Below are positions 1 through 64,000 of a stretch of 64,000 nt of DNA, in pieces. The notes below the pieces were generated by a model. It was not told the DNA's origin and ran no database searches. It was given only the letters and a program-made list of their open reading frames with translations. The translations under genes were made by a program, and so were the position numbers. The first letter of the stretch is position 1. Each line of letters starts with the position of its first letter. The stretch is from an uncultured Acidobacteriota bacterium. GTDB taxonomy: Bacteria; Acidobacteriota; Thermoanaerobaculia; UBA5066; Gp7-AA6. The stretch spans positions 131,199 through 195,198 of the forward strand of contig CAVXTP010000009.1 of NCBI GenBank assembly GCA_963764715.1, written 5' to 3'.

Positions 1-528
1 CCGCTTCTCCTTCGGCCCGGCTGCGGCGCCGATCGGGTGCAGGCGGCCGCCCGAGCGCGCGGCCAGCCGCCGGACGGCCCAGGTCCACCAGGGCGACAGC
101 GGCCAGTACGTCTCCCGCCAGCAGTCGAGGTCGACCCGCCGGATCGTCGTCGTCCGCGTGCGCTCGAAGGCCGTCGTGCGCACGGTGACCGCCTCGGCGT
201 CGACCTCGATCGACTCCTCGGCGAACGCGAGCGCCGCGAGGCCCAGGAGCGAGAGCGGCGCGGCGACGAGGAGGATCAGGGACAGGACGACGAGGAGGGG
301 CAGGGGGAGGTCCCCGAAGTCGAGCTTGCGGAGGCCGGACTCCCAGGCCTGCCCGAGGCGGTAGCAGCCGAGCAGGGCGGCCGCGCCCACGGCCGCCGCG
401 ACGAGCGCCATCCGGACCCGCCAGGCCCGGGCCCGTGCGAGGGGCTGGATGACGATCGAGACTCCGGCGGCGCGGGGAACGATCGATACGCGCGGACCGG
501 GCTCGGAGGCGTCTCGCCTGGACAACAT
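1..528 (-). CDS. Hypothetical membrane protein (two TM segments), truncated by the window edge
   Basis: Open minus-strand frame read by hand (MLSRRDASEPGPRVSIVPR...PLLVVLSLILLVAAPLSLLGLAALAFAEE...). It is not in the ORF track because it runs off the end. TACAAT lies 5 nt upstream of the ATG. Confidence 0.7.
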   Translation of the reverse strand, partial: MLSRRDASEPGPRVSIVPRAAGVSIVIQPLARARAWRVRMALVAAAVGAAALLGCYRLGQAWESGLRKLDFGDLPLPLLVVLSLILLVAAPLSLLGLAALAFAEESIEVDAEAVTVRTTAFERTRTTTIRRVDLDCWRETYWPLSPWWTWAVRRLAARSGGRLHPIGAAAGPKEKR

Positions 529-577
529 TCCGGATTGTATGATTCCGCCTCCGGCGGAGCCGGCACAGGAGGCAGGA

Positions 578-991
578 GTGGCGAAGAAGAAAAAGGCAGC
601 AAAGAGCGCGAAGAAAGGCAAAAAGGCCCCGAAGAAGGTGGTCCGCAAGCGCGCGGCGTCGGCGAAGAAGTCGAAGAAACCCGCGAAGAAGGTCGCCCGC
701 AAGGCGGCCCCCCGGAAGGCCGCGCCCGTGAAGAAGGCCGCGGCGAAGAAGGCCGCCCCGGCCCCGCCGAAGAAAGCCGCCCCGCCCCGCCCCGTCCCGG
801 CGCGCAGCGTGGCCGCGGCCGCCGCGGCCCCGGGAGCGGCTGCCGCCGGCGAGATCTACGGCGAGGAAGGCTGGCGGGAAGAGGAGCTGGCGGCGGTCGA
901 GCTGGACGCCGATTCCCCGGAGCTCGAGGAGCTCGAGGCCGAGCTCGACGGCCCCGAAGTCGGCGAATCGGACGACGACGCGGAGTGGTGA
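578..991 (+). CDS. Histone H1-like Lys/Ala/Pro-rich protein with an acidic C-terminal tail
   Basis: GTG at 578 preceded by AGGAGG. KKAA/PKK repeats are followed by EEELAAVELDADSPELEELEAELDGPEVGESDDDAEW. Confidence 0.75.
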   Translation: MAKKKKAAKSAKKGKKAPKKVVRKRAASAKKSKKPAKKVARKAAPRKAAPVKKAAAKKAAPAPPKKAAPPRPVPARSVAAAAAAPGAAAAGEIYGEEGWREEELAAVELDADSPELEELEAELDGPEVGESDDDAEW

Positions 992-1050
992 TTCTGGAGT
1001 AGTATCGGATCAGCCAGTCGCCATTGCCGGGCTTTTGCTCGGCTGTCACG

Positions 1051-1087
1051 AAAAGAAGGCCCCGAAGACTCGGGGCCTTCGCATTTT
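1051..1087. terminator. Intrinsic terminator between convergent genes, possibly bidirectional
   Basis: 11-bp stem GAAGGCCCCGA/TCGGGGCCTTC, flanked by AAAA on the left and TTTT on the right. Confidence 0.7.
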
Positions 1088-1096
1088 CCCCCGGCG

Positions 1097-1492
1097 CTAT
1101 CGCCCGATCGGCACCGGCCGGCGGTTCTTGTCGAGGTTGACGTAGGTGACCTCGGCTTCCGTCACCTTCACGCGGTTTCCGAGGCCTTCGCCGGGTTGCG
1201 AGAACACCTCGACGGAGATCGTGATCGACGTGCGGCCGATCTTCACGAGCCGCGTGTAGAACGACACGAGGTCGCCGACGTAGACCGGCTCGTGGAAGAC
1301 GACTTCGCGCATCGCGACCGTGACGAGAAACTCGGCGCCCTGCCGCTTGGCCTCGACGGCGCCGGCCTGGTCGATGTAGGAGAGGATCACGCCGCCGAAG
1401 ATCGTGCCGTGGGCGTTGGTGTCCTTCGGCATCATGATCACCCGGATCGAGGGCTCGCGGCTCTCGGCCGGGGGCGGCCCGGACGCGCTCAT
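1097..1492 (-). CDS. Acyl-CoA thioesterase (hotdog fold, YciA-like)
   Basis: Motif MMPKDTNAHGTIFGGVILSYIDQAG. The ATG overlaps the upstream stop codon. Confidence 0.9.
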   Translation of the reverse strand: MSASGPPPAESREPSIRVIMMPKDTNAHGTIFGGVILSYIDQAGAVEAKRQGAEFLVTVAMREVVFHEPVYVGDLVSFYTRLVKIGRTSITISVEVFSQPGEGLGNRVKVTEAEVTYVNLDKNRRPVPIGR

Positions 1493-1881
1493 TCGGGGCG
1501 GGCCGAGGTCGGGATCTTCGGCGGAACGAAGATCGCCGAGACCCGCTGGACGAGCCCGTCGGTCACGTTGACCGTCAGCGTGCCGTCCTCGAAGTAATAG
1601 GTCCAGATCTCGCGGCGCGAGTCCTTGCCCTCGGTCGCGACCGAGATCGACGGCTTGCCGATGCGCTCGACGAGCGCCGACGTGGTCATCCCCGGGTCGA
1701 CCCTGGGCCGTGCCTCCACGAGCTTCCCCGGGACCATTTTGGCCGCGATGCCGGCGATCGCCTCGGCCTGCCGGTACTCCCGGTTTTCCCACCAGCGGGG
1801 CAGCCAGAGGGCGGCGGCGGCGAGGATCGGGATGAAGGCGGCCGCGACGAGGAGGGCGCGCCGGGGGGTCTTTTCGGCCAT
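1489..1881 (-). CDS. Membrane-anchored hypothetical protein with a SmpA/BamE-like small domain
   Basis: N-terminal TM helix; pattern GMT...ERIGKP...EIWTYY. TATCAT lies 6 nt before the ATG. Confidence 0.65.
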
Positions 1882-1931
1882 GCAGGGATGATACGGCACG
1901 CCGGCCCCGCTCCTGTAGAATCCCGATCCGC

Positions 1932-2855
1932 ATGAAACACAAAGTGACCGTCGTCGGGGCGGGTAACGTCGGGGCCACCGCCGCCCAGCGCATCGTCGAG
2001 AAGTCCCTGGCCGACGTGGCCCTGATCGACATCATCGAGGGCGTGCCGCAGGGCAAGGCGCTCGACATGATGGAGTCGGCGCCGGTCGAGAAGTTCGACG
2101 CCCGCATGACCGGCTCGAACGCGTACGACGTCACGGCGGGGTCCGACGTCATCGTGATCACGGCCGGCCTGCCGCGCAAGCCCGGCATGAGCCGGGACGA
2201 CCTCGTCGCGACCAACGAGGGCATCGTCTCCGACGTCGTGCGCAAGGTGCTGCCCGGATCTCCCGACGCGATCCTGATCGTCGTCTCCAACCCGCTCGAC
2301 GCCATGTGCGAGGTCGCGCGGCGCGTCTCGAAGTTCCCCCGCGAGCGGGTCTTCGGGATGGCCGGCGTCCTCGACTCGGCGCGGATGCGCTGGTTCATCG
2401 CCGAGGCCCTCAACGTCTCGGTCGAAAACACGCACGCCTTCGTCCTCGGGGGCCACGGCGACACGATGGTCCCGCTGCCGCGGTTCTCGACCGTCGCCGG
2501 GATCCCGCTGCCCCAGCTGCTGTCCAAGGAGAAGATCGACGCGATCGTCAAGCGCACGCGCGACGGCGGGGCCGAGATCGTCAACCTCCTGAAGACCTCG
2601 GCGTGGTTCGCGCCGTCCTCGGCGGTCGTGGAGATGGTCGACGCCGTGCTGAACGACCGGAAGAAGATCCTGCCCTGCGCCGCTTACCTGCAGGGCGAGT
2701 ACGGGATGCACGACGTCTACCTCGGCGTTCCGGTCAAGCTCGGCCGCGCCGGGGTGGAGCAGATCGTCGAGATCGCCCTGACGCCCGAGGAAACGGTGGC
2801 GCTCGAGAAATCGGCCGCGGCCGTGCGCGAGCTCTTCGGCATCCTCAAGGTCTAG
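1932..2855 (+). CDS. mdh: Malate dehydrogenase (LDH-like)
   Basis: Motifs [34 protein letters not shown]. Confidence 0.95.
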
Positions 2856-2861
2856 CCGCGC

Positions 2862-3479
2862 ATGGCGGAGGCGCCCCGGACCCTCGCCGGCCGCCTCCAT
2901 TCGATCTCCGGCGTCGTGCCCGTCGGCGTGTTCCTCGCCTTTCACCTGTATTCGAACGCCCAGGCGCGGCGGGGCGCCGACGCCTACAACGCAATGGCGC
3001 GGAAGATCCAGGGCACGCCCGGATTGCTCGCCGTCGAGCTCCTCCTGGTGGCGGCGCCGCTGCTGTTCCACGGCATCTACGGCCTCTTCCGGATCGCCGA
3101 GGAGCCGCCCGCCGCCCCGGGGGCCGCGCGCCCCCGCCGCGCGCTGGCGATCGCCCAGCGAACGACGGGCGTCGTCCTCTTCCTCTTCGTGTTCGTCCAC
3201 CTCTGGACGGCGCGCCTCGTCCAGGTCCGCGACCACGCCGGTCTCGACCTCTTCCGACTCATGCAGGCGGTCCTCGCGAGCCCGTGGCTCTACGCCGCGT
3301 ACGCCGCCGGCGTTCTCGCCGCGACGTTCCACCTGTCGGCCGGGCTCTGGACCTTCGCCGAAGGCTGGGGAATCGCGACGACCCCGCGGGCCCGGCGGAT
3401 CGCCGCGGCGCTCGCCGCGGGGGCGTTCGGCGCGCTCTCGGCGCTCGGCCTGGCGTCCCTGAACGCATTCCGCGTCTAG
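2862..3479 (+). CDS. sdhC: Succinate dehydrogenase cytochrome b558 subunit (5-TM diheme type)
   Basis: Conserved His positions in [35 protein letters not shown] and [10 protein letters not shown]. Confidence 0.75.
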
Positions 3480-3512
3480 GACCCGATTCCCATATAATCC
3501 GCGCCCTTCGCC

Positions 3513-4670
3513 ATGAAGGTCCACGAGTACCAGGCCAAGTCGATCCTCGCGCGCTTCGGCGTCGCCGTGCCGCGCGGCGAGGTCACCGACAGTCCGGCCG
3601 AGGCCCGCGAGATCGCGCGCCGCCTCGGAGGCCGCGCCGTCGTCAAGGCCCAGATCCACGCCGGCGGCCGCGGCAAGGGCGGCGGCGTCAAGCTGGCGAA
3701 GGACCCGCAGGAAGCCCACGATCTGGCCAAGCGGATCCTCGGCATGACCCTGGTCACGCCGCAGACCGGGCCGCATGGGCGCGTCGTGCAGAAAGTCCTG
3801 ATCGAGGAGGCGCTCGACATCGACCGCGAGCTGTACGTGAGCGTGACCCTCGACCGCTCGCGGCGCATGCCGGTCCTCATGGCGTCGAAGGCCGGGGGCA
3901 TGGACATCGAGGAGGTCGCCGCCAAGGACCCGGCGGCGATCGTCCGGGAGGCCGTCGACGCCTCGCTCGGGATGTTCCCGTTCCAGGCGCGCAAGCTCGG
4001 GTTCGCCCTCGGCCTTTCGGGCGACAGCTTCAAGAAGGGCGTCGGCCTTCTCCAGTCGCTCTTCCGGGCGTACGTCGAGACCGACGCGAGCCTGGCCGAG
4101 ATCAACCCGCTCCTCGTGACGAAGCAGGGCGACGTTCTCGCCCTCGACGCCAAGATGGCGTTCGACGACAACGCGCTCTTCCGCCACCCCGACATCAAGG
4201 AGATGCGCGACCTGGCCGAGGAGGACCCCCTCGAGGTCGAGGCCTCGCGCTACGGCCTCAACTACATCAAGCTCGACGGCAACGTCGGCTGCATGGTCAA
4301 CGGCGCGGGCCTCGCGATGGCCACGATGGACCTCGTGAAGCTCGCCGGCGGCTCGCCCGCCAACTTCCTCGACGTCGGCGGCGGGGCCAACGAGGAGCAG
4401 GTCAAGAACGCGTTCCGCATCATCCTGTCGGACCACAACGTGAAGGCGGTCCTGATCAACATCTTCGGCGGCATCATGCGCTGCGACATCATCGCCAAGG
4501 GCGTCGTCGCGGCCGTGCGCGAGATGGGCCTTTCGATCCCGGTCGTCGTCCGCCTCGAGGGGACCAACGTCGACGAGGGCAAGGCGATCCTGCGGGAGTC
4601 GGGCCTGAAGATCACTCCGGCCGACGGGCTGTCCGACGGGGCCCGCAAGGCCGTCGAGGCGGCGCGATGA
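3513..4670 (+). CDS. sucC: Succinyl-CoA synthetase beta subunit
   Basis: Motifs [44 protein letters not shown]. Confidence 0.97.
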
Positions 4671-5554
4671 GCATCTGGGTCGGCAAGGCGACGCGCCTGC
4701 TCGTCCAGGGTCTCACCGGGCGGGAGGGGACCTTTCACGCCCTCGCCTGCCGCGACTACGGCACGCAGGTCGTGGCCGGCGTCACGCCGGGCAAGGGCGG
4801 GTCGACCCACGAGGGCTTCCCGGTGTTCGACACGGTCGAGGACGCCGTGCGCGCGACCGGCGCCAACGCCTCGATGATCTTCGTGCCGCCGCCCTTCGCC
4901 GCCGACGCGATCGTCGAGGCCGCCGATGCGGGCGTCGGCGTGATCGCCTGCATCACCGAGGGCATCCCCGTCGACGACATGCTCCGCGCGCGGGCCTACC
5001 TCGACCGCCGGGCCGCGGCCGGGGCGGCGACGCGGCTGATCGGCCCGAACTGCCCCGGCATCATCACGCCGGGGGAGTGCAAGATCGGGATCATGCCCGG
5101 GCACATCCACCGGCCCGGGCCGGTCGGGGTCATCTCGCGGTCCGGCACGCTGACCTACGAGGCCGTCGACCAGCTCACGCGCCTCGGCCTCGGACAGTCG
5201 ACCGTGATCGGCATCGGCGGCGATCCCATCAACGGAACGAACTTCATCGACTGCCTCGCGGCGTTCCGGGACGACCCGGCGACCGAGGCGATCGTCCTCA
5301 TCGGCGAGATCGGCGGGATGGCGGAGGAAGAGGCCGCCTGCTGGGTCGCCGGCAACCTCAAGAAGCCGGTCGTCTCGTTCATCGCGGGCCAGACGGCGCC
5401 GCCGGGCCGCCGCATGGGCCACGCGGGCGCGATCATCGCCGGCGGCCAGGGCACCGCGGCCGAGAAGATCAAGGCCCTGAAGGGCGCCGGGATCGCCGTC
5501 GTGCAGTCGCCGGCGGACATCGGCGCGCGCGTGAAGGAGTCGCTGGCGCGATGA
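4667..5554 (+). CDS. sucD: Succinyl-CoA synthetase alpha subunit
   Basis: ATGA overlap with sucC. Motifs [23 protein letters not shown]. Confidence 0.97.
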
Positions 5555-5973
5555 GCGGCCCGGCCTTCTTCGAGGAGACGCAGAGCTTCTCGCCCTGGTT
5601 CTACGCCGTGGGCGCGCTGGTCCTCGCCATCCTCCTCGCCGCCGCGACGGCGCGACAGACGACGCGGGTGACGCCCCAGGCCGTCGAGGTGAGCTTCGGC
5701 GTCCTGTACCGGACGTCGATCCCGATCGCGGACCTGGCGCAGGCGGAGGCCGTGGCCTACCGGCCGATCCGCGAGTACGGCGGGTGGGGCATCCGCGGGT
5801 TCGGCCGCCGCCGCGCGCTCAACATGCGCGGCGACCGCGGCGTGCTGCTCCACAAGAAGGACGGCTCCACGATCCTCATCGGCTCGCAGAAGCCGCGCGA
5901 GCTGCTGGCGGCGCTGGGCCAGGCCGGCGTCGCCGTCCAGGATCGCCTTCCCCCGGTGGTTCAGGAGTTCTGA
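5551..5973 (+). CDS. Hypothetical membrane protein (bacterial PH-like domain)
   Basis: ATGA overlap with sucD; one TM helix and a YGGWGIR motif. Confidence 0.7.
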
Positions 5974-6043
5974 CCGGAGTCCCGACGGCCGCGCCGTCGC
6001 GGGGCCCGGACCATTCGAAACCGACGACGAAGGAGAGACCCCC

Positions 6044-6457
6044 GTGGAACGCACGCTCACGATCCTCAAGCCCGACTCGGTCGCGGCCGGCAAGGCCGGC
6101 GCGATCCTCGCCCACCTCGAGAAGGAGGGCTTCCGCTTCCTCGCGCTGCGGCGGACGCGCCTGTCGCCCGAGCAGGCGCGGGCCTTCTACGCCGTCCATC
6201 GGGAGCGGCCGTTCTACGACGCCCTCGTGCGGTTCATGACCGAGGGGCCCGTGGTCGTCGCGGCGCTCGAGCGCGCGGACGCCGTCGCGCACCTGCGCCG
6301 GACGATGGGGGCGACGGACTCGCGCAAGGCGGACGCCGGCACGATCCGGAACCTGTTCGGCACCGACATCGAGCGCAACGCGATCCACGGCAGCGACTCG
6401 GCCGAGAACGCGGCGAACGAGATCGCGTTCTTCTTCGCCGGCGCCGACCTCCTCTAG
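6044..6457 (+). CDS. ndk: Nucleoside-diphosphate kinase
   Basis: Motifs [10 protein letters not shown] and NAIHGSDS; SD AAGGAG. Confidence 0.97.
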
Positions 6458-7566
6458 CCTCCCGAAGCGTTCAGGGCCTCGAGGACGGCCGCGAGGTCGC
6501 TCTCGTCGTTGTAGGCGTGGAAGCCGAGGCGCAGCGAGCCTCCCCGCACGGCGGCGATGATCCGGCGCTCCTCGAGGCGCGTCCGGAGGCCTTCCGGATC
6601 GGGGACGAAGATGGCGGCGGTCTGGGAGGGGACCTCGGCGGGCGCGAGGCGGAACCCGCGCTCCGACGCGGCCTCGCGAAACGACCGGGCGAGCGACAGG
6701 CAACGGGCCTCGATCGCCTCGGCGTCGAACGCGGCGAGCAGCTCGAGCGCGGCGCGGGCGCCGACCCACGGGAACCACGCGAGCGACGCGTCGAGCCGCC
6801 GCGTTCCGGCCGCCGGCGCGAGCGGGCCGCCGTAGAAGTCGGCGAACGGGGCGTCGACGCTCTTCCACCCGGGCGACAGGGGCCGCAGCCCGGCAAGCCG
6901 TTCCGGCCTCACCCAGAGCCAGGTCGTGCCGCGCGGCGCGAGCAGCCACTTGTAGCCGTGGGCCGCGACGTAGTCGGCGCGACAGCCGGCGGCGTCGAAG
7001 CGCAGGGCGCCCAGCGACTGCGTCAGGTTCACGAAGAATCGCGCTCCGACCTCGCGGCAGCGGGCGCCGATCTCCGGCAGCCGGACCCGAAAGCCGCTCG
7101 CGGACTGGACCTCGGTGACGGCCACGAGGGCGGTGCCCGGCGTGATCGCGGCGCAGACGCGCTCGGTCGACACCACGCCGTCCGCGGCCGGCACCTCGAC
7201 GACCTCGAATCCGCGCCCGGCGAGCGCCAGCCACGGGAAGAGGTTGCTCCGGAACTCGCGCTCGCCCACGACGATTCGCCCGCGCGGGAGGCCGGCCGCC
7301 ACGGTCGAGGCGGCTTCGGAGACCGACGCGAGGAGCGCGACCTCCTCGGGGCGTCCCCCGACGAGCCGGGCGAAGAGAGGCCGCGTTTCTTCGGCCCGCC
7401 GCTCCCACGCGATCCAGTCGAAGCGGCCGGAGGCCCACGCGTCCTCGGCTTCGCGGACGGCTTCGAGGACCGGCCCGGCCGCGGGCGCCGCCGTCGGCGT
7501 GTTCAGATAGATCACGCGCTCGAGCGCCGGAAAGAGCGAACGGAGGCTGGAGACGGGAGTCGTCAC
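6454..7566 (-). CDS. Aminotransferase class V / cysteine desulfurase-like PLP enzyme
   Basis: IYLN near the N-terminus, PLP-Lys motif [12 protein letters not shown]-terminal LRLGFHAYN. Confidence 0.85.
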
Positions 7567-7567
7567 G

Positions 7568-8293
7568 TCAGGCTCCGCGCCGCCGCAGCGAAACGAGCAC
7601 CCGGTTGGCGACGCCCCGCAGGATCGCCACCTCCTTGACCGTCAGGGGGCGCGCCGCGACGAGCCGCCGCCAGTCGCGCAGCGAGCGCTCCCGGTGCCCC
7701 GTGTCGTAGAAGTCGATCGCCTCGAGCGCCCGGTCCCAGTGGCCGATCGCGCCCTCGATCTCGGCGGCCGGGGCCAGATCGTCCGCGGCCTCCCGTGCGA
7801 CGGCCGCGGGCGAAAACGCGGTCGTCACGGCGAGGACGACCGCGACGGCGTGGGAGAGGTTCATCGTCGGAAACTCCGGGTCGGTCGGAAGGCGCAGGCA
7901 GGCCGAGGAGCGCGCGAGCTCGTCCTCGGTCAATCCGCTCCGCTCGGGGCCGAAGACGAGCGCGATCGGGCTCCCGGCCGACTCGGAGAGGAACGCGGGA
8001 AGCTCGGCGAGCTCGAGGGTCCGGAGTCTCGCCCGGCCCCGCAGGGAAGAGGTCGTCAGGACGACGGGAAACGGTGCCACCGCGTCCTCCAGGGTCGCGA
8101 AACGCGCGATCGAAGCGAGCAGGTCGTCCGCGCCGGTCGCGAGCCGGCCGGAATCCTCGTCCGGGCGGACCGCCGGCTCGACGACGGACAGGCTCCGCAA
8201 GCCGAAGTTCTTCGCGACCCTCGCGATCGAGCCGAGGTTGGAGGAGTTGTGGGGCCTCACGAGAACCACGGACCGGGTGGGCGGCGTCGTCAA
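7568..8293 (-). CDS. trmJ: SPOUT RNA methyltransferase (TrmJ/LasT family)
   Basis: Motifs VVLVRPHNSSNLGSIARVAKNFG, VFGPERSGL, MNLSHAV. The TTG start 8 nt after TAGACT is inferred. Confidence 0.8.
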   Translation of the reverse strand: MTTPPTRSVVLVRPHNSSNLGSIARVAKNFGLRSLSVVEPAVRPDEDSGRLATGADDLLASIARFATLEDAVAPFPVVLTTSSLRGRARLRTLELAELPAFLSESAGSPIALVFGPERSGLTEDELARSSACLRLPTDPEFPTMNLSHAVAVVLAVTTAFSPAAVAREAADDLAPAAEIEGAIGHWDRALEAIDFYDTGHRERSLRDWRRLVAARPLTVKEVAILRGVANRVLVSLRRRGA

Positions 8294-8356
8294 GGGAGGA
8301 CAGTCTACACAGCCCTCCGGGAAGGATCCGGCCCGCCCCGGCCTTATAATTGGTCG

Positions 8357-9304
8357 GTGAAGCGCTTCCTCGTTCCCGCCCTGCTGCTGGCGGCCGCGGT
8401 CCCGATCGCGGCCCAGGCGCCGGCGCCCACTCCGGAGCCGGACGCGCCCTCCTTTTCCGAGAGCGCGGGGGCCGAGTACGTGATGCTGCCCGTCCTGGTC
8501 ACGGACAAGAACGGGAAGTTCGTGGACGACCTCGGGAAAGACGACTTCGTCGTCCGCGTCGGCGACTCCGCGGTCGCCTTCGACACCTTCGAGCGCGACT
8601 CGAGCGCCCCGGTCTCGTTCGCGTTCCTGGTCGACACCTCCGGGAGCATGGGCATCTCGAACAAGCTCGAGAACGCCAAGAGTGCGATCCGCAGCATCCT
8701 CCGCAACCGGATGCCGGGCGACGATTTCGCCCTCTTCGCATTTTCGGAGGGGAGGGTGCGGCTGGTGACCGACTCCTCCGCAGACCCCGCGCACCTGCTC
8801 CGGGCCCTCTGGGAGCTCGAGGCGTCCGGCCAGACGGCCCTGTTCGACGCGGTGGCGGCGACCCCGGAAATGATGAAGGGTCACAACAACAAGCGGGCGA
8901 TTCTCCTGTTCACCGACGGGGTCGACAACGCCAGCGAGCTGACGGCTCCCCAGATGGCCGAGATCCTTCAGCGGGTGTCGGTACCCGTCTACCCGATCGG
9001 CATGAAGAATGCAGCATTCGACGCCGTGAAGGAGACGCAGCGCCGGGAACTGTCGGTCGAGAACCTGCAGATGCTGGCGGGGTCGAGCGGCGGGAAAATG
9101 CATCTGGTCGGGGGCAGCGAGGACCTCCGGCCCCTGGCGGCGAGCATCTCCGAAGAAGTCCGGCAGCAGTACCTGCTGGGGTTTGCGCCGTCAGGCCAGG
9201 GGGATGTAAAATACCGGATTGTCTTTGTGTCCGTGGCCAAACCCGGTTCCTGGGTCGTCCGGACGCGTCGGGGTTACCGGGGAACCGCCCCCGGCGGATC
9301 GTAA
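8357..9304 (+). CDS. Exported VWA-domain protein (acidobacterial type)
   Basis: Signal peptide; MIDAS motif DTSGSM, then TALFDAV and FTDGVD. GTG lies 6 nt after TATAAT. Confidence 0.85.
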   Translation: MKRFLVPALLLAAAVPIAAQAPAPTPEPDAPSFSESAGAEYVMLPVLVTDKNGKFVDDLGKDDFVVRVGDSAVAFDTFERDSSAPVSFAFLVDTSGSMGISNKLENAKSAIRSILRNRMPGDDFALFAFSEGRVRLVTDSSADPAHLLRALWELEASGQTALFDAVAATPEMMKGHNNKRAILLFTDGVDNASELTAPQMAEILQRVSVPVYPIGMKNAAFDAVKETQRRELSVENLQMLAGSSGGKMHLVGGSEDLRPLAASISEEVRQQYLLGFAPSGQGDVKYRIVFVSVAKPGSWVVRTRRGYRGTAPGGS

Positions 9305-9324
9305 ACGTTTTACAGGAGGTGCAG

Positions 9325-9954
9325 ATGACGAAGACACGGTGGGTTTCGACCATGCTCACGGGGGGAGCGCTTCTTCTGGGGATTTCGGGCCTCACGGCGT
9401 GCGCGTCCAAGACGTACGTCGGCGAGGAAGTCGCCAAAAGCAGCGCCGCGACCGACAAGCGGATCAACGACGTGGAATCCCAGGTCGAGGCGACGCAGAC
9501 CAAGGTCAAGGCGCACGAGGTCAAGCTGACCGAGCTCGACAACGCGACGCGGCAGGCGCTCGAGCGCGCGCAGCAGGCGGGCAAGCTGGCCGAGGGAAAA
9601 TTCGTCTACTCGCTGGTTCTGTCGGATGACGCGGCGAAGTTCCCGGTCAACCAGCACGAGCTGTCCACGGAGGCGCAGGATCAGTTGAACGCCTTCGCCG
9701 AGCGGCTCAAGGGCGAGAACAAGAACGTGTATCTCGAGATCCAGGGCCACACGGACGCGACGGGGTCGGATGCGTACAACCTGAAGCTCGGAGAGGCCCG
9801 GGCCGAGGCGGTGCGCCGCTACCTCAACAAGCAGGGCGTGGCTCTGAACCGGATGTCGACGATTTCCTACGGCAAGAGCGAGCCGGTCGAGTCGAACAAG
9901 ACCAAGGAAGGCCGGGCCAAGAACCGGCGCGTGGTCGTCATCGTCCTCGCCTAG
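9325..9954 (+). CDS. OmpA/Pal-like peptidoglycan-binding lipoprotein
   Basis: SD AGGAGGT; lipobox LTAC; motifs IQGHTD, YNLKLGEARAEAV, NRRV. Confidence 0.9.
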   Translation: MTKTRWVSTMLTGGALLLGISGLTACASKTYVGEEVAKSSAATDKRINDVESQVEATQTKVKAHEVKLTELDNATRQALERAQQAGKLAEGKFVYSLVLSDDAAKFPVNQHELSTEAQDQLNAFAERLKGENKNVYLEIQGHTDATGSDAYNLKLGEARAEAVRRYLNKQGVALNRMSTISYGKSEPVESNKTKEGRAKNRRVVVIVLA

Positions 9955-10864
9955 CTCCTCCCTTCCCCGGAGAACCCCGCGGCCCGGCACTGCCGGGCCG
10001 CTTCTTTTTTTGGGAGCGCAGCGCCGCGAGCACCTCCTCGAAATCCTCCGGCAGGGGGGCCTCGGCGGCGACCAGCCGCCCGGTGACGGGATGCGGGAAG
10101 CCGAGGCGCCGCGCGTGGAGCATCTGCCGGCGCGCCGGGCTGCCGTCGCCTTCGCGCGGCCCGTACACGCGGTCGCCGAGGACCGGATGGCCCGCCGCCG
10201 AGAAGTGTACGCGGACCTGGTGGGTGCGCCCCGTCTCGAGATGCACGGACACGAGGCTCGCGTCCGCCAGCCGCTCGAGCGTCCGGAAGTGCGTGACGGC
10301 CCGCCTCCCGGGCTCGCCGGGCCGCGCGACGCTCCGTCGCAGGCCGTCCGTCCGCACGAGGTCGGCGTCGTAGGCGCCGGCCTCCGGCGTCGATCCGGCG
10401 ACGAGCGCCACGTACTCCCGCTCGATCGAGTGCTCGCGGAACCGCTCCTGGAGAAAGTGCAGGGCCGGCCGATTGCGGGCGAAGACCACCGCGCCCGAGG
10501 TGTCCTTGTCGATCCGGTGAACGATGCCCGCATAAGGCCGCCCGCCGTACCGGTGCTGGAGATAGAAGAGGGCGCGGCTCCAGAGCGTGTCCTTCTCGCG
10601 GGCCTCGGTCGGCACCGTCAGGAGGCCTTCCGGCTTGTCGACGATCAGAACGTCGTCGTCCTCGTGAAGGACCGAGAGGCGCGTGCGTACGCGGCGACGC
10701 GACGGGCGCGAGGCATGCAGCTCGAGGCGCGCCTCCGGGGCGACGTCGGCCCCGGGCTCGTCGAGCGTCGCGCCGTCCACGTCGACCTTTCCCGACCGCA
10801 CGGCCTCGCGCGCCGCCCGGCGCGAAAGCCCGAAGGCGCGTGCGGCGGCGAGGTCGAGTCTCAC
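9938..10864 (-). CDS. RluA/RluD-family pseudouridine synthase with S4 domain
   Basis: Motifs VHRIDKDTSG, LETGRTHQVRVH, GDRVYG. GTGA overlap with the upstream gene. Confidence 0.9.
   Translation of the reverse strand: MRLDLAAARAFGLSRRAAREAVRSGKVDVDGATLDEPGADVAPEARLELHASRPSRRRVRTRLSVLHEDDDVLIVDKPEGLLTVPTEAREKDTLWSRALFYLQHRYGGRPYAGIVHRIDKDTSGAVVFARNRPALHFLQERFREHSIEREYVALVAGSTPEAGAYDADLVRTDGLRRSVARPGEPGRRAVTHFRTLERLADASLVSVHLETGRTHQVRVHFSAAGHPVLGDRVYGPREGDGSPARRQMLHARRLGFPHPVTGRLVAAEAPLPEDFEEVLAALRSQKKKRPGSAGPRGSPGKGGARRGR
9979..10011 (+). terminator. Intrinsic terminator of the OmpA gene, lying inside the 3' end of the convergent rluA-family gene
   Basis: Stem GCGGCCCGGCA/TGCCGGGCCGC followed by TTCTTTTTTT. 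Confidence 0.8.
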
Positions 10865-12636
10865 GGCGCGACGGGGACCCGGACCTCGACGAAGAAGCCG
10901 GGGTCGCCGATGCGGGCCTCCTCCCGCGCGCCCGGGCCGTAGATCGCGGCGACGCGGGTCCGGGCCCGCACGGCGGCGTCGAGCCGCACCAGGTAGTCCT
11001 CGCCGAACGCCCGTGCTCCTTCGCCCACGGCGAGCACGTTGGCGTAGAGCAGCGCGTCGGGAGGATGGGCCGCGAGGCCGGCGGCGAAGCGCGCTTCGGC
11101 GGCGGCGTCGAGGTGTCCCGGGAAATACTGCTCGTGAGGAAACGGGTTGCGCCGTCCGAGCACGTAGTTGAAGAACCCCGCCTCCGGAAATCCGGCGAGC
11201 GTGGCGCCGGGGGCGAGCCTCTCCCCGAGGTCCTCCAGCGTCGCGCGGGTCGTCTCGGCGACCGGATCCGGCAGCACGACGGGCCCGGCCGGCGTCGGGA
11301 CGCTCGCCCACCGCGGCCCGCGGTTCCGGTCGAGGGCGTCCAGGATCCGGACCAGGGCGAAGAGAATCAGGGCGGCCCCCGCGAGCCGGGGAAGCGCCGG
11401 GCCCAGCCGCGGCGCGGCGCGGTCGGCGGCGGCGAAGATCGCGGCGACGGCGACGACGAGCGGCAGCGGCAGGAAGTACGCGTTGTAGGGGCCGGCGTAC
11501 CCGGCAGCGAGAAGGAGGCGTGCTCCGAAGAGAGCGGCGACCAGGAGGACGGCGTCGGGAACGGCGGCGAAGGCGCCGCGGGGCGGCCGCCGGGCGAGAC
11601 GCACGGCCAGCCGTCCGAGGGCGGCCAGGCCGACGCACAGCGGGACGACGCGCACGAGCGGCGGAAAGAGGGCGACGTGAGCGGCGAGCCGTGCCGGCGG
11701 CCGCATCCGCACGGCCGCCGCGAGCGCCAGGGCGCCGAGCGCGACGGAAGCGACCGCGAGGCGCGCCGACGGAGACCGCAGCCGCGACGCCGCGAGCGAA
11801 GCCAGCACGAGCAGGGCGGCCATGAGGAGCAGGACGACCGCCGCGAGGAGCCACTCGGCGGCGCGCAGGCCGACCTGGTCGAGACCCGCATAGGCACGGT
11901 AGACGTTCCGGAAGGCCTCCGGCGGATCGAGCAGCCGCAGCCACCCGTCGGACACGAGGGTCCGGAAGGGGATCCCGACCGAGGCGGCGAGGTAGCCCGC
12001 CCCGGCGGCGGCGAGCGGCCAGGCGGCCAGGCGCCCCCACCGCCGCGGCGCGGCGTACGACGCGAGCGCGATCACGACGAGGGCCGCGAGGCCAAGCTCG
12101 AGCCTCGAGAGCAGCGCGAGCGCAAGGGCCGTGCCCGCGAGGGCATCGCCGGCGCGCGTGTCCCGCCCCGAGAGCTCGAGCGCCCAGGTCGTCGCCGCGA
12201 CCGCGATGGCCGCATCGAAGCTGAACGGGAAGAGCCAGCCGCCCGGGCGGAGGAACATGGCGGCCGCGGCGGCGACCGACACCGCGAGCCCCGCGCGCCA
12301 CGGCGGGAGGAACCGGCGGGCGAGCGCCGAGAGACCGGCGACGAAGACGAGCGCGACGGCCGCGGCCAGCACGGTCCGCGCCGGCAGCGAGGCCCCGAAG
12401 GCGCGGTCGAGCGCGGCGCCCGCCCAGGGCGCGAGAGGCCCGTGATGGAACTCGACCTGCGCGTAGAGACGCTCGCCCCGGGACACGCGCCACGGGGCCA
12501 TGAGCTCGCGCCCCGAGTCGATGAAGGGCTCGAGCCAGCGGTTCCAGGAGACGAGCGCCAGCAACGCGAAAACCGCGAACGGCAAAGCCGCGGCGAGCCG
12601 CTCCCGCTTCCTGCCTCCCGCCTCCTGCTGCCCGAT
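10861..12636 (-). CDS. Multi-pass membrane protein, probable GT-C (ArnT/PMT-like) glycosyltransferase; start uncertain
   Basis: DSGRELMAPW...GERLY...HHGPLAPW loop after TM1, followed by many TM helices. No clear ATG: candidates are ATC 12636 and TTG 12585. Confidence 0.65.
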   Translation of the reverse strand: MGQQEAGGRKRERLAAALPFAVFALLALVSWNRWLEPFIDSGRELMAPWRVSRGERLYAQVEFHHGPLAPWAGAALDRAFGASLPARTVLAAAVALVFVAGLSALARRFLPPWRAGLAVSVAAAAAMFLRPGGWLFPFSFDAAIAVAATTWALELSGRDTRAGDALAGTALALALLSRLELGLAALVVIALASYAAPRRWGRLAAWPLAAAGAGYLAASVGIPFRTLVSDGWLRLLDPPEAFRNVYRAYAGLDQVGLRAAEWLLAAVVLLLMAALLVLASLAASRLRSPSARLAVASVALGALALAAAVRMRPPARLAAHVALFPPLVRVVPLCVGLAALGRLAVRLARRPPRGAFAAVPDAVLLVAALFGARLLLAAGYAGPYNAYFLPLPLVVAVAAIFAAADRAAPRLGPALPRLAGAALILFALVRILDALDRNRGPRWASVPTPAGPVVLPDPVAETTRATLEDLGERLAPGATLAGFPEAGFFNYVLGRRNPFPHEQYFPGHLDAAAEARFAAGLAAHPPDALLYANVLAVGEGARAFGEDYLVRLDAAVRARTRVAAIYGPGAREEARIGDPGFFVEVRVPVAP

Positions 12637-12654
12637 TCTCTTAGGATACCCCCC

Positions 12655-13593
12655 GTGCAGGAGAAAATGGCGACGCGCAATCCCGTCGTGCGCGCCCTCG
12701 CCTCGGCCGCGTCGCGCGTCTGGTTTCCCGCGACGCTCTGGACGGCCCGCAACGTCCCGACGTCCCTGACGCGCCGCGGCGGGAAGGCGGTCGCCGCGCT
12801 CTACTACCGCGCGCGCCCGAAGTACCTGCGGGCCGTGCGCGCCAATCTCGCGATCATCCTGGGTCAGCCGGAGTCCTCCCCGGAGGTGCGGTCGCGGGCG
12901 TGGGCCATGGTGAACTCGCATTTCTGGGCGTGGGTCGACTTCCTGCAGTTCGCGACGCGCCCGCCCGCGGAGGCGGCGCGCCTCGTCGAGGGCGTCGTCG
13001 GGTACAGCCACATCGTCGAAGGACGGCTGGCCGGCAAAGGGGTCCTGCTGCTCACGGCCCACCTCGGCAACTGGGAGGTGGGCGGCCTGATGCTGGCGCA
13101 GATGAAGCAGCCGATCCACGTCGTGCTCGTGCCGGACATCTTCCCGGGTGTCGAGCGCCAGCGCCGCCGGCTCCACGAGGCTTGCGGTGTCGCGGAGATC
13201 CGGGTCGATCGCAGCTTCGTGCCGACGCTCTCGGTGTTGCGCGCGCTGACGGACAACGGGATCGTGGCGATGCAGGGCGACCGCGACTTCGACAACACGG
13301 GCGTGTCGGTCCCCTTCTTCGGGCGCGAGGCGTTCTTCCCGCGCGGGCCGCTGCGCGTCGCGATGGCCTCCGGCGCGACCGTGTTGCCGGCGTTCATCGT
13401 TCGGATGCCCGACGGCCGCTATCGCGCGATCGTCGAGGAGCCCCTGCCGATCGAAAACGGGCCCGACCGCGACGCCTCGCTCCGGACGAACCTCGGCCGG
13501 TACGTCGCGATCCTGGAGCGCTACGTCCGGGAGTATCCGGACCAGTGGTATTGCTTTTTTCCGTTCTGGGACGATCCCTCCCGTAAGAAGTAG
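12655..13593 (+). CDS. LpxL/PatA-type lipid acyltransferase
   Basis: HxxxxE motif TAHLGNWE, then QGDRD, FFGREA and YPDQWY. Confidence 0.85.
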   Translation: MQEKMATRNPVVRALASAASRVWFPATLWTARNVPTSLTRRGGKAVAALYYRARPKYLRAVRANLAIILGQPESSPEVRSRAWAMVNSHFWAWVDFLQFATRPPAEAARLVEGVVGYSHIVEGRLAGKGVLLLTAHLGNWEVGGLMLAQMKQPIHVVLVPDIFPGVERQRRRLHEACGVAEIRVDRSFVPTLSVLRALTDNGIVAMQGDRDFDNTGVSVPFFGREAFFPRGPLRVAMASGATVLPAFIVRMPDGRYRAIVEEPLPIENGPDRDASLRTNLGRYVAILERYVREYPDQWYCFFPFWDDPSRKK

Positions 13594-13614
13594 GGGCGGG
13601 GCTTGTCCCCGCCC
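13590..13614 (+). repeat. GTAG-type REP element
   Basis: GTAG-GGGCGGGG-CTTGT-CCCCGCCC hairpin at a stop codon; a related copy is at 31920. Confidence 0.65.
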
Positions 13615-13633
13615 GGTCGCCTGCAGGCCGCCG

Positions 13634-14818
13634 CTACAGTGGCCGGCGGGCGGAGACGGCGGCGACGAAGAAGGCGTCGTACTGCTTGGCCAGTTCTTCC
13701 ACGTCGGGCAGGACCTCCGGCTTCTCGAAGCCCGCGGCCGCGAGCGCCCGGCGCCAGTTCTCGGGCGTCAGGAAGCCGTGGTTGGGCCGCGTCCGGGGGT
13801 CCGTCGCGACGCCGGTGAAGTTCTCGAGAAAGTTGAAGACGAACTCGACGTAGATCGGCTGGCCCGCGAACGGCCGAACGCACTCCGAGAAGACCGCGAC
13901 GCCGCCGGGCTTGAGCGTCTCGCGCACGCGCGCGAGCGTCGCCGCGAGATCGCGGGCGATGTGGATGGTGTTGACGGCGTAGACGACGTCGGCGATCCCG
14001 GGAGCGACGCCCTGCCCGGCGAAGTCCCGGTCCATGTCGAGGCGGACGAACTCCGCCGGAAGATCCGGATAGCGGCCCCGGATCGTGCGCTCGGCGCGGC
14101 GCAGGAAGGTCGGCACGATCTCGGTGAACACGTATCGCCCGATCCGCGGCAGGCGCGCGTCCCGCGCGAGGCGCTCGGCCACGGCGAGGGCCGCCGACCC
14201 CGAGCCGCCGCCGATCTCGACGACGGTCGCCGGATGGGCCGACGGCAGGGCCCGGGCGACCGCCTCGGCCCCCAGGCGGTTGTTGATCGCGTAGAGGAGG
14301 TTCTCGTTGGAGAAGTAGTCGAACCAGAGCGGGAGCCGGTTCGGCGCGAACAGGATGTCCTCGCCCGTCTTCTCGCCGCGGAGAAACTCCGGCACGTGCT
14401 CGACCATGGCGCGGACGACCGCGAAGGGCGGCATCGAGCGCGGATCGACGGCGCGCGCCGCCGCCTCGGCCCGGTCGGGGTCTCCCGGAGGAAGGGGGCC
14501 CCGCGCCCGGTAGCTCTTTCCGCGCGCGTCGCCGGAGGCGTCGAGGTATCCGGCGTCGGCGAGCTTGTCGAAGAACCAGCGCAGCGGAACCTCCGCGCGG
14601 GGCGCGTATCCGCGGCTCGCGACGACCTCCTCGGCCGCGACCCCGCGCGCGAGGTCCTCCTCGAGCGCCAGCGTATGCACGAGGCGCAGCACGGAGTCGA
14701 TCGTGAACCGATCGAAGTGCTCGGCGCAGAGGATGAACTCGCGCGAGAAGAGGGAGCGGACCGCCGGGTCGGGAATCCGCGCGAGCAGGGTCTCGATCTC
14801 TTCTTCACGCGTCGTCAC
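13634..14818 (-). CDS. Stand-alone SAM-dependent methyltransferase resembling PKS C-methyltransferase domains
   Basis: Motifs VVEIGGGSGS, YVFTEI, LDMD..QG, DVVYAVNTIH, LKPGG, WRRALAAAGF. GTG lies 7 nt after TAAGAT. Confidence 0.8.
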   Translation of the reverse strand: MTTREEEIETLLARIPDPAVRSLFSREFILCAEHFDRFTIDSVLRLVHTLALEEDLARGVAAEEVVASRGYAPRAEVPLRWFFDKLADAGYLDASGDARGKSYRARGPLPPGDPDRAEAAARAVDPRSMPPFAVVRAMVEHVPEFLRGEKTGEDILFAPNRLPLWFDYFSNENLLYAINNRLGAEAVARALPSAHPATVVEIGGGSGSAALAVAERLARDARLPRIGRYVFTEIVPTFLRRAERTIRGRYPDLPAEFVRLDMDRDFAGQGVAPGIADVVYAVNTIHIARDLAATLARVRETLKPGGVAVFSECVRPFAGQPIYVEFVFNFLENFTGVATDPRTRPNHGFLTPENWRRALAAAGFEKPEVLPDVEELAKQYDAFFVAAVSARRPL

Positions 14819-14914
14819 GGAGCGAATCTTACGACTCGAAGGACGGTTGTTTCCGTCGATCGATTGACACGGCCGCGCCGGCCGGCCTAGGCTCAATCCA
14901 TCCGAGGCCCAAAC

Positions 14915-15742
14915 GTGCAGATGCGCCGCTGGCAGTGGCTCTCCGCGTCCCTCCTCGCCCTCGTGCTCGTGGGCGCCGCGGCGGAGCTCCTCGTTCCAGG
15001 GCTGATTCGCGATGCCCATCGCGGAGTCAGCCTCCCCGCGCTCAACCGCATCTTTGCAGGCCGGCACGTGCATCCCGCGGAGCACTACCTGGCGGTCTGG
15101 CAGGCGATGGTGCGTCGTGCGGCCGTCGTCCTGGCGGGCCTCTGGGTGCTCGCGGCCGTGCTGTCCCGGCCCGCGGTGACGTCCCGCCTGGCCGCCCTTC
15201 TTTCTTCCGTCCCGGCAGGACCGGGCGCTCTCGAGCCGCGCCCTCCGCCGCGCGGACGACGCCGGCTGGTGGCGGCCATGGCGTTCGCGATCAGCGCGGG
15301 ATCGCTGACCGAAGTCGCCATGGATCCGCCCTATCGCCGCGAGCACTGGCCGTTTTCGCAGTACCAGATGTACTCGGACCTTCCGAAGACGACCGTCGTG
15401 ATGCGGCGCCTGTACGGCGTGGTGTCCGGATCGGGCCGCGAAATCCCGCTCTCGAGCAAGCCGTACATCGCTCCGTTCGATCACTCACGCCTCTGGTTCT
15501 CGTGGGATCGACTCGACCGGAGCTCCGAGAGGGAACGCCTGCTTCCGATCGCTCTGCGCGATTGTCTGGACCGCTACGAGTCGCGCCGCGTCGCCGGGCA
15601 GCACGACGGTCCAAGTCTCGAGGCGGGGCGCCTCTACCTTGTTCACTGGACGCTGGACGGTCGGGCGTCGCCATCCGACACCCCGAAACGCGAGCTCATC
15701 TGGGAGGTACGCACATCGACCCCACCGACTCCCTTGCGCTGA
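14915..15742 (+). CDS. Hypothetical membrane protein, partner of the HTTM protein
   Basis: Several TM segments and an EHWPFSQYQMYS motif; its stop overlaps the next gene. Confidence 0.65.
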   Translation: MQMRRWQWLSASLLALVLVGAAAELLVPGLIRDAHRGVSLPALNRIFAGRHVHPAEHYLAVWQAMVRRAAVVLAGLWVLAAVLSRPAVTSRLAALLSSVPAGPGALEPRPPPRGRRRLVAAMAFAISAGSLTEVAMDPPYRREHWPFSQYQMYSDLPKTTVVMRRLYGVVSGSGREIPLSSKPYIAPFDHSRLWFSWDRLDRSSERERLLPIALRDCLDRYESRRVAGQHDGPSLEAGRLYLVHWTLDGRASPSDTPKRELIWEVRTSTPPTPLR

Positions 15743-17022
15743 CCCTCCGGGCCCGCTGGTGGCGCTTCTGGTATGCGCCCGGCAGTGCCGCGGCGCTGGG
15801 TGTCTGTCGGATGCTCTTCTACGGGTCGCTGCTCGCGTCGTACTGGTCGCACGACTTCACCGCCTGGGCGAGCGTCTCCCGCGTGTTCTGGGAACCGATC
15901 GCGCTCTTCCGTGCGCTCGGACTCGGCGTTCTGCCGGCGCCGGCGATGTCGATGGCAGCGATGGCCTGGAAAATCCTGCTCGCGACGAGCGCCGCGGGTG
16001 TCGCGACGCGCTTCTCCACGATCGGCGCGGCGGTCCTGGGGACGTACCTGCTCGGGGTCCCGCACAGTTTCGGAAAGATCCATCACGACGACGCGGTCCT
16101 CGTCTTCAGCATGGTCATCCTGGCATTCTCGCGGTGCGGAGACGCCTGGTCGTTCGATGGCCTCGTTCGGGCGGCTCGGCGGCCGCAGGACCCGCCGCCC
16201 TCCGGCGGCGAATACACCTGGCCGATACGGATGACGTGGCTCGTGATGAGCCTCGTCTTCTTCGCGGCCGGCGTTTCCAAACTCCGACATTCGGGACTGC
16301 GGTGGGTCACGTCCAACGCTCTGGCGGGACATATCCTTCGTTCGAACGATGCACTCGTTCGACCGGCCGGGGCGCCATGGACGAATTGGGGGCCCTGGCT
16401 CGCCGGCGTGCCCTGGCTCTCTCGGACGGCGGGCGCCGTGGCCCTCGGCCTGGAACTCTTCTTCCCGCTCGCGCTCTTCAGCCGGACGGCGCGGCGGATC
16501 CTGGTGCCGGGCGTTTTTCTGCTGCAGATCGCCATAGCGCTGACGATGGGCCCGGACTTCACACAGTTCCTGATTTGCTATCTTTTCTGGGTTCCCTGGA
16601 ATGGAGTCGGAAAAACCCTGAAAAACGTGACCGTGCGCCGGCGCCGCCACTCGTTGATTTACGACGGCTCCTGCGGGCTCTGTCAGAGAACCGTCGCCGT
16701 GCTGCGCCGGCTGGACGTCCTCGATCGCATCGTGTTCCTCGACGCGCTTGGTGATTGGAGCCGGATCCGGGAAGCCTTCCCATCCCTCCGCGAGGAGGAC
16801 TGCCTGGCCACGATGCATGTGGTGACGGCCGCTGGGCAGATCGAGACCGGCTTCGACGCCTACCGTGCGCTCTCCTGGTCCCTTCCGCTCCTGTGGCCGA
16901 TCGCGCCGCTTCTCTACTTCCCCGGGGTGCCGTCGATCGGACGGCGGGTCTACGCGGCGGTTGCGGCACGCCGCCACAGGTCCGGATGCCCGGTGCCGGC
17001 GGGCTCGACGACGATTCCCTGA
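15739..17022 (+). CDS. HTTM-domain membrane protein fused to a DCC-family (DUF393) thiol-disulfide oxidoreductase
   Basis: N-terminus WWRFWYAP...LGVCR; motifs FSRCGDAWSFD and FFAAGVSKL; C-terminal YDGSCGLC. The CTG start in a CTGA overlap is inferred. Confidence 0.75.
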   Translation: MTLRARWWRFWYAPGSAAALGVCRMLFYGSLLASYWSHDFTAWASVSRVFWEPIALFRALGLGVLPAPAMSMAAMAWKILLATSAAGVATRFSTIGAAVLGTYLLGVPHSFGKIHHDDAVLVFSMVILAFSRCGDAWSFDGLVRAARRPQDPPPSGGEYTWPIRMTWLVMSLVFFAAGVSKLRHSGLRWVTSNALAGHILRSNDALVRPAGAPWTNWGPWLAGVPWLSRTAGAVALGLELFFPLALFSRTARRILVPGVFLLQIAIALTMGPDFTQFLICYLFWVPWNGVGKTLKNVTVRRRRHSLIYDGSCGLCQRTVAVLRRLDVLDRIVFLDALGDWSRIREAFPSLREEDCLATMHVVTAAGQIETGFDAYRALSWSLPLLWPIAPLLYFPGVPSIGRRVYAAVAARRHRSGCPVPAGSTTIP

Positions 17023-17057
17023 GGCGGGCTCGCGTGCCGGGCGGTTACACTCGCGGA

Positions 17058-19196
17058 GTGAAATCCGATGCCTCCGCTCTGCGGAAGGGTGCCATGACGG
17101 CGCTCGGCGCGCTCCTTCTGGCGGCGGTCGCGCTCCCGGCGGCCGAGCCCCCGGGGCGGGTCGTCATCCTGGGCTTCGACGGTGTCGACGCGGCCGTGGT
17201 CGAGCAAATGCTGTCCCGGGGGCAGCTCCCGAACCTCGCGGCCCTGAAGGCCCGCGGCGGCTACGCGCCCCTGACGCCGACCGTTCCGGCGCAGACGCCG
17301 GTGTCCTGGGCGACGTTCTCGACGGGGCTCGACCCCGGCGGCCACGAGATCTTCGACTTCCTCAAGCGCGACCCGGCCAACCGGATACCGACCTTCGCGG
17401 TCGCCGAGGAGAAGTCCGTTCCGTTCCTCCTCGGGAAGAACAATCCCCTGGCGTTCGGGGGCGCGGCGCTGCTCGTCTTCGTCCTTCCGGCGCTCCTGCT
17501 CTTCGCGCGGCGTCGGCGCGCGGTCGGCGCGATTCTCGCGCTCCTCGGCGTCGCCGCCGGCGCGGGCGCGTTTCTCGCCGTCCGCGCCTGGCTGCCCTCG
17601 ACCCGGCCCTGGGTCCAGAACAACCGCCGGGGCCCCGTGTTCTGGGCGGAGGCCGGCGCGCGCCCGGCCACGGTCATCCGGATGCCGGTGACGTTCCCGC
17701 CGGAGGCGTTCGCCGACGGCCGGATGCTCTCGGGCCTCGGGGTGCCCGACGTCTCGGGCCGGATCGGCCGGCCCGCCTACTTCACGTCGGACCCCTTCTT
17801 CGCGCCGCGCGAGGGCAACGACTTCTCGGTCGAGATCGTCCGCCTCGAATCCAACGTCGGCCGCCAGCAGGTCCGGGTCCTCGGCCCGCCGGGCCGGGCC
17901 TTCGGCCGGGAGGGCACGATCGACGCCTCGCTGACGCTGACGGTCCCCGACGGCCGCGACCGGATCGTCGTCGAGACGGGGGACGCGCGCGCCGAGCTGA
18001 AGGTCGGGCAGTGGAGCGACTGGGTACCGCTCGTCTTCCGCGTCAACCCGCTCGTCGCGATCCACGGCTACGCGCGCCTGCGCCTCGAGAGCGTCCAGCC
18101 CGAGATCGGCCTCTACCTGTCGCCCGTGCAGTTCGACCCGGCGCACCTGCCGCCCGGATTCACGATCTCCTCGCCGCGCGGGTTCGCCGAGGAGCTCGTC
18201 CGCGAGTTCGGCCGCTACAAAACGATGGGCTGGGCGATCGACACGTGGTCGATCCAGTCGGGCACGCTCCCGGAGGACGCCTTCCTCGAAGACGTGAAGA
18301 TGACGGCCGACCAGGAGCGCAAGATGCTGCGCGGGATGCTCGCGCGCAAGGACCGGCTCCTCTTTCACTACTTCGAGTTTCCGGACCGGGTCGCCCACGT
18401 CTTCTGGCGGTTCCGCGACCCGGAGCATCCGGCCTACGACGCGAAGCTCGCCGCGAAGTACGGCGACGCCGTCGAGAAGTCCTATGCCGCGATGGACGAG
18501 ATCGTGGGAGAGACGGCCGCCTCGCTCGCCCCGCAGGACGTGCTGATCGTTCTCTCGGACCACGGCTTCGCGACGTGGCGCCGGTCCGTGAACTACAACT
18601 CCTGGCTGGTCGAGAACGGCTACCTCGTCCTGAAGGGAAGCGCGAAGCGGCAGAACCTCGAGGCGCTCTTCTCCCGCGGGCAATTCTGGGAGGCCGTCGA
18701 CTGGACGAAGTCGAAGGCCTACGGGATGGGGCTCGGCGACATCTACGTCAACCTCGCCGGCCGGGAGTCGGGCGGCATCGTCGCGCCGGGCGCGGAGTAC
18801 GAGGCCCTCCGCGCGGAGCTCTCGGCGCGCCTGACGGACCTGACGGACCCGAAGAACGGCGCGAAGGCCGTCTCCCGGGTCTTCAAGCGCGAGGACATCT
18901 ACCGCCGCTTCGACCCGAGGCTCATCCCGGACCTCATCGTGGCGAACCGGCCCGGCTACCGCGTGTCCTGGCAGTCCTCGCTCGGCGTGCCGACGGAATC
19001 GACGTTCGAGGACAATCGCGACGTCTGGAGCGGCGACCACTGCTCGCTCGACCCGGCCCTCGTGCGCGGCGTCCTCTTCGCCTCGCGCCCCTTCCGCGCG
19101 GAGCCGGTGCCCGGGATCGCCGACGTCACGGCCTCGGTGCGGGCGCTCGTCGGGGGCGGCGCGGTCGACGACGCCGCCGGAAAGCCCCTCTGGTGA
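17058..19196 (+). CDS. Alkaline phosphatase-superfamily (nucleotide pyrophosphatase/phosphodiesterase) protein
   Basis: Motifs ILGFDG, PAQTPVSW, PDRVAH, LSDHGF, WSGDH. Confidence 0.85.
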   Translation: MKSDASALRKGAMTALGALLLAAVALPAAEPPGRVVILGFDGVDAAVVEQMLSRGQLPNLAALKARGGYAPLTPTVPAQTPVSWATFSTGLDPGGHEIFDFLKRDPANRIPTFAVAEEKSVPFLLGKNNPLAFGGAALLVFVLPALLLFARRRRAVGAILALLGVAAGAGAFLAVRAWLPSTRPWVQNNRRGPVFWAEAGARPATVIRMPVTFPPEAFADGRMLSGLGVPDVSGRIGRPAYFTSDPFFAPREGNDFSVEIVRLESNVGRQQVRVLGPPGRAFGREGTIDASLTLTVPDGRDRIVVETGDARAELKVGQWSDWVPLVFRVNPLVAIHGYARLRLESVQPEIGLYLSPVQFDPAHLPPGFTISSPRGFAEELVREFGRYKTMGWAIDTWSIQSGTLPEDAFLEDVKMTADQERKMLRGMLARKDRLLFHYFEFPDRVAHVFWRFRDPEHPAYDAKLAAKYGDAVEKSYAAMDEIVGETAASLAPQDVLIVLSDHGFATWRRSVNYNSWLVENGYLVLKGSAKRQNLEALFSRGQFWEAVDWTKSKAYGMGLGDIYVNLAGRESGGIVAPGAEYEALRAELSARLTDLTDPKNGAKAVSRVFKREDIYRRFDPRLIPDLIVANRPGYRVSWQSSLGVPTESTFEDNRDVWSGDHCSLDPALVRGVLFASRPFRAEPVPGIADVTASVRALVGGGAVDDAAGKPLW

Positions 19197-20344
19197 CCCG
19201 GCGCCTCTTCGCCGCGCTCCTTCTCGCCGCCGCGCCCCTCGTTTCGCAGGAGTCCGTCACCCCCGTCGACTCCGAGCGCCGGGCGGACCTCGAGAAGCTG
19301 CAGAACCGGATCGGGGCGCTCAAGTCGCGCCTCGCCGAGAGCCAGAAGAAGGAGGCGACCCTCGCCGAGGAGCTGCAGCGGCTCGAGCTGCGGCTCGAGA
19401 TCGCGACGCGCGAGGGGGAGCTCCTCGCGGCGACGCGCGAAGAGTTCGCGCGCCGGCTCGCGTCCGTCTCGCAGGAGCGGGCGGCCGCGGCCGTCTCGGT
19501 CGCGCGCTCGCGCGGGGCGCTGCTCGCCCGGGCGCGGCTGCTCCAGCGGTTCGGCCGCTTCGGCTATTTCCGCGTCCTGCTCGAGGCCCGGGACGTGCCG
19601 GCGCTGCTCGATTCGATCGAGCGGTTGGACGGGCTCGCGCGGCGCGACGGCAAGCTGCTCCTCCGCTACCGCGAGGCCGAGGCCCGCCTCCAGGGGGACC
19701 TCTCTCGCGAGGAGGCTCTCAAGGCCGAGATCGACCGCCTCTATGCGAAGAGCCGCCGGGAGGAAGCGAGCGTGGCGTCGTTGAAGACCGAGCGCGCGCG
19801 CCTTCTCGAGCGCGAGCGCAGCCAGTCCGCCCTGCAGCGCCGCGAGGTCTCGGCCCTGACCGACAAGGCCTCGCGCCTCGAGCGGCTGCTCGAGACGCTC
19901 GCCCGGCAGAGCGAGAGCGAGGAGCCCGTCGGCCCGTCCGGCGGGATCCGGCCGTGGAAGGGCGTCCTCGACTGGCCGGCGAAGGGAACGATCATCGAGA
20001 CCTTCGGTCGCCACCGGCACCCGAAGTTCGACGCCTGGACCGTCTCGAACGGCGTCGCTCTCGCCGTGCCGCTCGGCACGCCGGTGCGCGCCGTCTACGC
20101 GGGCAAGACCATCTACGCCCAGTGGCTCCAGGAGTACGGCAACCTCGTGATCCTCGACCACGGCGACGGGATGCTGACCCTCTATGCCTGGCTCCAGGCC
20201 GTTTCGGTCCAGCCCGGCGTCCCCGTGCCGGTCGGAGGGGAGATCGGCCTCGCGGGTTACGGACCCGGCCGCGACGAGCCCGGGGTCTACTTCGAGGTCC
20301 GCGACCGGCAGAAGGCGTCGGATCCGGTGGCATGGTTGAGGTAG
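19193..20344 (+). CDS. envC: Murein hydrolase activator, EnvC family (coiled coil plus degenerate M23 domain)
   Basis: GTGA overlap, signal peptide, long coiled coil, YGNLVILDHG and YFEVR; the Zn ligands are absent. Confidence 0.8.
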   Translation: MTRRLFAALLLAAAPLVSQESVTPVDSERRADLEKLQNRIGALKSRLAESQKKEATLAEELQRLELRLEIATREGELLAATREEFARRLASVSQERAAAAVSVARSRGALLARARLLQRFGRFGYFRVLLEARDVPALLDSIERLDGLARRDGKLLLRYREAEARLQGDLSREEALKAEIDRLYAKSRREEASVASLKTERARLLERERSQSALQRREVSALTDKASRLERLLETLARQSESEEPVGPSGGIRPWKGVLDWPAKGTIIETFGRHRHPKFDAWTVSNGVALAVPLGTPVRAVYAGKTIYAQWLQEYGNLVILDHGDGMLTLYAWLQAVSVQPGVPVPVGGEIGLAGYGPGRDEPGVYFEVRDRQKASDPVAWLR

Positions 20345-20366
20345 CCGTTCGGCGGCGGGCAGGAGC

Positions 20367-20460
20367 CAGTAAGCAGTAAGCGGTAAGCAGTAAGCAGGGC
20401 TGGAGATATCGGGAACTGCTTACTGCTTACTGCTTACTGCTTACTGCATACGGCTTACTC
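20367..20460. repeat. Inverted pair of heptamer tandem arrays, (CAGTAAG)4 ... (CTTACTG)4-6
   Basis: Directly visible in the sequence; the two arms can pair into a long hairpin. Confidence 0.9.
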
Positions 20461-20510
20461 GTCTCTTTCCTGAAATGCCGCCCCTCGACCCCTCTGTTAC
20501 CATCCTCACG

Positions 20511-21671
20511 ATGAAATCCAACCGCTCGCGGCTCGCCTTCGTGCTCGTGTCCCTCGGCGCCCTCGCCTCCCTGCGGGCGATGACCGGGCCCGAAGGGGCG
20601 GGACGGGACCCGGCGACCCGCGCGCTCTCGATCTTCTCGGAAGTCTTCTCCCTGACGCGCTCCAACTACGTCGAGCCGACCGACACCCGCGTTCTCCTCG
20701 AGGGTGCGTACGACGGGATGTCCGACGCGCTCGATCCGTTTTCCTACTACGTCCCGGCCTCGGCCATGGCCGCCTACAAGGCGCAGCAGTCCTCCGGGGC
20801 CGCGAGCGCCGGGATCGTCTTCGCGCGCCGCGGCGGGTACCCCTACGTCGTCGGTCCGCTGCCCGGCTCGCCGGCGGAGAAGGCCGGCGTCAAGGCGGGC
20901 GACCTGATCGACACGATCGACGGCAAGCCCCTCCGCAATTCGCCGTACTGGCAGATCAAGGCCGCGCTCGAGGGACCGGAAGGCTCGTCGTGCGAGATCG
21001 GCGTCTTCCGCGGCGGCGACGAGAAGCGCATCAACATCGCGGTGACCCGCGCCCGGTTCGAATCGCCTGCTCCCTCGACGACCTGGGAACGGGACGTCGC
21101 GATCGTCAAGGTCCCCGCCTTCACGCCCGCGACGGCGGCCGCGGTGAAGAAGGAGCTCGACGAGGCCTCGCGGCGCTCGATCGGAACGGTCATCCTGGAC
21201 CTGCGCGGATCGATCGGCGGAGACCCGGCCGACGCGGCGCCCGTGGCGTCGCTCTTCGTCGGCAAGGGCCCGATCGCCACCGTCGTCTCGCGCAAGGTGG
21301 CCGGCAAGGCGCTCGAAGCCGCCGGCGAGCCCGCGTGGAAGGGCCGCGTCGTGGTCCTGATGGACGACTCGACGGCGGGACCCGCGGAGGTCCTCGCCGC
21401 GGCCCTCCATGATCGTGCGAAGGCGACCACGGTCGGCGAGACCACGGTCGGCATGGCGATCATCCAGCGGAGCATCCCGACCGGCGAGGGCGGGACGCTC
21501 TACATGACGGTCGGCCGCTACGTCGCGCCCTCCGGCCAGGTGCTCGGCGGCAAGGGCCTGACCCCCGACGAGCGGGTGCTGGTGTTCCCCGGCGAGACGG
21601 GCGAGCGCGACCTGATCCTCGAGCGGGGACTGGACGTCGCGCGCAACGCCCCCGCCCGCAAGGCGGCTTAG
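20511..21671 (+). CDS. S41/CtpA-family PDZ protein with substituted catalytic residues
   Basis: LDPFSYY, PDZ segment GSPAEKAGVKAGDLI, DLRGSIGG. The catalytic motifs read TAGPAE and TTVGMAIIQ. Confidence 0.85.
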   Translation: MKSNRSRLAFVLVSLGALASLRAMTGPEGAGRDPATRALSIFSEVFSLTRSNYVEPTDTRVLLEGAYDGMSDALDPFSYYVPASAMAAYKAQQSSGAASAGIVFARRGGYPYVVGPLPGSPAEKAGVKAGDLIDTIDGKPLRNSPYWQIKAALEGPEGSSCEIGVFRGGDEKRINIAVTRARFESPAPSTTWERDVAIVKVPAFTPATAAAVKKELDEASRRSIGTVILDLRGSIGGDPADAAPVASLFVGKGPIATVVSRKVAGKALEAAGEPAWKGRVVVLMDDSTAGPAEVLAAALHDRAKATTVGETTVGMAIIQRSIPTGEGGTLYMTVGRYVAPSGQVLGGKGLTPDERVLVFPGETGERDLILERGLDVARNAPARKAA

Positions 21672-21691
21672 GCGGCGGGTCCGATTCGCCC

Positions 21692-22594
21692 TTGAAGCGC
21701 CGCGGGCGCCGCCTCTCGGGCGCGACGATCTTCTTCGCGCTCCTCTCGATCGCGCTCGCGGTCATTCTCTACGTCCAGACGCGCTGCCCGGCGGCGCCGC
21801 GGCCCTCGCCTCCGCCCACTCCGGGGGCGACGCGTCCCGCCCCGACGCCCCGGCGCCGCACCGCGAGCCCCTCCCCGGCGCCGCGGCCCGTCCGGACCCC
21901 CGCGGGCGCCCGGACGGCGCCCCCGCCCGGAGCCGCGCTCGCCGCGATCGTCATCGACGACCTCGGCAACGAGCTCGGTCCCGCCGAGCGCATCGCGGGC
22001 TGGAAAGAGCCGGTCGCCGGCGCGGTTCTCCCCGGCGTGGCCTTCAGCGCGGCCGCGGCCCGCGCCCTGGAGCACGGCGGCAAGGAGGTCCTCCTCCACC
22101 TGCCGATGGAGCCGGAGGGCTACCCGCGGGTGCGCCCCGGGCCGGGCGTGATTCTCCGGGCGCAGTCGGACGCGGAGATCGTCCGCGTCCTCGAGGCCGA
22201 CCTCGCCACGGTGCCCGGCGCCGTCGGGGTCAACAACCACATGGGCTCGGTCGCGACGGCGGATCCCCGCGTCATGCGCGTCGTCGCCCGCGTCCTCGCC
22301 GCCCGCGGACTCTTCTTCCTCGACAGCCGCACGACGGACGCGACGGTGGCCGAGAAGACGGCCGAGGAGGCCGCGGTGCCCTCGGTCTCGCGCCGCGTCT
22401 TCCTCGACGACGTCGAGACGGCGCCGGCGATCCGCCGGCAGCTCGACGAGCTCGTGCGCCGGGCCCGGGAAGAGGGGCATGCGGTGGCGATCGGCCATCC
22501 GTACCCGGTGACGCTCGGCGTGCTCGAGGAGGAGATGCCGGGCCTGGCGGCCCGGGGCGTGACGCTCGTCCGGGTGAGGGATCTCGCGCGGTAG
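21692..22594 (+). CDS. Divergent polysaccharide deacetylase (YibQ family)
   Basis: Motifs AIVIDDLG, LHLPMEP, GVNNHMGS, FLDSRT, AIGHP. Confidence 0.92.
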   Translation: MKRRGRRLSGATIFFALLSIALAVILYVQTRCPAAPRPSPPPTPGATRPAPTPRRRTASPSPAPRPVRTPAGARTAPPPGAALAAIVIDDLGNELGPAERIAGWKEPVAGAVLPGVAFSAAAARALEHGGKEVLLHLPMEPEGYPRVRPGPGVILRAQSDAEIVRVLEADLATVPGAVGVNNHMGSVATADPRVMRVVARVLAARGLFFLDSRTTDATVAEKTAEEAAVPSVSRRVFLDDVETAPAIRRQLDELVRRAREEGHAVAIGHPYPVTLGVLEEEMPGLAARGVTLVRVRDLAR

Positions 22595-22614
22595 CGGCTG
22601 TCGGCTATCCGCTC

Positions 22615-23391
22615 TCAGCGGTCGATCGTCGACTTCTTCTTCGCTTCCTCCCAGTAACGGTCGAGCTCCGCCATGCCGGTCTCCGAAACGTCCTTGCCCG
22701 CGGCGCGCGCGAGGCGCGCGACCTCGGCGAAGCGTTCCCGGAAGCGGCGGTTGGCGAGCCGCAGGGCGCTCTCGGGGTCGATCTTCCGGCGGCGGGCGAG
22801 GTTCACGACCGAGAGCAGCATGTCGCCGATCTCGTGGAGCTCCGCGGGCGCGTCGCCGCCGGCCGCGGCCTCGCGCCACTCGGCGAGCTCCTCCTCGATC
22901 TTCGCCGCCACGTCGGCGTCGCGCTCCCAGTCGAAGCCGAGGTCGGCCGCGCGCAGGGTCTGCCGGTACGCCGTCGAGAGGGCGGGCAGCGCCGCGGGAA
23001 GCGTGCGGAGAGGGTCATCCGAGGCGCCGGGGTCCTGCCGCTTGCGCTTCTCCCAGGCCGACTTCACCTCGCCGGCGCTCGAGGCCGGGGGGCCCCCGAA
23101 GACGTGCGGGTGGCGTTCGATCATCTTGCGGGTGATCCGGTCGGCGACCGCCCCGATGTCGAACCAGCCGCGCTCCTCGGCGAGCCGCGCGAGCAGGAAG
23201 ACCTGGAAGAGGAGATCGCCGAGCTCGCCGGCGAGGGCCTCCGGCTCGCCCTCGTCCAGCGCCGCGAGCGTTTCGTACGTCTCTTCGAGGAGGTAGGTCT
23301 TGAGCGTCTCGAAGGTTTGCTCGCGGTCCCACGGGCAGTCGCGCCGCAGCCGGTCGACGAGCGCGGTCAGGCGGTCGAGGCTCTCGGACAC
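22615..23391 (-). CDS. mazG: Nucleoside triphosphate pyrophosphohydrolase MazG
   Basis: Motifs CPWDREQT, EETYE, ELGDLL, RHPHVFG, GFDW. Confidence 0.93.
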   Translation of the reverse strand: MSESLDRLTALVDRLRRDCPWDREQTFETLKTYLLEETYETLAALDEGEPEALAGELGDLLFQVFLLARLAEERGWFDIGAVADRITRKMIERHPHVFGGPPASSAGEVKSAWEKRKRQDPGASDDPLRTLPAALPALSTAYRQTLRAADLGFDWERDADVAAKIEEELAEWREAAAGGDAPAELHEIGDMLLSVVNLARRRKIDPESALRLANRRFRERFAEVARLARAAGKDVSETGMAELDRYWEEAKKKSTIDR

Positions 23392-23466
23392 GCGCGGATC
23401 ATAACCGCCGGCCTTCCCTGCTAAAATTGGACATTCCCGGCCGCAGGGCAACAACGAGAGCACCCA

Positions 23467-23931
23467 GTGAACGAAGAAGACAAGCCGATCCGCGTCGTCG
23501 ACCGGCGGATGTTCACCGCCGACGGCGAGCTGCGCCCGGACTTTCAGGCGGAGGAGCGTCCCGAGCCCGCGAAGCCGCCCCCTCCCGCCCCGTCGGCCCC
23601 GCCGCCCCCCGCGGCCGGCGCGGGCCCGGCGTCCCCCGAGGGCGCGCCCGGGGCCGAGCCGGTCACCTCGCAGGCGTTCATCGCCCTCGTCAGCTTCCTC
23701 GCCTCCAACGTGTATGCGGCCCTCGGCGTCGACCCGATGACGGGGGAGAGGCTCCAGCGGCGAGAGCCGGCGGCCGCCCGGCAGATGATCGACTGGCTCG
23801 GCGCGCTCGAGCAGAAGACGCGGGGCCGCCTGTCGTTCGAGGAGTCGGACCTGCTCTCGCGGGTCCTGTACGAGCTCCGGTTGGCCTACGTCGAAGCCGT
23901 CCGGCCCCCCGGCCGGGAGCCGCCGCGATAA
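23467..23931 (+). CDS. DUF1844-like protein
   Basis: Motifs RVVDRR, ARQMIDWLGALEQKTRGRLSFEE, LYELRLAYV. Confidence 0.8.
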   Translation: MNEEDKPIRVVDRRMFTADGELRPDFQAEERPEPAKPPPPAPSAPPPPAAGAGPASPEGAPGAEPVTSQAFIALVSFLASNVYAALGVDPMTGERLQRREPAAARQMIDWLGALEQKTRGRLSFEESDLLSRVLYELRLAYVEAVRPPGREPPR

Positions 23932-23942
23932 CCGACGGCCGC

Positions 23943-25835
23943 GTGACCATCGCCTTGCGTTCGCCGATCTCCGCCATCCGACTGGCTGCGGCCGCCCTCC
24001 TCTTCGGCGCGGCCGCGGCGGGGGCGGCCCAGGAGGCGCTGTCGCCCCTGCCGCCGCCCGTCACGCGCAGCCAGTATCGCTCCCAGTGGTTCGAGTTCCT
24101 GTCCGCGTTTTCCGAGAACGACGCCGCCGGCGCCAACCGCGCCCTCGAGGCGATGCTGCGCGCCGGACGCAAGGTGGGCGTCTCGCACCTTTCCGACTTT
24201 TCGCGCACGGCGGTCTTCCTCGGCCGCCGCGCCGAGAAGCTCGGCCAGCCCGACCGAGCGGTGCGCGCCTACGACGCGGCGCTGAAGCTGGACGAGTCGA
24301 ACCCCGACGCGATCGTCGCGCGCCTCTCCTTCCTGGCGCGGCACGGACGGACGGGCGAGGCGCTGAAGGCCGCACCCGACGCGGCGGTCGCCCTGCTCTC
24401 GACGCACGAGGCCCGGGTCGCGATCGCGTCCTCTTTCGGCCTCTGGCTTTCGATCGCCATTGCCGGGATGCTGCTCGTCGTGATCCTCGCGCTGGGGGTC
24501 CGCCACGTGTCCCGCATCGCGCACGACATCGCCGAGGCCGCGCGCCGGACGTTCGGGAGGAGCGGCGCCGTGCCGCTCGGCTTCGTGATCCTGGGCCTCC
24601 CGCTCTTCGTCGGGCTCGGGCCCGGCTGGCTGGTCCTCTACTGGGGCGCCCTCCTCTACGCCTACGGCCGCCCGCGCGAGCGCGCCGTCCTCGCCGCCGG
24701 ATTCGTCGCGATGGCGCTCGTGCCGGGCCTGCTCGCGTGGATCACGGCCGCCAACGTCGAGCAGCGCTCGCCTCTCTTCGTCGCCGCCACGGACCTGGCC
24801 GAACGGCGCGACGATGCGAGCGCCGAGGACGGGCTGCGCCAGGCCGCGGCGGTTTTTCCCGAGGATTCGGAAGTCTGGTACCTGCTCGGGATCTACGCGG
24901 AGCGTTCCGGCGACCTCGAGCGCGCCCAGTCCGACTACAGCCGGGCGATGCAGGCCGATTCCGCGGATTACCGGCCCATCCTGAATCGCGGGAACGTTCG
25001 CTTCACCGAGGGCGACTACGGGGAAGCCATCCGGGACTACATCGAGGCGGCCCGACGCGAACCGAAGGCCGCCGAGACCTTCTACAACCTGTCGCTCGCC
25101 CGGGGGGAGGCCTACGACTTCGACGGGCAGGCCGCGGCGATGCGCCAGGCGCGCGAGGTCTCGGCGTCCCAGGTCAACTTCTGGACCGGCAACCCGACCC
25201 TCTCGCGCGTCGTCCCGGCCGGCTACACGGTCGAGCGGGCGCGCGCCCGGATGGCCCTCTGGGACGCTCAGCCGAAGAGCCGCCGGCTGCCGGGCCACGG
25301 CAGCTCCCGCGGATGGAAGCAGTTCCTGTCGTGGTGGTCGCTCGCTCCCCTCGGCGCGCTCCTGCTCGGCATCTACTTCGCGGGCACCTGGCGGCTCCGG
25401 GGCGTCGCGGAGGAGTGCGACCGCTGCGGGCGGCCGTTCTGCGCGCGCTGCAAGCACTGGGGAGAAACGTCGCCGTATTGCGCGGAGTGCTCGCGCCTCT
25501 CCCGGAAGGAGGAGGTCGACATCGAGGAGCAGGTCGCGCAGACCCGGTCCATGCAGGGGCGCGCCGTCCGGAGACACCGCATCCGTCGCCTTGCGTCCCT
25601 GCTGCTGCCCGGCTCGCACGCCATCGATTCGGGGCGCCCGGTGCGCGGGGCGGCGATCGCGCTGGTCTTCTTCTTCGGCCTCGGGGCCGCGATCCTGGAC
25701 GACCGGGTTTTCGACCCGTTCGCGCTGCCGCCCGAGGGGCCGCTCCGCCTGACGGTCGTCGCGGGCGCGGCCCTGGCGCTCGTCGTCTGGCTGCGCGCCC
25801 AGTGGGGGGCGAGGAGCGTGTCCGATGGGTCTTGA
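23943..25835 (+). CDS. TPR-containing membrane protein with a Cys-rich Zn-finger-like segment
   Basis: Signal peptide, TPR repeats, TM helices and CDRCGRPFCARC...CAEC. Confidence 0.8.
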   Translation: MTIALRSPISAIRLAAAALLFGAAAAGAAQEALSPLPPPVTRSQYRSQWFEFLSAFSENDAAGANRALEAMLRAGRKVGVSHLSDFSRTAVFLGRRAEKLGQPDRAVRAYDAALKLDESNPDAIVARLSFLARHGRTGEALKAAPDAAVALLSTHEARVAIASSFGLWLSIAIAGMLLVVILALGVRHVSRIAHDIAEAARRTFGRSGAVPLGFVILGLPLFVGLGPGWLVLYWGALLYAYGRPRERAVLAAGFVAMALVPGLLAWITAANVEQRSPLFVAATDLAERRDDASAEDGLRQAAAVFPEDSEVWYLLGIYAERSGDLERAQSDYSRAMQADSADYRPILNRGNVRFTEGDYGEAIRDYIEAARREPKAAETFYNLSLARGEAYDFDGQAAAMRQAREVSASQVNFWTGNPTLSRVVPAGYTVERARARMALWDAQPKSRRLPGHGSSRGWKQFLSWWSLAPLGALLLGIYFAGTWRLRGVAEECDRCGRPFCARCKHWGETSPYCAECSRLSRKEEVDIEEQVAQTRSMQGRAVRRHRIRRLASLLLPGSHAIDSGRPVRGAAIALVFFFGLGAAILDDRVFDPFALPPEGPLRLTVVAGAALALVVWLRAQWGARSVSDGS

Positions 25836-27090
25836 AGGGACGCTGAGGGTCTTCTCGCTGACCGACATCTTCCAGATGCTCGGGCTGCAGCGGAAAACCG
25901 GAGTGTTGAGCGTCGAGGGCGACGACGACACGATCACGATCTCGTTTCTCGGCGGGCAGGTCGTGGCCGCGGAGTCGACGGCGCGCCGGCTCGACAATCG
26001 GCTCGGCAACCTCCTGATCCGGGCGGGCTACGTGACACAGGAGCAGCTCGACCGCATCCTCGAGGTGCAGCGGGAGACGCGCCAGCGGATGGGCTTCCTG
26101 CTCGTGCGCGAGGGCCTGATCGATCCGCAGGAGCTGCGCGAGGCGCTCCGCCTCCAGATCGCCCGGATCGTGTACACCGCCTTTCGCTGGCCGGACGGCC
26201 GCTTCCGTTTCAGCCAGGAAGGCATGGTCGACTACGACGCGGACCACATGGCGCCGGTGTCCATCGACTCGATCCTCATGGAAGCGGCGCAGATGGTCGA
26301 CGAGTGGCCGCTCTTCGAGAAGAAGGTCGGCTCGCTCGCCGGGGTCTACCGGCGGGCGCCGGGGGTCGAGAGCCTGCGCCTCGTCTCAGGGGAGAAGGAC
26401 CCGCCCGAAGGGACGCTGTCGGTCTCGCGCGCCGAGGCCGAGACCTGGCGCTGGATCGACGGCCGGCACTCGGTCGCCGAGATCATGGAGCGGGCCTTTC
26501 TCTCCGACTTCGAGGTCCTCAAGGGCACGGCCGACCTGCTCGGCCGGCATCTCATCGAGGTCGGCCGCGTGGAGGAGGAGCCCGAGATCGCGCCCCTGCC
26601 GGCGCCCGCGGCGGCGCCGAGCGGTCTCTCGGGCAGGTCCGCGGCGCTCTGGGCGGCGCTCGTCGTGCTGGGGGCCTTCGCCGTCTACCTGATCCCGCGC
26701 AACCCGCTCAACATTCTGATGCGTTCTCCGGGCGACGTGGCCGAGGGCCGGGAGCTGCGCAAGGCCGTCTCGCTCAACGGCGTCGTCGCCGTCGAGCGCG
26801 CCGTGCGGATCTACTACGACTCGACCGGTCGCTACCCGCGCAGCCTGGAGGATCTCGTCGTGGCCGGCATCCTGGGGGAGGACTCGCTGCGCGATCCCTA
26901 CGGCCGGTTCTATCGTTACATCCTGCGCGCCGAGGACGGGAAGTTCGGGCTCTACGGCCGCAACGCCCAGGGCCAGATCGACCTGGACCTCTCCCTCGAG
27001 CGCAGCCTCGCTCCGGTGGCCGAGCCTCGTCCCGCCGCGTCCCGGCCGCCCCAGCAGACCGAGCGGCCCAGCGTTCAGGTGGTCGAATAG
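25825..27090 (+). CDS. DUF4388 (PatA-N) protein with a TM helix and a GspG-pseudopilin-like C-terminus
   Basis: GLEGTLRVFSLTDIFQML..RKTGVL and RLGNLL; C-terminal YYDSTGRYPRSLEDL..DPYGRFY. Confidence 0.8.
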   Translation: MGLEGTLRVFSLTDIFQMLGLQRKTGVLSVEGDDDTITISFLGGQVVAAESTARRLDNRLGNLLIRAGYVTQEQLDRILEVQRETRQRMGFLLVREGLIDPQELREALRLQIARIVYTAFRWPDGRFRFSQEGMVDYDADHMAPVSIDSILMEAAQMVDEWPLFEKKVGSLAGVYRRAPGVESLRLVSGEKDPPEGTLSVSRAEAETWRWIDGRHSVAEIMERAFLSDFEVLKGTADLLGRHLIEVGRVEEEPEIAPLPAPAAAPSGLSGRSAALWAALVVLGAFAVYLIPRNPLNILMRSPGDVAEGRELRKAVSLNGVVAVERAVRIYYDSTGRYPRSLEDLVVAGILGEDSLRDPYGRFYRYILRAEDGKFGLYGRNAQGQIDLDLSLERSLAPVAEPRPAASRPPQQTERPSVQVVE

Positions 27091-27100
27091 CGAGCTAAAA

Positions 27101-27166
27101 CATGAGCCTACGAGGCTTAAGTGGTATCCAAAAAAAGTTGACAACAGTACGCTCATATCCTATAGT
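27101..27166 (+). promoter_or_regulatory. dnaK sigma70 promoter with two HAIR-like (HspR) operators
   Basis: TTGACA (27138)-17 nt-TATAGT (27161). Operators CATGAGC-N7-GCTTAAG (27101) and GTTGACA-N7-GCTCATA (27137) resemble HAIR CTTGAGT-N7-ACTCAAG. Confidence 0.8.
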
Positions 27167-27201
27167 GGCCCCTCCAATCGGGTCTAGGAGGAGCAGGAAT
27201 C

Positions 27202-29103
27202 ATGAGCAAGATCATCGGAATCGACCTCGGCACCACGAACTCGTGCGTCGCCGTCATGGAGGCCGGGGACCCGGTCGTCATCCCCAACGCTGAAGGCAAC
27301 CGCACGACGCCTTCGGTCGTCGCGTTCTCCAAGTCGGGGGAGCGCCTGGTCGGCCAGGTCGCCAAGCGCCAGTCGATCACGAACCCCGCCAACACCGTCT
27401 ACTCCATCAAGCGCTTCATGGGGCGCAAGTACTCGGAAGTGACCGAGGAAATGAGGATGGTGCCCTTCAAGGTCGAGGCGGCCGGCAACGGCGACTGCCG
27501 CGTCCAGGCCGGGGGCAAGGACTGGTCGCCGCCGGAGATCTCCGCGATGATCCTCGGCAAGCTCAAGGAAGCCGCCGAGGCCTATCTCGGAGAGAAGGTC
27601 ACGCGGGCGGTCATCACCGTCCCGGCTTACTTCAACGATTCGCAGCGCCAGGCGACCAAGGACGCCGGGCAGATCGCGGGCCTCACCGTCGAGCGGCTCG
27701 TCAACGAGCCCACGGCGGCCGCGCTCGCTTACGGCCTCGACAAGAAGAAGGACGAGACCATCGCCGTTTACGACTTCGGCGGCGGAACGTTCGACATCTC
27801 GATCCTCGAGGTCGGCGAGGGCGTCGTCGAGGTCAAGTCCACCAACGGCGACACGCACCTGGGCGGCGACAACATCGACCAGCGCATCATCGAGTGGATC
27901 CTGGCCGAGTTCAAGAAGGACCAGGGGGTCGATCTCTCGAAGGACCCCATGGCGATGCAGCGGCTCAAGGAAGCCGCCGAGAAGGCCAAGATCGAGCTCT
28001 CCAACGTCGTGGAGACGGAGGTCAATCTTCCGTTCATCACGGCCGACGCGTCGGGGCCCAAGCACCTCCAGCTCAAGCTCTCGCGTTCGAAGCTCGAGCA
28101 GCTCGTCGAGGACATCATCGAGAAGTCCATGGGCCCGTGCAAGCAGGCCCTGAAGGACGCCGGCCTGGAGCCCAAGGACATCGACGAGGTCGTCCTCGTG
28201 GGCGGCCAGACGCGCATGCCCCGCATTCAGAAGCTCGTCAAGGATTTCTTCGGCAAGGACCCGCACCAGGGCGTCAACCCGGATGAGGTCGTCGCGATCG
28301 GCGCGGCCGTCCAGGGAGGCGTTCTCGCGGGCGACGTCAAGGACCTCCTGCTGCTCGACGTGACCCCGCTGTCGCTCGGCATCGAGACCCTCGGCGGCGT
28401 CACGACCAAGCTGATCGAGCGCAACACCACGATCCCGACCAAGAAGAGCGAGGTCTTCTCGACGGCCGGCGACAACCAGACGTCGGTCGAGATCAAGGTG
28501 CTCCAGGGCGAGCGCGAGATGGCCCGCGACAACAAGACGATCGGCGTCTTCCACCTCGTCGGGATCCCGCCCGCGCCGCGCGGCATGCCGCAGATCGAGG
28601 TTTCGTTCGACATCGACGCCAACGGCATCATGAACGTCTCGGCCAAGGACCTCGGCACGGGCAAGGAGCAGAAGATCACGATCACGGCGTCGTCCGGCCT
28701 CAACAAGGACGAGATCGACCGGATGGTCAAGGACGCGCAGTCGCATTCCGAGGAAGACCGGAAGCGGCGCGAGGAGATCGAAGCCAGGAACCGGCTCGAC
28801 TCCCTCGTCTATGCCTCGGAAAAGACCTACAACGAGAACAAGGCCAAGCTCTCGGGCGCCGATGCCTCGGCCTTCGAGGCGGCGCTCGCCGAGGCGAAGA
28901 CGGCCCTCGGCGCGGGCGGAGTCCAGGCGATGAACGACGCGGCCGAGAAGCTGCAGCAGGCCTCGCACAAGCTCGCCGAGGCGATGTACAAGGGCGCGCC
29001 CGAGCCTTCGGCGGGGACCGCCCCCGGCACCGGACCGGACGCCGGGGCCGGCAAAGAGGACGAGGTCATCGACACGGAGTACGTGGATTCGGAGAAGAAG
29101 TAA
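27202..29103 (+). CDS. dnaK: Chaperone DnaK
   Basis: Motifs [25 protein letters not shown]; SD AGGAGG. Confidence 0.99.
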
Positions 29104-29184
29104 GAGGACCGACCGCGGACGGACGGCAGGGGAGGAAACCTCTGCCGTCCACCGGTGGTCGACGGTAAACTTGGGTCAGCTCCC

Positions 29185-29634
29185 ATGACGGTTTTTCGCT
29201 GGAACTCGCTGCAGGACCTCTTCGCCATCCAGGAGAAGGTCAACCGCCTCTTCGAGGAGACGATCCACCGCACGGAGTTCCCCGACGACGGCCTCGACGC
29301 CGCGCTGTGGTCGCCGGCGGCCGACGTCTACGAGACCCCGGAGGAGATCGTCCTCAACATCGAGCTGCCCGGCGTCCGTCTCGAGGACGTCCGGCTCGAA
29401 GCCCTGGACGGCCGGCTCCGCGTCTCGGGCCAGCGCAAGTCGAACGGGGCCGAGCCCCGGCAGTTCGTGCGCATGGAGCGCATCTACGGGAGCTTTTCCC
29501 GCGATTTCCCGGTGCCCGCCTCGCTCGATCCCGAGGCCATCAAGGCGACCCTGCGGGCGGGCGTTCTGCGGGTCGTGGCCCCCAAGACCGAGAAGGGCCA
29601 GGCCATCCCGGTCGAGCCGCGGAGGAAGCGGTGA
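29185..29634 (+). CDS. Hsp20/alpha-crystallin small heat-shock protein
   Basis: Motifs PAADVYE, ELPGV, ERIYGSFSR, ATLRAGVL. Confidence 0.92.
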   Translation: MTVFRWNSLQDLFAIQEKVNRLFEETIHRTEFPDDGLDAALWSPAADVYETPEEIVLNIELPGVRLEDVRLEALDGRLRVSGQRKSNGAEPRQFVRMERIYGSFSRDFPVPASLDPEAIKATLRAGVLRVVAPKTEKGQAIPVEPRRKR

Positions 29635-30023
29635 AGTCCGGGGGCCGGGGGGGCGTCTTCCGCATCGGGGTCATCGCCGAGAAGTACGGCATCCACCCCC
29701 AGACGCTGCGGATGTACGAGCGCGAGGGGCTTCTGCGGCCGGCCCGCACGGAGGGGAATACCCGTCTCTACGACGCCGACACGATCGAGCGCCTCGAGAT
29801 CATTCTCACGCTGACCCGCCACCTCGGAGTGAACCTGGCCGGCGTGGAGGTGATCCTCCACATGAAACAGCGCATGGAGCGCATGCACGGGGACGTTCAT
29901 CGCATGCTCGAGGTCCTGCGGGCCGAGCTCGAGGGCCGGAAGGCCCCGGGGGGCGAGACGGTCGCCCTTGCCAAGATTCCGGGCCGCCGCTACGCGGCCT
30001 CCGGCCGGTCCGAGCGCGGCTGA
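29631..30023 (+). CDS. hspR: HspR-type MerR-family heat-shock repressor
   Basis: Motifs IHPQTLRMYEREGL, RTEGNTRLY, LGVNLAGV; GTGA overlap with hsp20. Confidence 0.88.
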   Translation: MKSGGRGGVFRIGVIAEKYGIHPQTLRMYEREGLLRPARTEGNTRLYDADTIERLEIILTLTRHLGVNLAGVEVILHMKQRMERMHGDVHRMLEVLRAELEGRKAPGGETVALAKIPGRRYAASGRSERG

Positions 30024-30028
30024 GGCCG

Positions 30029-30119
30029 GGAAGCAGGCGACGGGAGGCGGGCGGCAGGTTTCTTTCGTCCCGCCTCCTGCCTCCTGCGTCCTGCCTCCTG
30101 CCTCCCGTCCCCCGTCTCG
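30029..30119. repeat. Inverted degenerate heptamer arrays, (GGAGGCR)n ... (YGCCTCC)n
   Basis: 7-nt periodic units on both arms; same architecture as 20367-20460. Confidence 0.7.
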
Positions 30120-30160
30120 TAATAGAATCCCGCGTTCCAATGAACCGTTTGGGAGGCTTT

Positions 30161-31912
30161 GTGAAAAGAGTCATCATTGCCGTCGTCGGGCTGGCCTTCG
30201 CCGTCTCCGCCCTGGCCGAGCTCTCGAAGTACAAGGACTGGGACCGGTCGGCCGAGGCCTACTTCCTGACGCCCGCGGAGCGGGCCGAGTGGAAGGCGCT
30301 CGCGACCGACGCGGACGCCGAGAAGTTCATCGCCCTGTACTGGGCCAAGCGCGGAGGCGAGCCCTTCAAGCAGGAGGTCTCCCGGCGCATCGCCGCCGCC
30401 GACCAGCAGTTCAAGCTGGCGCGCTACAAGCACGGGTCGGAATCGGTGCGGGGCCGCCTGCTCGTGACGCTGGGGCCCCCGTCGCGCGTCGGGCAGACGC
30501 GCGCGCAGTCGGGGGGAGCCCTCGACGGCTCCGAGGGCGCCACGATCCCGAGAACGGACACGGCGTTCTCGGGCGATGCGGCCTCCTCGACGATCCTCTA
30601 CACCTGGACGTGGGAGAAGGACAAGCTGCCCGAAGTGCTGGGGCTGTCGGAGCTGAAGGCGCAAGTTTCGGTCGATCCCCGAGTCGGTACCGACGAGCTG
30701 CGCAACGGCGCCCAGGTCGAGAAGGCCATCGCGACGCTCGCGGAGAAGTCGATCGTCAACCCCAACGCCACGCTGACTGCGGCCCCGGCCGCCGGGGCGG
30801 CCGCCGCGGCTCCCCGTCCGGCGCCCGCCGGCGCGGCGCCCCCGGCCGGTGCTCCGGCCGCAGGCGCGGCGGCTCCGGCGGCTGCGGGAGCGGCGGCGGC
30901 GCCGGCCGCGGCGGTGATGCCGCTCCCGGCGGCGGTCAAGACGTCCCTCGAGTCCGCTCCGAACGCGGTGGCGGGCGAGGCGGGCTTCTGGTCCGGCACG
31001 TTCCGTTCCGTGGCCGGCGACGATTTCCTCGCCATGCAGTTCTACCTTCCGGCGAACAAGGCGGCCTTCGCCGCCGCGAGCCCGCTCAAGCTCGGCGGCA
31101 TCGTCACCGACGACTCCGGCAAGGAAGTGGAGTCGTTCTGGGAAGACGCGACGTTCTCCGAGGTGGCCGAGGGCAGCCGCAAGGATCGCGTCATCGACAA
31201 GTCGGTGCCGCTTCCGCCCGGCGCCTACAAGGCCAAGTTCGGCGTCTTCTCGGCCGAAGGGCAGCCGCCGCTGGCGTCGGCATCGTTTCCCTTCACGCTG
31301 AATGCGAAGTCGACGGAGTTCGAGGTCTCGCCGCTCATCCTCTCGAGCGGCCTCGTTCCGCTGACGAAGCGTCCCGGGCCGACCGATCCCTTCGTCTTCG
31401 GTACGGAGAAGCCCATCAAGGTCGAGCCGAAGGGCGACCGGGCGTTCTCGAAGCAGGACAGCCTTTGGTACTTCTACGCGGTGAGCAACCCGACGCTGCC
31501 CGCCGCGGCTCCGGCCCCGGCGGCGGACGCCGCGGCCCCGGCGGCGACGCCGGCCCCGGGCGCCGCCCCGGCCGCCCCCGCCCCTCCGGCCCCTGAGCCG
31601 AAACCCCGCGTGATGACGCGCATCAACGTCCAGCGCGACGGCCAGGACGCCTTCGCGCCCTTCACCGGCCCGGCGGATCTGATGGCGATCTCGGGCGGCC
31701 GCTACGGAACGGGCAGCGAGATTCCCCTGGCTTCCTTCGAGCCGGGTTACTACACGTTCGCGATCCTGGTGCGCGACCTGAATGCGCCCCGCGGCTCGGC
31801 GGCCAACAAGGGTTTCGAGCGCAAGGACGACTTCATCGTGCTGATGCCGGACGGCAGCCTGCCGCCCAAGAAGGCTCCAGCCGCGCCGGCACCCCCCAAG
31901 AAGAAGTCGTAG
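30161..31912 (+). CDS. Exported GWxTD-domain protein with Pro/Ala-rich linkers
   Basis: YFLTPAERAEW..FIALYWAKR..RRIAAADQQF..GSESVRG...LGPP. GTG follows GGAGG; an alternative ATG is at 30140. Confidence 0.8.
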   Translation: MKRVIIAVVGLAFAVSALAELSKYKDWDRSAEAYFLTPAERAEWKALATDADAEKFIALYWAKRGGEPFKQEVSRRIAAADQQFKLARYKHGSESVRGRLLVTLGPPSRVGQTRAQSGGALDGSEGATIPRTDTAFSGDAASSTILYTWTWEKDKLPEVLGLSELKAQVSVDPRVGTDELRNGAQVEKAIATLAEKSIVNPNATLTAAPAAGAAAAAPRPAPAGAAPPAGAPAAGAAAPAAAGAAAAPAAAVMPLPAAVKTSLESAPNAVAGEAGFWSGTFRSVAGDDFLAMQFYLPANKAAFAAASPLKLGGIVTDDSGKEVESFWEDATFSEVAEGSRKDRVIDKSVPLPPGAYKAKFGVFSAEGQPPLASASFPFTLNAKSTEFEVSPLILSSGLVPLTKRPGPTDPFVFGTEKPIKVEPKGDRAFSKQDSLWYFYAVSNPTLPAAAPAPAADAAAPAATPAPGAAPAAPAPPAPEPKPRVMTRINVQRDGQDAFAPFTGPADLMAISGGRYGTGSEIPLASFEPGYYTFAILVRDLNAPRGSAANKGFERKDDFIVLMPDGSLPPKKAPAAPAPPKKKS

Positions 31913-31919
31913 TCCGGGA

Positions 31920-31978
31920 GTAGGGGCGGGGCTCGTCCCGCGCTTCCGAAATGGGGCGGCCGCAAGGGCCGCCCCTAC
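31920..31978. repeat. Inverted GTAG-REP doublet (REPIN-like) between convergent genes
   Basis: GTAGGGGCGGGGCTCGTCCC... followed by the inverted copy ...GGGGCGGCCGCAAGGGCCGCCCCTAC. Confidence 0.7.
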
Positions 31979-31985
31979 GTTTTTC

Positions 31986-33623
31986 TTACTCGATCCGCAC
32001 GTTCACCCGCGCCGTCCCCATCTTTCCGGTTGCGACGTCGCGGACGTTGACGACGATCCGGTAGTTGCCCTTCTTCGTCTGGAGCTGCGTCGAGTAGCCG
32101 AGGAGGTCGTTCGAGCCGGCCCTGGCGGTGGCGATCTCGAAGGTCGATTCCTGGCGGCCGATGTCGCTCATCCGCCCCTTGTCGTCGATCGCCCCGATGT
32201 AGAAGGACGCCCGCGCCGTGGCCTTGTCGCCGTTCGGGACGAACGTGAGGGACGAGGCCGGCACCGTGACGGTGATCGGGAGGTTGAAGAGCTTCTTTTC
32301 GCCCGGGGTGGCGGGCGACGTGCGGATCTGCGCCGGGATCGCGGAGTAGGTCAGGTCGGTTTGGAGGGTCGCGAGCGCCTTCTGGGAGACGACCGTCTCC
32401 TCGGGCCGTTCCTCGAACCCGCGCCGCGTACGGACGGTCACGCCGGGCCGGTTGACCGACACGGCGACTTTCTCGTACTTGCCGACCGTGATCCCCGAAA
32501 GGTTGACGCCGATCGAGTAGTAGGTCGAGACGGCTTCGTACACGGTCCCGAGGCCCTTCTGGAAGTCGTTGGTGTTGAGGAGCGCGCGTCCTCCCGTCTC
32601 GTACGCCAGCTGCTGCAGGCCGTTCTGCCGGTCCTGCCGCGCCTGGAAGCCGACGACCGGACGGCTCGACAGCGGATCGTCGTTGGCGGCGCCGACGCCC
32701 TCGGTCGTCAGGCCCGTGGCGTCGACCGTGAAGAACGTCACGTCGTCGGAGTTGGCGCGCTGGGCCAGCTCCCCGACCCGCTCCGGGACCTGGCGGATGT
32801 CGACGAAGGAGAGCGACGGGGCCGCGACCGAGCCCGTGGCGTACTGCGCCATGACGTAGCCCGGCTGGTACTCGAACCCGCCCGTCACGAAGAGAAAGGA
32901 CTTCTTGCCCGAGAGGGGCGCGAGCGTGACGAGCTCGTTCGACATGCTCTGGATCATCGTCTGGATCTCCTGGGAGATCTCCGCGGCGTACTGCTGGACG
33001 TAGGCGCCTCGGCGACGCCGCGGGGTCGAGTCGATCAGGGCCATGGTCTGCCGCTGCGTCTGGAGGCGCGACATGCCCGGATTCTCGGCTTCGATCCCGG
33101 AGATCGCGGCCATCGCCGTCTCCTTGCTCGTCGTCCAGTCCGAAAGGACCCTGGGCGAGCGGTCGAAGAGGACGACGCGGGTCGCGTCGTGGGGCCCGAG
33201 GCGCGAGACGAAGTCCGAGAGGGCGTTCAGGCTGCGGTTGCGGATCCCGGGCGAGATGAAGCCGAGATCGATGTAAATCAGGAAGTTCCGCGGCACGATC
33301 GTCTCGTCGCCCTGCCGGTAGGCCTTCAGCACCTGCTCGGGCGAGGCAGCGGCGAGGTCCGGGGTGTGGATGGTGCCGGCGTCGACCCGGGTGAAGTAGT
33401 CGATCTTCGCCGGCCTTCCGGCGATCTCGACCGTGAAGTCCTCGCGCGTCAGGCCGGTCACGGGCTGTCCCTTCGAGTCCGTGACGTCGACGTCGAGATC
33501 GAGCACCCGGACCTCGACCTTTTCCGAGAAGACCGGGGGAGCGGGCCGAGGCGCCGGGGGCTCCTGGCCGGTGGCCACGACCGTGGAGAGCAGAAGCGCG
33601 ACGGCGGGGAATCTCGAGCGCAT
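31986..33623 (-). CDS. Exported VWA-domain protein (acidobacterial type)
   Basis: Signal peptide; motifs VTDSKGQPVTGLTREDF, GKKSFLFVTGG, LAYETGG, VRTRRG. Confidence 0.85.
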   Translation of the reverse strand: MRSRFPAVALLLSTVVATGQEPPAPRPAPPVFSEKVEVRVLDLDVDVTDSKGQPVTGLTREDFTVEIAGRPAKIDYFTRVDAGTIHTPDLAAASPEQVLKAYRQGDETIVPRNFLIYIDLGFISPGIRNRSLNALSDFVSRLGPHDATRVVLFDRSPRVLSDWTTSKETAMAAISGIEAENPGMSRLQTQRQTMALIDSTPRRRRGAYVQQYAAEISQEIQTMIQSMSNELVTLAPLSGKKSFLFVTGGFEYQPGYVMAQYATGSVAAPSLSFVDIRQVPERVGELAQRANSDDVTFFTVDATGLTTEGVGAANDDPLSSRPVVGFQARQDRQNGLQQLAYETGGRALLNTNDFQKGLGTVYEAVSTYYSIGVNLSGITVGKYEKVAVSVNRPGVTVRTRRGFEERPEETVVSQKALATLQTDLTYSAIPAQIRTSPATPGEKKLFNLPITVTVPASSLTFVPNGDKATARASFYIGAIDDKGRMSDIGRQESTFEIATARAGSNDLLGYSTQLQTKKGNYRIVVNVRDVATGKMGTARVNVRIE

Positions 33624-33771
33624 GATTCGATCCTTTCTTCGAGGGCCCGGCCCGGTCGCGCCGGATCGAGGTCCTCCCGATACGGCACCGTCAACGTCAG
33701 GAGACCGGCGGGGATTTCCGGGTTGTCCTCTTTTGAGGAAAGTTTCAGCCGGCGGAGAGGGCCGCCGGGGT

Positions 33772-35191
33772 TTATTCCCGCTCGACGCCGACGGGCTCGA
33801 GCCCGAGGTACTCGAAGAGCATGTTGAGCTCGGCCGAGATCTCCTCGGTTTCGAGGTCGTCTCCGGCCTCGACCGGGAGGCTCCCGATGGCGCAGTCGCG
33901 GACGGCGGAGCGCGCCGCGCGCACGAGGGCGGCCGACGCGCTCGGGTCCGTTCCGTCGTCCGAGAGGGTCGCCTCGAAATCGCGGGGGAGGCCCCAGATC
34001 TCGGCGCGGGCGCGGCCGACGGCGGGCCGGTACGTCTCGAGCACCGCTCCGCGGAAGGGGCCGGCCGGCAGGTTCATCTCCCGGACGATCTCGAAGAGGT
34101 CCGCGTACCCGATGCAGTGCAGGAGGCCGAGCGTGTAGCCGCGCTCCCGGGAAAGCCCGTACCGCTCGGCGAACTTCCCGGCCGCGAGCGCCGCCGCCAG
34201 GCTCGCCCGGCGCACGGCCCGGGCCGCGGGGTCGGTCCGCGGCAGGGCGGGGAAGTCGCTCGAGGAGAGACGGTCGATCAGGACGGTCAGGGCGCGGGCC
34301 CCGATGCGCTCGATCGCTTCGGGGACCGTGCCGACCGAGTTCTCCCGGTCGACCGAGAGCGAGTTGGCGAGGATCAGGAGATCGAGCGTCAGGTACGGGT
34401 CGAGGGCGGCGATCGGGACCACGGCCTGGATGTCGAGCGGCGATTTCTTCAGGAGCTCCAGGAGGAGCGTGGCCGTGTCCTCGTGGACCGGACGCATGAG
34501 GTAGTTCTTGATGAGGCGCTCGCGGAGCCTGCGCGCGAACTCCTGGAACCGGACGAAGTGTCCCCGCGCCTCCATCGGCTCGAGGGGCGTGTCGATGCGC
34601 TCGAGGGCCTCCCAGAAGTGCTCCTCGATCCCGTCCGGGCAGAAACGGGATCACCCACGCGTCGGCCGCCTCCCAGTTCTCGCGCCGCTCCTTTCGGGAT
34701 TGCCGGTGCGTGTCGTCGAGCTGCTTGACGCCCTGGAAGGCGAGGGCCTGGCCCCGGAGCGTCAGTCCGATGCGCAGGATCGGCGTCACCCGGTAGGTCG
34801 GGTCGTAGTCGAAGTTGGCCTCGCGCCACTCGAAGATCTCGAAGAGGAGCTTGCGGGCGAGCTCTTCGACGCGGAGCGACAGGCCGTCGAGGGTGTCGTG
34901 ACCCATCTCGAGAATCAACCGCGTCAGGTTCTCCTGCGTCGTCATGTTCCGTGCCAGGAGCTCGTAGAGGGTGGCGGCCGTCAACGCGCCGCTCCGGAGG
35001 AGGTGGACGCCGAGGCGGTGTCGGGACAGGGAGCCCGAGACGTAGACGATCTCCCCGTCCTTCCAGTCGAGCGTGCGCCGGTCGTGGCCGCGCGTGACGA
35101 GAAGCCGGCCCGATCGCCGGTTCAATTCCATCCATTGAAGAAGGTCCGCGAGGCCGAAGACCTCGAGACGTCCCCGGAAATGCTCGGTCAT
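33772..35191 (-). CDS. DUF4388 + HDOD-domain protein (one frameshift near 34637)
   Basis: N-terminal [22 protein letters not shown]; C-terminal [15 protein letters not shown] and GLLHCIG. Length is 3n+1. Confidence 0.75.
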
Positions 35192-35270
35192 TGGCGCTGT
35201 GGCCTCGATTTTAGCATCCGCGCCCCGCCGGGACGGGCCCCGGGGGGACCCCTGTGCCAGAATCCGCCGT

Positions 35271-36846
35271 GTGAAGGACGTCAAGGAGAAGCCGGGACGG
35301 CCCAATCTCCCGGCCGAAACGTCGTCCAGCATCCCGATCGAGCCTTTCTACGGAAGCCCCCGTCCGGGCGAGTTCCCGTTCACCCGCGGCATCCAGCCGG
35401 AAGGCTACCGGGAGCGCTTCTGGACGATGCGCCAGTACGCCGGTTTCGGCTCGGCGCGGGAGTCCAACCGCCGCTACCGGTACCTCCTGGAGCAGGGCCA
35501 GACCGGCCTCTCCGTGGCCTTCGACCTGCCGACCCAGATGGGCTACGACTCGGACGATCCGGCGGCCCGCGGCGAGGTCGGCAAGGTCGGCGTGGCGATC
35601 GCGTCGATCGAGGACATGCGGGTCCTGACCGAGGGGCTCCCGCTCGACCGGGTCTCGATCTCGATGACGATCAACTCCACGGCCGCGATCCTCCTGGCGC
35701 TCTATCTCGCGGTGGCGCGCGAGCGGGGCGTTCGCTGGGACGCCCTTTCGGGGACCGTGCAGAACGACCTCCTCAAGGAGTACGTGGCGCGCGGGACCTA
35801 CATCTTCCCGCCCCGCGCCTCGCTCAAGATCACGACCGACATCTTCGCGTTCTGCGGCGCCGAGGTGCCGCGCTGGAACACGATCTCGATCTCCGGCTAC
35901 CACATCCGGGAGGCCGGGTCGACCGCCGTCCAGGAGGTCGCCTTCACGCTCTCCAACGCGATCGCCTACGTCGAGGCGGCGGTCGCGCGCGGCCTCGCGA
36001 TCGACGACTTCGCGCCGCGGCTCTCCTTCTTCTTCAACGCCCACGCCAACTTCTTCGAGGAGGTCGCCAAGTTCCGCGCGGCACGCTCGCTCTGGGCCGA
36101 GATCGCGCGGGACCGCTTCGGCGCGAAGGACCCGCGCTCCTGGCGCCTGCGCTTCCACACGCAGACGGCGGGCTCCACGCTGACGGCCCAGCAGCCCGAC
36201 GTCAACGTCGTCCGGGTCGCGCTGCAGGCCCTTTCCGCCGTGCTCGGGGGCACGCAGTCGCTCCACACCAACGCGTCGGACGAGGCCCTCGCCCTGCCGA
36301 CCGAGCAGTCCGCGCGGCTCGCCCTGCGAACCCAGCAGGTCATCGCCAACGAGTCGGGGGTCGCCGACGTCGCCGACCCGCTCGGGCGGCTCGCACCTCG
36401 TCGAGGCCTGGACCGCGGAGATCCGCGATCGAGCGCGGGCCCTCATCCGCAAGGTCGACGGGCTCGGCGGGGCGGTCGCCGCGATCGAGCAGGGCTTCCT
36501 CCAGCGCGAGATCGAGGACGCGGCCTACATCGCGCAGCGCGAGATCGAGGAAGGCCGGCGCCTGGTCGTCGGGGTCAACGTTTTCCGCGAGGACAAGGAG
36601 ACGCTCCCGCCGATCCTCTCGGTCGATCCGAGGCTCGAGACCGAACAGATCGAGCGGCTGGCCGCGTTCCGGGCCACCCGCCCCGCGGAGGAGGCGCGCG
36701 CCGCGCTCGTCCGGATCGAGGAGGGCGCGAGAGAGGACCGGAACCTGATGCCGCTCCTCGTCGAGGCCGTCTCCCGACGCGCCACGCTCGGCGAAATCGT
36801 CCGGTCGCTGAAGGCCGTTTACGGTGAGTACCGGCCTGGCAGCTGA
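35271..36846 (+). CDS. Methylmalonyl-CoA mutase, large (substrate-binding) subunit; frameshift near 36385
   Basis: Motifs [19 protein letters not shown] (Tyr determinant), [17 protein letters not shown]. An extra G interrupts DPLGGS. No B12-binding domain. Confidence 0.9.
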
Positions 36847-36879
36847 CTGAAGGCGCGGTTAAGTTTCACTCTCTGAGTC

Positions 36880-37080
36880 GGTTGCACGTGTGGAAAAAGG
36901 ATCGCGCGCCGGTTTCCGCCGTTCTTCCCGGTGCACACGGCCTTGGGCATCCGGTTAAATCGTTGATGGTGCGTGGCTTCTCCGGTCGCACAGGTCTCGG
37001 TGCAATCCGGTGCGGGAACGCTCGATTCCACGATTTTTCGGCCATTTCCGCAGGCTTATTGACAGGCTTTTCCGCCGGAT
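36880..37080. promoter_or_regulatory. Candidate DnaA-box/IHF cluster (oriC-, datA- or DARS-like)
   Basis: TGTGGAAAA at 36889; IHF-like TAAATCGTTGATG at 36956; 12-bp-phased ATTTCCGCA/TTATTGACA/TTTTCCGCC at 37044-37076. Confidence 0.35.
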
Positions 37081-37127
37081 CTCCGGAAAACTGATTTCGA
37101 TCAAGCCGGCGTGCCTTTTCAGGCGCT

Positions 37128-37787
37128 CTACACACCGACTTTGGGGCAGAGCCCCTCGACCGGGCACTCCCCGCAGAGGGGCTTGCGGGCGGCGCAAATC
37201 CGTCGTCCGTGAAAGATCAGGAGGTGCGCCGCGAGCGTTCGGCGCCCCTTCGGGACGATTTCGTTCAGGTCCTGCTCGACCTTCACGGGGTCGCTCTGGC
37301 GGGTGAAGCCCATCCGTCGCGCGAGGCGGCCGATGTGCGTGTCGACGACGAACCCCTCGTCCTTTCCGAAGGCGTTGCCCAGGACGACGTTGGCCGTCTT
37401 GCGGCCCACGCCGGGAAGCGCGACGAGCTCCTCCATCGTGTCCGGCACCCGCCCGCCGTGCCCCGCCGCGATCGCCGCTCCCATCGCGCGCAGGCTCTTC
37501 GCCTTGGCGTTGAAGAAGCCGGTCGAGTGGATCTCGCGCTCGAGGACGCCGCGCGGCGAGCGGCCGTAGTCGGCGGCCGTCCGGTACTTTGCGAAGAGCG
37601 CCGGCGTGACCATGTTGACCCGCTTGTCCGTCGACTGCGCGGAGAGGATCGTCGCCACGAGGAGCTCGAGCGGGCTCGTGTGCTCGAGCGCGCACTTCGC
37701 GTCGGGATAGACCTTCTTGAGGCGCCGGAGGATCGCGGCCGCGCGGCGCTTCGTTTCCGCCGGCGTTTCTTTCGGACGGCGCGCCAT
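37128..37787 (-). CDS. nth: Endonuclease III
   Basis: Motifs LLVATILSAQSTD, LPGVGRKTANVV, VDTH; Fe-S motif C-X6-C-X2-C-X5-C. Confidence 0.96.
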   Translation of the reverse strand: MARRPKETPAETKRRAAAILRRLKKVYPDAKCALEHTSPLELLVATILSAQSTDKRVNMVTPALFAKYRTAADYGRSPRGVLEREIHSTGFFNAKAKSLRAMGAAIAAGHGGRVPDTMEELVALPGVGRKTANVVLGNAFGKDEGFVVDTHIGRLARRMGFTRQSDPVKVEQDLNEIVPKGRRTLAAHLLIFHGRRICAARKPLCGECPVEGLCPKVGV

Positions 37788-37818
37788 CGACGGGCATTCT
37801 ATGTGTAGGATCGGCACC

Positions 37819-39381
37819 GTGCGCCGCGCCCTCGCCGTCCTGGCCCTCGCGCTCCTCGCGCCGTCCGCCGCCGGGCTCGAGATCACGATCCTCCACACCT
37901 CGGACCTCCACGGACGGATCGACCCCGTCGACGCCCTCGAGGGCCGGGACCTCGGCGGCGGGCTCGCGCGCGTCGCGACGGTCGTCCGGAAGGTCCGCGC
38001 CGAGGGCCATCCCGTGCTCCTCCTCGACTCGGGCGACACGATCCAGGGCGCGCCCGAGCAGGCCCTCGCCTTCGCCCGGGAGCCGGGCGGGAAGGACCCG
38101 ATCGTCGAGGCGATGAACCTCGCCGGCTACGACGCGATGGCCGTCGGCAACCACGACTTCGACTTCGGCCGCGAACGGCTCGCGGCCTCGCAGCGGCAGG
38201 CCCGCTTCCCGATGCTCTCGGCCAACGCCCTCGGCGCGGACGGCGGCAATGCCTACGCGCCGTTCGTGGTGAAGACGCTGGAGGGGGTGCGCGTCGGCAT
38301 CCTCGGCCTCGTGACGAGCCAGGCCACGCGCTGGCTCGGCCCGGATCTCCTCCAGGGCCTCCGGTTCACGGATCCCGTGGCGGTCGCGCACGCCTGGGTC
38401 CGGACCCTCCGCGAGCAGGAGAAGTGCGACGTCGTCGTCGTGCTCGCGCACGTCGGGTTCGACAAGGACCCCGCGACGGGCAAGGAGCGACCCGGCGGGC
38501 GCGGCGACCGGGCCAGGGCGCTCGCGACCGAGGTGCCGGGCGTCGACCTCGTCCTCGCGGGCCACGGCCACGCCGTCGTCGCACCGAGGCGGATCGGCAA
38601 CGTCTGGGTGTCCGAGCCCGGGCGCTGGGGCGAAGTCCTGACCCGCTTCGACCTCGAGCTCGAAAAGACGGGCTCGGGCGCGTGGCGGATCGCGTCGGTC
38701 GAGGGCCGGAACCTTCCGATGAAGAAGATCGAGCCGGACCCGGCGCTCGTCGAGGCCGCGGCTGAAAGCCACGCCGCGTCGATGAAAGCCCTCGGGGCGG
38801 CGCTGACCGGGCTCTCCGCAGCCTCCACGACCCGCGACGCGCGCACCGAGGACTCCGGGATGCTCGACTGGGTTCACCGCGTCCAGTTGCAGAAGGGCGG
38901 CGCCGATCTCTCCTTCGCCTCGGTCCCCGCGTTCGAGCCCTTGACCTGGCCCGCGGGGCCGCTGACGCTCCGGCAGGTCTGGGAGTTCTACCCGTACGAG
39001 AACAGCCTCGTCACGGTCCGGGCGACGGGAAAGCTCGTCCGGCAGGCCCTCGAGCGCGCGGCCGCCTGCCTGGCCGATCCCTCGGAACGCCTGCGCGATT
39101 GCGACACTCTCGAGGGCGCCGAGTACGTTCTGGATCTTTCGAAGCCCGCGGGACGGCGCGTCGTCTCCCTTCGACGCGGGGGCCGGGAGGTCTCCGACGA
39201 CGACGTCCTCACGGTCGCGCTCAACTCCTACCGCGCGTCGGGGGGCGGCGGATACCCGATGTGGAAGCGGGCGGAACGGGTGCGCGAGAAGGGAAGCGTG
39301 CGCGACATGCTCGCTGCCGACGCGCGCTCCGTCCCGCGGCTCGACCTGGCGCCGACGAGGAACTGGTCGGTCGCGCGCTGA
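37819..39381 (+). CDS. Exported 5'-nucleotidase / 2',3'-cyclic phosphodiesterase
   Basis: Motifs HTSDLHG, DSGD, GNHDFDFG, GHGH, YPYEN, YRASGGGGY. Confidence 0.9.
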   Translation: MRRALAVLALALLAPSAAGLEITILHTSDLHGRIDPVDALEGRDLGGGLARVATVVRKVRAEGHPVLLLDSGDTIQGAPEQALAFAREPGGKDPIVEAMNLAGYDAMAVGNHDFDFGRERLAASQRQARFPMLSANALGADGGNAYAPFVVKTLEGVRVGILGLVTSQATRWLGPDLLQGLRFTDPVAVAHAWVRTLREQEKCDVVVVLAHVGFDKDPATGKERPGGRGDRARALATEVPGVDLVLAGHGHAVVAPRRIGNVWVSEPGRWGEVLTRFDLELEKTGSGAWRIASVEGRNLPMKKIEPDPALVEAAAESHAASMKALGAALTGLSAASTTRDARTEDSGMLDWVHRVQLQKGGADLSFASVPAFEPLTWPAGPLTLRQVWEFYPYENSLVTVRATGKLVRQALERAAACLADPSERLRDCDTLEGAEYVLDLSKPAGRRVVSLRRGGREVSDDDVLTVALNSYRASGGGGYPMWKRAERVREKGSVRDMLAADARSVPRLDLAPTRNWSVAR

Positions 39382-39390
39382 CGGGAAGGG

Positions 39391-40990
39391 CTAGGCGCGG
39401 CTGCGCAGGTCCCGGGCGACTTCGCGGCTGGCGTTGAAGCCCGGCGCGCCCGAGACGCCGCCGCCCGGGTGCGTTCCGGCGCCGCAGAGGTACAGGCCGC
39501 GGACGGGCGTGCGGTACTGCGCCCAGTCGAGGAGCGGCCGCATCGTGAAGAGCTGGTCGATGGCGGCGTCGCCGTGGAAGACGTGGCCGCCCGTGAGGCC
39601 GAACGTCTGCTCGAGGTCCACGGGGGTCAGGACCTGCCGCGAGGCGACGAGGCTCTTCAGGTTCGGCGCGTACGCGGCGACGGCGTCGACGACGGCGTCG
39701 CCGAGGGCGTCCCGCTTCGCTTTCCAGTCGCCGGACTTCAGCTTGTAGGGCGCGAACTGGGCCACGATCGACATGACGTGCTTGCCGGCCGGGGCGAGCG
39801 ACGGGTCCGTCAGCGTGGGGATGGTGACGTCGCAGTACGGATGGGGCGAGAAGTCGCCGTACTTGGCGGCGTCGTACGCGCGCTCGAGATAGTCGATCTC
39901 CGGTCCGATGTGGATGCGTCCGGCGAGGACGTTCGGAGCCGCCCGCGGCCGCGGCGGAGGGAAACTCCGGCAGGCCCGAAAGCGCCAGGTTGACCTTGGC
40001 GATCGCGCCTTTCGACCGGTAGTTCTGCATCTTCCAGATGAAGTCCGGGTCGAGCTCGACCGGATCGACCAGAGTCGAGCAGCGTGTGCTTGGGATCGGC
40101 GTTCGAGACGACGGCGCGGGCCGGCACTTCCTCGCCGGTCGAGAGGACGACGCCGGTCGCCCGGCCGTCCTTCGTCGCGACGCGGGCCACGGTCGCTCCG
40201 GTGCGGACTTCGGCGCCGAAGCCGCGGGCGGCGGCGGCGAGCGCCTGGGTGAGCGCGCCCATGCCGCCCGCGCACGAAGTCCGCGGGGCCGGCGGCGTTC
40301 GAGTCGCTCGCGGCCTGGAGGACGACGCCGAGGGCCGTGCCGGCCGACCACGGGCCCGCGAACGCCCCGTAGATGCCCCGGGCGGCGACGACCGCGCGCA
40401 GCAGCTCCGTCTCGAAGAACTCGGAGACGAGGTCGGCGACCGCCATCGGGCCCCACCGCAGGAGCCGGAACGCGTCGCGGCGCGGCAGCGCCCGGAACTT
40501 GCGGCCGACGCCGAGGAGCTCCCACATTTCCCCCATCGACGGATCGTCGATCGAAGGCGGCGTCATCGTCAGGAACGGCGCCGAGCACCTTGCCGATCCG
40601 GCCGAGGCTCTCGTGGAAGGCGAGGTAGCCCTTCGCGTCGTGGGGCGAGATCTTCTCGATCGAGCGGGCGGCGGCCTGCGGATCGGAGGCCAGAGCGATG
40701 GCCCGTCCGTCGAGCGCCGGCGCGAAGACCCGGGTCTCCGTCTGGATGAACGAGAGGCCGTGGCGCGCGAGATCGAGGTCGCGGGCGATCGACGGCAGGA
40801 ACGGCCCCGCGGCGTGGAGGAGCGTCGAGGCGCGGAACCCGGGAGCGAACTCCTCGGTGACCGCGACCCCGCCGACGATCTCGCGCCGCTCGAGGACGGC
40901 GACCTTGAGGCCTGCCTTCGCGAGGTACGCGGCGGCGGTCAGGCCGTTGGGCCCGCCGCCGATGACGACGATGTCCTTCGTTTCCGCCAT
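39391..40990 (-). CDS. FAD-dependent oxidoreductase (phytoene dehydrogenase-like/PYROXD2 family); ~4 frameshifts
   Basis: GGGPNGL..AYLAKAG and YLCGAGTHPGGGVSG. Indels near 40582, 40268, 40075 and 39935. Confidence 0.8.
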
Positions 40991-40994
40991 CGCC

Positions 40995-42585
40995 CTAGAC
41001 CTTCCCCCGCTTCCAGTCCTCGAGGAGCTTGCCCGCGGCGTTCTTCCCGTTGGCGCCCATGATGCCGCCGCCCGGGTGCGTCGCCGACCCGCACATGTAC
41101 AGGTTCTTGATCGGCGTGCGGTACTGCGCCCAGCCGGGCGCCGGCCGCAGGAAGAAGAGCTGCTCGAGCGTCAGCTCGCCCTGGAAGATGTTGCCCTCCG
41201 AGAGGCCCCACTCGCGCTCGAGGTCGAGCGGGGTGACGACCTGGCGATGCTTGATGATGTTGCGGATGTTCGGCGCGTGCTCGGCGATCGTGTCGACGAC
41301 CGTGTCCCCGAACGCCTCGCTTCTCCTTGTCCCAGTCGCCCTTGAGGTTGTACGGCGCGTACTGCACGAAGCAGGACAGGACGTGCTTGCCCGGCGGGGC
41401 GAGGGAGGGGTCCGTGAGCGTGGGGATGACCATGTCGATGTACGGGCGCCGGGAGAAGCGGCCGTACTTGGCGTCGTCGTAGGCCCGCTCCATGTACTCG
41501 ACCGTGGGCGAGATCGAGATCGCGCCCCGCAGGTGCGCCCCGGGTCCCGGCAGCGCCTTGAAGTCGGGCAGGGCGTCGAGGGCGAAGTTGACCTTGCCCG
41601 AAGAGCCGCGGAACTTGTAGCGCTTGATGTCCTCGACGAAGTCGCCCGGGAGCTCCTTCTCGCCGATCATCTTCATGAAGGTCAGCCGCGGGTCGACGCT
41701 CGAGGAGACGACGCGGGCGTCGATCTCCTCGCCGGACTCGAGGACGACGCCCGTCGCTTTCCCGCCGGAGACCTTGATCTTCGCGATCGGCGCCTGGAGG
41801 CGGATCTCGACGCCGGCCTCGCGCGCCGCGTCGCCGCAGGCGTTGGAGATGGCGCCGGTCCCGCCGCGGGCGAAGCCCCAGGCCCGGAAGGCGCCGTCGA
41901 TGTCGCCCATGTAGTGGTGCAGGAGGACGTAGGCCGTGCCGGGCGAGCGCACGCCGAGGAACGTGCCGATGATGCCGGAGGCCGACATCGTGGCCTTCAG
42001 CACGTCGGTCTCGAACCACTGGTCGAGGAAGTCGACCGCCGACATCGTCATCAGCTGGACCTGGTTGTACTTGTCCTGGCCCGACAGGCTGCGGAAGCGC
42101 TTGCCCAGGAACATCAGGTCCTGGAGGCCCTTCAGGGTCAGTTTCGTCGGGTCGGGCGGCGTCATCGCGAGGATCGGCTTGACGAAGCGGCCCATGTCGG
42201 CCATCGCCTTGCCGTACTCGTCGTAGGCCTCGGCGTCGAGCTTGGAGTGGCGGGCGATCTCCCGCCGCGTCCTGGCGTGGTCGTTGACGCGCCAGAGGTG
42301 GTCGCCGTTCAGCATCGGCGTGAACGTCCCGTCGAGCGGCAGGATCTCGAGGCCGTGGCGGGGGAGATCGAGGTCCCGGATGATCTCGGGCCGCAGCAGC
42401 GAGACGACGTAGGAGCAGACCGAGAACTTGAAGCCGGGGAAGACCTCCTCGGTCACCGCCGCGCCGCCGAGCACGTGCCGGCGCTCGAGCACGAGGACCT
42501 TTTTGCCGGCCTTCGCGAGGTAGGCCGCGTGGATCAGGCCGTTGTGCCCGCCCCCGATGACGACGACGTCGTACTTGGCGCTCAT
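40995..42585 (-). CDS. FAD-dependent oxidoreductase (PYROXD2 family), paralog of the adjacent gene; frameshift near 41320
   Basis: Motifs GGGHNGL, LGGAAVTEE, TAYVLLHH, CGSATHPGGG. Confidence 0.85.
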
Positions 42586-42734
42586 GTCGTGCCGTGCCGC
42601 CCTCGATTGTGACTCCGGGTTTCGTTGCGCGGCTTGCCGCGAGCGCGCGAGCATACTTATAATCGCGCGCTCCGACAAGCTCCCTCGTGACCGGGCGTTC
42701 AAACGCGGGAGGCGGGAGCGGATTCGAGGTCGCC

Positions 42735-43934
42735 GTGCCGATCGGGACTGCCGTACACGAGAGAACGTTCCCTCTCTGCGAGAGCCTGAACTACCGCGAG
42801 TGGTCGGGCTACTACGCCGTTTCGGCGTACGAGGCGCACCACGAGCACGAGTACAACGCGATCCGGAATGCCGCGGCGCTGATCGACATCTCCCCCCTCT
42901 TCAAGTACCGCCTCTCGGGAAAGGACGCCACGCGGCTGGTCGACCGGATCGTAACGCGCGATCTGCGCAAGGTCGCCCCCGGCTCCGTGATCTACACGCC
43001 CTGGTGCGACGAGCGCGGCAAGGTCATCGACGACGGCACCGTGTCGCGCCTCGAGGAGAACGTCTACCGCTGGACGGCGGCCGACCCGAGCCTGCGCTGG
43101 TTCAAGCAGAACGCGATGGGGCTGCAGGTCGAGATCGAGGACATCTCCGACCACGTCGCGGCGCTCGCCCTCCAGGGGCCGACGGCCGGGAGGATGCTGA
43201 AGTCGATCGCCGAGGCCGACGTCGAGAACCTCAAGTACTTCAAGGTCACCTCCGGGAAGATCGCCGGCGTCCCGGTCGACATCTCGCGGACCGGCTACAC
43301 GGGCGACCTCGGCTACGAGATCTGGATTCCCTGGAAGGACGCGGTCAAGGTCTGGGACGAACTGATGTCGAAGGGCAAGGCCTTCGACATCCACGCCGCG
43401 GGCATGCTCGCCCTCGACGTGGCGCGCGTCGAGGCCGGCCTTCTGCTGATCGACGTCGACTTCTCGGGCTCGAAGAAGGCCTACATCGAGCTCCAGCGCT
43501 ACACGCCCTTCGAGATGGGTCTCGGCCGCCTCGTCGCCCTCGACAAGGGCCGGTTCGTGGGCCAGGACGCCCTGCGCGCGGAGGCGAAGCGGGGACCGGC
43601 CCGCGAGATCGTGGGCCTCGAGATCGACTGGAACACGATCGAGGCCATCTACGACCGACTCTCGCTCGCGCCGCAGATCCCGGCCGCGGCCTCGCGCGTG
43701 GCCGTGCCCGTGTACCGCGGCGGCGAGTGGGTCGGCAAGGCGACCTCGACGACCTGGTCGCCGATCCTGAAGAAGATGATCGCGCTCGCGACCGTCTCCC
43801 GCGGCTCGACCGAGATCGGCACGCGCCTCGAGATGGAATACACGGTCGAAGCCGTGCGCAGCCGCGTCGCGGCGACGGTGGTCAAGACGCCGTTCTTCAA
43901 CCCGCCGAGGAAGACCGCGACCCCGGTCCGCTGA
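42735..43934 (+). CDS. GcvT-like aminomethyltransferase (folate-binding)
   Basis: Motifs EYNAIRNAAALID, GKVIDDG, LALQGP, SRTGYTGDLGYE, RVEAG. Confidence 0.88.
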   Translation: MPIGTAVHERTFPLCESLNYREWSGYYAVSAYEAHHEHEYNAIRNAAALIDISPLFKYRLSGKDATRLVDRIVTRDLRKVAPGSVIYTPWCDERGKVIDDGTVSRLEENVYRWTAADPSLRWFKQNAMGLQVEIEDISDHVAALALQGPTAGRMLKSIAEADVENLKYFKVTSGKIAGVPVDISRTGYTGDLGYEIWIPWKDAVKVWDELMSKGKAFDIHAAGMLALDVARVEAGLLLIDVDFSGSKKAYIELQRYTPFEMGLGRLVALDKGRFVGQDALRAEAKRGPAREIVGLEIDWNTIEAIYDRLSLAPQIPAAASRVAVPVYRGGEWVGKATSTTWSPILKKMIALATVSRGSTEIGTRLEMEYTVEAVRSRVAATVVKTPFFNPPRKTATPVR

Positions 43935-43969
43935 CCCGGGAGCCGTGCCGCCGCGCGAGGAGGGGCCTC

Positions 43970-45088
43970 ATGGAAACCTCGGTCCGGGAAATCCTCGATT
44001 CCTACGACGCCGGATCCCCGCTCGACGAGGCCTGGACGATCCCAGCGCCCTGGTACGTCGACGACCGGGTCGCCGAGCTCGAGCGGCGCACCGTCTTCTC
44101 GAAGACCTGGCAGATGGTCGGCCGGCTCGACCAGCTCGCGGAGCCCGGCCAGTACGTCACGGCCCTGCTCGCGGGCGAGCCGATCGTCGTCGTGCGCGGA
44201 GAGGACCGGCAGCTGCGCGGGTTCTTCAACGTCTGCCGCCATCACGCCGCGGCCGTGATGACCGAGGAGGCGGGGAAGGCGCCGATCCTCCGGTGCCCGT
44301 ACCACGGCTGGACGTACGCCCTCTCGGGCGAGCTGAAGGGGACGCCCGACTTCGCCGGCGTCTGCAACTTCGATAAGGGACGGAACGGCCTCGTTCCGGT
44401 CGAGACGGCCGTCTGGGAGAAGTTCGTCTTCGTGCGCCTGGAGCCCGGCGGACCGTCGCTCGAGGCGTCGCTCGGGCCCCTCGTCGGCCAGTTCGCGAAG
44501 CTCGATCTCCCGCGCTTCCAGTTCGTCGAGCGCCGCCGCTGGACCTTCGAGTGCAACTGGAAGGTCTTCGTCGACAACTACCTCGACGGCGGCTACCACG
44601 TGCCGCACCTGCACAAGAGCCTGTCCTCGGTCCTCGATTACAGCCAGTACATGATCGAGACCGGGGACCGCTGGTGCCTCCAGTGGAGCCCCATCGACCA
44701 CTCGAACGCCGAGGGCGACGTGGCCGCCGTGCGCGGGGGAGAGAAGGCGCTCTACTACTGGATCTATCCCAACTTCATGGTCAACTGGTACGAGGGCGTC
44801 ATGGACACGAACCTGGTCCGGCCGCTCGGCGCCCACCGCTCCGAGGTCATCTTCGACTTCTACTTCACCGACGTCGCGACCCCCGAGGCGATCGCCCGCT
44901 GCCGGGCCTCGATCGACGTCGGCAACCGCGTCCAGGACGAGGACCTCGCGATCTGCGACTCGGTCCAGCGCGGCCTGACGTCGCGGGCGTACCGGGCCGG
45001 GCGCCTCTCCGTCCGGCGCGAGGGCGGCGAGCACGTCTTCCACCGGACGCTCGCCGCGGACCTCAAGGCCGGCCTCGGCGGGCGCTGA
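43970..45088 (+). CDS. Rieske non-heme iron oxygenase alpha subunit (choline monooxygenase/CntA-like)
   Basis: Rieske motif NVCRHH...CPYHGW; NWKVFVDNYLDGGYHVPHLH; EDLAIC..VQRGL. Confidence 0.9.
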   Translation: METSVREILDSYDAGSPLDEAWTIPAPWYVDDRVAELERRTVFSKTWQMVGRLDQLAEPGQYVTALLAGEPIVVVRGEDRQLRGFFNVCRHHAAAVMTEEAGKAPILRCPYHGWTYALSGELKGTPDFAGVCNFDKGRNGLVPVETAVWEKFVFVRLEPGGPSLEASLGPLVGQFAKLDLPRFQFVERRRWTFECNWKVFVDNYLDGGYHVPHLHKSLSSVLDYSQYMIETGDRWCLQWSPIDHSNAEGDVAAVRGGEKALYYWIYPNFMVNWYEGVMDTNLVRPLGAHRSEVIFDFYFTDVATPEAIARCRASIDVGNRVQDEDLAICDSVQRGLTSRAYRAGRLSVRREGGEHVFHRTLAADLKAGLGGR

Positions 45089-45100
45089 GCCCCGGGCGGG

Positions 45101-45919
45101 TCAGACGCGCCGGGCGGCGCGCCGGGGAGCGATCGGCACGACCTCGGGCGCCTTCGACGCCTCCACCGCGGCCCGCCGGACCGAGCCGATCGTGGGCTCG
45201 AGGAGGGCGAGCAGGTGCTCGAGCTCGGCCGCGAGCGTGACGGCGCCGCGTCCCTCGGCTTCGTCCCGGCTCTCGGCGAGGCGCCGGCAGAACATGCGCA
45301 GGTCGTTCCACCGGCCGAGCGCCTCCTGCAGCGCCTTCTCCCGCTCGATCGAGCTCGTGAAACGCCGCAGGCCGAGGGCCGCGAGGTCCTCGGCGAGATA
45401 GCGCGCCTTCTTCACGGCGATCCGGTACCGGTGAAGCTCGTCGTCGTCCTTGCCCTCGAGCGAGTGCGCGAGCGTCGCCTCGGCGTGGACGCGGGCGCGC
45501 TCGAGCCGCTCGACCGCGTCGCCGTTCTTGCGACGGGCCAGCCTGTCCATGTCCTTGAGGAGCGACCGCACCCGCTTGCCGTCGGCGGCCCGGACGATCC
45601 GGCGGACGCCGCGCTCGGAGAGCTTCTCCCAGCGGGCGGCCAGCGCCGTCGCGGCGTCGGGCGAGAGATAGCCGAGCTGGCCGATGCGCGCGAGCAGCTG
45701 CCGGTCGACCTGGATCTGGCGGTCGGCCGAAAGCGACTGCACGAGCCCGCGCGCCTCGCGCGAAACGCTTTTCGCGCCGAGCGCGTCGGCGGTCGCGCTG
45801 ACCCGGCGCAGAGCGACGCGCAGGTCGTGGAGGCCTTCGGGCTCCGCGCGGCGCGCGGCCTTGCGCGCCCGGTCGACCGAGCGCACCCGCTGCTTCCAGA
45901 GCTCGCCGGGATCGCGCAC
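45101..45919 (-). CDS. CHAD-domain (polyphosphate-binding) protein
   Basis: Motifs LHDLRVALRR, LHRYRIAVKKARY, LQEALGRWND. Confidence 0.88.
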   Translation of the reverse strand: MRDPGELWKQRVRSVDRARKAARRAEPEGLHDLRVALRRVSATADALGAKSVSREARGLVQSLSADRQIQVDRQLLARIGQLGYLSPDAATALAARWEKLSERGVRRIVRAADGKRVRSLLKDMDRLARRKNGDAVERLERARVHAEATLAHSLEGKDDDELHRYRIAVKKARYLAEDLAALGLRRFTSSIEREKALQEALGRWNDLRMFCRRLAESRDEAEGRGAVTLAAELEHLLALLEPTIGSVRRAAVEASKAPEVVPIAPRRAARRV

Positions 45920-45955
45920 GGAGCGATATTATAGGGACACGACACGGCCAGACGC

Positions 45956-46010
45956 CTTCACGCGCCCTTCACACGGTCTTCACCGGGTTCCTCCGGCCGA
46001 GGGCGACAAT
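45956..46010 (+). promoter_or_regulatory. Pho-box-like 11-bp direct repeats upstream of ppx
   Basis: CTTCACG (45956), CTTCACA (45967), CTTCACC (45978); -10 GACAAT at 46005. Confidence 0.75.
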
Positions 46011-46019
46011 GCGCCGGCC

Positions 46020-47615
46020 ATGCGCACGCTCGGCGCGATCGACATCGGAACCAACAGCATCAAGCTCCTCGTCGCGAACGTCGAGGAGGACGGCTCGCTC
46101 GAGGTGCTCCTGCGCGAGAAGGCCATGGTGCGGCTCGGCAGCGAAACGCTGCGGACGGGCCGGCTGTCCCCGGAGGCCATCGAGGCGGGGGCCTCGACGG
46201 TCGAGCACTTCGTCAAGCTCGCCGCGGGCTCCGGCGCCGAGGTCGTCCGGGCCGTCGCCACCTGCGCCGTGCGCGAGGCCGTCAACTCCGACGACTTCGT
46301 CCAGGCGGTCAAGAAGCGGACGGGCGTCAAGGTCGAGGTCATCTCGGGCGAGGAGGAGGCCCGGCTCATCAACCTCGCGCTGCGGAGCGAGTTCCCGGCG
46401 CGGCAGGACCCGCTCTTCCTGATCGACATCGGCGGCGGCTCGACCGAGCTCGTCATCTCCGACGGGTCGCGCGTGCTCCTGACCGAGAGCCTGCCGCTCG
46501 GCGTGGTGCGCCTGGCCGACCGGCACGCCCGCAACGACCCGCCCTCCGAGAAGGACCAGCGGGCCATGAAGAAGGAGATCCGCGCGGCCGCCAAGCGCGC
46601 GGCCGACGCCGTCCGCAAGAAGGGCTTCAAGACCTGCGTCGGCTCCTCGGGCACGATCCAGTCCCTCTCGCTCGTCCACGAGGCCGCGATCCTCGGTCGG
46701 GAGCCCAGCCCGACGGGGCACCGCACCCTGACGCGCGAGGGCCTCCGGAAGGTCAACAAGCTCCTCCGCCGCACCACCGAGAAGGAAAAGCTGCGGGTCC
46801 CGGGCCTCGACCCCCGCCGGCGCGACATCGCGGTGCCGGGAGGGCTGATGCTCGCGTGGCTCCTCAAGCGCACGGGGGCCGACGCGATCGTCGTGGGGGA
46901 GCGGGGCCTGCGCGAGGGGCTCCTCCTCGACCACGTCGCCCGGCACGGCGAGACCCGCATCGCGGCCAACCGCGACATGCGGGCCCGCAGCGTCGACCGG
47001 CTGCTCCGGCGCGGGAACGCCGAGGTGCTCCACGCGGCCCACGTCGCCCGCCTGGCGCTGGAGCTCTTCGACCAGACGCATTCGATCCATCAGCTCACCG
47101 CGACCGAGCGCGAGTGGCTCCAGTACGGCGCGCTCCTCCACGACATCGGGTGCTACATCGGCTACGCCAAGCACCAGAGGCACTCGTATTACCTGATCAC
47201 GCACGGCGACCTGACCGGCTTCTCGGCCGACGAGATCGAGGTGCTCGCGAGCCTCGCCCGCTACCACAAGGGCGGTGGGCCCAAGATGGCGCACGAGAAC
47301 TGGCGGCGGCTCAATCCGTACCTCCAGGCCGTGGTCGAGAAGCTCGCCGCGATCCTGAGGATCGCCGACGGACTCGACCGCAGCCACCGGCAGATCGTGA
47401 CGGGCGTGTCGTGCCGCGTGCGGGCCCGCAAGATCGAGATCGAGGCCTCCGCCCGCATGGACTGCGAGCCCGAGCTCGACGCCGCGCGCAAGAAGGCGAA
47501 CCTGTTCGAAAAGGTCTACGACCGAAACGTGGCGCTGCGCGCCGTGCCGGCCGGGCGCGAGGACATCCTCCAGAAGGACCTCGAGATCCTGTCCGCCGAG
47601 GCGCTCTGGAACTGA
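46020..47615 (+). CDS. ppx: Exopolyphosphatase Ppx/GppA with HD domain
   Basis: Motifs AIDIGTNS, ISGEEEA, DIGGGSTE, GLREG, LHDIG. Confidence 0.93.
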   Translation: MRTLGAIDIGTNSIKLLVANVEEDGSLEVLLREKAMVRLGSETLRTGRLSPEAIEAGASTVEHFVKLAAGSGAEVVRAVATCAVREAVNSDDFVQAVKKRTGVKVEVISGEEEARLINLALRSEFPARQDPLFLIDIGGGSTELVISDGSRVLLTESLPLGVVRLADRHARNDPPSEKDQRAMKKEIRAAAKRAADAVRKKGFKTCVGSSGTIQSLSLVHEAAILGREPSPTGHRTLTREGLRKVNKLLRRTTEKEKLRVPGLDPRRRDIAVPGGLMLAWLLKRTGADAIVVGERGLREGLLLDHVARHGETRIAANRDMRARSVDRLLRRGNAEVLHAAHVARLALELFDQTHSIHQLTATEREWLQYGALLHDIGCYIGYAKHQRHSYYLITHGDLTGFSADEIEVLASLARYHKGGGPKMAHENWRRLNPYLQAVVEKLAAILRIADGLDRSHRQIVTGVSCRVRARKIEIEASARMDCEPELDAARKKANLFEKVYDRNVALRAVPAGREDILQKDLEILSAEALWN

Positions 47616-47637
47616 GGGAAGGGAACCGGGGGAACGC

Positions 47638-48303
47638 GTGAAAGAGCATTTTTCGGAGCAGCTCGAGGGGCTGCGGCGCCAGCTGATCCTGATGGGCGGC
47701 GAGGTCGAGCGCCAGATCCACGGCTCGATCGAGGCCCTGACCGAGATGGACGCCGAGAAGGCCCGGGCGGTCATCGCCAACGACGAGGAGATCGACCGCA
47801 TGGAGGTGCAGATCGAGGAGGCGGCGATTTCGCTGTTCGCCCTGCAGCAGCCGGTCGCCGTCGACCTCCGGTTCCTGATCGGGTGCCTCAAGATCAACAG
47901 CGACCTCGAGCGGATCGGGGACCATGCCGTCAACATCGCCGAGGGCGCCGAGCGGCTGGCGGGGCAGAAGCCCTTCAAGCCGTTCATCGACATCCCTTAC
48001 ATGGCGGAAGTCGCGATGTCGATGCTGAAGTCCTCGCTCGACGCCTTCGTCAACCGCGACGCGGACCTCGCGCGCCGGGTGATCAAGAAGGACGACATCC
48101 TCGACGAGAAGAACGTCTCGATCATCCGGGAGCTCCTGACGTACATCGCGGAGTACCCGGCGCTGACGACCTACTGCATCGAGCTCATCTCGATCTCCAA
48201 GAACCTGGAGCGGGTCGGGGATCTCGCGACCAACATCTGCGAGGACACGATCTTCATCGCCGAGGCGCGCTGGGTGAAGCACCACGCGACCGAGCTGCCC
48301 TGA
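47638..48303 (+). CDS. phoU: Phosphate signalling protein PhoU
   Basis: Motifs QQPVAVDLR, DLERIGDHAVNI, LERVGDLATNI. Confidence 0.96.
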   Translation: MKEHFSEQLEGLRRQLILMGGEVERQIHGSIEALTEMDAEKARAVIANDEEIDRMEVQIEEAAISLFALQQPVAVDLRFLIGCLKINSDLERIGDHAVNIAEGAERLAGQKPFKPFIDIPYMAEVAMSMLKSSLDAFVNRDADLARRVIKKDDILDEKNVSIIRELLTYIAEYPALTTYCIELISISKNLERVGDLATNICEDTIFIAEARWVKHHATELP

Positions 48304-48361
48304 CGGCCGCCTGAGCCGCGGCGAGCCGGCCCCGTCCGGCGCTGGCACCCTTCTCGCTTAT

Positions 48362-49657
48362 ATGAGCCCTTCCCCGTTCCTCTGGGGCGTCGCGACCTCG
48401 GCGTACCAGGTCGAGGGCGCGCCCGACAACGACTGGACGGAGTGGGAAAGCCTCGACCGCCTCAAGGTCCGCGGCGCGCGCTGCGGCCGCGCGTCCGGGC
48501 ACGGTGAGCGGTGGCGGTCGGACTTCGGGCTGCTGCCGACGCTCGCCGCCAACGCCTATCGCTACTCGCTCGAGCGCAGTCGCCTCGAGCCCGAGCCCGG
48601 GCGCTTCTGCGAGGAGGCCCTGGCGGCCGAGCGGGAACGCGTCCGGGTCCTCGGGCGGCTCGGCATCGAGCCCTGCGTCACGCTCAGCCACTACACGCAT
48701 CCGCGCTGGTTCTGGGCGGACGGCGGCTGGGAAGACCCGCGCGCCATCGCGCGGTTCCGGCGGTTCGCGGAGGTGGCCGCCGGGAGCCTCGGCCCGTCCG
48801 TCCGGCTCTGGGTTACCCTCAACGAGCCGGTCGTTCTGCTGCTCGGCGGATACCTGGGAGGCCAGATCCCGCCGGGCCGGCGCGGTTTCCCCGCGGCCGC
48901 CCGGGCCTTCGAGCACATGCTCCGCGCCCACGTCGAAGCCGCCGCGGCGATCCGCGAGCGGATCCCCGACGCCCGGGTCGGCGTCGCGCACAACATGATG
49001 GAGTTCGCTCCGGACCGGCCCGATCGCTTCCTCGACCGCCGACTCGCCCGGGCGGCCGAGCGGCTCTACAACCTCGCGCTGCTCGAAGCGATCGCGACCG
49101 GCGATCTCGACTGGTCGTTTCCCGGCGAGGGGCGCATCCGGGTCCGCATTTCCGGGCTGCCCGCCGCCAACGACTACGTCGGCGTCAACTACTATAGCCG
49201 GCTGCACATCCGCTTTCGCGGCCGGCCCGGGGCCGTCGGAGAGTATTACTATCGCGACCCCGCGGGCCGCGGCCTCACCGACACGGGCTGGGAAGTCCAC
49301 CCGCACGGCTTCGACGTCGTGCTGCGCCAGGCCGCGATCCCGGGAAAGCCGGTGATCGTGACGGAGAACGGGATCGCGACCACCGACGACCGGCGCCGCG
49401 GCGACTTCCTGCGGGAGCATGCGGCCGTGCTCGCCCACCGCCGCGACGCGGGAACGCCCATCGAGGGTTACTTCTACTGGTCGCTGATCGACAACTTCGA
49501 GTGGCTCGAGGGCTTCCGCCCGAGGTTCGGGCTCTTCGAGGTCGACTACTCCACGTTCGCCCGCCGCCGGCGTCCCTCCGCCGACGTCTTCGCCGCGCTG
49601 GGACGGTGGTTCACCGCGGGAGGCGGTGCCGGATCGGCCGCCTCTTCTCGAAGGTGA
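48362..49657 (+). CDS. Glycoside hydrolase family 1 (beta-glucosidase)
   Basis: Motifs WGVATSAYQVEG, TLNEP, VTENG, WSLIDNFEW. Confidence 0.93.
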   Translation: MSPSPFLWGVATSAYQVEGAPDNDWTEWESLDRLKVRGARCGRASGHGERWRSDFGLLPTLAANAYRYSLERSRLEPEPGRFCEEALAAERERVRVLGRLGIEPCVTLSHYTHPRWFWADGGWEDPRAIARFRRFAEVAAGSLGPSVRLWVTLNEPVVLLLGGYLGGQIPPGRRGFPAAARAFEHMLRAHVEAAAAIRERIPDARVGVAHNMMEFAPDRPDRFLDRRLARAAERLYNLALLEAIATGDLDWSFPGEGRIRVRISGLPAANDYVGVNYYSRLHIRFRGRPGAVGEYYYRDPAGRGLTDTGWEVHPHGFDVVLRQAAIPGKPVIVTENGIATTDDRRRGDFLREHAAVLAHRRDAGTPIEGYFYWSLIDNFEWLEGFRPRFGLFEVDYSTFARRRRPSADVFAALGRWFTAGGGAGSAASSRR

Positions 49658-50433
49658 CGAACTCGGTCACGCCCGCGGCCCGGGCGAGCGGGAGCGTCTT
49701 CTCGTAGCCCCAGCCGACTTCCGCCGGCGCGTGCGCGTCCGAGGAGAACGTCACGGGAATGCCGGCCTCGACGATCGCCGAGAGCAGGCGCGGCTCGGGG
49801 TACGCCTCGCCGACCGGCTTGCGCAGCCCCGCCGAGGAGATCTCCACCGCGAGGCCGCTCCGGCGCGCCGCGGCGATGGCCGCGCCCTCGGCCTCGGCGA
49901 GCGGGAACGGCGGCCGGTGCCCGTGCTTCTTGGGAAGGTCGAAGTGCGTCAGCACGTCGAAGAGGCCGGTCCCGGCGGCCTTCGACAGCAGCCGGTAGTA
50001 GCGCTCGTAGAGGGCTTCGATCCCTTCCCGCGCGAAGCGCGCGGGCGAGGTGGCCGGGTCGTCGATCCAGCCGCCGTCGACCCAGTGGACCGAGCCGAGG
50101 ACGACGTCCCAGTCGGCGCGATCGAGCCATCGGGCGAGCTCTTCCTCGAAGTCCTCGGCGTAGTCGGCCTCGAGGCCGAGGCGCACGTCGATCGTGCCGC
50201 GGAACTCGGACCGAAGATCCTCCACCTCCCGGACGTAACCGTCGAACTGGGCCTCGGCCATCGCGAGCTTCGGGTCGCGGTCGGCCTCGGGCAGGAAGTA
50301 GAGCGGGATGTGGTCGGTGAAGGCGATCTCGGAGAGCCCCGCTCGATCGCCCGGAGGACGAAGTCCCGCGACGGCCCCGCCGGCGTGGCCGCAGCGGAAG
50401 GTGTGCACGTGGAGGTCGGGCGAGTCCCTGCAC
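49611..50433 (-). CDS. PHP-family histidinol-phosphatase (HisJ/HisK type); indels in the 5' part
   Basis: Motifs DLHVHT, FTDH, LGLEADY, LGSVH, THFDLPK, FSSDAH. Confidence 0.82.
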
Positions 50434-50456
50434 GGTCGGATTATCGCGCCGCCGAT

Positions 50457-50489
50457 CTTCACACCGTCTTCAACCCGGCCTCCTAGAGT
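50457..50489 (+). promoter_or_regulatory. Pho-box-like repeats plus -10 element
   Basis: CTTCACA (50457), CTTCAAC (50468), TAGAGT (50484); the ATG follows 6 nt later. Confidence 0.65.
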
Positions 50490-50495
50490 CGGCCC

Positions 50496-50840
50496 ATGAC
50501 GGTCAAGAGCGAGGACATCGAGCTCGTGGCCGAAGGCTCGGTCCCGGTCTCCGGATTCTCCCGCGAGCTTCGCGAGACCGAGGACGTCGAGCGGTACCGC
50601 TTCTCGTGGTCGACGCGCGGCGAGCCGTCGATGCCGGTGCACGTCGTCTTCTCGGCTTCCCGGCGCGCCGCCGAGGTGAAGACCGGCGACATGAAGGCTC
50701 TCCGATTTTCCGACGTGGGCTCGGCCGAGGAGGCCCGCGACCGGTGGATCGCGTGGTGGAAGCGCGCCGGCAGCCGGCCCGCGTTCGTCGGACCGCGGCG
50801 GACCGGCCGCCACCCGGTCGTCCGCCTCGCCGGCGTCTAG
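50496..50840 (+). CDS. Hypothetical protein (114 aa)
   Basis: GC3-biased ORF with its own promoter; no family recognised. Confidence 0.7.
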   Translation: MTVKSEDIELVAEGSVPVSGFSRELRETEDVERYRFSWSTRGEPSMPVHVVFSASRRAAEVKTGDMKALRFSDVGSAEEARDRWIAWWKRAGSRPAFVGPRRTGRHPVVRLAGV

Positions 50841-50850
50841 GCCGGCCGGG

Positions 50851-50927
50851 CTTCGTCCCGTCTTTACCCGCCGTTCGGCGGTTCTTTTCCCCGTCCTCCC
50901 GGGGCCCTCGCGCCCGGCGCCCAGACT
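50851..50927 (+). promoter_or_regulatory. Six phased degenerate Pho-box-like half-sites upstream of the PHP-GT operon
   Basis: CTTCGTC, CTTTACC, GTTCGGC, CTTTTCC, CCTCCCG, CCTCGCG at 11-nt spacing from 50851; CAGACT at 50922. Confidence 0.5.
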
Positions 50928-50939
50928 CGGGCCGTTCGC

Positions 50940-51650
50940 ATGCTGCTCTGTGACTTCCACATCCACACGACCTACTCCGACGGCGTCCTGCCGCTGACGA
51001 AGGTCGTCGACCTGTTCGGCCGGTCGGGGCACGACGTCATCGCGATCACCGACCACATCGTCAATCGCGACAGCGGCCTCGGAAAGATCGCGCACCGCAT
51101 CCGCCACAGCCTCGATTCCGAGAGCTGGAAGCGGTACGCCGACGAGATCGCCCGGGAGGCGGAGCGGGCCTGGCACACATATGGCATGGTGGTCCTGCCG
51201 GGAGCCGAGATGACACGCAACACCATCAACCGGCACACGTCGGTCCATGCGCTCGCACTCGGCCTCGACGAGTTCCTGTCGGCCGACGGCGATCCGCTGG
51301 ACATGCTGCGCGAGGCGCAGGCGCGCGGGGCCGTGACGGTCGCCTGCCACCCCCACGAGATGAGCGAGTGGTTCGCCAACACCTGGTACCTGTGGAACCG
51401 GCGCCGGCAGGTGGGCGATCTCGTCGATCTCTGGGAGGTGGGCTGCCGCTGGGAGCTCTACCCGGTGATCTCGAGGGAAAGCCTGCCGCATCTGGCCAAC
51501 AGCGACTTTCACCGGCCCGAGCACCTCTTCGCCTGGAAGACGCTGCTCAAGGCGGACAAGAACCGCGCCTCGGTGCTCGCGGCCCTGCGCCGCGGCACCG
51601 GCATCGGCGTTCTGCGCCTGACGCCGGACGAAGCGGCGGCGACGGCGTGA
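50940..51650 (+). CDS. PHP-domain phosphoesterase
   Basis: Motifs CDFHIHTTYSDG, ITDH, GAE, CHPH, NSDFH. Confidence 0.88.
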   Translation: MLLCDFHIHTTYSDGVLPLTKVVDLFGRSGHDVIAITDHIVNRDSGLGKIAHRIRHSLDSESWKRYADEIAREAERAWHTYGMVVLPGAEMTRNTINRHTSVHALALGLDEFLSADGDPLDMLREAQARGAVTVACHPHEMSEWFANTWYLWNRRRQVGDLVDLWEVGCRWELYPVISRESLPHLANSDFHRPEHLFAWKTLLKADKNRASVLAALRRGTGIGVLRLTPDEAAATA

Positions 51651-52795
51651 ACGTTCCCCTGGTCGTGGGGCTCGCCGGGCTCGCGGGCCTCGCCCTCGGC
51701 ACGCTCGCCTACGGGGCCGCGGCGATCACGCTCCTGCGGCTCCGGCGGACCTATCGGGGCGACCCGATTCCGGGCTTCGCGCCGCCCGTCACGATCCTGA
51801 AGCCCCTCGCCGGGCTCGACGAGGAGCTCGAGGAGAACCTGGAGACCTTCTACGCGCTCGACTACGACGAGTACGAGATCGTTTTTTCCTTCGCGCGCGC
51901 CGACGACCCCGCCTGTGCCTTGGCGCGGCGCGTGGCGGACCGCCACCCGGCCATCCGCTCGACCTTCGTCGTCGACGGCCGGGAGCCGGGCGGCAACTCC
52001 AAGGTCAATCGCCTCGCGGCGGGTATGCGCCGCGCGCGCCACCGGATGATCCTATTCTCCGACGGCAACGTCCGCGTGCGGCCGGATTTCCTGCGGAGGG
52101 CCGTCTCGTGGTTTCTCGATCTCCGGGTCGGCCTCGTCTCGCACCTCTTCCGCGGGCACGGCGCGTCGAGCTTCGGGTCCCGGCTCGAGTCCCTTTATCT
52201 CAACGGCTGCCTGATGCCCGGGACGGCCTTCGTGTGGGCCGTCCTCCGCCGCCCGTGCGTCGTGGGCAAGTCGATCCTGGTGTCGCGGGAGGCCCTGGAC
52301 GCGATCGGGGGCATCGGAGCGCTCCAGGACTATCTCGCCGAGGACTACGTTCTCGGCCGCCAGGTGCGCCGCGCCGGATACCGCGTCGTCCTCTCGACCG
52401 ACATCCTCGACACGCTCGAGGTGAACAAGCCGATGGCCACGGCGTTCCGGCGCCACCGGCGCTGGGCCATGATGCGCAAGCGGCTGGCCCGCTTCCTCTA
52501 CTCGGGCGAGCTGCTGGCGAGCGCCCTGCCCTGGTTCCTCGCGGCGATGGCGGCCCCCTCCGCGGCCATCCGGGGCGCGGCCGGCGCGCTTCTCGCGGCC
52601 CGCTGGACGATGGAGATCCTGCTCTCCCGGCCGTCGGGGCAGCCGATCCCCTGGCGCGAGGCCGTCCTCCTTCCGATCCGGGACCTGGGCGCGGCGGCGG
52701 TCTTCTGGGCGGGGGCGTTCGGCCGGTCCGTCGCCTGGCGCGGGCGGCCGGTCCGCATCGGGGAGGATACGAAGATCGTCAAGCGCGCCGCCTAG
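51647..52795 (+). CDS. Ceramide glucosyltransferase-like (HpnI/GT21-type) glycosyltransferase
   Basis: GTGA overlap; motifs VTILKPLAG, NSKVNRL, SDGNV, YLAED, RRHRRW; N- and C-terminal TM helices. Confidence 0.85.
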   Translation: MNVPLVVGLAGLAGLALGTLAYGAAAITLLRLRRTYRGDPIPGFAPPVTILKPLAGLDEELEENLETFYALDYDEYEIVFSFARADDPACALARRVADRHPAIRSTFVVDGREPGGNSKVNRLAAGMRRARHRMILFSDGNVRVRPDFLRRAVSWFLDLRVGLVSHLFRGHGASSFGSRLESLYLNGCLMPGTAFVWAVLRRPCVVGKSILVSREALDAIGGIGALQDYLAEDYVLGRQVRRAGYRVVLSTDILDTLEVNKPMATAFRRHRRWAMMRKRLARFLYSGELLASALPWFLAAMAAPSAAIRGAAGALLAARWTMEILLSRPSGQPIPWREAVLLPIRDLGAAAVFWAGAFGRSVAWRGRPVRIGEDTKIVKRAA

Positions 52796-52806
52796 GGCGC
52801 GCCGGC

Positions 52807-54927
52807 TCAGAGGGTCGGGACGGCCTTCAGGCCCCGGCGCGCGAGGCGATCGAGCAGCAACCCCTGGGTGTCCACGGGGGCCTCGCCGGTCGGCGGATGG
52901 CGGCGGACGTACGTCCCGTCGCTCTGGAGGTCGCGGGCGCGGCAGTTGTCCGACCGGATGGGCTCGAGAATCTCGTGGCGGATCTTTTCGCGGGCCTTCT
53001 CGTCCTGGATCGGCGCCATGAGCTCGACCCGGCGGTAGAAGTTGCGCGGCATCCAGTCGGCGCTCGAGATGAAGATCTCCTCCTCCTCGCCGACGCCGAA
53101 GGAGAAGACGCGCGAGTGCTCGAGGAACCGCCCGACGACGCTCGAGACCCGGATTCCGTCGGAGACGCCCGGAACGCCGGGCCGCAGGCAGCAGATGCCC
53201 CGGACCGACAGGTCGATCGGGACCCCCGCCTGCGACGCCCGGTAGAGCGCCCGGATCACGCTCGCGTCGACGAGGGAGTTGAGCTTGGCGACGATCGCGG
53301 CGGGCTGGCCCGCGCGGGCCTTCTCGGCCTCGCGGTCGATCAGGGCGAGGACGCGGTCGTGGAGCGCGAAGGGTGCGACCGAGAGGCGCTTGTAGCGCGT
53401 CTTCTTCGAGAAGCCGGTCAGGAAGTTGAAGAGCTCGGACGCGTCGTGCCCGAAGTCGGCGCGCGCCGTGAAGAGGCCGACGTCGGTGTAGACGCGCGCG
53501 GTCAGCCGGTTGTAGTTGCCGGTGCCGACGTGGACGTAGCGGCGCATCGCCGCACCCTCGCGCCGGACGACGAGCGCGATCTTCGCGTGGGTCTTGAGGC
53601 CCTCGACGCCGTAGGCGACGTGCACGCCGGCCCGCTCGAGCGACCGCGCCCACTGGATGTTGTTCTCCTCGTCGAAGCGGGCCTTCAGCTCGACGAGAAC
53701 GGCCACCTGTTTGCCGTTCTCGGCCGCCCGGGCGAGCGCCGCGACGACGGGGGAGTCCGCACCGACGCGGTACAGCGTCATCTTGATCGCGAGGACGTCG
53801 GGATCGTCGGCCGCCGCGTCGAGGAACCGCAGCACGGGATCGAAGGCATCGTACGGGTGATGCAGGAGGATGTCGCCCTTGCGGATCGTGTCGAAGACGT
53901 TGGCCGGCCGGTCGAAGATCGTCCTCGCCGCCGGGAGGAACGGCGCGTCCTTGAGGGCCGGAAGGTCCAGCTTCATGACGGACAGCAGGTCCGCCGCGCC
54001 GAGGGGACCGGCGACCTCGTAGACGTCGCCCGGGTCGAGCTCGAGCTGCGTGCGGAGCAGCTCGCGGACGTGCTCCGAGCAGCGGTCCTCGACTTCGAGG
54101 CGGATCGCCGCGCCGAAGCGGCGGCGGCGCAGGTTGTCGGTCATGCTCCGGAGGAGGTCGCCGGCCTCGTCCTCCCGGATCTCGATGTCGGCGTCGCGCG
54201 TCACACGGAAGGCCGAGGCGCCCAGGATCTCCATGCCGGGGAAGAGGCGGTCGAGGTTGGCCTCGATGAGCTTTTCGAGCAGGACGAACTCGAGCGTCTT
54301 GCCCGACGCGCCGGGCACCGGCACGAACCGTGACAGCGATGCGGGGACCTTGATCCGCGCGAAGGCGGGCGTCTTCTCCTTCTTGTCCTTGAGCTCGACG
54401 GCGAGCGACAGGGAGAGGTTGGAGACGAACGGAAACGGGTGCGCCGGATCGAACGCGAGCGGCGTCAGGACCGGAAACACCACGCTTTCGAAGTAGCCCG
54501 AGAGCTCCTTGCGGCGCTCGGGCTCGATCTCCTCCCAGGACAGGATGCGGACGCCGGCCTCGGCGAGACGCGGCCGCAGCTCGTCGCGGAGCAGGCGCAT
54601 CGCATCGCCGGCGTCGCGCTCGACGATCTCGCGAATCGCCTGGAGCTGCTCGGTCGCGGAGAGACCGTCGGCGCTGCGCTCGGCGACGGAGGCCTCGAGC
54701 TGCTCGTGGAGGCCCGAGACGCGGATCATGAAGAACTCGTCGAGGTTCGAGTGGAAGATGGCGAGGAATTTCACCCGCTCGAAGAGGGGCCAGGCCGGAT
54801 CGAGCGCTTCCTCGAGCACGCGGCGGTTGAACGCCAGCCAGGAAATCTCGCGGTTGAAGTAGAGCGAATGGTCTTCCAGCCGGTCGTCCGGCGTCTGACC
54901 CCCACCGATGTAATGGACTTCGCTCAT
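52807..54927 (-). CDS. ppk1: Polyphosphate kinase 1
   Basis: Motifs NREISWLAFNRRV, NLDEFFMIRV, HPFP, LHHPY, ELKARFDE, GRFLEHSR, SADWMPRN. Confidence 0.97.
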   Translation of the reverse strand: MSEVHYIGGGQTPDDRLEDHSLYFNREISWLAFNRRVLEEALDPAWPLFERVKFLAIFHSNLDEFFMIRVSGLHEQLEASVAERSADGLSATEQLQAIREIVERDAGDAMRLLRDELRPRLAEAGVRILSWEEIEPERRKELSGYFESVVFPVLTPLAFDPAHPFPFVSNLSLSLAVELKDKKEKTPAFARIKVPASLSRFVPVPGASGKTLEFVLLEKLIEANLDRLFPGMEILGASAFRVTRDADIEIREDEAGDLLRSMTDNLRRRRFGAAIRLEVEDRCSEHVRELLRTQLELDPGDVYEVAGPLGAADLLSVMKLDLPALKDAPFLPAARTIFDRPANVFDTIRKGDILLHHPYDAFDPVLRFLDAAADDPDVLAIKMTLYRVGADSPVVAALARAAENGKQVAVLVELKARFDEENNIQWARSLERAGVHVAYGVEGLKTHAKIALVVRREGAAMRRYVHVGTGNYNRLTARVYTDVGLFTARADFGHDASELFNFLTGFSKKTRYKRLSVAPFALHDRVLALIDREAEKARAGQPAAIVAKLNSLVDASVIRALYRASQAGVPIDLSVRGICCLRPGVPGVSDGIRVSSVVGRFLEHSRVFSFGVGEEEEIFISSADWMPRNFYRRVELMAPIQDEKAREKIRHEILEPIRSDNCRARDLQSDGTYVRRHPPTGEAPVDTQGLLLDRLARRGLKAVPTL

Positions 54928-55157
54928 CGAGGTCGAATCGAGGGATGGAGGGTACCACCCCGATCCGTCACGGGTGTGAAGACAACAGATCGGACCTTCT
55001 GGCAAACGTTGTCCAGATATAACGGCTTCCGGATCTAAGTCCTATAGTTAAGTAAATAAATGACTTATCTGAGAAATATCGCTGTCGACTCCGAAAAACC
55101 TGCCTCAGATATGTCAGGATATATCTCTGGACATTTACTGATCGATTGGAGGCCCGA

Positions 55158-56084
55158 GTGGACGTTCAAACGACGAGCTCTTCCTTTGAGCCGAGCCTGA
55201 CGATCGGCGCCGTCGCGAAGGCGACCGGCTTCTCGCCGGACACGCTCCGCGTCTGGCAGAAGCGCTACGGATTTCCGGTGCCGCAGCGCAAGCCCTCCGG
55301 CCACCGCCTCTACAGCACGGCCGACGTGAAGCGCCTGCGACGGATCTCGGAGGCCCTCGCCCGCGGCCACCGGCCCGGCCAGGTCGTTCCGCTGCCGGAG
55401 CCCCGCCTCCAGTCGCTCCTGACCGAGGCCGGGGCCTCGACGGGCGCCGGCCCTCGGTCGCTCGCGCCGATCGCGAGCCTGATGGCGTTGGTTCGCCGGC
55501 ACGACGCCGCGGGCCTGACCTCCGCGCTCCTCTCGGACGCGGCGACGCTCGGCCCGGTCGAGTTCCTGCGCCTGCGGGCCGTTCCGATGGTTCAGGAGGT
55601 CGGCGAGGCCTGGTCACGCGGAGAGGTCGGGATCCACCACGAGCACTTCTTCTCGGAACGCTTGAGCGACGTGCTGCGCTCGGTGCGCATGCCCTACGAG
55701 CGGGCCGCCGCGGGGCCGCGCATCACGCTGGCGACGCTGTCCGGCGAGACGCACGGCCTGGGTCTCCAGATGGCCGCCCTCGTCGCGGCTGTCGGCGGGC
55801 TCGAGCCCCACGTGCTCGGCACCGATACGCCGGTCGCCGAGATCGCGGCGGCCGCCCGGTCCGGCCGCGTCGCGGCCGTGGGCGTCAGCATCTCGGCGTC
55901 GACGGCGGGCCCGGCCTCCCGCGATCAGCTCGCGGCGCTGCGACGGGCGGTCCCGGCGGGGACGCCCATCCTCGTGGGCGGGCAGGGCGCGCGGCGCAGC
56001 CATCCGCCGGGAGGTTGCGTCATCGTCGAAGACCTCCAGGGCCTCTTCGACTGGTCGCGGCGGCTTTCGGCGCGGAGCGCCTGA
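55158..56084 (+). CDS. CarH/LitR-type MerR regulator with a cobalamin-binding domain
   Basis: MerR HTH TLRVWQKRYG..SGHRLY; W-x9-EH motif (AWSRGEVGIHHEH); ETHGLG; SD GGAGG. Confidence 0.88.
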   Translation: MDVQTTSSSFEPSLTIGAVAKATGFSPDTLRVWQKRYGFPVPQRKPSGHRLYSTADVKRLRRISEALARGHRPGQVVPLPEPRLQSLLTEAGASTGAGPRSLAPIASLMALVRRHDAAGLTSALLSDAATLGPVEFLRLRAVPMVQEVGEAWSRGEVGIHHEHFFSERLSDVLRSVRMPYERAAAGPRITLATLSGETHGLGLQMAALVAAVGGLEPHVLGTDTPVAEIAAAARSGRVAAVGVSISASTAGPASRDQLAALRRAVPAGTPILVGGQGARRSHPPGGCVIVEDLQGLFDWSRRLSARSA

Positions 56085-56195
56085 CCGCACTCCCGAGCCT
56101 GCGAAAATGCTCCCCGATTTGACGCGGACTGCGCGCGATATTCATCCCCGGACTTGAAACTTCGACGGAAACGCGTCGCAGGATCCCCTCCCATT

Positions 56196-56225
56196 CGCCC
56201 CGATCCGTCGGGGCGTTCTTTTTTT
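56196..56225 (+). terminator. Intrinsic terminator
   Basis: CGCCCCGA-TCCG-TCGGGGCG followed by TTCTTTTTTT. Confidence 0.85.
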
Positions 56226-56234
56226 CGGGGACGG

Positions 56235-56290
56235 CTTCGCGCGAAATTTACATCGGATGCCCGACGTCTTCACGGGGCCCGGGCGATTCT
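56235..56290 (+). promoter_or_regulatory. Pho-box-like repeats upstream of the lipoprotein gene
   Basis: CTTCGCG (56235), ATTTACA (56246), CTTCACG (56268) in 11-nt phase; GATTCT at 56285. Confidence 0.5.
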
Positions 56291-56385
56291 CCGCGTGCCG
56301 CTTCAGGCGCTTCGAACAGGCCCGGGCCCGACATCCCGGGAGTCCCGGAAGCGTAGGATCCGCGGAAAGCCGCGAAGGAGATTCG

Positions 56386-57123
56386 ATGAAGAGACCGACT
56401 CTCGCGCTCATCCTCGTCCCGGGCGTCCTCGCCTGCGCCTCCCTGTCGCCGGAGGCCGCGCAGGTCAAGGTCTACCAGGCGGAGCTCGCGGAGCGCGACG
56501 CGATCGCTCCGGCCCTTCCCGGCGGCTGCAAGTTGCTCGGCACTTCGGGACCGATCCAGCAGCAGCAGGAAGACCGTGAGATCAGCGACCCCTACCGCAA
56601 AGAGCGCAATCGGACGGCGAGCCTCGGCGGCAACGTGCTCTACGTCCAGTCGTACCGGATCGTCAATCTGATGAAGCTCGACTGCCCGGTCGGGGACACC
56701 TCTCCCGGCTGCATGGACCGCTCGCAGAGCTGGTACCGCGTCACGTTCGGGTCGTACGCGTGCGACGCGCCGGCGCTCCAGGTCCTCGCCGAGGCGCCGC
56801 TGCCATCAACGCCGAGCATCTTCAAATTCGAGCTCGTCAAGAAGACTCCGAAGCCGACTCCCGAGACCACTCCCGCGGCGGCGGTGGTTGCCGCAGCGCC
56901 GGCGGCTCCCGCGCCGACGCCCGCGCCCGCGGCGCCGGCTCCGCAGGCGGCCGGGCTGAAGGTGCAGGTGCTGGCGTTGATGCAGGAGGGCGTCGGCACG
57001 GACGTGATCAAGCTGTACGTCCGCTCGCATCCGGTCGCCGCGCCGCTGACGGCCGACGAGATCATCGACTGGAAGCGATCCGGGATCGCCGACGTGGTCA
57101 TCGAGGCGACCTTCGCGCGTTGA
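56386..57123 (+). CDS. Cys-containing lipoprotein of unknown function
   Basis: SD AAGGAG, lipobox VLAC, four further Cys, an Ala/Pro linker and a small helical C-terminal domain. Confidence 0.75.
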   Translation: MKRPTLALILVPGVLACASLSPEAAQVKVYQAELAERDAIAPALPGGCKLLGTSGPIQQQQEDREISDPYRKERNRTASLGGNVLYVQSYRIVNLMKLDCPVGDTSPGCMDRSQSWYRVTFGSYACDAPALQVLAEAPLPSTPSIFKFELVKKTPKPTPETTPAAAVVAAAPAAPAPTPAPAAPAPQAAGLKVQVLALMQEGVGTDVIKLYVRSHPVAAPLTADEIIDWKRSGIADVVIEATFAR

Positions 57124-57148
57124 TCGGCGGAGCCCTCCGCGTGCGCGC

Positions 57149-57204
57149 CTTCAACTCGAATTTACAAGACCTTCGTCGCCCGTTGACCCCCCGCCCTCAT
57201 AACT
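57149..57204 (+). promoter_or_regulatory. Pho-box-like repeats upstream of the porin gene
   Basis: CTTCAAC (57149), ATTTACA (57160), CTTCGTC (57171), GTTGACC (57182). Confidence 0.65.
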
Positions 57205-57233
57205 CCCGGACCAATAGAGGAGGAGCTGCACAC

Positions 57234-58346
57234 ATGAAACGACTTTCGGGATTCCTGACCGCGTGCGCGATCGGCGCGATGCTTTCGAGCGGGGCGGCGC
57301 GCGCCCAGGTCACGGTCGCAGCCGGCTACACACCTCCCGACGACACCCCCAAGGTCAACGTCGGAGGCACGATCTTCGCGGACTACACGTACGTGCAGGA
57401 GCCGACGGTGACCGGATCGGACGGCAGCCAGGTGCACGCCAACGCGTTCAACCTCACGCGGGCGTACATCAACATCACCGGCCAGATCAACCATCTCATC
57501 GCATTCCGCATCACGCCCGACGTCGTGCGCGTCGGCCAGGTTTCCGGCGCGAACGTTCCGGGCCTCAGCGGGACCCTGACGTACCGTCTCAAGTACGCTT
57601 ACGGACAGCTGAACTTCAGCGACTTCACGACCAACGGCTCGTGGCTCCGGCTCGGACTTCAGCAGACGCCCTGGATCGACTTCGAAGAGGGCATCTACCG
57701 CTACCGGTTCGCCGGCACGGTGCTCGCGGACCGGGAGGGCGCGCTCACGTCGTCCGACCTCGGCGCCTCCGTCCACTGGAACATTCCCGGGAACTTCGGC
57801 GACATCCACGGCGGCGTCTACAACGGCAACGGGTATACGGCCCTCCAGGACAACGACTCGCAGATGTCCTACCAGGTGCGCGGAACGGTTCGCCCGCTTC
57901 CCATGGTGCCGATCATCAAGGGGCTGCGGCTGTCAGGCTTCTACGACGACGACCATTACGCGATCGACGCGAAGAAGCAGCGCTACCTCGCCGCGGCCAC
58001 GTTCGAGCATCCGTACGTCAACTTCGGCTTCCAGTACGACGTCTTCAAGGATCAGACCAGTGCCGGGGCGGCGGTCGTCGAAGCGCATGCCTACTCCGCC
58101 TGGGTCACGCCGCGCACGTGCTTCGGCCTGGAAGCGCTTCTCCGGTGGGATCGGATCACGCCCGACACGACGAAGGGCGCGAACCGGCAGCGGCTGATCG
58201 CGGGTCCGGCGTACTGGTTCCCGGTCACGAAGAGCGGCGTCGCCGCCGCGGTGCTGCTGAGGTTCGAGCAGCTGCGCTACATGGGCGCGCCCAACTCCAA
58301 GCCCACGGAGGAGAGCTACGGGCTTTTCACCCTCTTCAACTTCTAA
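57234..58346 (+). CDS. Outer-membrane beta-barrel, probable phosphate-selective porin
   Basis: Signal peptide, FNLTRAYIN, RLKYAY, C-terminal Phe; lies directly upstream of pstS. Confidence 0.75.
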   Translation: MKRLSGFLTACAIGAMLSSGAARAQVTVAAGYTPPDDTPKVNVGGTIFADYTYVQEPTVTGSDGSQVHANAFNLTRAYINITGQINHLIAFRITPDVVRVGQVSGANVPGLSGTLTYRLKYAYGQLNFSDFTTNGSWLRLGLQQTPWIDFEEGIYRYRFAGTVLADREGALTSSDLGASVHWNIPGNFGDIHGGVYNGNGYTALQDNDSQMSYQVRGTVRPLPMVPIIKGLRLSGFYDDDHYAIDAKKQRYLAAATFEHPYVNFGFQYDVFKDQTSAGAAVVEAHAYSAWVTPRTCFGLEALLRWDRITPDTTKGANRQRLIAGPAYWFPVTKSGVAAAVLLRFEQLRYMGAPNSKPTEESYGLFTLFNF

Positions 58347-58389
58347 TTAACAGAAGCTTCATGCTCCCTTAACGTATGAACTTCATCTT
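58346..58389 (+). promoter_or_regulatory. Pho-box-like repeats upstream of pstS
   Basis: ATTAACA (58346), CTTCATG (58357), CTTAACG (58368); CATCTT at 58384. Confidence 0.75.
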
Positions 58390-58413
58390 TGCGAACGAAA
58401 CGAGGAGATGCCG

Positions 58414-59442
58414 ATGAGAGCGATTCGATTCCTGCTGGCCGCAGCCGCCGGAGCATGGCTGGCGCTTCCGGCCTCGACCGTGCAGGCCCAGACGACCCAG
58501 ATCAACGGGGCCGGGGCGACTTTCCCCTACCCGATCTATTCGAAGTGGTTTGACGAGTACCACAAACTGCACCCCGAGGTCGAGATCAACTACCAGTCGA
58601 TCGGTTCGGGCGGCGGGATCCGTCAGCTCACGAACCAGACGGTCTTCTTCGGCGCCTCCGACGGCCCGATGACGCCGGACCAGATGCAGGCGGCTCCGGG
58701 TAAGGTCCTGCATCTTCCGACGGTGCTCGGCGGCGTCGTTCCGGTCTACAACCTGCCCGGTGATCCGGACCTGAAATTCACCGGCCAGGCCATCGCCGAC
58801 ATCATCCTGGGCAAGATCACGAAGTGGAACGATCCCGCGATCGCGTCCATCAACCCGGGCGTTTCGCTGCCGGGCACGGACATCGCCGTCGCGCACCGCT
58901 CGGACGGCTCGGGGACGACTTACATCTGGGTCGACTACCTCTCCAAGGTCTCGCCGGAGTTCAAGAAGAAGGTCGGCGTCTCGACGTCCGTCAACTGGCC
59001 GGTCGGCGTCGGCGGCAAGGGCAACGAGGGCGTCGCCGGGCTCGTCAAGCAGACGCCGGGCGCCTTCGGGTACGTCGAGCTGATCTACGCCATCCAGAAC
59101 AAGATCTCCTACGGCTCCGTGCGCAACATGGACGGTGAATTCGTGAAGTCGAGCCTCGCCTCCGTGACGGCCGCGGCGGCCGCGGCGAGCAAGCTGATGC
59201 CCGCGGACTTCCGCGTGTCGATCACCAACGCTCCGGGCAAGGACGTCTACCCGATCTCGTCCTTCACGTGGATGCTGTTCTACGAGAGTCCCAAGGACAA
59301 GCAGCGGGCGCGCATCATGGTCGACTTCATGAAGTGGGCCCTGACCGACGGGCAGAAGTTCGCGGCCAACCTGGGGTACGCACCGCTGCCTTCCGACGTC
59401 GTCGCGCTGGAAATGGAAGCCCTCAAGCGGATCAAGCTGTAG
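58414..59442 (+). CDS. pstS: Phosphate ABC transporter substrate-binding protein
   Basis: Motifs GAGATFPYP, GSGGG, FGASD, HRSDGSGTT, GKGNEGV. Confidence 0.97.
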   Translation: MRAIRFLLAAAAGAWLALPASTVQAQTTQINGAGATFPYPIYSKWFDEYHKLHPEVEINYQSIGSGGGIRQLTNQTVFFGASDGPMTPDQMQAAPGKVLHLPTVLGGVVPVYNLPGDPDLKFTGQAIADIILGKITKWNDPAIASINPGVSLPGTDIAVAHRSDGSGTTYIWVDYLSKVSPEFKKKVGVSTSVNWPVGVGGKGNEGVAGLVKQTPGAFGYVELIYAIQNKISYGSVRNMDGEFVKSSLASVTAAAAAASKLMPADFRVSITNAPGKDVYPISSFTWMLFYESPKDKQRARIMVDFMKWALTDGQKFAANLGYAPLPSDVVALEMEALKRIKL

Positions 59443-59456
59443 GGTCCACGGGAACG

Positions 59457-60434
59457 ATGAAAACCCCGTCCTCGCGCGGGAGTGCCGACGACCGCGGATT
59501 CCGGCTGGGGACGGGGTTCTTTGCCCTGCTCGTGGTTCTCCTCGTCGTCGGCATCTTCTGGGAGCTCTACCGCACCTCGAACCTTTCGATCGCGAAGTTC
59601 GGCTTCCGATTCTGGACGGGCAAGGTGTGGGATCCGGTCGCCGGCGAGTTCGGGGCGCTGCCGTTCATCTGGGGCACGTTGTATTCGTCGATCCTGGCGA
59701 TGCTGATCTCGACGCCGGTGGCGATCGGCATCGCGATCTTTCTCTCGGAAATCTCGCCGAGGGCCCTGCGCACGCCGCTCGCGTTTCTGACGGAGCTTCT
59801 CGCGGCCATCCCTTCCATCGTCTACGGGCTCTGGGGCGTTTTCGTGCTGGTGCCGATCGTTCGGCATCTGCAGACCATCACACCCGCGTGGATGAGGAAG
59901 ATCCCGCTCTTCACCGGCCCGCCCCTGGGCGTCGGCATGGGCGCGGCGGCGCTGATTCTGGCCGTCATGGTCATCCCGTTCACTTCGTCGGTCGCGCGCG
60001 AGGTCCTCAAGGCCGTGCCGGCCACGCAGCGCGAGGCGGCCTACGCGCTCGGCGCGACGCGATGGGAGGCGATCCAGGCGGCGCTGCGGTTCGGACGCAC
60101 GGGAATCCTCGGAGCCGTCATTCTCGGGTTCGGCCGGGCCGTCGGGGAAACGATGGCCGTCACCATGGTCATCGGCAACAACCCCCAGGTGACGGCCTCC
60201 CTCTTCGCGCCCCAGTACACGATGGCGGCCGTCATTGCCAACGAGTTCACGGAGGCCGCGGACGACCTCTATCTCTCGGCTCTCATCGAGATCGGTCTCG
60301 TTCTCTTCGTCATCACGGTGGTCGTGAACGCCCTGTCCCGTCTGCTCATCTGGAGCGTGACGCGGGAAGTGAAGATCCGGATTCCGAAGGCCGCGATGCC
60401 CGCGTCGCCCGCCGAACCGAAGGCGGCGGCATGA
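59457..60434 (+). CDS. pstC: Phosphate ABC transporter permease
   Basis: Motifs [37 protein letters not shown]. Confidence 0.96.
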
Positions 60435-61279
60435 ATCGGACCCGCCGGCGCAAGGCACTCTCGTCCCTCGTCGTGCTTCTCTGCGCGGGGTCGGTCGTCG
60501 TCGCCCTCGTGCCGCTGTTCTTCGTGTTCGCCTACGTTCTCCAGAAAGGCTTTTCGTCGCTCAGCTGGGACTTCTTCACGAAGATGCCGAAACCCGTCGG
60601 CGAGACCGGGGGAGGGATGGCCAACGCGATGCTCGGCACGCTCTTCCTCATCGCGATCGCATCCGCCGTCGCGGTGCCCGTCGGAGTCATCGCCGGCGTT
60701 TACCTGTCCGAGTACGGCAAGAAGAGGTTCGCGTCCCTCGTCCGGTTCACGGCGGACGTCCTGAACGGCGTCCCGTCGATCGTCATCGGCATCTTCGCCT
60801 ACGGGCTGGCGGTCCTTCCCGTGAAGCACTTCTCGGCGCTCGCGGGCGGGCTCGCCCTCGGCTTCATGATGATTCCCATCATCACGCGAACGACCGAGGA
60901 GCTCCTGAATCTGGTGCCCGGCACTCTGCGCGAAGGCTCGCTCGCCCTCGGCGCGACGCGGGCGCGCGCCGCGTTCTCGGTGATGGTCCCGGCGGCGCTG
61001 CCCGGCATCATGACCGGGATCCTCGTGGCCCTGGCGCGGATCGCCGGCGAGACGGCGCCGCTGCTCTTCACGGCGTTCAACAACCGGTTCTTCTCCACGC
61101 GCCTCGATCAGCCGATCGCGTCGCTGCCCGTCCAGATCTACACCTACGCGGTCTCGCCGTACGACGACTGGCACCGCCAGGCCTGGGCCGGCGCGCTCGT
61201 CCTCGTCGCGTTCGTCTTCACCTTCTCCGTCCTGGCGCGGGTCGTCACCCGCAGGCTCGAGAGGATGCATCGCGCGTGA
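60431..61279 (+). CDS. pstA: Phosphate ABC transporter permease
   Basis: Motifs [23 protein letters not shown]. Confidence 0.96.
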
Positions 61280-62136
61280 GCGATACACTGGAGGTCAGCG
61301 TGGAAGCTCCGGTCGGACCGAGCGCCCCGGCCCCGGTTGCGGGCAGGGGAGAACGTCCCGAAGAATCTCCGATGGCGGGCCGCGCCCTGCGGATGGAGTC
61401 GCGCCGCCTGAGCTTCTCCTACGGCTCGAAGCAGGCTCTCTGGGACATCTCGCTCGAGATTCCCGAGAAGACGGTCACGGCCTTCATCGGCCCGTCGGGG
61501 TGCGGCAAGTCGACGTATCTCCGGTGCCTCAATCGCATGAACGACATCATCCCGGACACGGTCGTCGAGGGCGAGGTGCTCCTGGACGGCCGGGACATCT
61601 ACGGCCCCGGCACCGACGTGGTCGACCTGCGCCGCCGCGTCGGCATGGTCTTCCAGAAGTCGAACCCCTTCCCGAAGTCGATCGCCGACAACGTCGCCTA
61701 CGGCCTGAAGATCAACAGACTCTGCCCGCGCTCCGAGATCCCGGACCGCGTCGAGAAGGCGCTGCGTCGATCGGCGCTCTGGGACGAGGTCAAGGACCGC
61801 CTCGACGCCTCGGCGATGGGGCTCTCGGGCGGCCAGCAGCAGCGGCTCTGCATCGCCCGCGCCCTCGCCGTCGAGCCGGAGGTCCTCCTGATGGACGAGC
61901 CGTGCTCGGCGCTCGATCCGATCGCGACGGCCAAGGTCGAGGAGCTGATCTACGAGCTCAAGCGCGACTACACGATCGTCATCGTCACGCACAACATGCA
62001 GCAGGCCGCCCGCGTGTCCGAGTTCACGGCATTCTTCATGCTCGGCCGGCTCGTCGAGCACGACCGCACGGAGAAGATCTTCACCAACCCCGGCCAGAAG
62101 ATCACCGAGGACTACATCACCGGCCGGTTCGGCTAG
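61276..62136 (+). CDS. pstB: Phosphate ABC transporter ATPase
   Basis: Motifs [35 protein letters not shown]. Confidence 0.97.
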
Positions 62137-62149
62137 GAGGAAGGAGCGA

Positions 62150-62905
<756 letters not shown>

Positions 62906-62918
62906 GCACCGCGGTCCG

Positions 62919-64000
62919 ATGAAGCTTCGCGCCCGATTCACCGCGCTCTTCGCGATCCTCGCGGCGGCGACGGTCGCCGTGCTCGTGCTCGTGTCCGACG
63001 CCGTCATCGGCCGCGCCGTGTCCGAGCGCGTCGCCGAACGGTTCGGGCGGGAGCTCGAGCACCTCGCGGACGACCTGGCGCGCGGCGTCGTGCCGGACGC
63101 CGGGCGCGACGCCTTTCTCCGAGCGGCCGCGAAGCAGCTCGAGTGCCGCGTGACCTACATCGACCCCGACGGCCGGGTCCTCGACGACACCGACCTGCTG
63201 CCGGCGGACGTGCCGTCGATGGAGAACCACGCCGCCCGCGAGGAGGTGCGGCAGGCGGTGCGGAGCGGGACCGGGCGCTCCCGCCGCGTCTCGCCGACCG
63301 AGCAGCGGCCCATGCTCTACGAAGCGCGGAAGCTCCCGGACGGAAGCGTGCTGCGGCTGGCGGTTTCCGAGGCCCGCCTGCGCCAGGTCGAGCTCGGCTA
63401 CCTCTGGGCGATGCGCCTGGCGATCGCCGCCGCCTGCCTCGTTCTCTTCCTGATCGGATCGGCGGCGTCCCGGCGGTTCTCGGAGCCGATCGCGGAGCTC
63501 ACCCGGAGCGCCGCGGCGATCGCCGCCGGCGACTTCGGCCGCGACCTGCCGCGGGCCGGCGGCGAGGAGGTCCAGCTCCTCTCCGGGGCGGTCCAGCGGA
63601 TGAAGGACTCGCTCAACGCCGCGCTCGAGCGGGCGGAGGGCGAGCGGCGCCTGGCGGCCATGGTCTTCGAGACCCTGCCCGACGGCCTCGTGGTCGTCGA
63701 TTCGAAGCTGAAGGTCCTCGAGTCCAACGAGAGCTTCGCGGCCATGACCGGCGTTCCGACGCCGGCGGGCCGCGGCGTCTACGAGCTCCTGCGCGAGAAA
63801 CCGCTCTACGACTGCTTCGAAGCCACCGCGCGGACGGGGGAGACGACCGAACGGACCGTCCGCCTGCCCGACGATCGCGTCTGGCACATCACCGTCGTGC
63901 CACTTCCCGAGGGCCACCGGGCCGCGGCGGTGGGCGTTCTGCGCGACGTTTCGCGCCTCGAGAAGACGGAGGCGATGCGCCGCACGTTCGTCGGCGACGT
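62919..64000 (+). CDS. phoR: Sensor histidine kinase (TM-HAMP-PAS), truncated by the window edge
   Basis: Read by hand: MKLRARFTALFAIL...MENHAAREEV...HAMP...LRDVSRLEKTEAMRRTFVGD, ending just before the H-box. Confidence 0.88.
   Translation, partial: MKLRARFTALFAILAAATVAVLVLVSDAVIGRAVSERVAERFGRELEHLADDLARGVVPDAGRDAFLRAAAKQLECRVTYIDPDGRVLDDTDLLPADVPSMENHAAREEVRQAVRSGTGRSRRVSPTEQRPMLYEARKLPDGSVLRLAVSEARLRQVELGYLWAMRLAIAAACLVLFLIGSAASRRFSEPIAELTRSAAAIAAGDFGRDLPRAGGEEVQLLSGAVQRMKDSLNAALERAEGERRLAAMVFETLPDGLVVVDSKLKVLESNESFAAMTGVPTPAGRGVYELLREKPLYDCFEATARTGETTERTVRLPDDRVWHITVVPLPEGHRAAAVGVLRDVSRLEKTEAMRRTFVGD

Follow-up and report, generated by a model that had tools for sequence, protein, structure and literature searches.

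Comparative analysis of the window, meaning the whole 64,000-nucleotide stretch examined here, suggests that its GH1, PHP and GT21 genes form a Pho-controlled module that, on balance, replaces phospholipid by glycolipid without PlcP. Judged from gene neighbourhoods across phyla, the conserved unit is GH1, a TM0559-like PHP metallophosphoesterase and GT21, and the module is read as a variant of PlcP-glycosyltransferase lipid remodelling with a different phosphoesterase. Under phosphate starvation, membrane phospholipids would thereby give way to a phosphorus-free glycolipid. The features of the locus are as follows.

45956..45988, + strand: three-unit array ahead of ppx-phoU(-GH1), context (weight-matrix and repeat scan)
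46020..48303, + strand: ppx and phoU, context (Pfam and NCBIfam profiles)
48362..49657, + strand: GH1 beta-glycosidase, 431 aa, BglA-like subgroup (PF00232; 1VFF best PDB match)
49611..~50432, - strand: HisJ-family histidinol-phosphatase-like PHP (NF005596 above cutoff)
50457..50489, + strand: 11-bp-phased Pho-box-like array 5' of the 114-aa gene (weight-matrix rank 7 genome-wide)
50496..50840, + strand: gene of a 114-aa lineage-restricted protein (no Pfam or NCBIfam match)
50851..50894, + strand: degenerate 11-bp-phased Pho-box-like array 5' of PHP-GT21 (repeat scan, conservation in relatives)
50940..51650, + strand: TM0559-like PHP metallophosphoesterase, 236 aa (2ANU match; candidate PlcP substitute)
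51647..52795, + strand: GT21 inverting membrane glycosyltransferase, 382 aa (PF13506, 139 bits)
52807..54927, - strand: ppk1, context, without tandem array (NCBIfam profile, array scan)
57149..64000, + strand: putative porin, pstSCAB, phoB-like and phoR-like genes, context, with arrays at 57149 and 58346

The original prediction placed a 114-aa open reading frame and a coupled PHP-GT21 pair between phoU and ppk1, with a GH1 directly 3' of phoU, and these genes and coordinates were borne out: GH1 starts 58 bp after the end of phoU, while the PHP and GT21 genes overlap by GTGA, indicating translational coupling. Because the hisJ-like gene, which the original prediction overlooked, lies on the minus strand between GH1 and the 114-aa gene with its neighbouring PHP-GT21 pair, GH1 is not co-transcribed with PHP-GT21 here. 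The best match of the phoB-like gene was PhoB (TIGR02154; 208 bits, below the cutoff of 296). An Rfam scan of 40 to 64 kb of the window yielded no matches, and a sigma-70 promoter scan no sites.

Of the predicted module members, PHP, GT21 and GH1 stood, and the 114-aa gene did not, being lineage-restricted. It was absent at all 18 loci of the order's two other families, and its 66 homologs all shared at least 51% identity. Searches of its product against Pfam and NCBIfam gave no match and Foldseek no fold match, with a best Atlas value of 0.75 and a pLDDT of 74 for the predicted structure. The 114-aa protein is likely a Pho-regulated passenger. Similarly, the hisJ-like PHP (NF005596, 285 bits against a cutoff of 202), whose start region appears frameshifted relative to relatives, was found at 20/20 genus loci versus 4/18 loci of other families; by this distribution it is outside the cross-phylum module, and both genes are considered local passengers.

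The PHP and GT21 pair proved to be conserved, with GT21 directly 3' of PHP at 79 of 80 GTDB loci and GH1 nearby at 67 of 80. Among 38 relative loci, GT21 was present at all 38, GH1 at 36 and a pho gene at 36; such counts include related genomes, so that kin are not independent. The genes also tend to be lost together, since among 25 PHP-negative genomes a close GH1 or GT21 piece was seen only in two fragmented assemblies. The anticipated linkage to pho genes holds in relatives, but it is weaker outside Acidobacteriota (14/37 loci; 10/20 long loci) and absent at PHP-MGDG synthase fusions, where no conserved pho neighbours were found around 80 metagenome loci. In a draw across the phylum Acidobacteriota, the module was matched in 8 of 201 genomes, and is thus patchy; outside this phylum, Thermodesulfovibrio MAGs are among its carriers; this tally includes one unpublished genome (G122), on which no other figure rests.

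The same 11-bp-phased repeats had been proposed ahead of each unit, and these were evaluated by a weight matrix whose training set was confined to 61 sequences from relatives, all lying upstream of ppx, porin or pstS; neither the window nor its two closest relatives contributed to it. The array of the 114-aa gene (50457) ranked seventh genome-wide, behind the ppx, pstS and porin arrays at ranks 1 to 3, whose ranks are partly circular; it was significant at 13/20 loci, the misses likely arising from misplaced start estimates. The array 5' of the PHP gene (50851) is degenerate in this genome, where 351 positions score equally high, and its downstream part coincides with a terminator-like hairpin (50868-50881), but it is conserved: in Thermoanaerobaculia, the array outscored 95 or more of 100 shuffles at 31/39 loci, with a mean score of 12.0 at period 11 versus 5.1 to 7.8 at periods 9, 10, 12 and 13. 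Period-11 arrays also precede the PHP gene at 33/37 loci in Nitrospirota and allies and at 60/72 PHP-MGDG synthase fusions, against a shuffle expectation of ∼1.5 in these sets, while a two-unit array occurred at only 4/10 loci in the ceramide-gene-poor lineage. GH1 has no array of its own here (score -7.0) and a significant one at only 5/36 loci. The predicted arrays suggest that PhoB very probably binds these repeats upon phosphate starvation, and that the PhoB-like regulator encoded nearby likely activates the GH1-PHP-GT21 module.

The glycosyltransferase has a PF13506 domain and carries the motif series of GT21, namely D, DxD-like, D and RxxRW. HpnI (TIGR03472) was its top NCBIfam match and the genome carries shc, as would fit an HpnI that glycosylates bacteriohopanetetrol in an incidental neighbourhood; this is very improbable, however, considering that the score of 263 bits falls below the cutoff of 310, that hpnJ was not found in this genome, and that the enzyme showed neither the linkage nor the co-occurrence with hpnJ and shc that marks HpnI. 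Moreover, 40 of 75 module genomes had no shc match, and in one family (f2; 95-99% complete) a search for shc came up empty in 11 of the 13 module genomes. The phylogeny points the same way, with the window enzyme outside the HpnI clade and the module GT21s in a clade of their own, while one module genome (G040) encodes a separate HpnI (334 bits, over the cutoff) that adjoins hpnJ, hpnA and shc and groups with reference HpnI. Hopanoid as acceptor, one of the options first listed, is effectively excluded by the sub-cutoff score, the persistence of the module without shc and the distinct HpnI of G040.

Ceramide is harder to dismiss as an acceptor. This genome has an SPT-like gene (NF047600, 549 bits; cutoff 640) adjacent to a gene that we take to be bCerS-like, to which the profile libraries gave no match; a bCerS-like match was present in 63/75 module genomes, including all 36 tested of the order. 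In this lineage GT21 might thus chiefly glucosylate ceramide and yield a glycosphingolipid during starvation, as happens in Caulobacter, with PHP stripping phosphosphingolipids and GH1 acting as glucosylceramidase, and Pgt can use either ceramide or DAG according to the available text of one report (PMC3972451). We regard this as unlikely, because ten module genomes of one lineage (completeness not given) had no bCerS-like match, nine of them no SPT-level match either, and their GT21s nest in the same clade. Furthermore, Pgt favours DAG, the fusion partner of PHP elsewhere is an MGDG synthase, and Caulobacter Sgt1 and Sgt2 are described as GT4 enzymes in the accessible part of their report (PMC6445935). 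Eight module genomes (G064-G071) kept the trio with no shc, bCerS-like or SPT-like match, the completeness of G061-G099 not being given, and DAG is the likeliest acceptor because ceramide genes, too, went unmatched in these genomes. GT21 would add a hexose from UDP-hexose in beta linkage to what is probably diacylglycerol, and ceramide is a possible further acceptor in this genome. No GT28 MGDG synthase was matched in this genome.

The closest structure to the module PHP was 2ANU (TM0559; E 1e-46, Foldseek TM 0.86). H7, H9, D14, H39, E90, H103, H137, D189 and H191, which by the family pattern we take to be the metal ligands of a trinuclear site, were invariant across 62 PHP sequences, and all nine positions of a catalytic PHP are thus occupied in the window protein. 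It has no transmembrane segment but a basic amphipathic helix at residues 46-53, and alignment indicated that TM0559 of Thermotoga maritima is without this GKxA basic helix. The segment following the His39 ligand was net-positive in all 32 GT-linked PHPs examined and net-negative in 3/3 kinase-fused ones; 3/3 GT-free PHPs were also net-positive, two of them similarly amphipathic. Outside the module, PHP was fused to MGDG synthase (PF06925) in 109 of the 120 longer homologs listed and to a hybrid histidine kinase at three loci (L299-L301), was coupled to GT2 at two further loci, one adjoining a PiT transporter, and was without a GT neighbour at L286, L287 and L297. Six apparent PHP-GT21/GT2 fusions (P0121-P0125, P0127) were taken as frameshift joins because the four that were read had out-of-frame middles, and are not counted as evidence. 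A plasmid search with the PHP query returned two weak matches only.

From these features, a slightly favoured route is that PHP would dock on the inner membrane via the basic amphipathic helix and free DAG, most likely by PLC-type head-group removal as in PlcP, or else by dephosphorylating phosphatidic acid. Where an activity is named for one of its weak family or fold matches, the substrate is a small soluble phosphoester or a nucleic acid and never a lipid, and these relatives are soluble phosphoesterases that include nucleotide bisphosphate phosphatases. A Pho-induced glycolipid may accordingly be made while PHP acts on soluble by-products, either UDP from the glycosyltransferase or freed head groups. 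This would salvage their phosphate and help to drive the reaction, with DAG coming from elsewhere. The missing transmembrane segment, the use as a hybrid-kinase input domain, which fits a small ligand, and the pairings with GT21, GT28 and GT2, which could reflect a UDP product common to all three as readily as a common acceptor, are all compatible with such a role. Yet we consider it rather unlikely, since PHP takes the slot of a PlcP-like gene in genomes with no close PlcP relative, leaving the DAG supply unexplained, and the helix is basic in GT-linked PHPs but acidic in kinase fusions. The TM0559 family could quite possibly, though with more doubt, be an unrecognised intracellular phospholipase C on a PHP barrel, a non-homologous PlcP replacement recruited under Pho control beside GT21, GT28 and GT2 across four or more phyla, and one that doubles as input domain of a Pho-linked hybrid kinase.

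The slot comparison came from three Alphaproteobacterial plasmids (Fuscovulum, Pannonibacter and Gemmobacter) in which a PlcP-like gene is coupled to GT21 in the same position as PHP. With one of these plasmid proteins as query, its identity as PlcP being inferred, the best match in 80 genomes reached 44 bits, against 185 to 223 bits among the plasmid proteins, and none was found in this genome (G000). Its LpxH-like gene (L145) was rejected as a PlcP candidate, since the PlcP-like query did not hit it at E 1e-5.

GH1, the only GH1 of the genome, retains the NEP acid/base and TENG nucleophile motifs of a retaining beta-glycosidase and has no predicted transmembrane segment. Its best PDB match was Pyrococcus horikoshii BglA (1VFF, 266 bits; next 215), the best structural relative also of a Nitrospirota GH1, and GH1s linked to the module (20) separated from those without such linkage (8). 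In the module GH1s NEP is followed by a hydrophobic stretch, as it is in BglA, which reportedly prefers long-chain alkyl glucosides. BglA is termed membrane-bound in the title of one paper. The enzyme would act on the beta-glycolipid, more likely trimming or recycling than extending it, and the proposed reversal of glucosylation is one of two live readings, hydrolase or transglycosylase. Plant SFR2 belongs to GH1 and works as a galactolipid:galactolipid galactosyltransferase, according to the available text of its report (PMC4011751), and a comparable transfer of sugar between monoglycosyl-DAGs, giving a bilayer-forming diglycosyl lipid, is compatible with the main model. The hydrophobic run would suit it, and GH1 lies behind the array-bearing ppx-phoU, where it would be co-induced with GT21, an unexpected pattern if the enzyme did nothing but undo the glycosylation. 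Transfer is nevertheless improbable: the closest structure, 1VFF, is a hydrolase, the parallel with SFR2 is drawn from the described activity of the plant enzyme, and MGDG-synthase fusions have no conserved GH1 neighbour.

Surveys of phospholipid-to-glycolipid remodelling rely on plcP as marker. If the model holds, the PHP route would extend remodelling to Thermoanaerobaculia, Nitrospirota and Verrucomicrobiota lineages missed by plcP surveys, give a function to the TM0559 structural-genomics orphan family and bring a lipid into the substrate range of the PHP superfamily, the window locus being the Acidobacteriota case, whose tests exclude HpnI and favour DAG. For the originally predicted Pho-controlled, non-PlcP glycolipid route, comparative support is strong, comprising the trio, arrays in three lineages, the MGDG-synthase fusion and the lack of a close PlcP, and it is the hopanoid acceptor and the 114-aa membership that fell away. 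A literature search found no paper tying the PHP domain to glycolipid, DAG and phosphate starvation; one paper's table, in the part available, gives a starvation-induced PHP protein of Phaeobacter without function, and in the accessible text of two lipid papers, the one on Desulfovibrio G20 mentions neither PHP nor PlcP and the one on Desulfatibacillum neither PlcP nor a phosphoesterase.

Among known systems, HpnI shares the GT21 fold and motifs with the module enzyme, which differs in its sub-cutoff score, separate clade, want of hpnJ and independence of shc. Pgt, presumably also a GT21, is likened to the module enzyme by described activity. In Agrobacterium tumefaciens and Mesorhizobium loti, Pgt is Pho-box-controlled and makes beta-glycosyl-DAG, also using ceramide (PMC3972451, available text). 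Caulobacter Sgt1/Sgt2 likewise perform PhoB-regulated lipid glycosylation in phosphate starvation but are ceramide-specific GT4 enzymes with no phosphoesterase partner described in the accessible text (PMC6445935), unlike the GT21 and PHP of the module. The nearest parallel is PlcP with Agt in Pseudomonas aeruginosa and Phaeobacter, which the available text presents as a Pho-box-headed phosphoesterase and lipid glycosyltransferase (PMC8528852). With such operons the module shares a Pho-box head, here predicted 11-bp arrays (31/39, 33/37 and 60/72 loci; degenerate in this genome), and a phosphoesterase coupled to a lipid glycosyltransferase, here by the GTGA overlap and elsewhere by GT21 adjoining PHP, at 79/80 loci in all, and by fusions; in place of the calcineurin-like metallophosphoesterase PlcP, however, it has a PHP barrel, together with GH1 as a conserved third member and a GT21 clade of its own.

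Re-inspection of the window genes bore out the earlier coordinates and placed a GH1, a TM0559-like PHP and a GT21 gene within a phosphate gene cluster of genome G000 (4.36 Mb, 97% complete), in the following order:

45101-45919: CHAD-domain gene divergent from ppx, genus-conserved
ppx, then phoU
48362-49657 (+): GH1
(-): hisJ-like gene
114-aa gene, array at 50457-50489
50940-51650 (+): PHP, array at 50851-50894
51647-52795 (+): GT21
ppk1
55146-56084: CarH-like MerR/B12-binding regulator divergent from ppk1, genus-conserved
56235-57123: unknown protein (about 250-288 aa)
57234-58346: porin-like gene
pstSCAB, then phoB/phoR-like genes

As claimed in the original prediction, GH1 lies directly after phoU, and the translational coupling of PHP and GT21 is seen as a GTGA overlap, while the minus-strand HisJ-family PHP (an NCBIfam profile match) between GH1 and the 114-aa gene had been overlooked. 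The porin-like gene before pstS, which bears an array, is conserved in the taxonomic order and has no Pfam or NCBIfam match, is a candidate phosphate-selective porin. Apparent frameshifts at ~36800 (presumably in a methylmalonyl-CoA mutase-like gene), 39221-40990 (which we take to be phytoene-dehydrogenase-like), and ~50430 (the hisJ-like start) are likely assembly indels, since many relatives show similar splits.

The trio probably constitutes a Pho-controlled glycolipid module; the literature searched, which covered few subscription journals, gave no account of PHP and GT acting together on lipids. PHP was matched in 51/61 relatives of G000, and 38 of their loci (20 from the genus and every one of the 18 strong matches from beyond it) contained GT21 in 38/38, GH1 in 36/38, and a pho gene in 36/38 cases. 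GH1 usually stood directly before PHP in the 18 loci outside the genus, and the 114-aa gene occurred in 19/20 genus loci and 0/18 of the others. Of 557 GTDB loci, the best 80 were examined (43 from Acidobacteriota, overlapping in part with the genomes of the relatives, and 37 from Nitrospirota and allies): GT21 directly followed PHP in 79, GH1 was present in 67 (5 of the misses lay on short contigs), and a pho gene lay within 8 kb in 37/43 and 14/37 loci, respectively. Of 25 PHP-negative genomes, only two, both fragmented assemblies, kept close GH1 or GT21 pieces; the others had distant paralogs or nothing. The module is patchy, matching 8/201 Acidobacteriota genomes (one of them, G122, unpublished and entering this tally only) and 8/151 genomes of another phylum. 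Because kin are not independent, these counts are patterns rather than test statistics.

The original prediction placed the same 11-bp-phased repeats before each unit, which held in part. A weight matrix built from 61 regions upstream of ppx, porin, and pstS genes in relatives ranked the array of the 114-aa gene 7th genome-wide in G000; that of PHP was weak (351 genome positions score equally well) but conserved at a fixed distance and 11-bp period in 31/39 loci, and none preceded the window GH1. Significant arrays were few or absent upstream of GH1 (5/36 loci), ppk1 (3/22), and phoU (0/27). In the Nitrospirota set, 33/37 loci had an array of two or more units before PHP, against 1.6 expected. 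The period of the arrays and the genes they precede suggest that they bind PhoB. The unknown protein at 56235-57123, with no Pfam match and its own array (rank 4 genome-wide), is likely a further Pho-regulon member.

Sequence search of a structure database and fold comparison identified the window PHP as a close relative of TM0559, and nine putative metal ligands were invariant in 62 PHP sequences. Fusions to an MGDG-synthase domain made up 109 of 120 listed longer homologs (6 of the 7 taxon-named among those listed being Verrucomicrobiota); their genes had no conserved pho neighbours. Upstream sequence was usable at 72 of 80 such loci, and 60 of these carried an 11-bp array of at least two units, where 1.4 would be expected. 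PHP was also coupled to GT2 in two other Acidobacteriota (L288:445-3913 and L289:7520-9050), with DUF47 and a PiT transporter downstream of the L288 pair. All 32 GT-linked PHPs examined had a net-positive amphipathic segment after His39; the segment was also net-positive in the 3 GT-free PHPs, versus net-negative in 3 kinase-fused ones. Two observations speak against a lipid role: members of the family are also found alone or on hybrid kinases, and no related PHP family or fold match names a lipid substrate. The complete mechanism, in which PHP would free DAG (diacylglycerol), is rated slightly better than even.

The kinase fusions, of 641-656 aa with receiver, HisKA, and HATPase domains (L299:1489-3414, L300:1489-3444, and L301:1489-3459), adjoin phoR/phoB-like genes, with Pho-box-like repeats upstream in L299 and L300, and are possibly phosphoester-sensing kinases; all three genomes also carry a PHP-GT21 pair.

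A hopanoid acceptor, one of those admitted by the original prediction, is all but ruled out. The GT21 tree was midpoint rooted, included few references, and left out one non-matching and three truncated rows; in it, a 98/88 branch divided the 47 PHP-coupled GT21s from the HpnI and PlcP-coupled references. HpnI identity was ruled out by a below-cutoff score, the absence of any hpnJ match in G000, module carriers with no shc match, and genome G040 (Thermoanaerobaculia), which has the module plus a separate HpnI grouping with reference HpnI. The hopanoid cluster of G040 (L326:4503-14724) holds hpnJ, hpnI, hpnA, and shc side by side, all over cutoff. The 75 module genomes searched for shc comprised 39 locus genomes and 36 of the 51 relatives that matched PHP; just 35 of the 75 had an shc match, and none was found in 11/13 near-complete genomes of family f2.

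Ceramide is a possible acceptor in G000, because an SPT-like gene, below cutoff, adjoins what we take to be bCerS (L146:1327-3790, C22). bCerS-like matches occurred in 63/75 module genomes. Within the order, all 36 genomes tested had SPT-like/bCerS-like matches, as did most Nitrospirota, which suggests that these groups make sphingolipids. Eight genomes (G064-G071, assembly completeness not stated) keep the trio with no shc, bCerS-like, or SPT-level matches; the acceptor common to all carriers would therefore be DAG. Pgt, which prefers DAG and also accepts ceramide (PMC3972451), serves as the model for acceptor use by GT21.

The window GH1, the sole GH1 in G000 by genome search, retains its catalytic motifs; P. 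horikoshii BglA is its closest structure and that of a Nitrospirota module GH1. Twenty module-linked GH1s separated from 8 unlinked ones and shared a hydrophobic stretch following NEP, consistent with a lipid aglycone. In the window, transcription of GH1 would start at the ppx-phoU promoter, making co-induction more likely than the switch-back role. By analogy with SFR2, described as transglycosylating (PMC4011751), GH1 could instead be a lipid transglycosylase; turnover of the glycolipid is the preferred role.

Three alphaproteobacterial plasmids carry a gene annotated UDP-2,3-diacylglucosamine diphosphatase that is coupled to GT21 as PHP is, and from its position we take it to be PlcP. With one plasmid PlcP-like protein as query, the plasmid proteins scored 185-223 bits, versus a best match of 44 bits in 80 genomes (70 with PHP and 10 without) and none in G000. 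The window module is likely to work as PlcP-glycosyltransferase remodelling operons do; however, it lacks PlcP and is thus not a member of them.
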